Shown piece after piece: positions 1-64,000 of a DNA stretch of 64,000 nt. How positions within the stretch are numbered: position 1 is the stretch's first letter; every line of letters starts with the position of its first letter. Both the position numbers and the translations under genes were made by a program. The DNA lies in contig BROI01000003.1 of the NCBI GenBank assembly GCA_027923505.1, positions 186,001-250,000 on the forward strand, given 5' to 3'. The notes under the pieces are model-generated. The model saw only the letters and a list, made by a program, of their open reading frames with translations, was not told the DNA's origin and did not search any database. This stretch comes from Mayamaea pseudoterrestris. Its lineage: Eukaryota.

Positions 1-13
1 TGGACGTTACAAC

Positions 14-838
14 ATGTTTTCAATGTATGTGAGTGCCTTGAGCGAAGATACTTCCAGCAAACCTACTAGAAAGGACCTCAAGAATCTACAGTCAGTTCTA
101 GACGATGAGATGGAGCTCAAGATATTCAGAGTGGCGGCTGGACAAGCGTTGGGATTGTTTTATGGAAGCGTCTTTCATGAACATGAAGACGCTGCTGACT
201 TTTTTCGTCAAGCGATAAGCTTGGCAGATGCAGTGTCGGAACGTGAATTGAAGGAATGCAACGCTCACTCCATTTCGAACGACGGCTCTGACATTCGCAA
301 TACCCTTGGCGAGCTGCGAAGCAACTGCAAGGCGAATCTGAATGCCATGGAAAACCCAGCCATGCACCGATTTCGGGTTGGAGAACCTCCCAATCTACCT
401 TCCACCTTTCATCAGCGGTCGGATGGAACGATTGCCGAAACCAAGCCTTACCTGATGGACCTTCCTTCGAACGATCCAAATCGCGCCAAGGTTGGCGGCA
501 GCGATTGCGACCATTGCCTCAAGACATTGGCGGAACTTGCCATTCCAAGGCTGAGCATTTGCACGCGCTGCAAAATGGCCTACTACTGCTCCAAGGAGTG
601 CCAAAAGGCAGCATGGCGAAAGGGTCACAAGGTTGCATGTCGAGCACCCGACCAGCGCGAACGAGGCGATTTGATGAGACTCTTGCCGCTCGGGACGGAA
701 GAGGAACATGTGTCAAAGCTTGTTACATTGGTGGAACAGCTTGCCAATGGGCAGTGGCAAGTCAAGCTAACGACTGCTCCGCATGAAACGTTGATTGTGG
801 ACTCGGATAGACTTGCTCACATTCGGCCCGATAAGTGA
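14..838 (+). CDS. MYND-type zinc finger protein (may be 5'-truncated by the window edge)
   Basis: CDHC...CTRCKMAYYCSKECQKAAWRKGHKVAC is a canonical zf-MYND pattern; the ORF starts at the window edge. Confidence 0.8.
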   Translation: MFSMYVSALSEDTSSKPTRKDLKNLQSVLDDEMELKIFRVAAGQALGLFYGSVFHEHEDAADFFRQAISLADAVSERELKECNAHSISNDGSDIRNTLGELRSNCKANLNAMENPAMHRFRVGEPPNLPSTFHQRSDGTIAETKPYLMDLPSNDPNRAKVGGSDCDHCLKTLAELAIPRLSICTRCKMAYYCSKECQKAAWRKGHKVACRAPDQRERGDLMRLLPLGTEEEHVSKLVTLVEQLANGQWQVKLTTAPHETLIVDSDRLAHIRPDK

Positions 839-1130
839 GGAGTATAGAGTAATCAAACTTCAAATCGTGTATCCTGCTATGCTTGAAGATGCGAGTATCT
901 AGCACTACATATATACCGCAGTAGCTATTTCAGAGACGTCAATATCATAGCTACCAATAACCTTGCTCGGTCCCTCGGTGCAATGCAATTAGGACCTAGT
1001 TTTCAGTGCCGCTGAGTAGAGGAATCTCGAAACTTCGATCGAATTGCATGAGCAAATTCGACGATAACGACGATTCCTCCACATTATTGCCTCACAAAGC
1101 GAGGCAGCATTGAAAATTACCAAAACCACC

Positions 1131-2066
1131 ATGGCTACCAACGGCAAGCCTATAAGTAACGGGAATACTTGTATCAATGATGTCAAGAGTGAAATGAACA
1201 CGCAGCCTCCAGCACTACTCCGGAATTGGCTCCGCCTTTCTGCCTCGGTTCCCTCCATTCGCATCGGTCCACTCGACGTTACCATTACTCTCCTGACGAT
1301 TGCCGCTTTATCGACGCTTCGATTCGCGTTCATGTACATGCTCATTCACGTGTTCCAATGGCCAGACGCAATGATATCCCGCGACGCTGCCGCCAGTCTG
1401 GTTGGAATCTTTCACTCCGTCCTGCTCGTTCCAGCGTTGGCCGCCTGCTTCCTGGCGCACCCCTACAGTCCATCCGGCGCCATGGAGATTAGTCCATTGT
1501 GGTACCAGCGCGCCGTGACGGCGCTACTGCAGTTTTGCACTGGCTACATGATCTACGACGGCACGCTCAACATTCTCATACTCAAGTATCCAAACTACGC
1601 GCCGAGCGATCTCATGTTTCTCGGCCATCACTTGGCGACGACACTGTACATGACGGCGTGTCGTTTGCTGGAGCGCGGCCACCAGTCGGCCATGATGTGC
1701 ATGTTCTTGGGCGAGCTTACCAATCCCTTTCAAAACTCGTACATGGTGGCCGAGTTTGCCCAAACCTTGGAGTGCTGCAATGGACATGTATCGCAGTTGC
1801 TGTTTTCAGTGACGGAATGCGCCTTTTCAAGTATTTACTGTCTCATGCGCGTCATAATTGGCCCCATTTTGTGTTTGCATATTACCTTTGACCTGTGGTG
1901 GCGCGGGCGGCATACCATTCCATGGGGCGTGCTCGTGGTGTGGACCTTGCTCATTTGGGCAGTGATTATTGGAAGCATTCCGTGGATTCAAGATTGCTGG
2001 AGCAAGCTGCAAAAGTACTTGCCGGAAGCAGCGACAGCGCTGCTGAGTAAGAATGAGGAACTGTAG
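1131..2066 (+). CDS. TLC (TRAM/LAG1/CLN8) domain membrane protein
   Basis: Several TM helices; GYMIYD, FLGHH and GELTNPF motifs typical of TLC proteins; first ATG at 1131. Confidence 0.75.
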   Translation: MATNGKPISNGNTCINDVKSEMNTQPPALLRNWLRLSASVPSIRIGPLDVTITLLTIAALSTLRFAFMYMLIHVFQWPDAMISRDAAASLVGIFHSVLLVPALAACFLAHPYSPSGAMEISPLWYQRAVTALLQFCTGYMIYDGTLNILILKYPNYAPSDLMFLGHHLATTLYMTACRLLERGHQSAMMCMFLGELTNPFQNSYMVAEFAQTLECCNGHVSQLLFSVTECAFSSIYCLMRVIIGPILCLHITFDLWWRGRHTIPWGVLVVWTLLIWAVIIGSIPWIQDCWSKLQKYLPEAATALLSKNEEL

Positions 2067-2156
2067 ACATTGTGATAGTTTTATAGATATGCTGCTAGAA
2101 TACATGGTTACTGTTGACGCGATGTAGCTCATGCCAACGACCGCAAGGAGTTGATG

Positions 2157-5100
2157 CTACCTGGTGACGCTTGACGTAGTAGAACGATCGTCATCCTCCA
2201 CTAGAGGCGCCTCTAGCCTTTGCTTTTTGGATCGTAGCTTTCGAAAATCTTTTCCAAATTCCTGGCTGGCAAAGTCAGGCAGCTCCTTGCCCGGATGTGG
2301 GAGCACACCCGAGTTTAAAAAGTACTGGACAAACTGCTCCGGCACGGAGCTAAGAGACTCGGAGACACAGCGGGACGCATTGCCGTGAAACTCGCTGAGG
2401 CGCACAAAGTTGACGCATTCGCGGGCAATAGGTACGCCATTGGAGTGTCGCAACTTGCCAACTTCTGCTCCGGTCAATGTGAGAACCTTGGAGAAATCGC
2501 CAGTTCCAATGCCAATGATCACTATCGACAGTGGCGCATCCTCTGCCGCAGCACAGATTGCATCCATCGTTCCTCGAACATCGTCAATGACTCCAGTCGA
2601 AAGGATTACAAGCGTCGAGTAGCATTGCCGTTCCTCGTTCTTGTGGATTGCTCGGAACATGGCGGCTTGAACAATGTTACTAAGCTGACCGGCCATGCTC
2701 ATCTCCAAATCCTCATTGTCAGTCGCAAACGTTTCGTCGTACGCGCGTAGCAGACCATCAGCTCCATCGAGTTTTTCACCCATGACAAAGCTTGGTTGCC
2801 AGATTTCGCGTATCTTTGCTCCGTAGCCAAACATGGTAAATTCGCGCTCGCCCTCGTAGGCCTGGTAGATGGTGCCAACCTTTCTGATAGCTGCTTGGTA
2901 ATCATTAAGCCAGGTATTGGATCGATAGTGAAGGTTCTTGTCGTCTCGCCAGTCCGAGCCGTTGACGAAGGATGTGCAGTCAACGGCCACCATGAGATCC
3001 ATCTCGCAACCGCCAGCAAAGAACTGAAGCATACTCGGTACTTGCACAACATTGCTTTTTAGTACTTTCAGCGAGCCAGCTTTCTTCAATTTGGTACCGC
3101 CAAATATCTTCTTCTTCTCCTTCATTACGCCAAAAACTGGTATTCCTCCCTTAGCTTTCATGACTAATTCACAGACTGTTGTTTCGACGTAACCTACTAG
3201 CTCCTCTGGCGCGAAACGATTCCATACCCATAGCGTAATCTTAAGAGGACTCGTTGGATCATCGTCACATAGCAATTGTAGCGGTAATCGGGCTGAGTTC
3301 CATGTAGGATGATTATTGTCTCGTATCACCTGCGATAAAAAAAGTACATGGTAGGGGTGAGACAAACGCCAAAAGCAAAGACGACAAATCTTAACGAGCA
3401 GTCGACACGTACCTCTGACTTCCACACGACGATCCAGCTTTGATCTTCAGGATTCAATTTTTCAAGCCGAAAGAAAGGATTGAATTTGTCCAAAACATTT
3501 TTTGCAATGTTAACCTTTTGCATGTTTTCTAGAACGAAGAGTGACGGATCAGTGTAATGCGGCAACGTAGCCACTCACTGCGCCAAATGAGTACTTACCC
3601 AACATCTCCTTTGTAACCTTTTTACCCAGCTTCTGCACACTCTCCAGGACGTCTTTCGTCAAAACGGCCTTGTGCTTACGCTCCAGCAAACCCAGATCCT
3701 GCCCCGAAAAGCGGAATTCCAGTACTTCTCTCGTTTCAATGATCTCCTGCCCAATCAGAGCAACGTACGCTTTCCCTCTATGGAGCGGCCGTGCAATAGC
3801 GCAACCACCGGCTCCCATAAGTTCGCCCAATGTAAATACGCAGCCACCGACAAAATCATGCTCCTTCAAATCGGTCGCATACCGCAAGTCTTCGTCGTAC
3901 ACTCGAATGACATACGTCTGCTCCTCTTGGAACTTATATTCGAGCCGAAACGCAGTTTCAAAGCGTGGATTCTTATTCGCTCGCACTACTTCAGTTCTAC
4001 CAATCTCCTTTTCCTGCTTCAGCGGAAGCTTCGATACTCGCTTGTCCGTACTAAATCCAGGCGGTGCTTCCCACAACCCACAAAACGCGTCAGCTTGACT
4101 AAAACTATCCTTCTTTGGTAGCCTCACACATTCAATGAACAGATCCAGCTTGATATACGGCGCCGTCACTCTCGAGTCCCACGCCAGCCGCGAATCCTGC
4201 CGCCGAACGCCAGGTCGCTTGTGCTTGTTCTGCACCAACCCAGTCACAACGTCCAGCGTTCCCGTGGCAAAGTCCAGTGCCGTTCCTCCCACGGCAGTCA
4301 CTGCTCCCGTGGCAATGTTGACGGTACCCTTGGTGGCGGCCAAACCGGCATTGAGACCAATGTTCACCGTGCCTTGCGCCACGTTCAATGTTTGCTTGGT
4401 CGCCATGACACCAACCTTCAACGTTTGCTTGGTGGCACCCTTGGCGACGTTGAACGTTTGTTTCGTAGCGCCCTTTGTGACATTCAAACTAGCTTTTCCG
4501 GCTGTATAATGTACATGACGGTTGATTTGTCAGTCTCCGATGCAGCGAAATGTCACCAATTCATGTTCGGAAATTGCATCGCGTAACAACATCATCCACA
4601 TTCAAACATACTCACCAGTCGTGACTCCCTTCAAACCACCCTTGGCAGCCGCCTTGGTAATGCCGGTGGCACCTTGAATGCCCTGCTTGGTCACATTCAA
4701 GGATCCCTTGACTCCTGTTGGTCGATTGAATTTATAGCGAGTGCCATTGTGGAGGTGCAATTCAAACGCCAGAGTCATTAACCATTGAACGAGCCAAAAG
4801 AAAATAGAGATGCAAGATTAAAAGTGAGACAATCATCCTTACAAGTAAGCATGAATCGTTTGTTATCAAACGGTAGAAGTGAGTAGACCGCGTATATTGC
4901 TGTTGTTCACCAACATCAAGCAACATGATTTCCGATCACTCATTACCCTCTCATCGTTATCATACACTACATACATGACAAACACATCACAAACACACAT
5001 ACCAGTTTTGGCAATGGACGTGGCTCCCTTGACCCCCGTCTTGGCCGCGTAAACACTTCCCCGCACGCCGCTCGTCGCCACGCGACCAGCACCTTTAATG

Positions 5101-5195
5101 CCGCCCGTCACACCCTTGGTGAAGGTGTTGTGCGTGGCCGACCGCGCCATGTCGGACACGCCGCCAAAGGCGCTGGCGCGGCGGTTGCTGGACAT
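2157..5195 (-). CDS. Copine (C2-C2-vWA) with an N-terminal repeat extension; 5 exons: 5195-5003, 4714-4616, 4501-3599, 3528-3413, 3329-2157
   Basis: C2 motifs (KKDSFSQADAF, IGRTEVV, VYDED, HDFVG) and copine vWA (LMVAVDCT, FGYGA, APLSIVIIGIG, VPEQFVQY); all four GT-AG introns join in phase. Confidence 0.85.
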
Positions 5196-5732
5196 GTTTT
5201 ATTAGTATGTTGTGATGATTATCGGTGCGTGATTAAATTGTCGCGAGGCTGAGTGATTGTGACTGTCGAAACTGTGAGTGACAGCAAGCAGCTAGGAAGG
5301 AAGGAGCACCACTGATGGCTCCTGCCAGGCGGAAATGACAGACGTTACTTTACTAAAGTAATCAGAGTTGTTAAGCTCTCAATCAGCCGAGACAGTACGG
5401 GTAGAAGCGACAAGCAAGCTTCTGAACTCGCTATCATGTACAATACTGATGTGTTGTTCTTTGCTTGTCGCGCCTTTTTGCGTTGATGTCTAGTTGAGTA
5501 CCGGACCGACGTTAGTACCGGTACGATGCTCTGTCATTTTTTCGGTCAGCCGACCACAAATTCAATCGCAACAAAACAACAAAACCAGGACAAAAGGGCC
5601 AGAGCTTTGCTATTTCATAATGAAGGAGCGAGCTAGTAGACGGCAACTATTAAGCCAAGGTTGATTACAAAAATTGCATTAATTGACGCAGGTAAAGCAA
5701 TTCATTGCACCTACATCATCCACAATCGCACC

Positions 5733-6815
5733 ATGAACGACGCGACTACCACCACGACAACCGGCGACAATCAAGAGACTGACATTGCCGTTACCATGGC
5801 AGCAATCCTTGGCACAATGCTACTAATGGTTGCTGGACTTGTGCTCGTCCAGTCGCCATCAAACAAATCATCATTGCTACTCGCCTGCAAGCACCGCGAA
5901 CCATCCAAGCGCGCCTACGAGCAGTGGGTGGCGCTGTACACACCCGTTTGGATACTCGCCTTTGGCGTCATTGTCGGCTTCAAATTGTACGAACATTATT
6001 CCGCAGTTTCTTACTTGGTTGTTTGCGTCGGCTTGGCGCTTCCGTTGCTACTGCAACCAATCATGTATCCCTCCGCCGGTGTGTTCAACTCGCCCGATGC
6101 GCTTCGCCCACTCCACCAGCGATACTCCTTCAAGGCCAATGCATGGATGGCAGTATACTCGTTCATTGGCAACTACTACTACACGCACTACTTTTACTCT
6201 GTTTTGAAGGCCAAATACACCATGCCGGCGCACCGACTCAACAATGTGCCGTTGGCCTTGTACTTTGCCACGCACTTTTACTTTTCGACCTATCACTTGC
6301 TGAGCAACATGATGTTGCGATGGGTGGAAACGTCGTTTGCGTGCACACTGCGACGAAAGTTGCTGTTTGGAGCAGTGATTGTGGCGTTTGCCTACATGAC
6401 GGCGTTTACAGAGACGCTCACCATTTCGGCCTATCCGGACTATAGCTTTGAGAATCGAGAACAAGCGTACACGTTGGGTTCCGCCTTTTACGGAATTTAC
6501 TTCTTGGTGAGCTTTCCGGCCTTTTACTACTTTGATCGAAACGTTGATCATGATGATGACCTTGTTGCATCGACTACTACAAACGGATCCGCTGCTGACA
6601 ATGCAGATACAGTCAATGATGATGACGACTCAACAAGAGCAAGGCCAACGATATCGAGAGGAGTGACCGTTTGGGAAACAGTTGTATCAAGCTGCGGCTA
6701 TGGCATGATCATTTTGACGCTCCTGGATTTTGTGAGGCTGACGCTGCATATTCCACTCGTCATGGAGGTCAGCAATGTTGATAGCGATGGTACCTGCGCG
6801 GCTGCGACTACATGA
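5733..6815 (+). CDS. CPI1: Cycloeucalenol cycloisomerase (cyclopropyl sterol isomerase)
   Basis: KANAWMAVYSFIGNYYYTHYFYSVLKAKYTMPAHRLNNVP and GSAFYGIYFLVSFP match plant CPI1 conserved blocks. Confidence 0.88.
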   Translation: MNDATTTTTTGDNQETDIAVTMAAILGTMLLMVAGLVLVQSPSNKSSLLLACKHREPSKRAYEQWVALYTPVWILAFGVIVGFKLYEHYSAVSYLVVCVGLALPLLLQPIMYPSAGVFNSPDALRPLHQRYSFKANAWMAVYSFIGNYYYTHYFYSVLKAKYTMPAHRLNNVPLALYFATHFYFSTYHLLSNMMLRWVETSFACTLRRKLLFGAVIVAFAYMTAFTETLTISAYPDYSFENREQAYTLGSAFYGIYFLVSFPAFYYFDRNVDHDDDLVASTTTNGSAADNADTVNDDDDSTRARPTISRGVTVWETVVSSCGYGMIILTLLDFVRLTLHIPLVMEVSNVDSDGTCAAATT

Positions 6816-6901
6816 TAAAGCTTCTGTAACTTTGTTAAAGCATGCTGCGTTAAGGTAAAAGGTAAACAATGTAAATGACGCTTTCACCAACCATTGCCTT
6901 A

Positions 6902-7663
6902 TCACTGCTGCTCGTTGCGAATTTGCTCCTCGATGAGTCGCTGCACCGCCACCGCATTTTCGTCGTCTTCATCAATGGCAGCAGCTGCTTCACGTTGCCG
7001 CTGTATATCTCGTCGCTGCTCCCCCCGCGCCTTTTTCCGCGAGCGGCGCGCAGTTCCCTGAGGCGGCGCAGCAGCATTGTGTTCTTCCACGTTTTCCACC
7101 GGTGCTGCTGCTGGCTGGTTTCGAAATGCAGCTCGAACGTCGTCGTGTTCATGATTATCATGGCGATTAACTCCTCCATTATGATAAAAGACGCCACCAA
7201 CATGCTGCGCCAAGAGTTGCTCCGCGTCCACGTCTCCCATCATGCGCTGCATGCCGCGATTGAACACGTGGTAGGCGCTCATTTGGCGCTGAGGATCTTT
7301 TTCGTCATTCAAGCCAATGGTGAATATCAATGCCAAAACAGTCACAATGAGCACGACGGGTCCAGCGTCCAAGTGAGCGTGCACTAGTCGCACAAAGCAG
7401 TAGTAGAGCAAGACGCCAGCAAAAACCTTGACGTGCCACAGCGATAGATCGTTGCGCATCCAATGGTACGAATTTAATAAAAGTCGTTTACATCCTGCAA
7501 CTAATGCTATAGCAATGCCTTGCATTCTTGCACACCACTGATGCAGCTCACGCAAACGAAACGGCTGGAGCTCATAGAGTATGGCTCGCGCCAGTGCGCC
7601 ATGAGAAGTATTTGCTTGGTCCCATAGCTCTCGGGATATCTTGCGCTGTCGTGGTGGAATCAT
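6902..7663 (-). CDS. SAYSvFN-domain protein (SAYSD1-like)
   Basis: TM hairpin followed by MSAYHVFNRGMQRMMG; start codon uncertain. Confidence 0.75.
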   Translation of the reverse strand: MIPPRQRKISRELWDQANTSHGALARAILYELQPFRLRELHQWCARMQGIAIALVAGCKRLLLNSYHWMRNDLSLWHVKVFAGVLLYYCFVRLVHAHLDAGPVVLIVTVLALIFTIGLNDEKDPQRQMSAYHVFNRGMQRMMGDVDAEQLLAQHVGGVFYHNGGVNRHDNHEHDDVRAAFRNQPAAAPVENVEEHNAAAPPQGTARRSRKKARGEQRRDIQRQREAAAAIDEDDENAVAVQRLIEEQIRNEQQ

Positions 7664-7875
7664 ATTGTCGTGTCGAACTTGATTGACAAGGAAACTGTTG
7701 GCGAAACGCATAAGTTATGGCATCGTTCGTCCCTCTCATGGCCGCGCCGCGCCGTCGCGGAGACTTTTCTTGTCGGATCGGTACTTGAGATCTGCCGCTA
7801 CGACATCACTCGAACCTAAGTACCGTTGCGAGTCTAACAATCGCTCGATCGACGTCGCGACGAAAAGCATCGGCC

Positions 7876-9117
7876 ATGAGGATGGCAAAGCGTATCAAAC
7901 GTCACAAACAAGGTCATTGTCGATCATTCTTTAGCTTGAGCATTATATTTATGCTCCTTTCTTGCAGTCGGGCGCTGAGATCAGTCCAATTTTCCGTCCA
8001 AAGGCAACGTCAGTTGCACCATCGTTTCAACATGGCCTCTCATTCGTCGACTTCTTCAACAATCGAAGGTGGTTCCGTCGTCAAGCAATGCCGGCTCATT
8101 GCACTGGTGGATCCCAACGATCCAGCCAATGCGCCTTTGCTTGATAACGCTGACAAGATTCCCGATTTGCAGCTCTTGGCCGCGGGTTCGTCGCTCGACG
8201 ATTTTCGCCTCGACTCGCTCCAAGACGCCAATGCCATTTTCGTCTCGAGTTCCAACGCGCGCGAGCCACTGGCGCAACTACTGCAGGCAATCCCAAGCAT
8301 TGAATGGATCCACACGCGATCCGCCGGCATTGATCACGTTGTTTCAAAGACGCTGTCGGATATTTTCACGTCAAAGCAAGGACGTTTGAGTATGACCAAC
8401 GCCAGGGGCCTCTTTAGCAGCACGCTGGCGGAGTACACGCTCATGGCTTGCTCGTACTACGCCAAGAGTGTGCCACGCATATTGAAACAGCAGCGTCAAC
8501 AACAGTGGACCAAGTTTCCCATTCGCGAGCTGCGGGGATCGACCATGGGAGTTATTGGATGTGGAAGCATTGGCATGGCGTGCGCCAGACTCGCCGTGGC
8601 CTATGGGATGCGCGTCGTTGGACTGAAACGAAGGCGGCGGCGTAGCGAGAGTGATACTAGCAATGACAAAGACGAATTCATTGACAAAGTCCACTACATG
8701 GACGAAGACTCTGATGGTGTCAACAAGATTTTTGCCGCAAGTGATTTCATTGTTTGCGCGGCGCCACTGACGGAGCAGACCCGCCACATGATTGGAGCGT
8801 CCGCCTTTGCGCATGCCAAGCCACACGCCGTCTTTGTCAACGTTGGTCGCGGCCAAGTGGTCGACGAAGACGCCTTGGTTGAAGCGTTGGAGTCGGGCCA
8901 GTTGCGGGGGGCTGGATTGGATGTTGTGGCCACCGAGCCGCTGCCAAAGGAGTCGCGACTATGGAACATGGACAATGTGTTACTGTCGCCTCATAACATG
9001 GACATGACGGAAACCTTCATGCACGAGTCGACCGAGTGGTTTGTTTCGCAAAACTTGCCGCGGTTTGTGAGGGGGTTGGAGCTGGAGAACAAGGTGGATC
9101 CGACGGCTGGATACTAA
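7876..9117 (+). CDS. D-isomer-specific 2-hydroxyacid dehydrogenase, NAD-binding
   Basis: GVIGCGSIG Rossmann motif, FVNVGRG, GAGLDV, EPLP, NVLLSPH; N-terminal targeting-like extension, start uncertain. Confidence 0.9.
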   Translation: MRMAKRIKRHKQGHCRSFFSLSIIFMLLSCSRALRSVQFSVQRQRQLHHRFNMASHSSTSSTIEGGSVVKQCRLIALVDPNDPANAPLLDNADKIPDLQLLAAGSSLDDFRLDSLQDANAIFVSSSNAREPLAQLLQAIPSIEWIHTRSAGIDHVVSKTLSDIFTSKQGRLSMTNARGLFSSTLAEYTLMACSYYAKSVPRILKQQRQQQWTKFPIRELRGSTMGVIGCGSIGMACARLAVAYGMRVVGLKRRRRRSESDTSNDKDEFIDKVHYMDEDSDGVNKIFAASDFIVCAAPLTEQTRHMIGASAFAHAKPHAVFVNVGRGQVVDEDALVEALESGQLRGAGLDVVATEPLPKESRLWNMDNVLLSPHNMDMTETFMHESTEWFVSQNLPRFVRGLELENKVDPTAGY

Positions 9118-9212
9118 TAGCAATGTTATATTAAAAAGCATTCAGTCTTGTGCAAAATCTATCTATTTGTTTATGAAGGTGGTGTAGCGGATGTAGCAAT
9201 GGCCATTGTAGC

Positions 9213-11240
9213 TTAGGGTCGGTCGTCAATATCATCATCGGCGTAGAATAACGAATATAAACCAGCAGTCAGCGCAACAATGCCAAAGAGAATGTAGAAA
9301 ATGGCCACGCCAAAGTCCAGCCACGTGGGAGGCTGTTCCTGCGGGTCGGGTTCCAACGTGGACAAGCCATTGCCCGCATCACCAAATTTTGTGGCGTTAT
9401 CTGGTTTGTCGTCCTTGTGGCGCCCGCTCCCTTCCAGTGGCTCCGAATAATGCTGCCGGTATTCGGGATGCGTCACGACAGTCGATACTTTCGGATCTGC
9501 ATCAATTTTGCCATCGTCCAACACTTTTGCAAGACTAAACTGCACATTACCAATACGAATGGGATGAACGTTTTCCCGGACAAGCTTCTGAACGTGCTTG
9601 GTAAGCGTTTCCTTGCCTATCTTGGCAATGGCACACCAAATTGGAAAGCCCGCAATGTAGTATATGAGCGTTTTCATGACGCCCATGATGGTGCGATTCT
9701 CAACCCTTTGCTTTTCATTTTTTATTTGCTGCTGGCGCTTGACTTCCTCTCCTTCCTGTTGCGATTTAACTAGTGGTGTCGTCTCCACAGCGACCGTCAC
9801 TGAAATCTTTGTATTGCCATTGGCTTCCGATTTGGCCACTGGAAAGAACCAAGAGTTTTGGACCAACTCCAAAAAACGACCGCCATGCACTCCCAAGTAC
9901 AGCATACCTGGCGCAAAATAAGCAATGCATGACCCACCAACAACACCTGCCAGTGCCAACACTGACCCAAGATCACGACAGTAGCATGCAATCGTCACTG
10001 CCGCAACATACAACGCCACGGTTAGCGCTATTCGACGATCGGCACGATCCAGAATGGATGTATCGTTGTCTTGTTGAGCGCTCTGGCCTTCAAACAAGAG
10101 CACCACGCAAACATGCCTCGCCACAAAACTAGCGAGCGGATAGCTCGCAAACATGGTGGCTCCAAGCAAACCATGCGACACCTTGCCAGCCCAGCTATGG
10201 TGACCGAAATTGTTCAAAATGTTTCCTTCCCTCAAATCCATAAAGCCAAGGTAGCCAGCCGATCCGCACACGAGAGCCAAACATACGCACACACCGAGAG
10301 AACACTTTGTGACAATGCTCCAACGTTGCCGCGTTGGATGATTCAAACTCCCAGCCACCAAGAATGCCGACTCTTGACACTCAAAGGCAAACGACAAGAC
10401 TCCCAGTCCGACAAAGATGCTATCATAGTGAATCGTATCTTGACGCATTAACCGCGCCAAACCACCTTGCTCCACCAACGTTTCCTGCCACGGCGCGCAG
10501 TAGGCAACGACTCCCACCAGCATTACGACAATCAAGACGGACAATCGACTCGCCTTGTCCAAGTCGGCCATGTCGCGCAGGCAAGCCAGCGGCAGCTGCA
10601 CGCAAACGCTAACGCCAAGCAGTAACAAATTTTGCAGTGTTGCATCATTAATGTCAAGAAGAAAACTGAAGGAATCCTTGACAATCATCAAATAGCTCAC
10701 CATGGCGCCAAAGCTAATGACAAACATGTTGATCAAAATGAAGCGAAAGCCAGTAAGGCCGTAGCAAGCGTGCGCCAGCGTTTCGTAGGTTGGCGCCTGC
10801 ACGTGCTTGGCCGTTTCGACGAGCAGCCGCAAACTCTTTTCGGCGACGAGACCAACGAGCAGTATGAGCAGGAGGCCAGCGCCGTAACCGGACTGCTTCA
10901 TGGCGTAGGGAATGCCTGCAGTAACAATGAGAATTAAGATGCAAACCGAATATGAGTGACGATTTTGGATTGGTTTGCAAAATGAGCAACGAATATTGGG
11001 TACTGTTCACTGTTCATTCACAATCCGAATCTCTCGCCTTTTATACGCACCGATGATGCCACTGCCAATGATGCAGGCCATCATGTTGCTCGTGCATCCG
11101 ACGAGACCCGACTTGGTTTCGATGGGTTCGTTGTTGCTATTGTCGCTGTCGTCGTTGGCATGAATCGAGCTGCTGCGTCGCGCCACCACCACGGTAGAAT
11201 GGGGATGGAAAAAGGGAGACTTTGGTCGTTGATGGGACAT
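9213..11240 (-). CDS. SLC38/AAAP-family amino acid transporter; exons 11240-11051 and 10915-9213
   Basis: NMMACIIGSGIIG|IPYA joined across an in-phase GT-AG intron; LSFAFECQ, GNILNNF; many TM helices. Confidence 0.88.
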
Positions 11241-11456
11241 GTTAGCGATGCTTTGCTACGTGGCTAATTGAGTACCCGAGCATATATATAATCCTTGGCG
11301 CTGGACTAAACCTGCAGCAATGATGGATGCGAAATGGACGCGATCTGTCGCTTCAAATCTGTGTCGCACCAGCACACAAAGATTCGTCGCAGCGAGAACC
11401 GGTGTGATGAGCACTCGCCGTTCATTCATCCAGACGGCGACACAAAAACGAATGTC

Positions 11457-12751
11457 ATGGCCGAGAACAAGTTCCTCATTTCGTCGAGAGCACGCTCGGA
11501 GCAGCTGAAAGAAAAGCACGATCATTTACGTCAATCAGCTGACGATCGAAACGACTTTTGGCTGGCGCTGCGATCCTATCTCTCCGACTGGAACGACCGA
11601 CTTGATCGAATCGACAAAGAATACGGCGACAAGTGCAATTCATTATCAGAGAATGACAAGCAACTGATACAGCTCGACTTGACAAAACTGAAAGATGAGC
11701 TCACAGAATTGAAGAAGCATTGTCTCTCCAGCCGATCCATTTTCGATCACAGTGCAAACGAACGCCAGCAGCAGCTCCCGACACCGCCGGAAAGTTTGTC
11801 CTTTGGTGATTTGCGCCTGTTGCACGAGGAACTACAAAAACGGCAAAAAAAACTAGACATCATCAAGCTGCGAATTTTACCAAAGGAAAAGTTTGTGTTC
11901 CAGCGATACCGTAAAGCCGTGGAGCAGCTGCGAGCGCAGGGCAAAGACCTTTCGCAGCTCGAGTCGGCAACGTTTGACGCACCATCGACAAAAGGTCAAG
12001 AATCGTTGGCGAGCGCAATTGACTTGCACGGCAGTACAATCCGAGATCTGGATCAAGTGTCTATTCAAGTGGAAAAAGATGGTACCATGCGAATCCAATC
12101 CACAATTGCTTCGGAGAATGCGGCTACTGCTGTGACTACACTAAATTTGGTCGGAGCAGTCGTTCTCCGAGATATTAGCCATTCAACCATTGAACTGTGG
12201 GTTTGATTGACCGGTTTCTGTGCAATAACTCATTCAAAAACGTCGGGTACTAACGATTCTGCTCTTCCAACTTTCACCACAGACATGGATCATATCCCTC
12301 CATTCACATGATCAACGTCAACAATTCATCAATACATGTGAATCAATTCATAGCTGGAGCTGTTCATGTCACCTCATGCCATCATACGCGCCTTTCATTC
12401 AAGTCGCAGCAGTTGCGGCTCCACGAGTCGACCAATATGAGTTGCTACACATGTGCTGCCACCATTTTGGAGGACTGCAGACACATTCACTTCTACTATG
12501 AAACTACAGGAGCAACACCAGACGTGAAGGATTTTAGCTTTTTGAAAGATTGTATCCAGAGCCCCAATTTCGATGTGCATTGCATCGAGGTTGGCGACAA
12601 CGTGCTTACTGCAACAGTCGCGGTGGAACGTGTTCTAAATCATACGCCAAGTCCATGTGAGCAACCCAACTCGACTGTGACCGCAATCATTGAGTCTACC
12701 GGTAATTCTTCAGCTGCCGACGATGACGACGACGAAGAGGACGAGTTGTAG
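11457..12751 (+). CDS. TBCC: Tubulin-specific chaperone C-like protein; intron 12197-12282
   Basis: Helical N-domain ending LPKEKFVF, then beta-helix motifs GAVHVTSC, QQLRLHES, ILEDC, VKDFSFL; the intron restores frame. Confidence 0.75.
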
Positions 12752-13286
12752 CGAATGCGTACAATTGTCTCTCGCAGCGAATTTGGTTTGTCGATGAAGC
12801 AAGCGTTACAGCTTTATACGAAAAAAATATTTGTGGTGATCAATTGGCAAATAGTTGACCAGCAGCAACTACGATGCACTGCAACAAACGACTACTTTAG
12901 TTATGCAATGAAGGGGTTTCCTCGCTTTTTCCATACATTTCTAAATGCGATCACCATGTAGCGTACACTAATTTAGATACATATAATTGAATTCTTGCGG
13001 GGTGTGTCATTGGTTTCTGCCCCGTGTAGTTTGGAGACCACTTTTCCGAAAGTTGCCGTAGGAAAGAACATGTATACATAACGATACTTGGTGTGCACAA
13101 ACAGGCGGATCAACATATCTGTCCTTGAATGAAGTATTTGTGCATGAGAGAGCGTCGCAGTTCTGTGTGTTTCGGTGTGCATAATACAGTGTTGGGAGTG
13201 ACTCAAAACGAGTTGTATTGCGTCCATGGGAAAAAGTTTGCGTGCCGGAATTCGCTAACGCAGGATACAAAAGAAGGTAATGTGCT

Positions 13287-13991
13287 TCAAGGAATTGGTG
13301 TATCAATGACTTGCGCCTCCTTTATATCATTTGATAAGTCCGAATGATGTTCGCCAACGTCGTGACGAATCTCGTCGAATTCGTTGGGTAGAACGGACTG
13401 GGTCGTTTTGTGATGCTCTTCCTCTTTATCATCAATTTCATTCTCAACACATTCAGCAGGTAGGTTATTCTCTACTTCCATGTCAATTCCGTCGCCTCGC
13501 TGGTGGTCCTTGTCGTCATTATCAGTGTCATAGTCGCTCAAGGCCGCAGTATCATCGTCCCGACGATTACTTTTGCTGCAGTAGTTTCGATGCACCATGT
13601 GACTCGTGGCAATGATTAGAAGCGCGACAAGAACTCCGTCAACGTATAGAAACAATTTCCAAAAGTTGAAGCCCTCTTGGTAATCGTCTTCATCACTATT
13701 GTCGTCATCACTAGGATAGCTTGCTCGCCAAATATGATGCTGCAATATTAAAACAAGCAAGGCAGTCAAGCCCGACGTGAACAGCCTGACAGCTAACGTT
13801 TCATGCAGTAGCTTGCGCATGGTCTGAGTAGTCCTTGATGACGACAATGTTTGTTCCTGATGCCTTGATCGCTCATGCTTCCAGCGTAGAACAAAGGCCG
13901 TCGTCACGCCGCCAAAGAGGAGAACCGTAATGGCAACAGCGGCAAGAAAGTCCAATGCATTCTCACTAGAGTCACCAGGTGCTACCTTCAT
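13287..13991 (-). CDS. Hypothetical membrane protein (3 predicted TM helices, acidic tail)
   Basis: Open frame with three hydrophobic stretches; no family recognised. Confidence 0.6.
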   Translation of the reverse strand: MKVAPGDSSENALDFLAAVAITVLLFGGVTTAFVLRWKHERSRHQEQTLSSSRTTQTMRKLLHETLAVRLFTSGLTALLVLILQHHIWRASYPSDDDNSDEDDYQEGFNFWKLFLYVDGVLVALLIIATSHMVHRNYCSKSNRRDDDTAALSDYDTDNDDKDHQRGDGIDMEVENNLPAECVENEIDDKEEEHHKTTQSVLPNEFDEIRHDVGEHHSDLSNDIKEAQVIDTPIP

Positions 13992-14708
13992 TGTAACAAT
14001 CGACGTTGAGATGGCAGGATGAAGCAATGACTAAGCGATTGTCAGGAGAAGAATGGCCGAAAATCTGTCGAAGACCGAAAACGTGCGCGCGACGTCGCGG
14101 CGCGACGACGTGACAGATGAACACCACTGCGACAAAGAATCTTTCGTTCACCTCGTCGATCATTTTTTGGCGATCCTCCAAGTTAAAGATAGTCGAGACT
14201 TTGTAGAAGCTGATAAAAAAGACAATTTACTGATGCTTAATTTTGACATGAAGTAGCCAAACAGATCGTGGTTTGATCAAAGCGAGAGTGGCCATGCAGT
14301 TTAATGAGCACACCTACGCGAATCTTCCACGTTTGAAGCGTTATATGAAGGCTCAGTAAGTTATTTCGTGCGCCAGGTGGATGCAGGGACCGTTCAGATG
14401 GTCATTGCACTAAGCACTAGCGATCAAGCTCAGCCGCTTCTAGGTATTTGTAACGTTTACTTTGTCAGAAACAAGGAAGCAGGGCAAACAGTTAGTTTCG
14501 CCTTCCATAATGGCAGCATTTGATCTGCTCCTCACGTGTTCTACAATCTACCGAGCATGCGCTAGAGTAAAACTGGCGCGCAATGTGCTTTTAAGCTAAG
14601 ATGTGCGCGTAGCACCTTCAACGTACGTGCTGTTTTGTTTTTATAATCGTTTTATGATTTGTATGAATCGTACCGGTTGAAGCTTTGTCAACAGCACTTT
14701 TGCATACA

Positions 14709-15587
14709 TCATTTACTCGCAGTCTCCTGTCGTCGCTTAGCTTCCGCTTGCTTCTGCATGGCCTGCCGCGAAACGTGCGCAAAAATGTAAAAGTCGGCAA
14801 TGGTATGGGCAAGAATCGGCAAGCCCAATCCCTGACTCGCATCCTGCAGGTAACCCATGAGCAGTCCATACACAAAGGTCAAGAACATTCCAATGGCCCC
14901 GGATGGAATGCCATTGTAGTGCCAAAGGCCGAAAAAGACTGCCTGCGCCACGTTGGAGTCTCGCCGACTCAATCCGGCCAACATGTACTCGCTTCTCCAA
15001 AATCCGCGACACTCGCCTTCCTCGCACATGGCATTGATAATTGCCATGCACAATAGTCGTCCTTGAAGCTTCCAGCCAAGCTTCACCTTTGGTAAACTGC
15101 TAGACTGTTGCATGACGCCAATGTGGCTCTGCGTTTTCGACTCGAACAGCCTTGACCACAGCGACAATACGTAGTTGACTTGCGTCGACAATATGACGAC
15201 AATGATGAGCAACTTTGGGTTTGGTGGCCATGATCCCAGCGACAGCGGATGGTCTGGTCCACTCGTTATCAAGTCGAATCGATTTGCCAATGTCCACAGA
15301 AAAAGGGCGGCAGCGACGGAACAAAGCTTGGCGTAGCCCTTGCCGAGAGGACCAGTCGTTATAGTGTTGAGAGATAACATGAAAGGTAATTGTCGTAGCA
15401 ACAGAGCAGTGATTTTCCAAGCAGCCGATACTAGTGAGTATGGAGGAAAGGCAAATATTGCAATGGCGAAGAAGAGGTGACAAATGATGCGAAGATATTT
15501 GCTTTCGAATGCATTCAATCTGTAATTGTGTAGAGCTTGCGACAGCAGTACCGTCAGACAAGGATGTAGATTTGATAGGCGATCCAT
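14709..15587 (-). CDS. CPBP/Abi (type II CAAX protease) family intramembrane protease
   Basis: EEGECRG, FGLWH and AHTIAD are the three CPBP motifs; multi-TM; start uncertain. Confidence 0.85.
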   Translation of the reverse strand: MDRLSNLHPCLTVLLSQALHNYRLNAFESKYLRIICHLFFAIAIFAFPPYSLVSAAWKITALLLRQLPFMLSLNTITTGPLGKGYAKLCSVAAALFLWTLANRFDLITSGPDHPLSLGSWPPNPKLLIIVVILSTQVNYVLSLWSRLFESKTQSHIGVMQQSSSLPKVKLGWKLQGRLLCMAIINAMCEEGECRGFWRSEYMLAGLSRRDSNVAQAVFFGLWHYNGIPSGAIGMFLTFVYGLLMGYLQDASQGLGLPILAHTIADFYIFAHVSRQAMQKQAEAKRRQETASK

Positions 15588-15884
15588 TGTTTTGGTTTTG
15601 GCGTAGCAATAAAGAATTGTGAGTCTCAGGCATGAAAGGCCCTGCAACAGTCGTCATGGTGAAAACGGCGCGGCCATCGCATGCATCCAAGGTGAGAAAG
15701 CCCGCGACTCACCGGTAGTGAATACGATCTTGAATACTCTCCGTATGCAGTCATTTGAATGAACACGGAGCAATTCCATCCAACGCCACAGTCTACTCGA
15801 CAGGTGAGCTTCATCACATCGCAGTAACATATCGACCCATCCACACCAAACCCTTGATGCTTTCATCATTGAAACTGCACTCGA

Positions 15885-17942
15885 ATGAATGATAGAGAAA
15901 GAGTAAAGGATGATAATAAAACAGAATCTTTGAACGAGAATGAGTCCCAGAGTACCGCAGCCAACGACGAGACGAAAGCTGCACGAGTTAGTTCGGATGG
16001 AACTCTTCGACCAGCACCAGCGTCTGCCGAGGATAAATCTTTCATCAGTGATGCAAGTGGCACTGCAGGAGTGGATGAAATCGAGACTTTGGGACACGAT
16101 AGCCTTGTCCAGGGTAGTGCGCAAGCGTCGTGCCAAGACATCGGCGATGACATGTTCAATGTTGTAGCTGAGTTTGCTACAACTATAACTCGGACCAAAA
16201 CTAGGCTAGGTAACGAAACGACTTTGGCCACGAATGCGCCGACGAGCGGACCAAGTGCTACAAGTTATCAATTTTCGACTTCATCTCCAGGAGCGAGTCA
16301 CGTATATCCAAGCAACTATGACGTGAACGCTGAAGTTAGTGCAGACTTTGTCTACGATGCACCGCTCATTGTTCACACTGGCGTTACTCCGACAGAGAGG
16401 GACGATTCCTTGATAGTCGATGCTGACGAAAGCCAACATCCAGTGCTACTCGGGACGGTTGTGGTGACACATTCAAGCAATCCATCAAATTCATTGCAGG
16501 AGAATCCAGTCCTTGTGGCAACACCAGTCAATGGAGTATACGTGAAACGAAGGCCATTGGTGTACACTATCATTGGGATATTTCTTGCCCTGTGTCTTAT
16601 TGGACTAGCTGTGGGGCTATCGGCAAAAGGGAATGATGAATCTTCCGCCGCCATGCCGCTTGGGAGCACCACGGAGCCCACTACCATTTCCAGACTCGCT
16701 CGCATTCTGCCAGACTACACGAAGGAAATTCTGTTAAGTGAGCTTTCGGCCGACAGATTTCAAGAAAGTGAATGGTTTCAAGCTAGTGTCTGGACTAAGG
16801 TTAGTTTTCTCCCAAGTTCTGCACAAGGAAAGGCCTGGAAATGGCTCTTCTCGGATCCCAAACGCGAGTCGCGTTCGTTGGAGGAAGCTAGCCTCCGCTT
16901 TGCGTTAACGACTCTCTACTACGCGACGGACGGGCCCAACTGGATTAACAATACCAATTGGCTCAGCGAGAAAGATGCCTGTGAATGGTATCATTGCCAG
17001 CCATCCACTTGCATCTTATTTGAAGGTAGCATTTATAAAAGTGCTGCAGAGACTTGCCGTGCGATCGGATTCAAAATGCTGTTCTTAAGTAGCAATAATC
17101 TTGTCGGGACAATCCCGGCAGAGTTGGCAATGGTGGCCAACTTGCAGTACTTGCGTCTTTCGACGAACAAACTGTATGGAACGATTCACAATGACATCTG
17201 GCTCAGCTGGCAGCACCTGGAAGCGCTACAATTGTACGGCAACATGCTAACTGGTATTCTTCCAAGTGCCATCGGGCTGATGAAGAATCTTGAAGTCCTC
17301 GGGATTGAATCAAACCAATTTCGCGGCAACTTACCGACAGAGATGGGTGAAATGGTGGGTCTTTTCATGTTCATGGGGCAGAACAACCTCCTAACTGGCA
17401 GGCTTCCTACACAGTTAGGAAGAATGAGCAGCGTCGTTATATTCAATCTCGCCAATAATGAACTCACCGGCCAAATACCACCCGAGCTGTTCAAAATGAC
17501 CGAGTTGACGACATTGGAATTAGCACTGAATAGACTTTCGGGCACCATCCCATCCAATATAGGTTCGTGCAGACTTCTTCAGACTTTTCAACTCGGCTTT
17601 AACATGCTAGAAAGTTCTATTCCAAGCGAGATTGGTCGTTTGACTAATTTGAAGACGTTGTACTTGAACAACAACACATTGGAGGGCCTCCTACCCTCGA
17701 ACCTCGGCAGTCTCACTGGACTCTACAGCCTTGATGTTTCGGGGAATTTGGGGGTAAGCGGGACTGTACCTGCTGCACTCTCGCAGCTATCGCGGTTGAT
17801 GAGTTTGCAAGTATTCGACACGAGCTTGTCGGGTAGCGTTCCGGCGAGTGTCTGTCGAGCCTTCTCGATGCAACGAGCAAATGACGGCATTGTCATTGAC
17901 TGCAATCTTGTTCGTTGCGACTGCAACTGCACCTGCATCTGA
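15885..17942 (+). CDS. Type II membrane leucine-rich-repeat protein (diatom-expanded LRR family), no kinase domain
   Basis: Disordered N-terminus, single TM, LYYATDGPNW...WLS..ACEW cap, plant-type LxLxxNxLxGxIP repeats, Cys-rich C-cap. Confidence 0.9.
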   Translation: MNDRERVKDDNKTESLNENESQSTAANDETKAARVSSDGTLRPAPASAEDKSFISDASGTAGVDEIETLGHDSLVQGSAQASCQDIGDDMFNVVAEFATTITRTKTRLGNETTLATNAPTSGPSATSYQFSTSSPGASHVYPSNYDVNAEVSADFVYDAPLIVHTGVTPTERDDSLIVDADESQHPVLLGTVVVTHSSNPSNSLQENPVLVATPVNGVYVKRRPLVYTIIGIFLALCLIGLAVGLSAKGNDESSAAMPLGSTTEPTTISRLARILPDYTKEILLSELSADRFQESEWFQASVWTKVSFLPSSAQGKAWKWLFSDPKRESRSLEEASLRFALTTLYYATDGPNWINNTNWLSEKDACEWYHCQPSTCILFEGSIYKSAAETCRAIGFKMLFLSSNNLVGTIPAELAMVANLQYLRLSTNKLYGTIHNDIWLSWQHLEALQLYGNMLTGILPSAIGLMKNLEVLGIESNQFRGNLPTEMGEMVGLFMFMGQNNLLTGRLPTQLGRMSSVVIFNLANNELTGQIPPELFKMTELTTLELALNRLSGTIPSNIGSCRLLQTFQLGFNMLESSIPSEIGRLTNLKTLYLNNNTLEGLLPSNLGSLTGLYSLDVSGNLGVSGTVPAALSQLSRLMSLQVFDTSLSGSVPASVCRAFSMQRANDGIVIDCNLVRCDCNCTCI

Positions 17943-18745
17943 AGGTTTACATTCGCTGCGTTGACATTATACTTCTTCTACGGTAAACGCAAGGTTACGG
18001 CGATTGCTTTCGTTCCTGATGTACAGCACCGGGGGCGGCGGCAGCGAACCTTGCTTGTGCGAAGCAAGCTTGCTGCAATGCGCCTCAAACTTTACCGGAC
18101 CTTAACGACGTATGTTGACACGAATGCTGGTAACTTTTGATCTGCAACTATGTGTCGATCAAAGTATAATTGTTGATGAGCGGTATCAGAGTTAATCAAA
18201 TGCCGGCTTGAGCACGCGACGATTTGGAATGGCATCTTCTTCATGGTTCTCTATGATTATATGAAATCCATCCCATTCTATCGTCACAGTAGCAAGCTCT
18301 CTTGCGGTTGGAGGCCTCTAGATTCGCCACTTTGCCTTGCGCAACTTCTCGATCCAACTACACGAGTCGTTTAAATTTGCTTTGCACCCGGTACAGTACT
18401 GTAATCCTAAAGTGTGGGAAAATTTTGATTTGGATTCCGCATAGTCGGGGTCCTTGGTTTCTGCATAGTTGCCAATGTTTGATAAGCAATGTAGAGTAAT
18501 AAGTCATGCTCATCTAAGGAACAGGAATCGAACGCCTTGTGTCTTTGCATCTAGAAATTGATAGCTAAGTGTCGCAACACGACCCGCTTTCGATACGATG
18601 TCGCACCATGACACGAAATACCTCGCGATGAAGGCTTCGACGAAGGTCGGCATCCATCACACAAGATGAATGATCTGCTAGCATTGGCAAAAGAGAGACT
18701 CTTATACCCAAATCGATCGTTTCTATATTAAGAATACTCACCAGT

Positions 18746-19837
18746 ATGGCGCCGAAAAATCTAAAAGCAACTTTTGCGTTACAGCAGGAACTGAAGAGCA
18801 ATAATGATGACGCCAACCAACACGTAAAGGCAAATGGAACCTCCTTACGCAGCTACACTCTGTATCTCATTCGACACGGCGAAGCCTTTCACAACGTTCA
18901 GGAAAAGATTGCTGAGAAAGAGGCTGAAGCATTAGCGCTCGCGCAAGGCTTGTCACCTGCAGAAGTCCATCTAAAAATGATGCTCGCCCGCCAACGGATT
19001 TTGGACGATCCCGCCTTTTTCGACAGTCCATTGACGGCCGGAGGTATTCAACAAGCTCATGAAGCATCCGCTAAACTCTACTCCATGATCTTTCCGCTTC
19101 CAACCGAAGTATTTGTCAGTCCGCTGCAACGAACCTTGCAAACGGCGGCTCACTTGTTTGTACCGGAACATCACTCGAATGTACGCGTGCGCGAGGAGCT
19201 CCGCGAGCGACTCACGGGCCGGCCTGCCGATAACCGATACTCGAGCAGCGTCTTGGCGTCGCGCAAATCGTTTGCTCGTTTTAGTTTCAAGAATTTGCGA
19301 CAAAATAGTCTCAAAATGGAGTTTGATATTGATAGTTTCAATGGAAGTGACGAAGGTGACTCGGAGTTGCTGCCAATGTTTGATGACATGGGTAACGTCC
19401 ACTTGGGCGAAACTGCGGATGAAGATGATTCGGAGCTTCCAATAGACGGAGGAGACGATCTAGGGCCAGATTTTGGGCTTGGTATTGACATTGACGTTGA
19501 TCCAATGGCGAGCGACTTAGATCGAAGCGAGTGTCGCACCTTGGATGCGAGTGCAACAAGCATGTCTTCCTCCATGTCCAGTAGTCGGAATGTGCAGCGA
19601 TGCATGGAGCTGGAAAAGGATTTGCAGATTAGAGCTGGAAAGCTGCTGAGTATATTGTGTGATTCGGAAAGCTGCAGTGTCGCCGTACTCAGCCACAAGG
19701 CATATCTCCGTGCTCTGGAACGCGGCGTCTTTGGTCGAGAGGAGGCATCCGAATTCGGTAATTGCGAAATTCGGGTTTATACAATCACACTTGATACTTC
19801 AAGCAAGAGCTTGGTGAAGACGGAAAGATTGCTATAG
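18746..19837 (+). CDS. Histidine phosphatase / phosphoglycerate mutase family protein
   Basis: LIRHGEAFHN, VSPLQRTLQTA, AVLSH, FGNCE. Confidence 0.88.
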   Translation: MAPKNLKATFALQQELKSNNDDANQHVKANGTSLRSYTLYLIRHGEAFHNVQEKIAEKEAEALALAQGLSPAEVHLKMMLARQRILDDPAFFDSPLTAGGIQQAHEASAKLYSMIFPLPTEVFVSPLQRTLQTAAHLFVPEHHSNVRVREELRERLTGRPADNRYSSSVLASRKSFARFSFKNLRQNSLKMEFDIDSFNGSDEGDSELLPMFDDMGNVHLGETADEDDSELPIDGGDDLGPDFGLGIDIDVDPMASDLDRSECRTLDASATSMSSSMSSSRNVQRCMELEKDLQIRAGKLLSILCDSESCSVAVLSHKAYLRALERGVFGREEASEFGNCEIRVYTITLDTSSKSLVKTERLL

Positions 19838-19963
19838 ATTTTTAACATACCATATAGAAAGTTCACGATGACAACAAACGTTACTTCTCTAATACAGTCT
19901 TATTGTTTACGGTCACAATTCGACAAAAGCCTTCCATATAATCGTTTGCATCTTGCACATTCT

Positions 19964-20422
19964 TTACAAGCGACGTCCTTTGGATTTCGAATGGCTTTTC
20001 GAATGGCTTCCCTTCAAGTTGCGGTGATGCTTGCTTCCCTTGCTGTGCTTGCTTCCTTTGCTGTGCTTGCTTCCCTTGCTGTGGTGCTTGCTCGAATGAT
20101 GCTTGCTCGAGTGATGCTTGCTTCCCTTGCTCGAATGATGCTTGCTTCCCTTGCTCGAGTGATGCTTGCTCGAATGATGCTTGCTTCCCTTGCTCGAGTG
20201 AACCTTGCTGGAATGGTGGTGCTTGCTCGAGTGGTGCCCCTTGGAGGATGAAAAACTTCCGCCATGCAAGTGACGTTCCATAAACTGGCCAACTTCGTCC
20301 GACACTTGGCTCGCATCGTCGGCAAGAGGCTTGATGCCTGACGCAAGCACCAAACCAGGGCGAAGCTGCGCCTGTACAGCGACAGCGAAAAAGAGCGAGA
20401 CGGCAATAAGAAAAAGCTTCAT
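19964..20422 (-). CDS. Secreted His/Ser/Lys-rich silaffin-like precursor (152 aa)
   Basis: Signal peptide MKLFLIAVSLFFAVAVQA, acidic pro-region, RHL/RNL/RRL motifs flanking HHSSK and SKGSK repeats. Confidence 0.7.
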   Translation of the reverse strand: MKLFLIAVSLFFAVAVQAQLRPGLVLASGIKPLADDASQVSDEVGQFMERHLHGGSFSSSKGHHSSKHHHSSKVHSSKGSKHHSSKHHSSKGSKHHSSKGSKHHSSKHHSSKHHSKGSKHSKGSKHSKGSKHHRNLKGSHSKSHSKSKGRRL

Positions 20423-20829
20423 GGTAGGAAATTGGTACAGCAAGTGGTTCAGTCGGTGCAAAGTGTTTTGGTTTGGAGCCTCGGCCAGAAAGTGAGATGA
20501 GCGATGCGGCCTAAGCAGTCTTGACGCTTTGGCGCAATGGCGGCAGTTTAAAATCGTACAGTTGCTTTGAAGGCGCACCAGGCATTCGAATGCAAAAGCA
20601 CCTCGCTCGTATGACTGCACATTTCGAATCATAGAGCGTTCCGCGAAAAGTTTGCACCTCGATGGCATGCTCCTTCGACTCCTCGTTTGCAGAAACGAGT
20701 AAATGACGTTTCCGTTCAATTCCCATTGTCGTGTAAAATCTGCAAAGACTCAAAGAGCCTCCTTCTGCCTCGTTTGAAACAATCACATCTCAAGCGATGT
20801 GACGCGCGGGCGTATGCTCCCAAGTATTG

Positions 20830-21906
20830 TCATTCAATTGATGTATGAGTCCCAGAGTAATCCCATTCAATTAACGTATTTGTGGTTGCAGAAGCTTCCA
20901 GCAATTCAATGCAGTCGTTCAAGTTCTTCAGTTCCCGCGCCGTCGCACCATGTTCAAGCTCGCATCGTCTGGCTTCCTTCGCAAAGTCGAGGCTTTTTGA
21001 GTTCGTCAGTCGCATCGTCTTTTTCGAATTCTTGCTCAATTGAAAACGACCCGAGGACAAAATGTCTGGCGATGCTCCCTTGCTCAGCAAGTACTTGACA
21101 ATCGTCGGCATGCCTCGAGCTGATGCAACGGCAAGAGCCGTTTGATAGGCGGATGCAGCCTCGTAGGTTTGCAGGTCGACGATTGCCCCGTATTTTTCCA
21201 CAAGCTCTCGAACACACTTGAGAATAACTGCTTCGTTAACGTTTTTGGATCGACATACTTCGATCAAAAACAAGCCGCCAGTATATGTTCTCTGGTTGAT
21301 TCGCAAATGCGGTCCATACTCGTGCAAAAGGCCCACTAATTTTCGATGCGAAAGCCCCGACTTTTTGGTGCTGGCAGTGACAAGTTCACTCAGATAGTAA
21401 AACGCAATTTCGGTATTGTCCTTGACGAGTCGGTGCGCTTCCTTGACTTGCTCCAGCGGCGATCGTTCCAGGCGGGTGCAGCGGCGTCGCTTATGGTCGC
21501 TTCCGCCTGCTTGATTTCGGCGTGACGTTATGCTACTTGCACCATGACACTCTCTAGCAGCCCCATAGTCTTCCTGTAATATCGCTTCCCAAAGAATCGT
21601 ATTGTTTTGGAATTGATTGTAGCACAAGCGATTGAGTGGCGCGAGTTGATGGCAGACGACACTAGCTCGATTGGTCGGCGCCGCTACAAAGGAGACAATG
21701 CCAAAGAGTATCGTATCTGGAAGGTTCCACAAGCATGACAAGCTGCATTGTTCGAATGAGCTAGTGCATGAGTGTGACGAGTTTTCGGGTATACTCTTGT
21801 CACGGTCGTCGTTCGGCGTGGAATCTTGTTCGCGTAAAGAAGCGGCAACCGTGTGAATGTAATTGGACCATTCGGCAGCTGGATTCTTTCTTTTCAAACT
21901 CATCAT
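20830..21906 (-). CDS. Ankyrin-repeat protein with F-box-like N-terminal motif
   Basis: LWNLPDTILFGIVSFV (F-box-like); QTALAVASARGMPTIVKYLLSKGASPD (ankyrin). Confidence 0.7.
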   Translation of the reverse strand: MMSLKRKNPAAEWSNYIHTVAASLREQDSTPNDDRDKSIPENSSHSCTSSFEQCSLSCLWNLPDTILFGIVSFVAAPTNRASVVCHQLAPLNRLCYNQFQNNTILWEAILQEDYGAARECHGASSITSRRNQAGGSDHKRRRCTRLERSPLEQVKEAHRLVKDNTEIAFYYLSELVTASTKKSGLSHRKLVGLLHEYGPHLRINQRTYTGGLFLIEVCRSKNVNEAVILKCVRELVEKYGAIVDLQTYEAASAYQTALAVASARGMPTIVKYLLSKGASPDILSSGRFQLSKNSKKTMRLTNSKSLDFAKEARRCELEHGATARELKNLNDCIELLEASATTNTLIEWDYSGTHTSIE

Positions 21907-22233
21907 CTAACGCTTTAGTAACGAAAGTCGTAGTTTGATCAGAATCTTGTTCGTATGCGAGATTTGCCGAAGCGTATGTATGGACGTCAGCTGCAGTCGT
22001 TTGCCATGGTCGATTTCCCCGACAGACGCACGAACGTCGCTTCGGTACTGTTGCGACACTTAAATTCTCTCTCCTGTTTCACACGACTCCGATCGCAATC
22101 GTCGCCCGAAGACAATCGATGAACCTCTCGGGAACTGCAACCTTGGATACGCATCCGCTTTCCTCTCCATCTTGACACCCTCACAAATAACTTGCTTGCA
22201 AATCTATTCACCAAATCTTCACTGATATCAACC

Positions 22234-22758
22234 ATGACACGCAATCTCTTCATCGTTACCTTGATGCTTCTTGCATCCAACATGATCGCCGGCAACATTC
22301 TCGACTCGGCCAAGGAATACATCACTGGCGAATCACACGCAAAGAACCAAGCCAACCAAAACTACAACGCCGGCAAGAATGCGGCCCGTGAAAACTTGGA
22401 CGCCGCTGCCAACAAGGCCCAGGAAGGCTACGACGCCGCCGCCAACACGGCCCAGCAGGGCGCTAACACTGTCGGCGAAAAGGTGCAGCAAGGATACGAC
22501 GCGGCCAAGCACACTGCTCAGCAAGGATACGACGCCGTCAAGAACAAGGCCCAACAGGGATATGATGCCGCTCGTGGAACCGCCCAACAAACCGCGGACA
22601 TGGCTGGTGATGCCTTTGACAGCGCCAAGCGCACGGCGCAGGATGCCGCTGGACAGACCCGCCAAGGAATAAATGATGCCCAGAACAAGGGACATGAAGC
22701 CTTGGACAACGCCGCCGAGGGCGCCAAGCGCAAGACGGACCAGGCCAAGGAGTTGTAA
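22234..22758 (+). CDS. LEA (group 3-like) 11-mer repeat protein with signal peptide
   Basis: Hydrophobic N-terminus, then 11-aa repeats such as KAQQGYDAARG and TAQQGYDAVKN; A/Q/K/D-rich, no Cys or Trp. Confidence 0.8.
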   Translation: MTRNLFIVTLMLLASNMIAGNILDSAKEYITGESHAKNQANQNYNAGKNAARENLDAAANKAQEGYDAAANTAQQGANTVGEKVQQGYDAAKHTAQQGYDAVKNKAQQGYDAARGTAQQTADMAGDAFDSAKRTAQDAAGQTRQGINDAQNKGHEALDNAAEGAKRKTDQAKEL

Positions 22759-22843
22759 ATACTTAAATCCTGTAATAGCTAAAGGTTCTTGAGTAAACAC
22801 AAATTTTACTGTATCTACTGTGCATTTACTATTATATGTTACA

Positions 22844-22897
22844 GCATTCTAAACTGTATCGCATCGACGTGCATTTTAAACTGTATCGCGTCGACGT
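22844..22897. repeat. 27 bp tandem duplication (2 copies)
   Basis: gcattctaaactgtatcgcatcgacgt followed by gcattttaaactgtatcgcgtcgacgt. Confidence 0.85.
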
Positions 22898-23234
22898 GTA
22901 GTAGTATTGTAGCTAACAGAAATCCTGATGGCTACCTTGACTGCCAAGTGTCGCAAAATCCAGTCGTGCCAATGGAGTCGTGTTAACGTAAATTTATTAA
23001 AGCCTCGAAACTTGAATACTCGAGAGTCTAAAGTTTTGAGTTTTCAATACGCGTTTTCAGACTCGTGATTGGATTCGATTCGCTTTCTACTCGTGGAGCT
23101 TGTCGTGGAGCTTCTTCGTCGAGGATCGAAGAAAGATGATGGCACAACGATCGTCTTCTTCTAGTGCGCGTCTCCCCACAAATTTCAACGATCTTCGACA
23201 TAAATCAAGAATATCAAACAAACTCACGACCAAC

Positions 23235-25157
23235 ATGTACCGTCGCATTGCACTTCTCTGCTTCCTGCTTGCTGCGGCTCCGGCCAGCGGTGGCATCATC
23301 GACTACCTCAAGAGCGAGCCCGAAGAGACCGTGGTAGAAAAGGTGCAGCACGCATATGACGCGGCGAAAGACGCTGTCAAGGAGAGTGCCGTTCTGGGTG
23401 AGCACATGCATGACCCTTTGCCAGTGGAAGGCTCTGCCACCTACCATGCCAACGCCGCTGCGCAGAAGACCAAGGAAACTGCGGCAGACGCCCTTGATGC
23501 GGCGCAGCATGGCATCAAAGCAACAGCGGAAGGCGCAGCTAATGTCGCGCAGAATGCTGCCCATGCCGCACATCAGACGGGAAGAAACGTTTACAATACC
23601 GTCACTGGAACCACCCAACAAGCCTACGATACGGTGAAAGGCCTCGGCCAGGATGCCGCCGGTGCCGCTGCTGCCACAGGGCGCGGCGCTTACAATACGG
23701 TGACGGGTCTTGGTAAAGATGCAGCCGACACTGCTGCTGCGACAGGACGTGGCGCCTACGAGACTGCCAAGGACCTCGGTCAGGATGCCGCTGGTGCAGC
23801 CGCCGCAACAGGACGAGGCGCGTACGAGACTGCCAAAGATCTTGGTCAGGATGCCGCCGGTGCAGCAGCCGCAACTGGACGTGGCGCGTACGAGACTGCC
23901 AAAAACGTTGGGCAAGATGCGGCTGCAACAGGACAAGACGCTTATGAGACTGCCAAAAGTCTCGGTCAAGATGCGGCAGGCACGGCCAAGGACCTTGGTC
24001 AAGATGCGGCCGACACAGCCGCTGACACAGGACGTGGCGCCTTGCACGGAATCAAGGCGCAAGTAGGCGATATCTACGAAGGTGTCAAGTCGCATTTCCG
24101 ATCAGGCGCTGATGCTGCCGCTGAGACTGGAAGAGAGGCCTACGAAGGAACGAAAGCTACTGTCCAGTCGGGAGTTGATTCGGCTGCCAGGACTGGCAGG
24201 GATGCTTACGACTCTGCTAAGGAGCAGGGCAAGGAGGCACTCAATGCCGCAGAGCGAACTGCTCGCGACGCCAAGAACAAGGTTGAATCAGGGGCCGACG
24301 AGGCGAAACGGCAGGGCAAGGAAGCGCTTAATGCTGCTGAGCGTACTGGACGCGATGCCAAGAATAAGGTTGAGTCAGGTGCAAACGAGGCAAAGCAGCA
24401 GGGCAGAGAGGCACTCGGCGAAGCGAAGCATCAGGGCAGAGAGGCGCTTAACGAAGCTGAGCGCACTGGACGCGACGCCAAGTCGAAGGTCGAGTCTGGG
24501 GCCAATGAAGTAAAGCAACAGGGTAAGGATGCGCTCGGCGAGGCAGAACGCACTGGACGCGATGCCAAGTCAAAGGTCGAGTCAGGTGCCAACGACGTCA
24601 AGCAGCAAGGCAAGGAAGCTCTTGGCGAGGCTGAGCAAACTGGGCGCGATGTCAAGTCAAAGGTCGAGTCGGGTGCGAACGAAGCGAAGAACCAAGGCAA
24701 AGACTCACTCAATGAGGCGGAGCGAACTGGACGCGATACTAAGTCAAAGGTTGAGTCAGAAGCAAATGAAGCGAAGAATCAGGGCAAGAACTTGTACGAG
24801 CAAACCAAGCAGAACGGACAGCAAGCTGCCGACGAAGCCGCGTCTACAGGCCGAAATGTTTACGAGAACTCTAAGCAAAAGGTACAAGAAGGCGTCGACA
24901 GAGCAGGTGAAGCGTACGATTCGACCAAGGAAGATGCCAAAGGATTTGTCGGTGAAATCGCAGACAAAGGCCGCCACATCTACGAAGGCGCGAAGCGAGA
25001 ATTCGCTCATGCTACTGGGTCAGGCTCTCACAGACATGAAAAGACTGTCGGCATGAATGGGGAAGGAAATCTGCGCGACATGGAGGCAGACATTCACCAG
25101 ACAGCTGAGGGACTATCAAACCTGAAGGGAGATGTCGAAGCGGCGAAAGAATCTTAA
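23235..25157 (+). CDS. Large LEA-like helical repeat protein with signal peptide (~640 aa)
   Basis: MYRRIALLCFLLAAAPASG signal; 22-aa repeats AYETAKDLGQDAAGAAAATGRG; 29-aa repeats KEALNAAERTGRDAKNKVESGANEAKQQG. Confidence 0.8.
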   Translation: MYRRIALLCFLLAAAPASGGIIDYLKSEPEETVVEKVQHAYDAAKDAVKESAVLGEHMHDPLPVEGSATYHANAAAQKTKETAADALDAAQHGIKATAEGAANVAQNAAHAAHQTGRNVYNTVTGTTQQAYDTVKGLGQDAAGAAAATGRGAYNTVTGLGKDAADTAAATGRGAYETAKDLGQDAAGAAAATGRGAYETAKDLGQDAAGAAAATGRGAYETAKNVGQDAAATGQDAYETAKSLGQDAAGTAKDLGQDAADTAADTGRGALHGIKAQVGDIYEGVKSHFRSGADAAAETGREAYEGTKATVQSGVDSAARTGRDAYDSAKEQGKEALNAAERTARDAKNKVESGADEAKRQGKEALNAAERTGRDAKNKVESGANEAKQQGREALGEAKHQGREALNEAERTGRDAKSKVESGANEVKQQGKDALGEAERTGRDAKSKVESGANDVKQQGKEALGEAEQTGRDVKSKVESGANEAKNQGKDSLNEAERTGRDTKSKVESEANEAKNQGKNLYEQTKQNGQQAADEAASTGRNVYENSKQKVQEGVDRAGEAYDSTKEDAKGFVGEIADKGRHIYEGAKREFAHATGSGSHRHEKTVGMNGEGNLRDMEADIHQTAEGLSNLKGDVEAAKES

Positions 25158-25635
25158 TTGTTGACACGTTTGCCTTTAATGTATTGTAACCAATTTAAAT
25201 CAATGATCATCTTATATTATAAACTTGCTGGAATAGCAGTTTACAAACTAGTGTAAAGATGAAGGTTGAGTGATTCCGATACATGTCATTCTCAGGAGCT
25301 GCAAATTGCATGTCTCGTCAACATTTTGTTACATATAGGTGTAGGTTACAATTGCTTTAAATGCGGACGTATAACAAGCTTATTGTGCTGTTAACTTACC
25401 TTTTCTTCACTTCGGAAATTGCGGATTTACGTACGTTGAAAAATATTCAGGTACGCACCTGACAGCTAGATTCATTCAGTGCCTCTACGACGCGCCATGT
25501 ATTCGATCGAAATCTCGATGTCGAAATTCTTCGTCCGACTTTGGATGGAAAAGCCACGAGCAAAGCTTCTTGCGCACTTCCCACAACTTGCATACCGAGT
25601 TACAAACACTGTTCCCACAACCAAACATATTTAAA

Positions 25636-26175
25636 ATGAGTGACCTCCCAACCAGCAACATGCCAACGTCAACGGACGCCTTTTCGGGGCAGACGACGGA
25701 TGCACCAACAACAGGCGAGGCAGCCAGCGGAACTCCCATCATGGAGAAGGTTCATGTCGGTGTTGATGTTGCTTCAGACTTGTTCGTCGAAGCGAAAGCA
25801 AGACTTGAAGAAGCGGCCCGAGAATTTGATAGCGTGCTCAAGAGCAAGAACCCGGACAACAAGTTGGACGCGGGCTGGCAGGTGGCGGAGGATACATTCA
25901 ATGCCGCCCGGAACACATTCCAACAAGCGATTGACAGTTTCAAAAGCCAGTTCGAAAACAAGGGCGACGAGGATAAGTCATTGGTCGACAAGACTACTGC
26001 GGTCGCCGGTTCGGGTGTCGAACTTGTGAAAGCAAAGTTATACGAAGCCAAGACTGAATTTGAGAAGGCGTCGGCCGATCTTCGCGATCGCATCAAGGCA
26101 AAGGAGCAAGAGAATCAGTTGAAAAAGGCCGGAGAGGAATTTAATCGCGAAGCGAAAGGTGTTCCGGAACTCTGA
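25636..26175 (+). CDS. Amphipathic helical LEA/apolipoprotein-like protein
   Basis: Charged A/E/K-rich helices with internal similarity (AKARLEEAAREF and VKAKLYEAKTEF). Confidence 0.6.
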   Translation: MSDLPTSNMPTSTDAFSGQTTDAPTTGEAASGTPIMEKVHVGVDVASDLFVEAKARLEEAAREFDSVLKSKNPDNKLDAGWQVAEDTFNAARNTFQQAIDSFKSQFENKGDEDKSLVDKTTAVAGSGVELVKAKLYEAKTEFEKASADLRDRIKAKEQENQLKKAGEEFNREAKGVPEL

Positions 26176-26733
26176 GTTAGTGCTGTGCGGTAGATTCAAT
26201 GTGATCGGTCATGTGCGCCTTGGTGACGATTAGCTTTACAGGAAATGCGATAAATATTTAGTGAGCTTGTGTTTACTTGAAATTTCCTTTGACATTATTT
26301 GCGTACTATTTTGTATCAATCCTCGGAAAACCACTTCATCATTTGAGATGAAAGAATGCGATCGGCATTGGCATTTGAAATACTGGATTGTGTGATGCCA
26401 TGAAGGAAACGTCAAAGCGCCCGCATCGTTGTGCATGGTCGTTGTGAATCTCATCCTGAAACTACAACACATCCAGTCCCGACGGTCCCATTTGCGTCGG
26501 AGGAGAAGGGAAATCGGCGTCATGGTGGAGCAACGGTCCGAGCACGACGTCCAGAATTGACAGTGAAGACTGTGGGTACCGATACGATTCTGGGTCACAC
26601 ATCGATGAAATATATGACGTCACAAGACATCTTGGGTCTTGCATCACAGATGCGATGACTGTCTGATCTTCGATCATGTTGCAAGTCCTAACTTGGTTGT
26701 TACTTACATATTGACAAGACCAAACGCTTGACC

Positions 26734-29259
26734 ATGACCGACTTTTTCTCCAGAGAAGCCGAAAAGCAGCTGCAGGCGCTCATGGAGGCCAACAAGGCTG
26801 CCGCGCCACCAGCCTCGACGGCGTTTGACAACGTGAAGCTCTACTCTGAAAATGAGCGGACGGCTGTTGCAGCCGCGGCGTCGGTTGACGGCGACGCGTC
26901 TGACAGCGATTACACCTGGGTGACATGTGATGGAGACAGCGATGGTGACGAAAGCTCGGAGGAGAGTGACGCGGAAAGTTCGTCCGGTGAAGAAAGTTCT
27001 TCGAGCGAGGAGGAAGAATCCAGTGAAGAAGAATCATCGAGCGAAGAGGACGACGATGAAGAGGTCGAAGCAGTCTTTGTCGTAGAGGAAGTTATCATTG
27101 ACCACGACGCTGCAGAGAAAACCATAGAGGCTGCCGAACCAGTCGCTCAGAAGGAAGAGCCAGACTTGGATGGCACCGACCGAAGTTTACAAGTCGAAGA
27201 AGCGACTACCATCGATGAGGCATCGCGTCTTGTCGTCCTTTGCTCTTTACAGACGAGCGACAGGGAGGTCACTTCGCGCCAGCATCGAGTGCATTCATTG
27301 CTGGCTGCGCAGAAAGTCCCGTACCAGGCAATTGACGGAAGTGACCCTGACAACAAAGACAAACGAAACGAACTTTTCAAACTCTCGGGACGACAGGGTC
27401 ACTATCCGCAATTTTTTCGACGAAACGATGATGGCTCGCTGAAGTACATTGGCGACTACGAGAAGATGGAACAGACTAACGAGCTTGGCGTATTAAAGAG
27501 TTCCATTTCTTCACTGGATCAACCCGACGTTACGGAGAGTGAGGCGGAAGACGGACCTAAGCCAGTTGACGCTACAGCGATTGCCAAGGCGAAGGAAGAG
27601 GCGGCCGCCGATGCAAAAGCAAAAGCAGAAACAGCCGCCGCCGCCGAAGCAAAGGCCAAGAAGGAAGCGGCAGAAGCCGCGGCGAAGGAGAAGGCTCTTG
27701 CGAAAGCACGGGCAAAGCAGGAAGCCGACGAAAAAGTTGCTCGCGTCAAGCGACAAGCAGAGGAGTTTGCGAAGCGACAGGAGGATGAACGACTGGCGGC
27801 GGAGAAGCTTGCCGAGCAAAAGCGACTGGCGGAGGAGAAGCTAGAAAAAGAGCGACTAAAAGCTGAAGAGTTGGCAAAGCAAGAAGCCAAAGAATTGGCT
27901 GAGCGAGAGAGGATCGAAGTGGAAAGGCTCAAGAAAGAGGCTGAGGACGATGCGATGAGAGCCAGACTAGAAGCTATAGAAGCTGCCAAGCTCGAAAAAG
28001 AGGAGAAGATTGCCAGGGTTAAGCGTGAAGCTGAACAATTAGCAGAGAAACATGCATCTGACCAACTCGCGCTCGAGCGACTGGAGCAATCACGACGCGA
28101 AGCGGACGAACGCAAGCGTGAGCAAAAGGAGCAAGACGAGCGACTTGCTCAAACTGCTCGCGAAAAGGACGACCAAAGCAAGAGAGAAGCTGATGAGCGG
28201 GACCGTATCCTTAGGGAGGAACAAGCGAGCACCGCTCGTCTAGCTCAAGAAAAAGAAGAACGAGAAAGGAAGAATGCGGAAAACCAAGCTCGAATGGATC
28301 AGCTTGAGAAAGAAAGCGCTGCTCGACTAGCTCGTGAAAAGGAAGAGCAAAATAGAAAGGAGTCGGAGGAGCGAGAGCGAAAGTCCCAAGCAGAGAAGCT
28401 TGAAAAAGAAAGCATTGCTCGACTAGCTCGTGAAAAGGAAGAGCAAAATAGAAAGGAGTCGGAGGAGCGAGAGCGAAAGTCCCAAGCGAAGAAGCTTGAA
28501 AAAGAAAGCGCTGCTCGACTAGCTCGTGAAAAGGAAGAGAAAATTCGAAAAGCAGCCGAGGATGAAGCACGAAGATCCCAGGCGGTTGACGAGCGTCGAG
28601 CCAGAGATGATGCTGCGACCAAAGCCAGCGCGCGTTTAGAGCGAGAAAAGGCTGCTGCCGAGGAGCGGGAGCGAGAATTAAAAGCAGAACGTGAGCGATT
28701 TAGAGCAGAGAATGACGCTAAATTTGCACTTGAACAAGTTGAACGCCTTCGTAAGCAAAAGGAAGAGAGTGCAGCGACCTTCTCCGCCAAAAATAACGTT
28801 GCTGTGGAAAAAGAACCTGCACCGGCGCCGGCAGCAGCAGATCCCGCTCCAGCAAAGAAAAAGAAGGTTAAAAGCGGCGAGGAAAAGAAGGTCAAGAAGA
28901 AGAGTGAAAAGAAGAAAGACGAGATTGCTGAGCCAAAGACAAAGGGTGTTGAGCGCCAATCGTCTGGGAAAATGTTTCTACGACTGCCAAAGGCCAAGGA
29001 AGAATCTCTTGCGGTGGCGCCAATCGAGCCTGCAAAACCCATGACGGAAGAAGAACGCAAGCAAACGACGCTGCGCAAGCTCCAGTTATGCTACGAATGG
29101 TATGGCAAGCTTGGTCAGCCGAGCCGGGAAAAGATGAAGGAGAAGGTGTCGCGCATTCATTCGTCCATTGGTATCACTGCCGACGATGTAGATGCCATGC
29201 CATGGACGAAAACTGGCAGGTTGAATATTATGGAAATGAACAAGATTTTTCTGCAGTAA
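26734..29259 (+). CDS. SH3BGR-like thioredoxin-fold domain plus long charged coiled-coil protein
   Basis: RQHRVHSLLAAQKVPYQAIDGSDPDNKDKRNELF...YPQFF...YIGDYE (SH3BGR-like); acidic tract; E/R/K-rich helix; small globular C-terminal domain. Confidence 0.75.
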   Translation: MTDFFSREAEKQLQALMEANKAAAPPASTAFDNVKLYSENERTAVAAAASVDGDASDSDYTWVTCDGDSDGDESSEESDAESSSGEESSSSEEEESSEEESSSEEDDDEEVEAVFVVEEVIIDHDAAEKTIEAAEPVAQKEEPDLDGTDRSLQVEEATTIDEASRLVVLCSLQTSDREVTSRQHRVHSLLAAQKVPYQAIDGSDPDNKDKRNELFKLSGRQGHYPQFFRRNDDGSLKYIGDYEKMEQTNELGVLKSSISSLDQPDVTESEAEDGPKPVDATAIAKAKEEAAADAKAKAETAAAAEAKAKKEAAEAAAKEKALAKARAKQEADEKVARVKRQAEEFAKRQEDERLAAEKLAEQKRLAEEKLEKERLKAEELAKQEAKELAERERIEVERLKKEAEDDAMRARLEAIEAAKLEKEEKIARVKREAEQLAEKHASDQLALERLEQSRREADERKREQKEQDERLAQTAREKDDQSKREADERDRILREEQASTARLAQEKEERERKNAENQARMDQLEKESAARLAREKEEQNRKESEERERKSQAEKLEKESIARLAREKEEQNRKESEERERKSQAKKLEKESAARLAREKEEKIRKAAEDEARRSQAVDERRARDDAATKASARLEREKAAAEERERELKAERERFRAENDAKFALEQVERLRKQKEESAATFSAKNNVAVEKEPAPAPAAADPAPAKKKKVKSGEEKKVKKKSEKKKDEIAEPKTKGVERQSSGKMFLRLPKAKEESLAVAPIEPAKPMTEEERKQTTLRKLQLCYEWYGKLGQPSREKMKEKVSRIHSSIGITADDVDAMPWTKTGRLNIMEMNKIFLQ
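28303..28540 (+). repeat. 96 bp (32 aa) coding tandem repeat, about 2.5 copies
   Basis: LEKESAARLAREKEEQNRKESEERERKSQAEK units start at 28303, 28399 and 28495 with near-identical DNA. Confidence 0.9.
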
Positions 29260-29750
29260 GATTGCGTTCAGCATGGTTGTGCAATGATTAAGTGTAAATA
29301 GCGGCATCAGTCGGTCGATCTCATTTACAAGGCACTGCGCACTATTTGCGTCCATTATTTGCTGCTTATGATATCCAATTGCCTCTCTTTATTACATAAA
29401 TAACGAGACGTATATGTTTACACTGCTATCTTAGATGACTCCTCTTGCCTTGAGCAGGTGACAACATAATGGACCTCAGTCGTGCCTCTTTATTACAAAG
29501 TTGCATTGATGCAGTATGCTCGTCAAACCAAAATGTAGCTCCTGTGTCAGGATATTTAGACTGTTTTGTTTCTCATCAAAGCATACACCTCAAAGTATAG
29601 ACATCAAGCAGTTGCAGACAATTACTTTCGTTTTGACGAAGCATGGATAGCTAGGATCTACAGCAACGGAGCACACACGCCTTTTGACTTCACCCTGTTG
29701 CGGTGCGACTTTGCGAAATCGAATTCGCTCTGCCGTCGCACAATTCCACC

Positions 29751-31814
29751 ATGATGATCTCGTCGCTGCGGAACGCGCAATGCAAGTGTTCAATTTTCAG
29801 TAGTCTTACCAGATGCAGAAGATTATCTAGCCAAGCATCTTTTCGAACGATTGATAGTCGTACAGCTTTAACAGCGACAGCTTTTGCTTCACTCGCAATT
29901 GGCTTTGCTATCGGCCGTTCATCTAATGCAGTTGAAAGCAACAGCACTACCAAGATCCTCCCTGATGGCTTACCTCGAACATGCTGTGAACATGAAGAGA
30001 AACCTTCTAGTTTTACTGCCGCCCAGCTTGCACTGCCTGAGAAACTTGCTTTGATTGCTGGAGCCGACAATGTGATTGATGGTCGCACCTTTTCGACTCG
30101 AACGCTTCCCTTCCTACGCGGCGCCCGTCTGGGACTCGGCAGCGCCCTCTGCATTGTCACCCCGCGCAACTTGGCTGAAGTCCCAGAACTGGTGCAAGCC
30201 ATTGTTGATGCAAACTGCGTCATTGTGACGCAGGGTCAAAACACGGGCCTCACTGGAGGGAGTGTGCCGCGTGAACATGATTTGACGAGTGCAGCGTCGT
30301 CGCACCGACCGACTGTAGTTTTAAGCATGAAACACTTGGACCGCATCTTTCCAATTGACAATGGTGACCGCGTCGTTTGCTTGGCCGGCGCAGGCCTTGC
30401 CAGTTTGCAGCAGTTTCTCGATACTTACTTTCCCGACCGAGAATCGCACAGCATTTTAGGATCTACATTTTTGAATCCAACCACGGCGGCAGGGGTTGCA
30501 TTGGGCTCGGGTGGCACGCAAATGCGCAAGGGACCTGCTTATACAGAGCGAGCCTTGTATCTGAAAGTGACGACGAATAAGTGGCAGGAAAATGTTGTGG
30601 AAGTAGTCAATACGTTGGGCATCAAGGGCCTACAAGATCGTGAACTGCCGGCAGATCGCGCGCGACGAATGGATGGTGTACCTTATCGGCTTGATGTATG
30701 GTCGCAGTGGATGACGAAAGGTTTTGACCGGTCCATGAAGTATTCCTTAGCAGAGGATCCTGACCTAAAAGCAGCGAGCGATGTCGACTACAAGGAACGT
30801 TTATGTCGTCATGACTCACACATAAACCGATACAATGCGGATACGCGAGGACCGGAACTGAATCGATCGGAAGGAAAGGTTATTATATTGGCAACAGTGC
30901 ATGACACCTTCTTGAAACCAAAGGAGACAAAAATGTTTTGGTTAGGATTTGATACTCTCGAAACGGCCTTGGCCTTTCGTCGCGAGGTCGCGCTGGTCAA
31001 TTCGAGCGATTTGCCTGTCAGCATGGAGTACCTTGATCGAGATGCGTTTGACGTTATTGATCAAGCTGGACGGATCATGGGTACATTCATTAAATACTTG
31101 GGAACGGCTTCGCCCATACTTCGACACCTGTGGAATGGCAAGCTTTGGGTTGAGGCACTTCCCTTTGCTGGGGCGACAGAGATTGTGGACAAGCTACTTT
31201 ACACTTCCAACTCCATCATGCCTCCTTTACTATCAAACGAGATAATGGAGACTGGAAGAGCACTGGATCATCATATATCTTTAAAGGTTGACGAGTACGG
31301 CGACGGTAATTTGGAGCGACTACTTGATCGCATGAAGAACTTCGCGTCGAAGCATGGTCGCGACAAGATTGTCATTCACGAATGTTCGAATGCCATTGAT
31401 GCTATGAATGCCTTCCGTTTTGTTGCAGCTCCAGCCTTCCGAACATGGTGCGTCGGCAACGGTAGCCAAGGAATCAGCGTTGACTATGCGCTTCCGAACA
31501 ATGGGGGAGAAGCTCCTTTACTCGATGGTCACGACGCAAAACCATTGAAACGTATGCGATATTCACACTTTGGATGTAACGTCGTTCACGAAGACTTGGC
31601 GTATGGAGCAGGTGTCGACGTACACGCAGCAAAGCACCATCTAAAGCGAATAGTTGAATTTGAATGCAAAGGTCGTTTGCCTGCTGAACATGGTCACGGA
31701 ACGGAGTACATTGCTCCCCCAGAGACGCAAGAGAGATGGCGGAAAATGGATCCTCTTAATGTATTAAATCCAGGAGTCGGAGGGCTGCCGGATAGTCGTC
31801 AATACAAGGCGTAG
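29751..31814 (+). CDS. dld: FAD-dependent, quinone-linked D-lactate dehydrogenase (bacterial Dld type) with organellar presequence
   Basis: QGQNTGLTGGSVP, RESHSILGS, GVALGSGG, KGPAYTE, YSHFGCNVVHED, PAEHGHG, DPLNVLNPGVG parallel E. coli Dld motifs. Confidence 0.85.
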   Translation: MMISSLRNAQCKCSIFSSLTRCRRLSSQASFRTIDSRTALTATAFASLAIGFAIGRSSNAVESNSTTKILPDGLPRTCCEHEEKPSSFTAAQLALPEKLALIAGADNVIDGRTFSTRTLPFLRGARLGLGSALCIVTPRNLAEVPELVQAIVDANCVIVTQGQNTGLTGGSVPREHDLTSAASSHRPTVVLSMKHLDRIFPIDNGDRVVCLAGAGLASLQQFLDTYFPDRESHSILGSTFLNPTTAAGVALGSGGTQMRKGPAYTERALYLKVTTNKWQENVVEVVNTLGIKGLQDRELPADRARRMDGVPYRLDVWSQWMTKGFDRSMKYSLAEDPDLKAASDVDYKERLCRHDSHINRYNADTRGPELNRSEGKVIILATVHDTFLKPKETKMFWLGFDTLETALAFRREVALVNSSDLPVSMEYLDRDAFDVIDQAGRIMGTFIKYLGTASPILRHLWNGKLWVEALPFAGATEIVDKLLYTSNSIMPPLLSNEIMETGRALDHHISLKVDEYGDGNLERLLDRMKNFASKHGRDKIVIHECSNAIDAMNAFRFVAAPAFRTWCVGNGSQGISVDYALPNNGGEAPLLDGHDAKPLKRMRYSHFGCNVVHEDLAYGAGVDVHAAKHHLKRIVEFECKGRLPAEHGHGTEYIAPPETQERWRKMDPLNVLNPGVGGLPDSRQYKA

Positions 31815-32100
31815 AAGCTTTTTTGTGCGTGCAAGCAAGGTTGCCAACCAGGCCGAGTAGTCTGTATCTATCCAGTAGAGCGTTATATGTTGAGCTTGTT
31901 GCTTGCGCATGATACTGAGGCGGGCCAGTAGACCACGATTGCTGCAAAATTACATCACAACACAACCCCTCGCCACGGTCGCGACAGATAAGATATGTAC
32001 ACTACGAAACAAATAAATGAAAAGTTGGCAGTTGCTATAAGTCATTACTGTCTACTCTATATCTCGCCAACCTCTGATCTGCCACACAGCCCTCGACAAC

Positions 32101-32370
32101 CTAGTAGGTCTGATGCTGGCGGCTCTCGTCAACTCGCTCCTTCGCCGAGCCGAGACCCTCGGACGTCTTGTCCTTTGCCGATTCGTAGGTATCACCCGCC
32201 TGCTCCGAAGTAGAGTGCATGCCTTCATCGGTCTTCTGCTTGGTCTTGTCGAAGCCGTGCTTCAAAGATTCGGTCGCCTCCTGCGTCTTGCCCGCAATGT
32301 ATTCTTTCGTGTCCTGAAACTTTTCCTTGATGTTCTCGGTCACGCTCTTATCCTGGCCAGAGGAAGACAT
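32101..32370 (-). CDS. Small LEA/hydrophilin-like protein (89 aa), paralog A
   Basis: DKSVTENIKEKFQDTKEYIAGKT; highly hydrophilic; N-terminal motif shared with the next two genes. Confidence 0.75.
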   Translation of the reverse strand: MSSSGQDKSVTENIKEKFQDTKEYIAGKTQEATESLKHGFDKTKQKTDEGMHSTSEQAGDTYESAKDKTSEGLGSAKERVDESRQHQTY

Positions 32371-32743
32371 GGTTGCTATTATCGTTTCAGTATTTGGGGT
32401 TGCGTGATAAGCACTGCTCCACAATTTATGAACGCTTCACGCAAGAGCCATACCATTCGCTTCGCAAGAGTGTCGACGCCCTTCACACTAATTCCATCGA
32501 AGATCTTTAGATCGGAACCATTTGTGATTTCCTTGCCGAAAAGGAGAAGTGATGGAGGCCGCTGAAGCTGAGATGCGCGTCATCTTTCCATGGCAGGCAC
32601 CTGGCAAAATCTGCAAGCACATCCATGCTAAATAATGAGATGGCACAGTCTATTCCGATACATGTACAAGTACGCTACAACACATATTTGTAAAGGATAA
32701 AAGAATCGTTCTAGAGGTCGTTACGTTCTATGATCAAAGAACT

Positions 32744-32965
32744 TTACTTCTTCATCGCCGTCTCGTACGTAGCATTTTGCTGCGGTGAAGAGTGCGCGCC
32801 CTTTTCGCCCTTGTGCACGGTCTTCTTCACACCTTCAGCGGCGTCGTGTGTCTTGCTTGCGATAAAGTCTTTGGTGTCCTCAAACTTCTCCTTGATGTTT
32901 TCGGTCATGCTCTTGTCCTTGTGGTTGTTGTGGTGGATGTCGTTGTGGTGGCCTGGGGTAGTCAT
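32744..32965 (-). CDS. Small LEA/hydrophilin-like protein (73 aa), paralog B, His-rich N-terminus
   Basis: DKSMTENIKEKFEDTKDFIASKT, paralogous to the neighbours. Confidence 0.75.
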   Translation of the reverse strand: MTTPGHHNDIHHNNHKDKSMTENIKEKFEDTKDFIASKTHDAAEGVKKTVHKGEKGAHSSPQQNATYETAMKK

Positions 32966-33655
32966 GATTGCTTATGTTTGAATGTTCAGTTGAGTATCGA
33001 GATTTCGATTTGTGAGATCATCTTTGATGAGGCTCGTTGGTGTCATATCGAAAGGGCGTTAGTAGGAAGAGTCGAATCCCTTCGGCGTCTATCTTTGGAA
33101 GATCTTCGGGTGGTCCAGTCCCGGAGAAGCCGTCGCCAAAAATGAGAATTCGATCGTCATTCTATCGAACACTTCTTGCTAGCGGCGCGTGACATCATGT
33201 GTGTCTTAATTTGTGCAGCCTAGCTATGGTAAACGAACCAAGCTTGTCGGCCTGTTTAACGGGATGATTGGGGCTAACTTATGATGTTGCTTTAAAAGAT
33301 TGTGAGGACATCGTCTGATGTTATAAGTACCTCTAACCAAGGATCTTTCCGTCAGGAATAATACTATGCTGAACGACAGCAATATAAATCAACTTGCAAA
33401 TGCACACCTTATATGCTGAACAAGGGAGTGGCAAAGTCGATGATGCTGAAGGTTGGATGTTTATGTTTGACTAGCCATATACACGGCAATCGCTGTCGTC
33501 CGGTTTGGGTTGAATTTGTTGTGAGATCCCGTATGTTTGCGCTATCTTTTATACACTACTACAAGAAAGTCGTTTCAATAATATGCAAGGAATTTAATAA
33601 CTTGCTTAGGTCCTCAACAAGGGAGACACCAGCTTACAATGGAGAAGCAAGGTTT

Positions 33656-34240
33656 TTACTTCGACTGCTTGACCTTGTCCTGGGCAGTGCCCAAGTTTGA
33701 GGCGATGGCATCCTTCGTCTTGGCCGCTGTGTGCTCAGGGTTGCTCTGGCCGACTTTGCTTTGGGCAGTGCCCAATGCATCAGCCGTCTTGTCCTTGGCC
33801 GCGTCCACAGTCTCGCCAGTCTTCTGCTTGGTCGCGTCCCAGGTTTCGGCTGTCTTGTCGCCGGCCATGCCAAGAGTCTGCTTTGCGCCCTCGACCATCT
33901 CGCCGGTCTTCTGCTTGGTCGCGTCCCAGGTGTCAGCCGTGGTTTGCTTGGTGGCATCCCAGGTGTCGGCGGTGGTCTGCTTGGCGCCCTCGACGATCTC
34001 GCCGGTCTTCTGCTTGGTGGCATCCCACGTGTTGGCGGTGGTCTGCTTGGTGGCATCCCATGTCTCGCCAGTCTTTTGCTGGGCGGTGCCTAGGCTGTCC
34101 TTGGCACCTTCGTTGGCACCCTGCGTCTTTCCTGCAAGGTAGTCGACGGTGCTGTCGAACTTCTCCTTCACGTTCTCGGTGAAGGTCTTGGTGGGGGCGT
34201 TGTCGGAATGATCCGGAGCGACGTTGTTTGGGTTGACCAT
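33656..34240 (-). CDS. LEA group 3-like protein with 11-mer repeats, paralog C
   Basis: KTFTENVKEKFDSTVDYLAGKT followed by QTTADTWDATK and QKTGEMVEGAK 11-mers. Confidence 0.85.
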   Translation of the reverse strand: MVNPNNVAPDHSDNAPTKTFTENVKEKFDSTVDYLAGKTQGANEGAKDSLGTAQQKTGETWDATKQTTANTWDATKQKTGEIVEGAKQTTADTWDATKQTTADTWDATKQKTGEMVEGAKQTLGMAGDKTAETWDATKQKTGETVDAAKDKTADALGTAQSKVGQSNPEHTAAKTKDAIASNLGTAQDKVKQSK

Positions 34241-34665
34241 TTTGTTTGTTGTTTGAGTTTTGTCGGGTTGATAGTTGCTGCTGAAGCTTTTTGTGAGAGG
34301 ATCTGATCATGATCGCATCCTCGATCCAAAAAGCACGGAGGTTCGCAAGAGACTCGATGCGTTTCGAAGAGCACCTTCGTGCATTGCAGCCCTGTGACGC
34401 GCTTCCGGGAAAGCACGACTGCCATTCTTTAGAAATCGATAGAGGACGATTCGATTCACGATAGCTACCGGTAGGTAACTGCTACCAAACTACGTCTATC
34501 ATTAACAATAGGCTTTGAAGGGGTAGCTTTTAATGTCAAGCTTACTAGCAAACTTGTAACGACGTCTATCTTACTACACCAGACTCTACAATATTGTAGC
34601 TACGAGCGCAAACGTATTCATATAAATAGGTGCAGTGACGCAAAACTGTAATTGCTAACACATTA

Positions 34666-36300
34666 CTACAGCATTAGCAGCTGCGGCTGGTTCATATACT
34701 GTCGAAACGCCGACAGAAACAATGCTGCAGTTGGCTCATCAACCGCCCTGCGGTCGGCAGACAATCTAGCCGTCATGATGGTTTGAATTACCGGCGATTT
34801 CTGATCAACCGCGCCATCCACGTAAGGCGTTGGAACCACTCGTCGAGAACCTCCTCCTACCGCAAGAATGGCAGCTTGCGGAGGGTTAATCACTGCTGAA
34901 AATTCGTCAATTCCAAACATGCCTAGGTTGCTAATGCTAAAGGTTCCGCCCTGATACTCGGCCGGAGCCAGCTTGCCCTCGCGAGCGCGGCCGGCCAAAT
35001 CCTTCACCTTGTTGGTAATCTCCGCTAGCCCCAGCTGGTCCGTACCAAAGACAATCGGTGTGATCAAGCCAGTTGGCGTTGCAACCGCGACGCTGATATC
35101 AACCGTTTCTGATACATGAATGGCGCCGTCAGAGTTTTGAATCGTTGCATTTATTTGCGGTACGTCACGTAGCGCCATGGCGCAGCACTTGATGACAAAG
35201 TCGTTGACGCTAATCTTGACATCAAACTCACTGACCAGTTGCTTGCGAAGCTTCATGATGTGATCCAGCTGGACGGGCATGGCCGTGTAAAAGTGCGGAA
35301 CGTTGCGCTTGCTGTCGGTCAATCGACTAGCAATGATCTTGCGCATCTTGTTGTTAGCGACATCTTCGTAAGAGCCTGTTGTATGGATTGTCTCAGCGAC
35401 CAAGTCTTGAAGTGTCAATGGAGCAGGGGCGCTTGCAGTCGCTGCAGCTGCTGGTGGAGCTGCATTAGTTGTTGCAGGCGTTGGTGCGGCTGCTTGATCG
35501 TTCGTGCTGACTGATGCTTTGACAACTTCTTCCTTCCTCAAGGATGGCATACTTCCATCGACAAGTGCCTGCATGACATCTCCCTTGGTAACCCGTCCTC
35601 CCTTTCCACTTCCAGACAGAACCGTCGCATCCAGGCCCTTGGATTCGGCCAAGTGTCGAGCCGACGGCAGTAAGATGGAACCGCCCCCGCTCTTGTGCGT
35701 CGCAGGGGATGCAGCAGATGCCGCCGAGTCTTCCTTGATGTCTTCTTTAGATTCTGCTGCAGCAGCAGCGGTATCCTTACTTGCAGCAGGACCATCAGCA
35801 ACATAGTTTGCAAACGCGGCAACATCACCTTCCTCCTCGACAACCACGCAAATAGGCGTTCCCACCGCTACACTCTCATCCGATCCAGCCTGCACCAAGA
35901 TTTTGGCCAAGATGCCATCATCCTGTGCCTCAAAGTCGACGCTTGCCTTGTCGGTATCAATGCTGCAAAGTGCCGTGCCGGCACCAAAGGAGTCGCCCTC
36001 CTTGACGAGCCACTGGGAAATGCTTCCGGAATCCATGGTCGGACTGAGGGCTGGCATGGGAAATAGTATATGCGGAGGATAATCATCTTGAGCAAACTGA
36101 ATGGAACTGCGTGAATAAAGTCGTTTCGTAGATGCTGTCCATGATGAAGGACAACCAGAGAAGGCAGCAGATGGTGCGAAGGTTCGGTTGGAGTTCAAGC
36201 TAAAGGGCGCTGCTTTGATTGCAAAGCTTGCGCCTGGAGCAGCTGACCTTGCCAGAATGCGTCGGGACATGGTTCTTCGAAGGACGATAGCAGAAGACAT
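34666..36300 (-). CDS. DLAT: Pyruvate dehydrogenase E2, dihydrolipoamide acetyltransferase (mitochondrial)
   Basis: Presequence; lipoyl domain MPALSPTM...DTDKA; E3-binding GSGKGGRVTKGDV; catalytic GGTFSISNLGMFG, INPPQAAILAVG. Confidence 0.93.
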   Translation of the reverse strand: MSSAIVLRRTMSRRILARSAAPGASFAIKAAPFSLNSNRTFAPSAAFSGCPSSWTASTKRLYSRSSIQFAQDDYPPHILFPMPALSPTMDSGSISQWLVKEGDSFGAGTALCSIDTDKASVDFEAQDDGILAKILVQAGSDESVAVGTPICVVVEEEGDVAAFANYVADGPAASKDTAAAAAESKEDIKEDSAASAASPATHKSGGGSILLPSARHLAESKGLDATVLSGSGKGGRVTKGDVMQALVDGSMPSLRKEEVVKASVSTNDQAAAPTPATTNAAPPAAAATASAPAPLTLQDLVAETIHTTGSYEDVANNKMRKIIASRLTDSKRNVPHFYTAMPVQLDHIMKLRKQLVSEFDVKISVNDFVIKCCAMALRDVPQINATIQNSDGAIHVSETVDISVAVATPTGLITPIVFGTDQLGLAEITNKVKDLAGRAREGKLAPAEYQGGTFSISNLGMFGIDEFSAVINPPQAAILAVGGGSRRVVPTPYVDGAVDQKSPVIQTIMTARLSADRRAVDEPTAALFLSAFRQYMNQPQLLML

Positions 36301-36491
36301 GGTTGTTGCAGGTAAGTATCATCAGTAGTCGAAGCGACTTCTGCTGCTAGCGTCGATGCGCGACGAGCGATGATTAAGTACCGCTGCGATGCAATGTGTC
36401 GCGCTGCGACGTCGACGGCTACACCATCACGATCTGGATGCGACGACCATGAAAATCACCTCCTCTGGCAGATGAAGTTCTCGACATCATT

Positions 36492-38098
36492 ATGAAGAAT
36501 CAGCGCAGCTTTATATCTCTAATGGCAATAATTCCTGTCAGTGGATGGTTACTACAAACTAGACAACCGACTACGAGGATACCAGCGAGCCATTTCCGTC
36601 GACAGTCACGCCTTGATGCAGCATCGGATGGATTTCACAACACATCGCTTCTTGACAACGGCAATAATATATCGAAGCAACAATACCAAGTTGAAACGAC
36701 GCGAAAATATAACCTTGGCTTGGGCAAGAATCGACCAGTCGTCGTTGACAGTAGCAGCAGTAACAAAGTGAATGGAGACTTTAATTCTTCCTATTGGATC
36801 GTTCCCGATCCAGTCGCTAAACCAGCCACTTATCGACCACCAAATGGAGCACCAAATGATGCAGCAATATCAGAAACAATACCAAGGACGAATGGAGAGC
36901 CACTAGCAATCAAAACTCGTCGCATGGTGGCCCGAGACAATGATGCGCAACGACTAAGAGGTGTAATTGATGAGGAACATTTTAATGCGCCAAAAAACAT
37001 GGATGAACCGTCGCAGCATGAACAAGCAGCCGACTCTATCAGTAACAGCATTGAGAATGATCTATTAAGTCAGTCATCCAATCCTACGGTTGCCCGGCCC
37101 AAGGCCTTTTACCCAGACATTGACTTGTCCATTCCCGACTCTGTCTACTGTCCGGAAAACGGAACGGACCTTGTCTGGGACTTGCTGCGATGGGAAGCCT
37201 ACCAACAGGCCCAGCAGGAACCTTTACTGGTTTCGTTTTTGCATTCGACCATTTTGAATCACCGCTCACTCGAAAGTTCATTGGCCTTTTTGCTGGCGAA
37301 TCGCCTGCAGAGCCCCGCCATGATGATCTCCACGCAGCTGCAGTCGCTGATACTCGAGGCACTCAAGTGCTCCACGTTTCGACGAGCGCTTCGCGCCGAC
37401 ATGATGGCGGTTCGCGATCGCGATCCTGCCTGTGCCTATCTTCCTGATGTATTTTTGTATTTCAAAGGCTTTCACGCGCTGCAGAGTCATCGGGTGGCTC
37501 ACGTGCTATGGGAGCAGGGTCGACAGGTGCTGGCGCTCTACTTGCAGTCGCAAGTGAGTCAAATTTTTCAAATTGATATTCATCCCAATGCGACGCTTGG
37601 GAGGGGTATCATGCTGGATCATGGAACAGGCATTGTGATTGGAGAAACGGTGAGTATGCTCTTGATTGTGTGCAGAACATCTCGATGAGTGCATTCGTTT
37701 GTCTCGTCTAGTTTCCAGAATGCCGTCGGAATAAGCAACTCACAGTATCTTAATCTTTGCTTTGACAGGCAAGCGTCGGCCACAACTGCAGCATTCTGCA
37801 CCACGTGACACTGGGTGGATCCGGCAAGAAAGGACTCATTCGACATCCACAAGTAGGCGATGGCGTCTTGCTTGGTGCTGGCGCCACTGTGTTGGGCTCA
37901 GTCTCAATTGGCGACGGCAGTCAAGTGGGCGCAGGTACGCTAGTTATTGTCGACTTACCTCCCCACTGCGTTGCAGTTGGCGTTCCAGCAAGAATCATTG
38001 GAAGCTTTGTGGATGTGACGCAGCAGCCATCGCGATCGATGGATCAAATGATGGATGACAAGAATATCATCTTCACGTTCGAGTCGGATGGAATATAG
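36492..38098 (+). CDS. cysE: Serine O-acetyltransferase with long N-terminal extension; intron 37650-37768
   Basis: RDRDPAC, FKGFHALQSHRVAH, IDIHPNA, MLDHGTGIVIGET|ASVG, VTLGGSGK, RHPQVGDG; intron in phase. Confidence 0.93.
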
Positions 38099-38411
38099 TG
38101 CATGCGGTATTTGGTGAGCTCATTCAAGGCTCGGCAGCTCCTGTTAGCGTTGTGTAAGCAGATGGTATATGCTTGACACTATGAACAATAGCTATAATGC
38201 GTTGAAAATCAGAGTTTGAGCTGTAGAATAGGCCATCAATATGAGTCAAACGATCAACTTGATCGTGTTGCGCTAGCGAATGGATGGGTAACACATAGCA
38301 CATTAGGGCTAAGGATTTGAGTCAAACAAGTCGAAGTTGAAGCGTGCACGACGCAAGATCGCGACGTCTGCTCAATGCTTGGCACATTCCGTCTGGATTC
38401 AAACAGTCACC

Positions 38412-39300
38412 ATGGCCAAGCTTTCCCTACCCGTCATTGCTACCCTTGTTGCAGGAGCCTCTGCCTTTGCGCCGGTTGCCCGGCCAAGCGCCAAGACTTC
38501 ATTGCAGGCGGCAACTGAGTCAAAGGGCTACTGGGATCCCCTAGGATTGTACGAGCTGGGCAGTGGAGAAGCATTCGACACATTCCCCAACATGTTCCCT
38601 GCCAAGCAATACTTGGACGACTCCGAGAAGAAGCACGGACGCATGGTATGTTGCTACTGAATTGTGGTGAAAGTTGCTAGCCAATGGGTATCTGCTTTGA
38701 CGACGAGGCGAAATCATTACATCGAACTTGGCGACCATCTGGCTTTCTTGCACAAGAAACATTCGCGATACTCTGTAAGCTCACTAACTACTTCGTCTTT
38801 TCTACAGGCTATGCTTGCATGGACAGGAATCTGGGCAACTCACCAAGGAGGTCTAGGACTTGGCCTTCACTGGGACGGCTTCCCAGAAGCCGAGTGGACC
38901 AATGCCTTGGGAGTCTTTGCCAATGAGCAACCCGGTTGGTTCGGAGCCATTCTAGGTTTTATTGCGATTGCTGAGGGCGAATCTGTTGGGCATTCAGGCG
39001 ACAACTTCCGTGGCTTGTCTACCAAGGAGGCTGCTGGCGACCTAAACTTTGACTACCTTGGCATCAAGAAAAAGATTTCACCAGAGAAATTGGCACGTTA
39101 CAATGACGTCGAGACAAAGAATGGCCGCGCGGTAAGCATCTATACTTGTTTGACAAAGTGAATTAGTCCAACTGCGACTATACCAGTCTTACATGACTTT
39201 CCTTGAATCTTTGCAGGCGATGATTGCCATGGCATCCTTGTTCGCATACGAATCCATTCCAGGAAGTGTCCCAATCATGGACCTGCTCGGTGCTAACTAA
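38412..39300 (+). CDS. Light-harvesting complex (fucoxanthin-chlorophyll a/c binding) protein; exons 38412-38645, 38808-39131, 39217-39300
   Basis: ASAFAP bipartite plastid signal; WDPLGL; EKKHGRMAMLA and ETKNGRAAMIA chlorophyll-binding helices; introns in phase. Confidence 0.93.
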
Positions 39301-39417
39301 TAAGCAATTTACATACAGCTTTCTTTATTCGTTCGCATTTATCTTTTGTAGTCATGTCAATGTCCCGTCATTATAGCATTTTCTCTGGTTATATCTCGTG
39401 CAAAGTGTCCAAGCCCA

Positions 39418-40179
39418 TCAAATTCGCGGCACCATGGACGAGTGTACAAATCGAAAGACACTCATCAATAGTAATCCAAAACCAATCTCTAACGGCATAA
39501 TACCTTCCTCTGGTATAGATCCGACAGGTCGGTGCTGTAAACAAGCCATGATGAAGGCGACAATCAATCGTAAATTGATAGCATTCAAAAATGTTGAAAA
39601 ACCTAGCAGCATGGCTGCCTTTGGGCCGCCTCGTTCATCCGATGCATCATAGTGACCATCCTTGGCCGAAAATAGAAAGGCTCCATTGTATAGACCAGCG
39701 CCAATCCAAAGTAGACTCATCAATGAACCTTCACTGAGTGCGGCTGGTAGAAAGGAAATGTCCATTCGATGAGTCACCCAAAAAGATATCGACAGCGCCA
39801 GATTCACAATGAGGAAAATGTCGTAGTATAATAGACTTGTGTCTTCAATCTTGAAAGGTGGAGTCTTATTCAGTAGTTCTTCGCCTTGTTTTCTGACAGA
39901 TTGCATCAGTTTGGACATGAGGTTCTCGTCGACAGTTTTTCGTTCGACCCTTTCAGTAATCTTGTCCTCATCTTTTACCTCGCTTGACATTCGAAATGAG
40001 TAGAGACAACTTTGTCGATTGTGAAGTTGACGAATCCGACTAAGACTGAGCTGTCCAAGTCGTGACAAGGGCAAAGATGACGCGACAAACCCATGGCATT
40101 GAAATGGCAACAGAACCAACAACGTTGCAGCCCAATGATGCAACGCTCGCCTCCTTAGTGCTCTATCTGATGCAACCAT
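39418..40179 (-). CDS. Hypothetical plastid-targeted membrane protein (~4 TM)
   Basis: Signal peptide ending CHG-F, S/R-rich transit-like region, four hydrophobic helices. Confidence 0.6.
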   Translation of the reverse strand: MVASDRALRRRALHHWAATLLVLLPFQCHGFVASSLPLSRLGQLSLSRIRQLHNRQSCLYSFRMSSEVKDEDKITERVERKTVDENLMSKLMQSVRKQGEELLNKTPPFKIEDTSLLYYDIFLIVNLALSISFWVTHRMDISFLPAALSEGSLMSLLWIGAGLYNGAFLFSAKDGHYDASDERGGPKAAMLLGFSTFLNAINLRLIVAFIMACLQHRPVGSIPEEGIMPLEIGFGLLLMSVFRFVHSSMVPRI

Positions 40180-40478
40180 TTTTTAGTTGTTTCTCAACTT
40201 TCGGAAAGGTGAATTGAAGTCGTCAAACGTTCCAGTTGCTCTGATAGCAAGCACCTCCTGTTCGACTTCCATGGACGCGAACAGAACCTCGTCTTGCTCG
40301 CAGCTTCGTCAGCGATAAGTGAGTACCGATACGACGTGAGTGCTGCCGCTGCGACGCATCACCTCAAGGTTTGCGCAAGATGTTCCGCAGTAAAGTTCCA
40401 TACAAACAAGCCAAAAATATATATGTATATGTATATGTACGAAATTACTATTAGTAAAGCCTGGCAGAATTGTCTGGT

Positions 40479-41277
40479 TTACTCGGCAGCACCACCTCGT
40501 TGCATGCAAATCCGATAACAGCCGGCCAGACAGTACGCTTGGCATCGGCCACACATGACCAACACGGGCCGAAGCAAGTGACCCATGACAGCCATGACAT
40601 ACTTGAGACCCGCTGCCCCACCAGGTAGAAAGCTGATTAGATACCAAAGGAGCGCCGCGAGCTGAACGCCGGATGCAGCAATGACCATGGCGTATCCTCG
40701 TAGACCTCCAAACGAAAATGTAAGATACAGTGTCGATAGCATTGATCCAACGTAGATTGTCGTGAAATAGAGACGCTCCCGTTGTAACATGCTCATCAAA
40801 TGTTCCTTGGGTCCTTTAAGAATCGCAAAGGAAAACATGAACATGAGGCTCCCCATTGTGAAGGACAAGGCAAACTTTTGCGGCCGCACTGTAATCATTG
40901 GAAGTCCCACAAAGAATGCAAGTGCGAAGAACAAGGCCGACAGAAACAAGATAGCGCAGAAAACCTGTTCAAAGTTAATCGACATTCCTTACATTAGATG
41001 AGTATGCAATGTCGACAAAAAGAAATACTCGCAGTTGACAGTTGACTGCACCTACCTTGAATCGTTGCTGATAACCCATACCCATGACCTTTTGTGGCAT
41101 TTGCGCCTCCATACTAGACTTCATTCCGTCCCAGCTAATCGTGGGCATGGACTCTGTACTGACATTAAAGAGTGGCAAAACATCTTCAGTGGAAGGAAAC
41201 CACGACGAAGACGACGGCGTACCAGATTCTTCGGCACGCTTGTCGTCGTACCACTGCCCAAATGACGACGACGACAT
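40479..41277 (-). CDS. SFT2: Got1/Sft2-family vesicle transport protein; exons 41277-41056 and 40964-40479
   Basis: MGYQQRFK|VF, RPQKFALSFTMGS, LLWYLISFLPGGAAGL. Confidence 0.88.
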
Positions 41278-42062
41278 GCCCTTTCTGTTCCTTCCTGTTG
41301 TAATTGTAATGGTTGATATCGTATGAGATCCTGCACGGGTCCGAAGTAGCGCTTTTTGCCGTCATGGTTGAGCGGCGGAAGGCGCCGTTTCGAGAAAGTC
41401 GAATCACAGTGGGACTACTTCCAGTACCGATCAGATTCCTAGCTAGCGAAACGCTGCTAACAAGCATGCTGAATGGAAAGCATACCGGTGCGTCGTTTCG
41501 CAAATAAACTACAGGATCCAAAAGATGTGTTTAGTTGTTACCTACAAGGAGATTAGAGCATGCAACAGTTCTTGGTCCCGCCTTGCGCCGAACTTTAATG
41601 ACTGCCGCAGGCATGCAGATTCAGCCAATCAAAAACGTTGAGATGACGTCGAACGCCTCAAAGGCCAATCGCAAAGCTCCACCATGGAACGACTTGCAAC
41701 TTGACGAACATGGTTTGATTTCAAATCAAACAATGATCGGGCGCGGTGGGGCCGTCGCGGCGCGGCGCAAGGGATGAAGCAATGACAACATAATGCAGTC
41801 GAGTTGCCAACGAACCGTTAGCTTTCATCTGAACCATCATGAATTATTTCGCAACCATCATCCATCTCTTTGCCTTCGTCTCCTTCGCTTCGTTCGCTGG
41901 TGACGGTGACGGTGGCGGTGACAGCAAGCCTCTTGCGACAATGCAAGCGTCCATCGGTGAAGAAGGGGTACGATACTACGTCGTGATTGGTGCAGTCGCT
42001 CGTAGGCAGCACAATGTACCGTCGACTCACTTTTCGCTCGTTTTGCCCATTAGCAGGTCGAC

Positions 42063-44470
42063 ATGAGCTACAAGTACAGCGTCAGTCCGTCTGCAGCTCT
42101 TCGTGGATCCGTTCATTTGGAAACAAAACAAACCTTGACATCCGCCAAGGCCAATGACACTGCTACAGCTCATTCCCTGTCGCATTCGTCGTCTTCTCGA
42201 GCGTCCGCAAGTCTGGAACGCAACGAGACGCCGACCACGAACGACAATGCGCTTAGTGTCGCCGGAGTGGCCTTGCGTTTCAATACACCCACTGCCGCTC
42301 TATTTACCAATGGGAAAGATGCTGCTGCGTCTCGCGCAATGTCGAGCGTCGATTATCACTCGACTGTCGCAAAAACAAGTGATTCGGATTGGAACGATGG
42401 CGCTTACAACACCTTTCGTGAATATGGTCGGTCAACGATTCTTAATTCTAAAACGGTTGCCGCTTGTTTGTTGAGGTTTGAAAACTGGATGACTTTACCG
42501 GGATGTTTCTACTCCAGCAAGAGTACTACTGCCGTATCGGTCGAACCGGAAGAAGAAAGAGTAAAAGGAACATTATGCTTTTTGTCAGAGGGTGCCTGTG
42601 CTACGTTGGTATGTGTCATGCTGCGGTCGCTTGAATCAACTTCTATCTAGTGGTACGACTCATGTGCGCTTCTCTATGCTTTCTTCATATCTATATGTAG
42701 AACCACTGGAAACAGTTGGTGATATCAACTGCGTCGCATGTATTTCGGGTGCTTTTGCGTGTGGCGCACGCCCTTTTTGAGTATGACAACTTATTGGAGT
42801 CGTCCGGGGTAGAGGCAAACTCGGTTTGGTCAAGAATGGAGCGTGCGGAAAAGGTTGGAAGCATGGCTAATATGAGAATGGAACGAAGCAAAGCAGATCC
42901 AGAACGCGTCAGATCAAACATGGAGCCTACTGACAAGAGCGAGAAAGTAAATGGAGGCATCATGCTGTTGAATGTCTGGGAATGTCTGAGAAATCTGCTG
43001 GTTTATTTTAGCGAGCTGGTGTTTCATTGGGGCACGGAAGTGGCCGATGAAAGCACGGCGCGCACTAGACCGTACGAAAAATGGACTTGTATGCAGTGCA
43101 CCATACAGCTGGGGGGCAGCAATTCGGATGTGAGCGATGAAGACAACAAGCTGATGATTGATAAGGGCGATACATTTACAAAACGATATATCCGGCAAGC
43201 CGACGCGGGAGCGAGACTGGTGGATGCTAGCGGGGTTGAAACAAGTCCGGTAGCACTTTGTTCACTGTCTTTCCTTGTGATTGTGCTGTGTTGCTGGGTC
43301 ATTGACCATTGTCGAGCCTCTAAGCGTGGTGCACAGCATGCTTTAAAGAGCATTGCGCAAAACGAGAAAATCGGGCAGCTACAACAGCAGATATCTTTCC
43401 ATGTGATTGTGGGGGGTTGTTGGGCCATTGACCATAGTCGAGTCTCCAAGCGTTATACACAGCATGCATTGGAGTGCATTGCTCTCAAAGAAGAAATTGG
43501 GCAGCTCAAACTGCAGAATAAGCGGCAAGCCGCCAAGAACTCTCAGCTTACTTGGCAAAACCAGCAACTTGTGGAGCGAGGAGCGCAACAAGAAACTCAT
43601 CGCGTCATTGAGATCGGCCCGCAGCCGGCCAATTTTATTGCTGGTCATGAAGCCGAGTTGGTCGAATTGAACTTACGACTACAACAACGTGACAATGCTT
43701 TGGCCGAGAGTGAAAATAAGCAGAACCGACTTACTGAGCAAAACGTGGATCTCACTCAACAAAATGTGGACCTCTCGCAACTAAATTCGGACCTTAACAA
43801 GCAATTAGGCATGGAGCTTCTAAACAACGACAACGAAATTGCGCGACTCAAGCAGAAGCACTTAGCTGCTCTCCACCCTGAGCAGCATATGGTGACCTTG
43901 CAAGAAGCCGAGCAAGAATTTTTGTCCGATGAGGTTGCTGCGTTAAGGAACAATATTTCTGTACTTGCGGGGCACAGCTTATCCCTTTTTAGCGAGATTA
44001 TTGAGCACGACGGTGAAATTGGTCAGCATTTTTGGGGATTCGAGCACTTAGTCGAACAGGCAGCCAAGAAGGACTGTGCGAATAATTTGCTCAAGCAACG
44101 TCTAAACATGTTCACGCGGCGACTTAAGAAAAGCCAAGAACGGGCCGTCCAACATGCAGTTGAGGTCGAGGAGCTGAAACGCGACCTAGACTTTTGTTTC
44201 GATGAGCTGGCCGATGAGACTTATGGTCATAGAAAGATGTTGTCTACAATAGTGGAGTGGATCTTGAGGCGTTGTCAAGATCATGTCCATCGCTTGACGG
44301 AACTCGATAACGAGCTTGTTTCATTACAGAAAAAGCTCAACAAGCGCATGAGTTTAACGCCAGTTAAACAAGCCAACGTGCAGCGCCAGGAAAAGAATTA
44401 CGAAGATGGCGGGACTATTAGTCGCGTTGGGGTTGTTGAAGCCAAGCTTGCGAATGGAGTGCGAGTTTAG
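42063..44470 (+). CDS. Hypothetical coiled-coil protein, probably two exons (intron 42609-42700)
   Basis: ORFs 42063-42650 and 42716-44470 join in phase via GTATG...TAG; one hydrophobic stretch and a long heptad-rich C-half; no family recognised. Confidence 0.5.
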
Positions 44471-47400
44471 TGATTGCGAGGCGCCGCGCCACGACTGTGA
44501 GAAGTAGTGCAGTGGAGAGCAAGAACAGATTTCAAGGACGACGCATTATTGGTGGCTGCGTAACTTAGCGAAGATCACTAGGGGGCTATCTGTCACGCGC
44601 TACTTTTCAGGCTTGACATTGAGCCTTCACGAGGGGATGTCTTCGGGGATAGCATGTAGGTAGTTTATAAAAAAAAATCTGGCGTATCATGCTTCGTACT
44701 TCGTTCCGTATACGATCGAGCGATGCGAGCTATCAACATAGTTTGGATCGAGTGACATAGCTAACTCATCAAGACACACTTTCACGAGCCGAAAGTCTTC
44801 GCGCAAATCAACCATTCTTTTAAACGCCTGTTCATTCCGCGGTCAAAGTACTTGTGTTGGTGCAAACTTGACCGCAAGCTTTAGAAACAATGCGTCGCAC
44901 CAACGACGGCATGTTAGTGCGGCCGCAGTGGTCTGCTCAACGAATGAAGACGAAATTCGCACAGTATAGTGCAGTTCATTTAATTTTCGATTCTCTTACA
45001 AATGAAGCCAAGGCGGCATGGCGAGGTCATTGACAGTAAAGGTCAGTTCATTTTGGCGGAGCGGGTGAAACACGCAATGATATGAAACTGGCGACCGAGC
45101 GATCTACAATGTAGTCTCTCTTCTTCGGCAAGGTGCGAGCTGAAGGGGAAGGTCGTTTGTGGTTGGTGTGCAGCGACATCGGTTTGCAGCGAGTCTCCCG
45201 TCTGCCATGTGATTTGGGCGCTCGAATCGGCGATGAGAACAAGATCTTATCCATGTCGCTTCGGTACTGAACAGAACCGCTGCGACTTTCCAAAAATTGG
45301 CCACTAATCCGCCATCAGCCATGGGCCATGGACCACATACATGGCGTTTGCTGGGCGAATGGCAATGAGATGTAACGACCGTATGCCTACAGCATAATGA
45401 AAAAGATTCTATCAGGTTTAAAGATGGCTAAATGGCGACAGGGAACTGCAGCAGGCTGCCATGTTCAGCCAGTCGACATGTCCACAAGCAAAAGCCAACA
45501 TGAGGGACCACAGCAAGTCAAGCGAAACATCAACACAAGTAAATTGGATAGAAAGCGAAGATAATTCTACGTCATAATTCTTGCATTTTTCATACTTGTG
45601 TCTCGAGCAATAAGGCTTGGATCTCCGGCTTTTGCCTGCCGCGATGCCGTCAAGCGTAACGTTTCTCGGGCTGGTTCCGATGCTTGCAAATCCGTCGTCT
45701 TGACGGCACGATGCACGCCCGTTGCTTGACAGTCTCCGCAGTCATCTATTCACGTAACCTGGATGAAAGGATTTCAATGTTGCACTGGTGTAGCGCGGTG
45801 ACGCTCGCCGGTCAAAATGTCCTTCAAATCCAGTGGCAACCGCTCCTCGCTCGCTCCTTTTTTATCATTCGCCGTTTGCGACACATCAATCAACATGTCT
45901 TTTCCGAAGATTAAAATTACTCAGCAATTTACTTGACTCATCACTGTTTGGCACGAGCGCTCCGTCCGTCCCTTCGACTTTGCCGCTATTTTGTCAAAGT
46001 GGAAACTCCCGACCAGTTCGTTGTCCTTCGTTCGCCGCCCACAAAGGGCGTGCATTGCCCTTTTTTAAACGATTGTGATCGACATCCGTCGACATGGCAC
46101 ATTTGTTTGGTGTATTGCTCTGCTTGAGACTTGAAAAGTGTGGCGTTTGTGATACAGCTGTTTGTTTACCTGCAACTCAATTCTGCATGTCATATTCGCT
46201 TTGATTGCGCTTGGCTGACGTTATATGCCGAGTACCCGAGCTCGAAATGCTACGTGGTATCTGCATACGGCTTTGTGTGTCGCACGACACAAGACGCTGC
46301 ATCCTGGAATATGTTCGGGCAGCATTATCAGTGGGTTGGGCAGTAGTTGTCGGCATTTAAAAGCAGCATAGGGGCTACACGAACAAATTAATCCGCAAGC
46401 AGCAAGTTGCCAGTCTCTCTATCTACTCTGAGCTTCTGCTTTGGTCACCTCGGTTGATCTGCTGTGAGTTTGCAGACGACTCGTCCTTGTAGCTCGAATG
46501 GAGCCATTCATCGGCGTACAGGCGCGGCCAGCTTTACAAGATAGCAACCCGACTGAACAGTGGTGGACATGACGCATGTTGCAGTACATGCGATACTCTT
46601 GTGACGGATATGATGGGGCCTCGCTTCTTTTTAAATGTCGGTGATTTCGATGCAGTGCCTTGGGTTTTGTCACCATGAGGCAACCGTGCTTTTGCTCCGA
46701 AACGACTATGCCCTTGGGAAAGGATAGTCTCATATATCTGCTGATGTGAGCAGAGGCGGGTCGACCGATAGCTCCCTCAAACAAATTTGATATGGCAGCA
46801 GTGTACTATACTTGATTCAATGGAGTTGCGGCAGTAGCATTTCCTGTCCTTGCGTGCTCACATATTATTGCTATCAACGCATGCTTGCGCTTGTGAGTTT
46901 CGATTGACGACTTTGCAACATGTTTTTGAAGAACCCTATAAGGTTGTGCTTGTTTGCTGATGGTCGTCGCGGCAAAATACTTGAACCTTTTAGCTCACTG
47001 TAAAGGTACACACATTTCTGGTTATTTTCCTGCGGTACATGCCATGAGGCTCAGGATTTTGGTAAAATGAGCAACGTCTTTGCGTTGTTGTCGTCGCTAA
47101 ATTTTGTGAGCATTGTGGCGAACGACGAATTGAGACCGTGTCCGATAAAGCTGCGGGCCGACTGCAATGTTGGCATGAGGTCTGGCACTACGCATTCCGC
47201 TCGAATGTTTTCTGCATTTCTTGAGCCGTTCCATCCTTATGATTCGGAACGAAATCAATCATCAATCACCCAGGTTCGGCTCGCAGCCTGGGATTAGTCC
47301 GCAATAGACAGCAATTCACACCAGCTTCAGTTGCATATCTAGCGGAGATATGCACGCGAAAAATCACCATGCAGTTGTTTCCCCTTGCTCACAACTTGGT

Positions 47401-49013
47401 TGATGTGTATCGAAGGCAGTTAATTCGGCTTGCCGAATATGCAGTTGCGAGTTGGACGATGCTTTGTGGTGTCCCATTTGCAACTGAGGATCATATAGTG
47501 GTTAACTTCTATCCAAGCCCTGGCTTGTGACACTTTTTTCGCGGCGAAGCTGATACCTGTTAAATCGCAGCAGAGCTGCAGTGCTTATTGTCCTCCGCTT
47601 TCATCGACGCGCACGCCTTAGTAGCGATTAAGATCATAAGCACCACCAGCCTTCCGCATTCATGACGAGTTTCAGCTCAACGATTTGAAGCACCAAGTAT
47701 GCAATTGTCGTGCTTGCGCGACATGAATATATTATGCACACCCACCAGTTGACATGCTGCTTGATGCGGCAAAAGGATCAACGAGATCGATCCCATACTG
47801 ATAGATGTCGTCCCTTGGGTTTCGATTCTCTGCTACTAGAAGTCTGCTTCCCTGGTTCGCAGAGGACAATAGGACGATGTTAGACCGACGCCACTTTTGC
47901 AAAAAGATAAAATGGCGAAGGATATTTGCCGACGCCCGTACTATCGCCATCTCAGCACCGAGGTTAATTCGCGCAGCAAAATACGAACCGACCTCGACAT
48001 TTACCGTCTCTAAAAGCATTAAGCGAGATCGCAAACCAATTGTCACTTCCAGTCACTTTCGCTGGCACGAAGTAGCGCAACGACGATGACAAGCAATTTA
48101 CAACTGACATGTAAAGTTTCCGAAACATGGCAGACTACCCACAGTACGTCGACCGACTGGCTTGAAATAGCTGGAGTAGAGTTGCAACATCGTTGCAACA
48201 CTAAACACATTATGACTTTGGGCCGCGAGAGAAGATTTTCTCCTTAAGACGCTACTTGCCAATATAGGCCGGCAGTGGTGTATCGCAGGACAAACGTCAG
48301 ATTCTCTTTTGGTTCTCTTTGGCTAGTTTCGTTCGAAAAATTTTATATGAGACTATTCAACGCGGCAATTATCTTTGAGCTGTCCCCGGTGCTTACAATA
48401 CACGCAAAATTTGAGTATCATCGCATCATGGTGATCATCTCTGGTCGGAGGAGTGCAAAGTGTTATCAGGCTCAGGAGCCATGGAATGCTGCAGCAATAA
48501 GTAATCTACACAGCCATATCCAAGCATATCGTTTGCTACCTTTCGCACCGTCTGCTGTGAAATGGAGGGACGAATCGCCACGCAAGCATACTGCGGTAGC
48601 ATGTCTCTCGTACTGAATCACTGTTAAGGGCGTGTCGGCTTCACAGCGGAGCTGTTGGCTTATGCTAGACGCGTCTGCGACTTCTGCTGCCACCATCCCC
48701 CAAAGTATGTACTCGCAGTACAGTGACTGATTCGCAATAAGATTCTGGCTCAAGAATAATCCTTATATTTGGGAGCGTCCACTTGCGACAGCATGGTTGG
48801 CACGCTCCTCGCTCGAGCTTGCGTTCCTCTGTCCATCTGTGCATATGCAGGCAGCAACAGAGGCTTGCTATTGATGGCTCTCTTTTGTGGCAATCCGCGT
48901 CGGTGTAGCTGCAAATTACGAACGACTGCGTCGTCAGTGTATCGTGGCGCAACCTAGTTGACGTTGAATTTGGCTCGAGGGTCTCACAAACATGGCAGTG
49001 AACTACGCACTCC

Positions 49014-49313
49014 CGGCTCATTATATTTAATCAGCCAGTTCACATTAAGGGAGTGGCAATCCATCAATCTGTTGTGCATAGCATGGCCAACACCTGCCGG
49101 TAGTGTTGTCCGCCGCACTCGTCTAAAGATTGGACACTTTTTAACGGGCAGCGGTGACGAAACTCTCGGCTCATTATATTTATCAGCCAGTTCACATTAA
49201 GGGAGTGGCAATTTATCATTCTGTTGTGCATAGCATGGCCAACACCTGCCGGTAGTGATGTCCGCCGCACTCGTCTAAAGATTGGACACTTTTAACGGGC
49301 AGCGGTGACGAAA
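49014..49313. repeat. ~153 bp tandem duplication (2 near-identical copies)
   Basis: cggctcattatatt...cagcggtgacgaaa starts at 49014 and again at 49167, with a few substitutions and 1 bp indels. Confidence 0.95.
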
Positions 49314-49579
49314 TCGGCAGCTTCATTGACAAAATTAAGTGGGCGTCTGTAATATGTAATAGTTTTGGATTCCTAGTCTAGAAAGAGTTTATGTATTAGC
49401 TATGCATAGGAATGATAAGATTGGTGACCGAACGCGAATTGCGAAGAACGCGAACTCTATCGGATATTCATTATCGCCCCTTCCGTCCTTTCACGCGAGG
49501 TTGCAGCGGCGCATTGGATCTGAACCGTTTTGCTTTTCGTCCATCGACATTTACGTCGTCTCTCTCTTGTTGCTACAAA

Positions 49580-50468
49580 ATGATGAAGGCCTTAGCCATC
49601 TGTTTCGTTCTGAGCAGTCTGCTTGTCAGTTCCTGCTTGAAACCTACCGTGAGCCCGGAATCCAAGTCGCTAGAGGTACGAACTCTCAATGTTACCGCTT
49701 TGTCGTTTCCAGTGGGGTCGTTTCAATATTGCAACGTGTAAGCACTTGCAGCGCAGCAGCTTACTTTACTTGTCTCACGCTGCCATTTTATTTGTGCTTC
49801 TGCAGCTCGGCATGGACCATGGCTTAGGCAGAGTCCATGACTTGTGTCATGTGGCCTCCGATGTTTCGGAAATGAAGAAACACTGCAAGTACACGTCCTC
49901 GCCCGTCGCGCACCAACTACAAAGTGAATCGCCAATCGAGTCAGAGTATGCTCCGTCGCCTCAGCAGGGCTCTACGCCGACGATGCATGGAAGTTACATG
50001 TACAAAAGGATGGAGCCCATTGAAACAAGCTTCCCCACTGATTGCCCGATCCCTGACGAACGCGCGGGCTGGCACGAAAGCACAATTCTCATACTTGCGG
50101 CAATTCTAGCTGGCCGTGTATTCACGCTCCAGCGGGCGCTTGATGGCGCAAATAAACGACGTTGCGAGACTGAGCTTAATGCGGCTGCGATCGCCCAAAG
50201 CAAGATGGAACATTACAGAGACCAGGAAATGCTTTTGAGTAAGTGTGCCATGACGATTGATCGTCTGCACAAGGATTTAAGTATCATGCAGAAGCAGATC
50301 ATGCTCAATAAGAAGAAAGAACAGGCTCTAGGTAAAGCCGTCGCGGGGATCTATCAGCGTATCCAGATTGCTGCTGCTGCGGGAGTCGCAGTCGAGTGGA
50401 CTGAATGGCGTGAGCCCCTTTTGGAAATGCTTGACCGTGCTGAAAGCCTTCTCGATGAGACAACGTAG
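49580..50468 (+). CDS. Hypothetical signal-peptide/TM coiled-coil protein; probable intron 49676-49805
   Basis: MMKALAICFVLSSLLVSSC signal-like exon joins in phase (GTACG...CAG) to an ORF with a hydrophobic segment (ILILAAILAG) and a coiled coil. Confidence 0.5.
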
Positions 50469-50603
50469 ATTTAAAGGTTTACAACCGTTGCCGACGTTTA
50501 TCTAGAACTTCCACACAAAAACTTTTCTATTTTCAAGAGCTTATAACATGCGTATCGTCGATTGGCACTCCAAAATAAAATCTTGGTTCACACGTCGCAT
50601 GAT

Positions 50604-53040
50604 TCAGCGCTTTTTACGCCGTGAGTTTGTCAGGAAGGGATTTGCTTTCGTTTGCGGTGAGGGAAACGATGTCTCTGGGGGTAGTCCTAAGGCGCGGCAA
50701 GCGTTGTTGCACACATGAGTCGCAAAGAATGCTCTCATTCCCTTTTCACCAAGATCTGTTCGCCCAAACTTCAAATTCTGGAGAAAGGGGTTTTTCTTGC
50801 GCGTGTGAACCGCTGGGTCCGTGAATATAAATTCCCGCCGGCCATCCGAATGAATCTTCAAAGAACCTTGTAGGTCGACCACTATAGATTGTCTATTGCT
50901 TTTGAGGTAGGAGAAGTGGCTAAAAGCTTGAGCAAAGTCACCGTCAGGTATCACTTCGTCTGTCATAACTGGCGCGGCACAAACATGTTGTCCATCAACT
51001 AGATGATCAAAATATTCCGTGCCTTCGCAGGAAGAAAATTGGGTCAGATTGGCGTCTTGCACAAACGCTTTGCCCCAACTGTCCTCACTCTGAGAGCTTT
51101 CTTCTTCCGACTGAGAATTTTCGTCATCCGATTCTTCCGCCACGGCCGCCAGCAATGGAGCACTTTTGCCTCCCATGTTCGTTTTTCGACCAACTTTGGA
51201 CGACATTGCTGCCTTGTTTACCCCATCCTCAGCAGAGGTGGCCTCAAAAAGATCACCATAATTACCGTTATATTTTGTATACTCTCCGTCAATGAATGGC
51301 TCGACAAGAACATTGTACGTCTTTGAGTCGTCGACAAGTTCAAATATGAGCGGCTCAAGGAAGCAAATCCGAGGAAAGGCATGCACGCGTTGCTGAACAT
51401 CTGCTGCGTTCCGTGCAGCTAAATCATCGAAATACTCATTAAACTTATCCGCACATCGGGATGCGAAAACCTGCGCCGTCATGAACTGTATATGATCCCT
51501 GCGATTATGTTCGTCAGGGCGATAATGAACAAACCTTGACTCCTTTGCCACCATGACTGGCCCAATAAATTCGTCGTCATCATTGAGGAAACGAAACTTA
51601 TAAGCGACGCGTTCTGCTCCTTCGCCAAAACATGCTCGCTTCCATGCAACATTGTAAGATATAATGTCCTTCTTTTGCACAGCTCCTTTTCGTCGTTCCT
51701 GAAGCATCGCGCCACAATCCTCTTTTTGGTGTCCGCGCCACATACCGTCAGCAAAGCACCCGCTGCATAAATATGTTGCTTTGCACCCATTACAAATTTC
51801 GCCCCTTGTCCCTGTCTCCCAGGCTTGATCAGCAACAAGCGAGAAACAGGAATGGCAACGACGGTCTAAAACTCGACAAAAGTCACCGTCTCTAGTATTC
51901 CATTTCCAAATGTGTTTGGTGTGTTGACTGCTTTTTGAGGCACGAAAGATTCGCCAATCAACCGAGGGCACATGGTCATCAGGTGTGTAGCTGCGCTCCC
52001 GAAGAATATCGATGCGGACCGACTTTCCTGGGACCGTCTTTCCTCGCCCGGTTTGCGAGAGTTCCCTCTTGGTTAACGCAAGCGTCGAAACATGATACGA
52101 AATAATTCGAGAAAGAGAATCTAAATCAAAGCTTGATGTGCATGATGGATGGTCAAACCAACCATTTGCTCCGTATGCTGCCGCTTCGTTGGCCATTTTG
52201 ATTAAAACGCTGAAATCTTCATCTCGGTCTGCAAGGCCAACGCAGCCGAAAGTCAAGCGACGACCAAATTGAGATGCTATTTCCCCAACGGTCTTTACAA
52301 TGTTGCTAGTCGCCCCTGCATCTGATGGTTTACCATCCGAGCAAAAAAAGACGGAGAGACCGACTGATCCCAAAGTGTTTAGTTGCAAGAGTTTTTGAAC
52401 CTGTGTCAACGCAGGAAGGTAGTTTCCATGGCCTTCTGGCCGGAACTTCGACCATTCTTTCATGGCCACGAGCTTGTTATAAAGAGCCCAGGTCATTGGC
52501 TCATGCCGTATAGCAACCTTTGCTCGCTTGCCCATCAGCACGACGGAGACTATATCAAACCAGTTCTTTTCCTTGTCCAAGTGAGCTTTCACAAAGTCAC
52601 GCGCGAGGCATGTCCATACTCCATCAGACCGACAGCGGGCTCACATTCATCGTCGGTTCGCATTGATCCGGACATGTCTACAACGAGAATGTGATGATTC
52701 GTCCATCGCTCCCTTCTTCGACAACGCATCAAAGTCCTCGTGACTGCTGCAAAAATACTGTTCAGTTGACGTGTTCCGTGTCCTTCATAACAACATGACT
52801 GGATCGACAAACTTGGGAACCAGACTTTGTGCCGCACTTATCCTTGTGGGGTAACAAGTTATAGCACGATTGCGTTTCTGCGTCGTGCACATAATACGTT
52901 CCGCCGAAGGTGTACCCGACTCTTGCCATTTTCAAGTGGTTCCAGGACAAGCCCATTCGTCTCGCTTTCTCGAGCGCGAACTTGGCAATGTTACGTTCCT
53001 CACACGTTCTCGATGTGTGACGTTGACACGAGTGTCGAGT
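50604..53040 (-). pseudogene. vWA + alpha-kinase (eEF2K/MHCK family) gene; 3' ~2 kb intact, 5' part frameshifted (pseudogene or assembly errors)
   Basis: FGEGAERVAYK, VAKESRF, QAFSHFSY, VVDLQG, FTDPAVH, GRTDLG, HVCNNAC; the vWA motif VVDMSGSM is in a different frame from the main ORF. Confidence 0.7.
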
Positions 53041-53076
53041 TGGCGAAATAGCTACTTCGGAATCGCTGGGTGCTTG

Positions 53077-53523
53077 TCATGCTGGTGGCGCTTGCAGCTG
53101 ATTGCTGTCTTGTATGATGGCTATGGAACTGTGGTATGAAGGCTTTATCAGAGTTTTTTGCAGCAGAAACGTCGGCGATTGAACGGTCGTGTGCTGAGAG
53201 GCAAGTTTAGTCATCGCTCGTGATTTATGATGCTCGTTGCTTTTCTTCAAGAAGAAACGGATCATATGTCGGACCATTAATGCTGAGTCGGTCCGTTGCA
53301 CCGTCATTTCAACGTTAGCAGCGCTACAAACCCAGCACCGGATTGGGGAAGCGCATGCATCGACGAATGTAGCTGGTGCTTGGTGAGTATTGTTATTATT
53401 GTTACTGTTAGTACTTGTTGCCTCCTTGTCTCGATTGTCGTGAGCGGAAAAGGTTTCCTGCTGCTGCGCGACGAGAGGATGAATGGCGGCTGGCGGCGAT
53501 TGCTCTAGTAGCTCGTTGGACAT
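53077..53523 (-). CDS. Low-complexity ORF, possibly the 5' part of the alpha-kinase locus
   Basis: ATG-initiated 148-aa ORF on the same strand directly upstream; no motif recognised. Confidence 0.3.
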   Translation of the reverse strand: MSNELLEQSPPAAIHPLVAQQQETFSAHDNRDKEATSTNSNNNNNTHQAPATFVDACASPIRCWVCSAANVEMTVQRTDSALMVRHMIRFFLKKSNEHHKSRAMTKLASQHTTVQSPTFLLQKTLIKPSYHSSIAIIQDSNQLQAPPA

Positions 53524-54369
53524 GGCGTCGTCGTCAAGTATATATTACTTGCTTCTCCTTCTCCTTCTTTCGATAGTAGATCGAGTCAATATCGTCTCGG
53601 CTGCTTCATTTACATAATGACAAAGGCGGAGTGTTTTTCATGTGTGCGGATCATGGATCAACATGGAAGTTCGTTCCGCCGCGCCGCATGAGTCATAACC
53701 GCTGCGATGCCCAGCTAGGGAGTCCGAGGTTTTAGGGAGTGCGAGGTTTTACCTCACTACTGGTAGTATGTACTTGTAGTCCTACATCTTGTAGCGCACC
53801 TGAATTAGCACCATTTTGACTTGATTTGGGCATACACGTGGCTCAAGCTATGGGCATTTGAAAGGCATGGCAGCTGCTGGCTGAGACTGGTGACAAGAAG
53901 TTATCACCAATCCCACTGCATTCTACCAAGGGACCAGACTGGCACTTCATCTTGTGGCGCACTCTAACTAAAAATTCTTGCAAGTGTCCATGGGTTGGCT
54001 CTGAGAGTGGGGTGTTGATATATCACGGTTGCTGCTGGCTGGAACTGGTAAGAAGTTCAGACAGTTTTTTAATAACCTTGGCGCAAAGGTTGCTCACATA
54101 CACTTGCATCATTGAACACATTCATCATTTTTAGCGCATCTACATCTACAATCAATACGTTCAATACAAACTGTTATCCAAAGAGTAGTCTATTCAAACA
54201 CAATCGCATCATAAACCGGAAATCACTAGACGAAATCACTTTGTAACCGACATTATCAGCACTCACGAGGACGGTAACAGCAGGTTGTACTATGTAGCCT
54301 CGATACCATATGAATAGGGTGTATATGTAACATGCATTTTATCTACAAACAATACTCCATTCGCACTAC

Positions 54370-55602
54370 CTACTGCAGCACCATGTGCGTATCCTTCCAA
54401 TACTTTTCCTGCTCTCGCTCCTTGATCAAGACTTCCGGTGGCTTTCGATTCTGTCCGTTCACTCCCATGGCCAGTATCAAAGCTCCAATCAAACCAAAGT
54501 ATCCAGTCGTCAGCGCCACACGCTGCGCTCCCGTAATCTTGTAGTAATTGGGTGGCATGTGCGCTGGATTGTAAAAGCGCTGAAAGGTTTCGTACCCACC
54601 GGCAATCATGATCAAGTAAAAGAGCGGATTCACAATCGGCAGCGTATACGCCAGTGATCCGCCGATACCCAAGCCAGCGACTCCCGCATACTTGCTCAAC
54701 GCCCCAGCAATCCGTCCTCCATCCATACTACCCAGTGGCATCATGTTGAACAGGTTGATCATGAAACCAAAGTCGGCCAGTGCGTACAACAGCTGCGAGT
54801 CTGTACACGCCGCCACCACCGCCACTCCCAACGCGCCAGCACTTCCCAGCGCCGGTCCTCCAAACGCCACGAGGGCATCCTCCCACGCGTCGCGCGGCTG
54901 CTGGCGCATGGCAATGATTGCGCCCATGAAGGGCACAAAGACCATGGGGCTGAACGGAATGTTGCGACGCAGCATGACCAAGGCGTGGCCCGTTTCGTGC
55001 ACCAATATCAGTCCCACCATGCCGGTGGCGTAGGGCAATCCGAAGAACATGCTGTAGGTGCCAATCGTGACGACCATGCTTCCCAGTGACGCAAGCTTGG
55101 TGACTTTGAGTGCGGCCAATAAATACTTTGTCTTGCCAAGCAGCAACGAGGCGGCTCCGACTACACTGGCACCCTGCGCGAGTCGGTTGCTGCGCGTCGG
55201 AGGAGGAAGAGGAGGGCGCGAAGAGCTGGCAAAGGAGCGGCGATCGTGCATGGTGGCGAGTGATGCGAGTGGTATGTTGTTGTTGTATATGCTGCTGTAT
55301 ATGCTATTTCCAAACGAAACGCTTCCCGATGCATGCGACAGCGGAGAGAATCGTCCTTGACCATGAAGCATGACGGATCCTTTCATTGTCGTATGGCAGC
55401 AGCTCCTCCATGATGACTCTTGCCGGATTAAATGGGCGAATGTACGTTGCTGCTGCGAACAAGGGTTTGCTGATGGTAGTCGAAGAACATGCAATGTAAG
55501 CTTCGAATGAATCATGAATCGCGTACTTGCAGCAGCACCACTCGCAGCGGCGGCGGCATGAGAATGTAATGATCCGCCGCGCAGCAATGGACGAGTCAGC
55601 AT
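54370..55602 (-). CDS. Site-2 protease / peptidase M50 family intramembrane metalloprotease
   Basis: HETGH (HExxH), FGGP, NLFNMMPLGSMDGG (NxxPxxxxDG); long S/R-rich targeting-like N-terminus. Confidence 0.9.
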   Translation of the reverse strand: MLTRPLLRGGSLHSHAAAAASGAAASTRFMIHSKLTLHVLRLPSANPCSQQQRTFAHLIRQESSWRSCCHTTMKGSVMLHGQGRFSPLSHASGSVSFGNSIYSSIYNNNIPLASLATMHDRRSFASSSRPPLPPPTRSNRLAQGASVVGAASLLLGKTKYLLAALKVTKLASLGSMVVTIGTYSMFFGLPYATGMVGLILVHETGHALVMLRRNIPFSPMVFVPFMGAIIAMRQQPRDAWEDALVAFGGPALGSAGALGVAVVAACTDSQLLYALADFGFMINLFNMMPLGSMDGGRIAGALSKYAGVAGLGIGGSLAYTLPIVNPLFYLIMIAGGYETFQRFYNPAHMPPNYYKITGAQRVALTTGYFGLIGALILAMGVNGQNRKPPEVLIKEREQEKYWKDTHMVLQ

Positions 55603-55716
55603 TACTTGATTGTCAATGCAAATAAAAGATATAGATGACGAATGGGATTGTCGATGAGCCGCAAAGAACTGACGACGCTATGGCCGATGACATCGCGGTC
55701 ACGTCGTCGATAGTCC

Positions 55717-55960
55717 ACTGTGGCTCAAATAGTAGTGACAAAAAATTAAGAATTTCATGTTGACTGTATCTCCAACAGTAGTGCCAAAAACTTTGATTTT
55801 TAACGTTTGCTGACTGTGTCTCAAAAAGTAGTGCCAAAAACCCTGGTTTAAAACGTACGTTGACTGGGGCTCAAACAGTAGTGCCAAAAACTTTGAAAGA
55901 AAGATATCAACGTTATTGACACTGTGGCTTAAAGTGTACTGCCAAAAACTTTGATTTTCA
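55717..55960. repeat. Degenerate ~50 bp repeat array, 5 units with a conserved 28 bp core
   Basis: Core resembling ACTGTGGCTCAAACAGTAGTGCCAAAAA starts at 55717, 55763, 55813, 55863 and 55921. Confidence 0.9.
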
Positions 55961-56085
55961 GTCGCAAATCGTACCGGTATTGAAGCGAGCGCCAACGAGT
56001 TGTTGCGTGCGGGTTGGTGCGACGATGAGCATCAGCAGCTGCTTCGTTCCATTTCCTCTATACGAAAACAACTTACGACAGTAGC

Positions 56086-57396
56086 ATGCCACCGAAACGA
56101 AAGCAAAAGGAGGAAAAAGTTGCTGCCAAGAAGAAAAAGGTGGAAGTAAAAGACGAGGAATCCGATGACGACGATGACGACAACTCGGACGCGGACATGG
56201 AATCAACTTCGGAACGCGCAACTTCCAAAACTAGCACCAAAACGACGACTACTTTGAAAGGCGACGGCACCTTTTACGAAAAGGACGTTCTCATGGGCCG
56301 CGGCAAGCGCGTCTCGGAATGGCCGGGCAACATTTACTTTCGACAGTTGATTGCTTCCAATCGCGAAAAGTATCTAGTGGCACCCCGCCACGAAAAGGTG
56401 ACCATTGCCGATCAAGTGATTGCCCAGATTCACTCCATCGGCGGAAGGTTCTTGAAGGAGCAAGACGACGGACCGGAAGGATGGTACGAGGTGGAACTGG
56501 AGCGCGCCGTGGAAAAGACGTGTCAGGCGCTGCGCGAAAAGGAAAAGACCAAGACGCCAACGGGTGATCCCTTTGCGGATCCGAACAAAAAGACGAGTCT
56601 GATGGATATAACTACTAGTAGCAAGAAGAAGACGAAAAAGACAAAGAAGAAGAAAAAGAAGAGTACTTTGTTTCATAGGGCAACCAGCGACGACTCGTCC
56701 GATGACGACGACGACGAGGACGATGTGGAAGGTGACAGCAACGAGGAGGAAGAATCGGACGCAGATTCAAACAGTTCCGATGGTTCAGTCCAGTCAGAGC
56801 CAGAATCCAAAAAGCGCAAGTCGTTGCCGTCTGCACCAAATACACCAGCATCAAAGGGTGTTGACAAGAAGAAGACCAAGCTTGCTGTCACTGCCGATAA
56901 TTCCAACGTGATTCAGCAGATTCGCTCCTACGACGAGCACGAAATGCTCAAGCGCTTGCACCAGTTCAAAACCAAGTATGGACACTGCGGCGTTCCTCCC
57001 GGCTGGCCGCGCGACGTGCGATTGGCCGACTGGTGCTCGGCGCAGCGTCAGGTGCATCGCGAAACAATGGCAGCAAATATCGGCCAAACGTCTAGTAGCG
57101 ACGCTACTGGTAACGACACTGAATGCTACCGCACACCAAGTCAAGTGGAACACGACTTGATGAAGGAACTGGACGACATGGAGTTTGTGTGGAACTATCA
57201 AGACTGGCACTGGAAGGATCGCTACGAGCAGCTCATGGCGGTGGAGCACGGCGACTTGCTACCAGAAACGGCCGCCTTTACGCGACAAGTATTGGTGAAA
57301 TGGCTGGCCCATGAGCGGGAGCATGTTCGAACGGGTGACACCGTCTTGACGGAGGAGCAAGCGGAGGATTTGAAGCGGGCTGGTATTTGTTTGTAA
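56086..57396 (+). CDS. DUF6824 + helicase-associated (HA) domain nuclear protein
   Basis: DVLMGRG..PGNIYFR..GGRFLK..EKTCQALRE (DUF6824); FKTKYGHCGVP..LADWCSAQR (HA); basic NLS-like and acidic tracts. Confidence 0.85.
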   Translation: MPPKRKQKEEKVAAKKKKVEVKDEESDDDDDDNSDADMESTSERATSKTSTKTTTTLKGDGTFYEKDVLMGRGKRVSEWPGNIYFRQLIASNREKYLVAPRHEKVTIADQVIAQIHSIGGRFLKEQDDGPEGWYEVELERAVEKTCQALREKEKTKTPTGDPFADPNKKTSLMDITTSSKKKTKKTKKKKKKSTLFHRATSDDSSDDDDDEDDVEGDSNEEEESDADSNSSDGSVQSEPESKKRKSLPSAPNTPASKGVDKKKTKLAVTADNSNVIQQIRSYDEHEMLKRLHQFKTKYGHCGVPPGWPRDVRLADWCSAQRQVHRETMAANIGQTSSSDATGNDTECYRTPSQVEHDLMKELDDMEFVWNYQDWHWKDRYEQLMAVEHGDLLPETAAFTRQVLVKWLAHEREHVRTGDTVLTEEQAEDLKRAGICL

Positions 57397-57648
57397 CTGC
57401 TGTAGTCGTTGCGAATGGTTTGCTTGCGACAATTCCTTATTCTAGGTTAAACGAAAATCGATTAAAATAACTCATGTAACTGTATTGTATGTGTTATTGA
57501 ATATTCAAGTATTATCGCGTCGCTTATACAGTATCGGGTTAAGCAAGGGAGCAGCAGCGAAAGCAACTCCGTTGCACACTGACGCACTTGTCTTGCTTCT
57601 TTGATGTACGGGTACGGTAGCCGGATTGAGTTGAGCAATGACTCAATG

Positions 57649-58374
57649 TCAAGAAATTGATCTATTGACAGTGGCGCTAGTTATGAGCGATATTCCTTCC
57701 TCCTCGTCAATGCCAATGCCATGAGGGGCAACTGTAGCTCCACCACCACCAGCCTTGATGGGGAACTTGCCATGCTGAATCTGCCTCGCGACAAAAGTAT
57801 CAGGTCCAATGCTTGTCACGACTGCAAGGGCAGAGCCTTTAATCACTTGTCCGCCCCAGTAGAGTTGCGGCAATGACGTTGGATTTGCGGCGGCAGCTGC
57901 ATGGTTCGTCGCAGCAGTGCCCGTCGCATTGGCGGCTGACACATCATGACGCGTCCAGGATTGTCGGTCCTCTCCCGTCACCTTGCTATGATCTACAATG
58001 AATACTGCATCGTCGTTCTCACTGCTACCATCATGACTGCTGCTAATTGTAGATCCTTCTATCATAACAACTCGACAATCCGCCGGCACAAAGTCCCCAG
58101 CCTCCACTCGAATCAAGTCACCCTCCACCAAACAGGACGCTTCGTATCGCATCCATTTATTGTTTCGTTTGACCTGCGCATCCTCCGGCTGCATGACGGC
58201 AAAGGCTTTGCGCGACGGCAACGTTTTCAAACAAGGAAGCAGGCAGCAAATCCAAGCGGGGCAGCGGCACGGTGGATCAACAATGTTACTGTGTGGTGAG
58301 CGTCGCTCCTGGACTTGCTGGGACGTGAGACCAGTCTTGATGTTGAGTTCGTATCGTTCAATCAAGTCTTGCAT
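57649..58374 (-). CDS. Stand-alone P-type ATPase N-terminal/actuator-domain protein
   Basis: GLTSQQVQERR, LVEGDLIRVEAGDFVPADCRVV, VDHSKVTGE, GSALAVVTSIGPDT; no DKTGT and no TM bundle. Confidence 0.8.
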   Translation of the reverse strand: MQDLIERYELNIKTGLTSQQVQERRSPHSNIVDPPCRCPAWICCLLPCLKTLPSRKAFAVMQPEDAQVKRNNKWMRYEASCLVEGDLIRVEAGDFVPADCRVVMIEGSTISSSHDGSSENDDAVFIVDHSKVTGEDRQSWTRHDVSAANATGTAATNHAAAAANPTSLPQLYWGGQVIKGSALAVVTSIGPDTFVARQIQHGKFPIKAGGGGATVAPHGIGIDEEEGISLITSATVNRSIS

Positions 58375-58676
58375 GGTATGCTTGATGCTGTTTGTAATGT
58401 TAGCATCGCATGACGGAGGGCTCGTTTGTGTTCATGGTGGATCATCGTCGCGGTCAGCGATTGATATGTCGCACCAGTACCAATAAGTAAATGTCGCACC
58501 AGTATCAAAATGAGTCACGAACGGAGCGCGCCATAACGGCCGCCGACACGAATCAGTTTCGTTCGAGACCAAACACAACTGAACAACTTGTTAAGCATTG
58601 TTGCCCTTCAAGAGTTTCAGGACAAGCAAATCAGCTTGACTAGATCGACTACGTTCAAACGAATGTTTGACGAAAC

Positions 58677-60020
58677 ATGACCTTGCCATGCTGCGAACGT
58701 GACAACGAAATTAGTGCCAGCAGCAGCTCCGACGAAACCACCCACAATGCTATCATTATATATTCTCAAGTGTCCAATGGACCAAGAATTGCCGAGAATA
58801 TTGCCGAGAATATGAGCCATTCTGTTGTTGATCAAGGGCGAAGCTGCACTAGCAATCAAAATGATCCGACACTTTCAAACGTCGGTGAAGCAACATCACT
58901 GTCAGCACCTTTACCGGCCATCCATTGGAGAAGAGAAATGTTCGAGTTCATCGAGGAGCTGCTACTTTATACCAAGCATCGAAGCTGGAAGAAGAAACTC
59001 TTGACGCTTTGCATTTTCACTCTGAGTCTGTTGGTCGTGATTGATTTCGTTTGGTTTCACCATGTGAATGAATGGATGACGGACTGCGTCGGATGGCTCT
59101 CGTGGCATCCCGCGCTGGCCGTCGTTTCGTTCCTGCTGCTCTTTATCGCATGCACATTTCTGTTTGTTCCTCCCGCCTTTCTCTTTTTTGGCGCCGGCTA
59201 CGTGTTTTGTAACATGACGACCAACATTGGCTTCGGAATACTTGCCTCCATTGTCGTTTGCTACATGGGAACGTTGCTGGGCGCCATGTTGGCGTTTCAC
59301 CGGGCGCGCTACATGACGAGAGATTTGATTGTACTGTTTGCGAAACGGTTTCCCATTATACGGGCGGCGGATCGTGCGTTACGCGTCAACGGCTTTCGCG
59401 TCATGCTGCTGCTGCGGCTGTGTCCCATTGTTCCCTTTAACGCTCTCAACTATATTGGAGGAATTCTTTCGATATCCGCCACAGACTTTAGCAAGTCACT
59501 CATTGGCATTGTGCCGGTCATGCTGCTTTGGATTTACTGCGGAGCAACCTCGCAAGTGCTGGGCGAGGCGGCGACAAGATTCTCCAATGACAGTGACGAC
59601 GAAGGTGTGCGCGTGTCGTGGATCATTCTGCTTGGCAGCGGCACGGCGTTTGGAGTCATTGCCCTCGTGTTGACCTGGAGATTCGCCATTAAGGAACTTG
59701 GCAAGGAGATTGCCAAGGATTCGGCCGAGAATTGGTTTCGCTACAAGCGACATTGTGACGATGGAGTTGCGGCCAAAGATGGTGTCGACGAAGATGCATG
59801 CAGCAGTGACGACGAGGGTTTTGAAGTGATTGCATCGCATCGCATACTCGAGGTGGAAGAGGAGCAGGATCGAGTCGATGGAGGGACATTCAGAAACGTT
59901 CATCGACGGCGACGATCGGGCATGTTGACTTTGATAGGAATTGATACGCATCGCTTGGACGACCATTATGACCCAGCTGACAATGATCAAGACGAGGAGT
60001 GGTTCTGGTTGTTTGCATAG
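58677..60020 (+). CDS. TVP38/TMEM64 (DedA/VTT, SNARE-associated) membrane protein
   Basis: LFVPPAFLFFGAGYVF, LLLRLCPIVPFNALNY, YCGA. Confidence 0.9.
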   Translation: MTLPCCERDNEISASSSSDETTHNAIIIYSQVSNGPRIAENIAENMSHSVVDQGRSCTSNQNDPTLSNVGEATSLSAPLPAIHWRREMFEFIEELLLYTKHRSWKKKLLTLCIFTLSLLVVIDFVWFHHVNEWMTDCVGWLSWHPALAVVSFLLLFIACTFLFVPPAFLFFGAGYVFCNMTTNIGFGILASIVVCYMGTLLGAMLAFHRARYMTRDLIVLFAKRFPIIRAADRALRVNGFRVMLLLRLCPIVPFNALNYIGGILSISATDFSKSLIGIVPVMLLWIYCGATSQVLGEAATRFSNDSDDEGVRVSWIILLGSGTAFGVIALVLTWRFAIKELGKEIAKDSAENWFRYKRHCDDGVAAKDGVDEDACSSDDEGFEVIASHRILEVEEEQDRVDGGTFRNVHRRRRSGMLTLIGIDTHRLDDHYDPADNDQDEEWFWLFA

Positions 60021-60757
60021 CAACTTTCTTCTCATATTTGCATTAGCTCGGCGCTATGAGCAAAATGTATGGATCTGCTGTACGGAAAGCTGCGTTTGAT
60101 GCCGCACATTCAGCAACCGGCAAACTGCGCTTGAAGCGCGGAGGAGCTGCCGCGGTAAAACTTTGCTGCGAGTCGATATCGGACTGCGTCTGATTCACAA
60201 TGATTTTAAACTCTTGGCGGTGTGCAGACATTGAACGAGCTGGTTGGCTTGAAAAAGCGCAATGGGAGCCGTAGTTGTGGATTCGCGCCGCTATTGTCAG
60301 CCATCGAAACATTGTAAAGAAACGGAGTATTCGCTGTTTCAAAAGCTTGGAAAAAACGCTGTATATGCGGCTGCTGTCAATGTTGCGACCAACATACGGT
60401 TCAAATTCCCCCAAACGAAATTGACTTAGCGCTGCCCAAATGGATCGACAAGTGCGACATCTCATTCTGGTTTGACATAGTCTAAGCATATCACTTGATG
60501 TATATGCTATTGATGTTCGTTTAATCAGTGTTAGAAGTCCTCTATCAAGTTCATGACTCTGTAACAGCGGACTAAATGCCAGCGGTTGCTTTAATTATTT
60601 GGCCGTGCCATGATAGCTGAGTTTGGGAGCAGCTACGTTTCGATTGGCTCGCCGCCTTCGCATCCGGTACTCGTGAGCCAATCGCGGCAAGCGCCGCATG
60701 ATCCTTCGCCGTGCCTCCACCACAAAACGTTTCACCATGACGAGTCAAGTTAAAATC

Positions 60758-61453
60758 ATGAGCTCCTCCCGCCGCATGGTCCGCACCTTGGCCAACCGCG
60801 TGACGGTGGATTGGTAAGTCGGAGAGAGAGTGAAAATGATGAATAAATGAATCAAGAAGAGCGTTAGAGTAAATGTAGCAGCAGCAGCTTGAAGGTGGTA
60901 GATCGCCCGCCTTCATTGGCAGTTTTTGCTCCAGTTAGTTTATCGTTCCTCTTTCACTCATCATTACTATTTTCCAATACATATATTCAGGTCACGCCCC
61001 CAATTTTCCTGCAGCCCCGAAGTCACTTCCAAGTTCAACAAGCTCAAGGCGTGGGTGTCCATGAGCGAGGCCACCTTTGAAAAGTACCAGTCGCCGCCGT
61101 CGTCCATTGACTTTGGAGCGGCCAAGCAGTCGGTCCGCGACCAGGAACTGGTCGACATGCTCGAGTCGTTTTATCAATCGTCCAAACCTCCCGCTGAAAC
61201 ATACGAGGTTCCGAGTGCCGAAATGACCGAGGCGGATGTCAAGATTGACTTTTTGAAGCAGGTCGACGCGTTGAACAAGGAGTTTTTGCCTGTCCTTGAA
61301 GAAGAAATGGAGTTTCAAAAGAATAACCGCACCACCAAAGATACCACCATCTTTGACATGAAGGTCAATTACCCATTGATTCATGAGGAGATTGAAGACG
61401 AGTTGGAGCGACGCGAGTGGTTCAAGGATACTGGAATTGGTGCCAACAAGTAG
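60758..61453 (+). CDS. Mitochondrial ATP synthase subunit d; exons 60758-60813 and 60991-61453
   Basis: VDW|S, PSSIDF, LVDMLESFY, YPLIHEEIEDELERREW resemble ATP5H/ATP7; in-phase GTAAG...CAG intron; alternative in-frame ATG at 60737. Confidence 0.75.
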
Positions 61454-61542
61454 ACTAGCATAAGGCGTAGGGTAGTCTATTAATGAATGCGTTACTCAAC
61501 GTATGGTACATTTAACTTGCGCGCGCTGCAGCGGTATCTCTA

Positions 61543-63606
61543 CTACCAGTCATACATTCCTTCCAATTGCGACTCGTTTTCAGTTTCATGGTTGCGCCTC
61601 GCCTTCCAGAGTAGATTTTGGCGCTCGTGTTTCGAAAGGAACCTGGCTTCGTTCGCCGGGCCAACATACTGGCAGCCAGACGCGCCAGTCTGGATGATGC
61701 ATCGCCACTTGCGATCCAGTTCCGTCAAGTCAAGTCCGTTCGACTCGGGAATGGTCCAGTAGGTAATGGCGCAGGCGGCAAAGCTGGCGTAGCCCGACAG
61801 CAGAAACATGTGCAGCACGCTGACGCGGTGAAACGCAACAGATGCCAACAACGCACCCAGCTTGCCCGAGGCGGCAGCCACACCGTGACAAGTCGTGCGC
61901 ACCTGCGTCGGAAAGATTTCGGCGGGTATCAGGAAGGTTGTGGCGTTTGGTCCAAGCTGACCAAAAAACGATGACCCCAAGTAGAGCGCCACCAGCAGCG
62001 ACGGCGAAAGCGTTTCGTAGGAGAATCCAACACTGACGAATAAGACTCCCGTTAGCAAAAAGCCATATAGTTGCAACCGAAAGCGCCCAATCGCCTCATG
62101 ATCTAGCAACAAGGCCGCTCCAAAATATCCACAGAGCGCCACCAACGAGTTGAGCGTGGCGGCTTGGGCAAACTGCCACAACGACGTTGTTTCTTGGCCC
62201 GTCAGTGCCAATATAAAGGTGCTTTGAAAGAGCTTGTTGCCGTAAAAGGCAACGTCCCACAGCATCCAGCAAAACGACACGCCAAAGAGGCGGACGCCAA
62301 AGTGTTGAAGCAGCAACATGTTGGTGCTAGCTTGCGGTGTTTTGGCGTTGCCATGTTCGGTCTCTTCGTACATTGGCGCTTCATTTAACATGACGTAAGC
62401 ATCATCCACATCATGATCATATCGGACAGCGACGGATGGCGCCGATAGCGAGCTAACGGAGCTCGACGACGGACTCGGTTGCGGCAGCGGCCGGTGATTG
62501 CTGGCATGTTGCTGCAAAAGTATCGCTGGTGCAGCAGCAGCAGCAGACAAGGTTGCGTCGTGATTGTCTTGGTGCTCGTGTCCTCTGGTAGAGCAAATAA
62601 CGTTGGCTGATGCTTGTTGCTCGCCTTGGTGCAGCGTCAATGCTGCCGCCAGCATGTGTTGCTCTCGCTCATCCTTGTCCGTTTGCCAGGCTTGCGACTC
62701 GCTCAAATGTTGACACCGACTCACCAAGACGTACGTCAACACGATTGCACCAATGCCATACATACAGCTCCATATGAATTGGAGGCGCGCCTTGTCGTAG
62801 TTTTCGGCGCCGTTGCTGGTTTGGCCCGTCAGAAGGAGCAGCACCATCATGACGAGCGAGTTGCAAAAAATACCCACGCCCTGCATGCAAAAGACGAGTT
62901 GGACGGCTCGACCGCGGTTCTGCTTTATTGCGTTTTCATTGTTTGGTTTTACTATTCCGTCATGTGTTGATTGCTGGCGCCTCGCTTCGGTTGCTGCAGA
63001 TTGTTGTTCGTTTTCTATGGTTCGCTCCGACGCTGAACTTGCCGAAAGCGGATACTCGCCTCCCACTCCAATGCCAAAGACGAACAAGAGTATTACCATG
63101 CACTGCACTAATTGTTTCGGACGAGATACCAATGATACGCTTGCCAGTGTCAAACCAATCGCACCCGTCGCCATGAGACTCGCCGTGGCAATGGATCCAC
63201 TCCGTCGACCAACGCGATTCGCCAGCAACCCAAAACCAACCATGCCAAACATGACACCAACAATGACACTATACGTCAGTGACTGCACGAGAGTGATGGA
63301 ACATTCGTCATTAGTGTCAAAGCAACTCGGCATGATTTCACTCCACAGCGGCTGCAGCAGCCCCAAGCTAAAGAGCATGTAGGATTCACCAAACAGTCCG
63401 AGACCCGGCCAAGCGCTTTCATTGAGCCAATTTTGAAACAGTAGTGAATATGAGTTTGAGCTGTTGGAGTTGCCATCCATGCTGCTTTGGTGGTAATGGC
63501 AGTTGTTGTCTGGTGCGGCATCATGCTGATGGGCAGCAGCAATTGAGATGGATCGATTATCGCGAGTCAAGCTCTCGTCTGAAGAAATTATATTCGACGC
63601 CATCAT
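61543..63606 (-). CDS. MFS H+/phosphate symporter (PHO84/PHT1-like)
   Basis: GIGVGGEYPLSA, LWDVAFYG, QLGPNATTFLIPAEIFPTQVRTTCHGVAAASGKLGA. Confidence 0.88.
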   Translation of the reverse strand: MMASNIISSDESLTRDNRSISIAAAHQHDAAPDNNCHYHQSSMDGNSNSSNSYSLLFQNWLNESAWPGLGLFGESYMLFSLGLLQPLWSEIMPSCFDTNDECSITLVQSLTYSVIVGVMFGMVGFGLLANRVGRRSGSIATASLMATGAIGLTLASVSLVSRPKQLVQCMVILLFVFGIGVGGEYPLSASSASERTIENEQQSAATEARRQQSTHDGIVKPNNENAIKQNRGRAVQLVFCMQGVGIFCNSLVMMVLLLLTGQTSNGAENYDKARLQFIWSCMYGIGAIVLTYVLVSRCQHLSESQAWQTDKDEREQHMLAAALTLHQGEQQASANVICSTRGHEHQDNHDATLSAAAAAPAILLQQHASNHRPLPQPSPSSSSVSSLSAPSVAVRYDHDVDDAYVMLNEAPMYEETEHGNAKTPQASTNMLLLQHFGVRLFGVSFCWMLWDVAFYGNKLFQSTFILALTGQETTSLWQFAQAATLNSLVALCGYFGAALLLDHEAIGRFRLQLYGFLLTGVLFVSVGFSYETLSPSLLVALYLGSSFFGQLGPNATTFLIPAEIFPTQVRTTCHGVAAASGKLGALLASVAFHRVSVLHMFLLSGYASFAACAITYWTIPESNGLDLTELDRKWRCIIQTGASGCQYVGPANEARFLSKHERQNLLWKARRNHETENESQLEGMYDW

Positions 63607-64000
63607 ATCCTACGATGAAATGGCTGTGAGTAAACAGAGTCTTGACAATGTATACGCTGCGTCCGTCGTTCTTTTGTAGGCCATGGTCGACATTGGCGAT
63701 TGTCTTGCCTTACACGTCTCACTGGCAACTTGACTGTTAGTTTTCATTCCCGCTTACATTCAGCTACCTGCTTGAGCAAATGACTTGGCTCGGGCAGGGC
63801 ATTGTAGAGTACATCCACAGTGGGTTGTAAATAAGCAGATAAAGTTCACATTTACTTTTTTAGATTTTGTGTCAGTAGCCTGGCAAGGGTAAGCCAACTG
63901 CAAACTCATCCCATTTGCTTACAGGCAATGCGCGTTGCGCCGCTTTTAGCACTGCTGCTCCTGCGTTTTGTGCTATCCTAGCAGGTTGCTTCGTACACAC

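What the first reader, a model, noticed from the sequence alone, without database searches (positions are those of the whole stretch)
22234..34240. Island of six LEA/hydrophilin-like genes: candidate desiccation or osmotic tolerance locus in a diatom
Seen: three + strand genes (22234, 23235, 25636) and three - strand genes (32370, 32965, 34240) encode hydrophilic A/K/E/Q/T-rich helical proteins, several with 11-mer or 22-mer periodicity. The two blocks converge on an SH3BGR-domain gene and a D-lactate dehydrogenase. Established: 11-mer amphipathic repeats define group 3 LEA proteins of desiccation-tolerant plants and invertebrates. Inference: a physically clustered, co-regulated stress-protection locus, possibly from a soil or aerophytic diatom. 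I do not know of such a cluster described in diatoms, but could not search.
Basis: partly seen in the sequence, partly recalled or inferred. Interest (0 to 1): 0.85.

Follow-up and report, generated by a model that had tools for sequence, protein, structure and literature searches.

The report
Cluster of LEA-like repeat protein genes
A 12-kb stretch of a compact eukaryotic (probably diatom) genome holds two small families of very water-loving proteins built from 11-residue repeats, like the proteins that protect seeds and dried insects, but whether they protect this organism from drying or salt is untested.

Summary
All six ORFs exist at the stated coordinates. They are not one kind of gene. 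g1 and g2 (+ strand) are paralogs with signal-peptide-like N-termini. g4, g5 and g6 (- strand) are paralogs that share a conserved 25-residue head. g3 is unrelated to the rest. 11-residue periodicity is strong in g1, g2 and g6 (z 14-18 against shuffles), weak in g4 and absent in g3 and g5. In g1, g2, g6 and g4 the hydrophobicity is in phase at about 98 degrees, as expected for an 11/3 amphipathic helix.

No Pfam LEA family reaches its cut-off. A named insect LEA (PvLEA3) fails the LEA_4 model too, and the repeat proteins align to it well beyond composition. The family B head gives repeated sub-threshold matches to yeast Hsp12.

Both families are nearly orphan: g4 had 6 hits among 1.84 billion representatives.

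No evidence of stress induction or co-regulation was obtained, and no shared upstream motif was found. Tandem duplication explains the clustering within each family.

Verdict: these are real, lineage-restricted LEA-like hydrophilins. The "desiccation island" reading stays plausible but unshown. Interest is moderate.

The parts
22234..22758 (+). g1: family A, 174 aa. Hydrophobic N-terminal signal-peptide-like segment, then about ten 11-mers with a Y-D-A-A-K core.
   Evidence: ORF. 11-mer identity z 14.6. Hydrophobic moment peaks at 98.5-99 degrees, z 8.1. The best 12-residue stretch near the N-terminus, from residue 5, has mean Kyte-Doolittle 2.12; the mature part has GRAVY -1.17 and Gly 9.1%. 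Paralog of g2 (z 11.8). 3 of 5 listed allelic differences are synonymous.
23235..25157 (+). g2: family A, 640 aa. Signal-peptide-like N-terminus, then 22-mer and 29-mer (11+18) repeat arrays.
   Evidence: ORF. TRF periods of 66 and 87 nt. 11-mer identity z 18.4. Moment peaks at 98.5 degrees. 10 of 11 listed allelic differences are synonymous. A 2-nt allelic insertion at 23196 in runs X1 and X5 argues against the upstream ATG at 23136. Contigs of X4 and X5 cover it collinearly (records 14 and 22). The nearest Atlas clusters are plant LEA (ECP63-like, D-29), scores 0.84-0.87, a lead only.
25636..26175 (+). g3: singleton, 179 aa. S/T/P-rich N-terminus plus three predicted long helices. Not repeat-built and not LEA-like.
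   Evidence: No periodicity (z 1.0) and no 98-degree moment (z 1.1). No relation to the other five. The exact protein is in NCBI nr. Three relatives at 45-63% identity share invariant motifs. AF2 model pLDDT 56.8. 2 of 2 listed differences are synonymous.
26734..29259 (+). Intervening gene: SH3BGR-domain protein with a long E/K/A/R-rich helical tail. Not part of either family.
   Evidence: Pfam SH3BGR 28.2 bits against cut-off 21. Used as a hydrophilic control: no 98-degree moment (z -1.2) and no similarity to PvLEA3 (z -1.0).
29751..31814 (+). Intervening gene: FAD-dependent D-lactate dehydrogenase with a membrane-binding domain.
   Evidence: Pfam Lact-deh-memb 182 bits, FAD_binding_4 31.4 bits.
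32101..32370 (-). g4: family B, 89 aa. Conserved head, then a few weak 11-mers.
   Evidence: ORF. GRAVY -1.52, Gly 7.9%. 11-mer identity z 5.5. Moment z 3.3. Paralog of g5 and g6. HSP9_HSP12 at 16.8 bits, below the 26.3 cut-off. A relative, P0012, is 58% identical.
32744..32965 (-). g5: family B, 73 aa. His-rich N-terminus plus the conserved head; no repeats.
   Evidence: ORF. 52% identical to g4 over 63 aa. No periodicity (z 0.0). HSP9_HSP12 at 16.4 bits, below cut-off.
33656..34240 (-). g6: family B, 194 aa. Conserved head plus about twelve 11-mers with a W-D-A-T-K core.
   Evidence: ORF. TRF periods of 33, 66 and 99 nt. 11-mer identity z 14.2. Moment peaks at 97.5-98 degrees, z 4.5. LEA_4 at 14.4 bits against cut-off 51.1, Apolipoprotein at 28.5 against 90. 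AF2 model all-helical, pLDDT 56.5. Contigs of X4 and X5 cover it (records 20 and 27).

Best explanation
The locus holds two lineage-restricted families of LEA-like hydrophilins that grew by local duplication. Family A (g1, g2) carries an N-terminal hydrophobic segment and so probably enters the secretory pathway. Family B (g4, g5, g6) has no such segment and is probably cytosolic. g3 is an unrelated small helical protein that merely lies between them. Shown: the repeat proteins are built from 11-residue units (g2 also from 22- and 29-residue units) whose apolar residues stay in phase at about 98 degrees per residue. As helices they would therefore carry one continuous apolar stripe, as group 3 LEA proteins, apolipoproteins, synucleins and perilipin-4 do. 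Inferred: they are largely disordered in dilute solution. When water is lost, solutes concentrate or they meet a membrane, they fold into amphipathic helices that coat membranes and shield proteins, which would limit damage from drying, freezing or salt shock. Having one family in the secretory pathway and one in the cytosol would protect both sides of the endomembranes. The clustering is mostly a product of tandem duplication. Joint regulation is a hypothesis only.
For: Two families and a singleton: BLASTP gives g1-g2 1e-9 and g4/g5/g6 2e-10 to 8e-16, with g3 related to none; shuffle z is 11.8-18.7 within families. 11-mer periodicity z: 14.6, 18.4 and 14.2 for g1, g2 and g6, and 5.5 for g4. 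Whole-chain hydrophobic moment peaks at 97.5-99 degrees, with z 8.1 (g1), 5.0 (g2), 4.5 (g6) and 3.3 (g4); the hydrophilic control, the SH3BGR tail, gives -1.2. Order-dependent similarity to PvLEA3 of the anhydrobiotic midge: g4 finds it at E 4.7e-5 as one of only 6 hits among 1.84 billion representatives. Shuffle z against PvLEA3 is 15.3 (g1), 13.7 (g2), 10.1 (g6) and 8.0 (g4), against -1.0 for the control. The sub-threshold Pfam matches are all to amphipathic-repeat or stress families: Apolipoprotein, YtxH, Synuclein, ApoLp-III, DUF883, HSP9_HSP12 and LEA_4. PvLEA3 gives the same kind of list and itself lacks LEA_4 at E 0.1 or better. The nearest Atlas clusters to g2 are plant LEA, scores 0.84-0.87, a lead only. 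The family B head matches HSP9_HSP12 at the same profile region in g4, g5, g6 and relative P0012 (12.9-24.1 bits, cut-off 26.3). The A3 profile's best PDB match is yeast Hsp12, E 0.049. Hsp12 is a hydrophilin needed, together with trehalose, for yeast desiccation tolerance, and it remodels membranes (PMC6054528, abstract). Real coding genes: 15 of 18 listed allelic differences in g1-g3 are synonymous, and g3 is in NCBI nr. N-terminal hydrophobic segments occur only in g1 and g2. Precedent for LEA gene islands: the ARIds of Polypedilum vanderplanki (PMC7363813, passages).
Against: No Pfam or NCBIfam family passes its cut-off for any of the six, so homology to LEA_4 or HSP12 is unproven. Periodic repeats inflate similarity scores, so the z values do not show common descent. 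g6 has 5 Trp, and the units of g1, g2 and g4 carry Tyr, which the classical group 3 consensus as I recall it does not. g3 and g5 lack repeats. No expression data under any stress were available, and no listed run is on record as RNA. No shared upstream 7-10-mer was found beyond one 8-mer in 4 of 6 upstream regions. The AF2 models are low-confidence (pLDDT 56-57) and cannot show disorder-to-helix behaviour. The signal peptides were judged from hydropathy alone. The same architecture serves lipid-droplet and lipoprotein coats that have nothing to do with water stress.
Confidence: 0.5

Rival explanations
1. These are constitutive membrane or lipid-droplet coat proteins. Their 11-mer amphipathic helices bind phospholipid monolayers or bilayers (oil bodies, ER, vesicles), as perilipin-4, apolipoproteins and synuclein do, and have no special role in water stress.
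For: The best sub-threshold Pfam matches include Apolipoprotein (g6 28.5 bits, g4 19.8), Synuclein (g1) and ApoLp-III (g2). Perilipin-4 clusters appear among the Atlas neighbours of g2 (0.76-0.77). The amphipathic phase sits at about 98 degrees. In a thraustochytrid, a LEA_4 protein was also read as apolipoprotein-like (PMC12221091, passages).
Against: The apolar stripe is mostly Ala, Thr and Gly with a single aromatic residue per unit, and the proteins are very hydrophilic (GRAVY -0.96 to -1.52), closer to LEA than to typical lipid-coat helices. LEA clusters rank above perilipin in the Atlas list. All these matches are below threshold.
Confidence: 0.2
2. The two blocks are functionally unrelated neighbours. 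g1 and g2 are secreted matrix, adhesive or wall-associated repeat proteins. g4-g6 are small cytosolic proteins of another function. The 'island' is a coincidence of two tandem arrays.
For: Only g1 and g2 have N-terminal hydrophobic segments. The blocks are separated by two unrelated genes covering about 6 kb. No shared upstream motif was found. Similarity between the families (z 4.6-6.9) is lower than the similarity of either to an insect protein. A secreted His/Ser/Lys-rich ORF lies nearby at 19964-20668.
Against: Both families use the same post-hoc core, [YWF][DE]x x[KAR], in an 11-residue register: 19 hits in g1, g2, g4 and g6 against 1 in 11,682 residues of 28 other ORFs. The head of g1 resembles the family B head (z 4.0, reached by 4 of 2000 shuffles). 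Two such rare families lying 6 kb apart by chance seems unlikely, but that could not be computed without the genome.
Confidence: 0.2
3. Some of the ORFs, above all the short g4 and g5, are not real genes but chance open frames in repetitive or biased DNA.
For: Repeats leave several frames open. The exact ORF products of g1, g2, g4, g5 and g6 are not in the 15-billion-protein collection. No allelic differences inside g4-g6 were among the 40 of 637 shown.
Against: The synonymous excess in g1-g3 is 15 of 18. The g4/g5/g6 head is conserved at 40-52% identity. Independent relatives P0012 and P0014 from other sources carry the same head. Exact look-up also missed the plainly real D-LDH and SH3BGR ORFs, so absence there means little.
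Confidence: 0.05

Closest known systems
Group 3 LEA proteins (Pfam LEA_4, PF02987), including the PvLEA proteins of Polypedilum vanderplanki
   Same: Tandem 11-residue units, high hydrophilicity and an amphipathic 11/3 phase. Order-dependent similarity to PvLEA3. Members appear routed to more than one compartment; PvLEA3 itself is reported in the ER or Golgi (PMC7363813, passages).
   Different: No member reaches the LEA_4 cut-off; the best is g6 at 14.4 bits against 51.1. The units carry an aromatic residue (Y or W) followed by an acidic one. There are almost no sequence relatives anywhere. No stress data exist.
Fungal HSP9/HSP12 hydrophilins (PF04119; yeast Hsp12, PDB 2l9q, 2ljl, 4axp)
   Same: Small size, about 70-190 aa against 109, and extreme hydrophilicity. 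The family B head aligns to the same part of the HSP9_HSP12 profile in 4 of the 5 members scanned. Hsp12 is the best PDB match of the family profile.
   Different: All scores are below the cut-off of 26.3 bits (12.9-24.1), and the PDB match has E 0.049. g6 adds a long 11-mer array that Hsp12 lacks. The organism is not a fungus.
Anhydrobiosis-related gene islands (ARIds) of Polypedilum vanderplanki
   Same: Compact genomic clusters of tandemly duplicated LEA genes interspersed with other genes (PMC7363813, passages).
   Different: The scale is 5 genes in 12 kb, against 20 PvLea plus 13 PvLil genes in about 100 kb. Induction on drying and absence from non-tolerant relatives, which define ARIds, could not be tested here.
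Exchangeable apolipoproteins, perilipin-4 and alpha-synuclein (11-mer amphipathic lipid binders)
   Same: 11-mer register and sub-threshold profile matches.
   Different: Far below the family cut-offs (Apolipoprotein 28.5 bits against 90). The apolar face is much more polar.

Membership tests
Group 3 LEA (Pfam LEA_4, PF02987) | Score at or above the Pfam gathering threshold (51.1 bits) | tested here: not met
   g6 scores 14.4 bits. g1, g2, g3 and g4 give no LEA_4 match at E 1 or better, and g5 gives none at E 0.1 or better. Control: the named LEA PvLEA3 also shows no LEA_4 match at E 0.1 or better, so this test is strict.
Group 3 LEA (Pfam LEA_4, PF02987) | Tandem 11-residue repeats | tested here: met
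   Met for g1, g2 and g6 (z 14-18) and weakly for g4 (z 5.5). Not met for g3 or g5. DNA periods of 33, 66 and 99 nt.
Group 3 LEA (Pfam LEA_4, PF02987) | Repeats would form an amphipathic helix with 11 residues per 3 turns | tested here: met
   The coherent hydrophobic moment peaks at 97.5-99 degrees, with z 8.1 (g1), 5.0 (g2), 4.5 (g6) and 3.3 (g4). This is a calculation, not a structure. The AF2 model of g6 is all-helical but has pLDDT 56.5.
Group 3 LEA (Pfam LEA_4, PF02987) | Accumulation under water deficit; heat solubility; disorder in solution with folding on drying | not testable with these tools
   No run on record as RNA.
Hydrophilins (criteria as I recall them: Gly above 6% and mean hydrophilicity above 1) | Gly above 6% and GRAVY below -1 | tested here: inconclusive
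   Met by mature g1 (-1.17, 9.1%), g4 (-1.52, 7.9%) and g6 (-1.06, 7.7%). Mature g2 is borderline (-0.96, 12.1%). g5 fails on Gly (5.5%). g3 fails both (-0.72, 5.6%).
HSP9/HSP12 (PF04119) | Score at or above the gathering threshold (26.3 bits) | tested here: not met
   g4 16.8, g5 16.4, g6 12.9 and relative P0012 24.1 bits, all at profile positions of about 18-48; relative P0014 gives no match. The family profile's best PDB match is Hsp12 at E 0.049. This is a consistent lead, not membership.
Apolipoprotein A1/A4/E (PF01442) | Score at or above the gathering threshold (90 bits) | tested here: not met
   g6 28.5, g4 19.8 and g1 11 bits.
ARId-type anhydrobiosis gene island | Tandemly expanded protectant paralogs in a compact cluster | tested here: met
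   2 + 3 paralogs within 12 kb, on a small scale.
ARId-type anhydrobiosis gene island | Genes induced on desiccation and absent from non-tolerant relatives | not testable with these tools
   No expression data and no diatom genomes are held.

The most novel reading that the evidence does not exclude
This diatom has evolved its own set of LEA-like protectants: one family for the secretory pathway and one for the cytosol, the latter with an Hsp12-like head. They sit together as a miniature 'anhydrobiosis-related island', convergent with the LEA islands of the sleeping chironomid, and they underlie tolerance of drying, freezing or salinity shock in a benthic or terrestrial lifestyle.
Probability: 0.2. 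Interest if true: 0.75.

Novelty: new variant of a known kind. Interest (0 to 1): 0.45.

Why it matters
Four full-text searches found no paper describing LEA-type protectants in diatoms, although many diatoms survive emersion, ice and brine. If these genes are stress-induced protectants, they would give a molecular handle on that tolerance. They would also be a second case, after the sleeping chironomid, of clustered LEA-like genes. And they would show that 11-mer amphipathic protectants arise repeatedly outside the curated LEA families, where profile searches miss them. If they turn out to be lipid or matrix proteins instead, the locus is an ordinary pair of tandem arrays.

Tried and rejected
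- Whole genome: none is held, so the genome-wide frequency of such genes and the chance of two families being neighbours could not be computed.
- RNA evidence: no RNA holder is listed. Runs X4 and X5 have no recorded kind. Their contigs cover genes patchily and those over g2 and g6 have high word depth. The tool says contig depth cannot rank genes, so I drew no expression conclusion. Parts without cover are not used.
- The 29-letter loose end of an X4 contig before 23217 is not found in the window and has no AG acceptor before it. It remains unexplained.
- Shared promoter words: one 8-mer occurs in 4 of 6 upstream regions. No 7-mer occurs in 5 or more, and no 9- or 10-mer in 3 or more. This neither supports nor excludes co-regulation.
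- Metagenome loci: family B gave 592 pattern matches, none confirmed. g3 gave three weak matches (29-38% identity), which I did not pursue. So there is no synteny information.
- The g1 word search returned three proteins that share only the Q-Q-G-Y-D-A repeat, which I judged uninformative.
- Atlas search for g3: best score 0.83, nothing usable.
- PDB sequence search with g2: only ATP synthase subunit b at E 0.013.
- NCBIfam: nothing near any cut-off.
- AF2 models of g3 and g6 were too low in confidence for fold search, so none was run.
- Common ancestry of families A and B: considered and left open. Their similarity (z 4.6-6.9) is weaker than that of each to an insect LEA.
- A C-terminal ER-retention reading of the g1 ending was considered and dropped, because it does not fit the pattern as I recall it.
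- Earlier scan notes: nothing on this genome or these sequences.
Full report
**What is there.**
- g1 22234-22758 + (174 aa)
- g2 23235-25157 + (640 aa)
- g3 25636-26175 + (179 aa)
- g4 32101-32370 - (89 aa)
- g5 32744-32965 - (73 aa)
- g6 33656-34240 - (194 aa)

Between the two blocks lie an SH3BGR-domain protein with a long E/K/A/R-rich tail (26734-29259 +) and a D-lactate dehydrogenase of the membrane-binding type (29751-31814 +). The locus is flanked by an ankyrin-repeat gene (20830-21906 -) and a 2-oxoacid dehydrogenase E2 (34666-36300 -). The rest of the window encodes ordinary eukaryotic proteins in long uninterrupted ORFs. That fits a compact genome such as a diatom's, but I could not verify the organism, and no whole genome is held.

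**Are they real genes?**
- Run contigs laid on the region show many allelic or strain differences. Only 40 of 637 were printed, and 18 of those fall in g1-g3. Of these, 15 are synonymous in the proposed frames: g1 3 of 5, g2 10 of 11, g3 2 of 2. No printed difference falls in g4-g6.
- A 2-nt insertion at 23196 in two runs breaks the frame from the upstream ATG at 23136, so g2 most likely starts at 23235.
- The exact g3 and E2 proteins are in NCBI nr. The other ORF products, including the plainly real D-LDH and SH3BGR, are not found by exact look-up, so that absence says little.
- g4, g5 and g6 are supported by their mutual conservation and by two independent relatives that carry the same head (P0012, P0014).
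- No joint inside any of the six ORFs was listed. The four listed joints lie between genes, and all four are seen in X1 and three also in X2, the two runs with even cover; I read them as allelic indels.

**One kind of gene or several?** All-against-all BLASTP separates them as follows:
- Family A is g1 plus g2 (E 1e-9).
- Family B is g4, g5 and g6 (E 2e-10 to 8e-16).
- g3 is related to none of the others.

Shuffle tests agree, with z 11.8-18.7 within families. Only g1 and g2 begin with a hydrophobic stretch: the best 12-residue stretch near the N-terminus, from residue 5, has mean Kyte-Doolittle 2.1-2.6. That stretch is followed by small residues, which looks like a signal peptide. g3-g6 have nothing of the kind. 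By the rule I recall for diatom plastid import, an aromatic residue must follow the cleavage site. Neither protein has one, so I read them as secretory-pathway proteins. That is inference.

**Periodicity and amphipathicity.**

| Gene | Mean self-identity at offsets 11/22/33 | z against 1000 shuffles |
|---|---|---|
| g1 | 0.281 | 14.6 |
| g2 | 0.214 | 18.4 |
| g6 | 0.259 | 14.2 |
| g4 | 0.179 | 5.5 |
| g3 | 0.083 | 1.0 |
| g5 | 0.073 | 0.0 |

TRF finds DNA periods of 33, 66, 87 and 99 nt. The 29-residue unit of g2 is 11+18. That equals eight helical turns and keeps the same phase.

The whole-chain hydrophobic moment peaks at 97.5-99 degrees; 11 residues per 3 turns would give 98.2 degrees. The z values are 8.1 (g1), 5.0 (g2), 4.5 (g6), 3.3 (g4), 2.6 (g5) and 1.1 (g3). 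The equally hydrophilic SH3BGR tail gives -1.2.

In the window no other ORF of 60 aa or more has this combination, apart from ORFs in other frames or on the opposite strand over the same repeats. tblastn finds no further copies.

The observation therefore holds for g1, g2 and g6, and weakly for g4. g5 belongs only as a short paralog. g3 does not belong.

**Family membership.**
- No Pfam family passes its cut-off. LEA_4 appears only for g6, at 14.4 bits against 51.1. NCBIfam gives nothing.
- The weak matches are all to amphipathic-repeat or small stress-protein families: Apolipoprotein, YtxH, Synuclein, ApoLp-III, DUF883 and HSP9_HSP12.
- As a control I scanned PvLEA3, a named LEA of the anhydrobiotic midge that the g4 search had returned. 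It shows no LEA_4 match at E 0.1 or better and gives the same kind of list: Apolipoprotein 54.6 bits, YtxH 52.1, ApoLp-III, DUF883 and CsbD. Failing LEA_4 therefore lowers the claim 'is a LEA_4 member' but not the claim 'works like a group 3 LEA'.
- The hydrophilin criteria, as I recall them, are met by mature g1, g4 and g6. Mature g2 is borderline, and g3 and g5 fail.

**Relatives elsewhere.** Both families are nearly orphan.
- The g6 word search found 5 proteins at E 0.001 or better among 1613 candidates.
- The g1 word search found 3 among 1962, and these share only the repeat.
- A full phmmer of g4 against 1.84 billion representatives found 6. Two are true family B members from short JGI contigs (P0012, P0014). 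One is an ERp29-like protein with a long 11-mer insert (P0011). One is a whitefly protein with W-D-A-T-K repeats (P0015). One is PvLEA3 (P0016, E 4.7e-5). One, P0013, is a 1028-aa repeat protein of unknown kind.
- g3 has three relatives at 45-63% identity with invariant motifs, so it is a conserved small protein of its own kind. Its AF2 model has three long helices at pLDDT 56.8.

**Similarity to known protectants.** Local alignment scores against PvLEA3 exceed shuffles by z 15.3 (g1), 13.7 (g2), 10.1 (g6) and 8.0 (g4). The SH3BGR tail gives -1.0. BLASTP of g2 against PvLEA3 gives E 2e-9 for the single comparison. These values are higher than those between families A and B (z 4.6-6.9). The A-B resemblance therefore needs no recent common origin.

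Both families do use the same unit core: an aromatic residue, an acidic residue, two small residues, then Lys. It occurs 19 times in g1, g2, g4 and g6, against once in 11,682 residues of 28 other ORFs in the window. The motif was defined after looking at the sequences, so this count is descriptive.

The Atlas neighbours of g2 are plant LEA clusters (ECP63-like 0.87, D-29 0.86, a LEA_4 cluster 0.85), then perilipin-4 (0.77). All are below the 0.9 level and are leads only.

The family B head matches the same part of the HSP9_HSP12 profile in g4, g5, g6 and P0012 (12.9-24.1 bits, cut-off 26.3). The family profile's best match in the PDB is yeast Hsp12, at E 0.049. Hsp12 is a hydrophilin that acts with trehalose to sustain yeast viability after desiccation, and it remodels vesicles (PMC6054528, abstract).

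**How it most likely works.**
- Shown: the architecture and the amphipathic phase.
- Inferred: these proteins are disordered when hydrated and fold into long amphipathic helices on water loss or membrane contact, which shields membranes and proteins. One family would act inside the secretory pathway or outside the cell, and the other in the cytosol.

The AF2 model of g6 is all-helical but of low confidence (pLDDT 56.5). That is what such proteins usually give, and it proves nothing.

The main rival is a constitutive lipid or membrane coat, which uses the same architecture. A second rival is that the two blocks are unrelated neighbours, with g1 and g2 as extracellular matrix proteins.

**The 'island'.** Within each family, clustering is ordinary tandem duplication. 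What remains is that two rare repeat families lie 6 kb apart on converging strands, with g3 and two unrelated genes between them.
- I found no shared upstream word beyond one 8-mer in 4 of 6 upstream regions.
- I had no admissible expression data.
- I had no other diatom genomes for synteny.

Co-regulation and any link to a soil or aerophytic habitat therefore stay open. A precedent for LEA islands exists in the ARIds of Polypedilum vanderplanki, where 26 of 27 LEA genes lie in two islands and most are induced on drying (PMC7363813, passages).

**Literature.** Four full-text searches combined diatom with late embryogenesis abundant, LEA, desiccation or hydrophilin. No listed title or abstract start described LEA-type genes or such a cluster in diatoms.
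- I read passages of PMC4009763, where LEA is discussed for polar Chlorella, not diatoms.
- I read passages of PMC11299111, which says nothing on diatom LEA.
- I read passages of PMC12221091, which describes a LEA_4 protein in a thraustochytrid, also read there as apolipoprotein-like.

Subscription journals and supplements were not seen.

**Verdict.** These are new, lineage-restricted variants of the LEA/hydrophilin kind, arranged as two tandem families. Their protective role is plausible by analogy but untested.

Noticed in passing
window 19964-20668 (-), probably starting at the internal Met before the hydrophobic stretch: An ORF with a signal-peptide-like segment, followed by a long His/Ser/Lys/Gly-rich low-complexity tail of S-K-G-S-K-H-H type repeats. 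It has no Pfam family. It could be a secreted metal-binding or silica-associated protein, and it lies just upstream of the cluster.
   Followed up: no
P0011 (671 aa, from a Logan assembly): An ERp29-like protein (ERp29_N 44 bits; ERp29 C-terminal domain 23.2 bits, just under its 24.3 cut-off) with a signal-peptide-like start and a C-terminal E-E-L ending. About 400 residues of Y-D-x-x-K 11-mers are inserted between the two domains. It looks like an ER-lumen chaperone fused to a LEA-like array.
   Followed up: partly
window 20500-37000, runs X1 and X2: Contigs fall into classes of 99+%, 95-99% and 90-95% identity, with replaced or deleted intergenic segments at 22871-22935, 26240-26355, 32522-32668 and 36307-36455. 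This points to strongly diverged haplotypes or strains.
   Followed up: no
window 28301-28544 within the SH3BGR gene: A 96-nt (32-aa) tandem repeat, 2.6 copies at 94% match, inside a long E/K/R/A-rich tail. It has the composition of a charged single alpha-helix and no 11/3 phase.
   Followed up: partly
window 7876-9117 (+) and 29751-31814 (+): The window holds two D-2-hydroxyacid-type dehydrogenases: one NAD-dependent (2-Hacid_dh_C, 182.7 bits) and the FAD-dependent D-LDH.
   Followed up: no
window 56086-57396 (+): A protein with DUF6824 plus an HA (helicase-associated) domain.
   Followed up: no
window 23217, run X4 record 14: A contig over g2 carries 29 unmatched letters before 23217. They occur nowhere in the window, and no splice acceptor lies at the boundary. 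Unexplained; possibly allelic 5' UTR divergence.
   Followed up: partly
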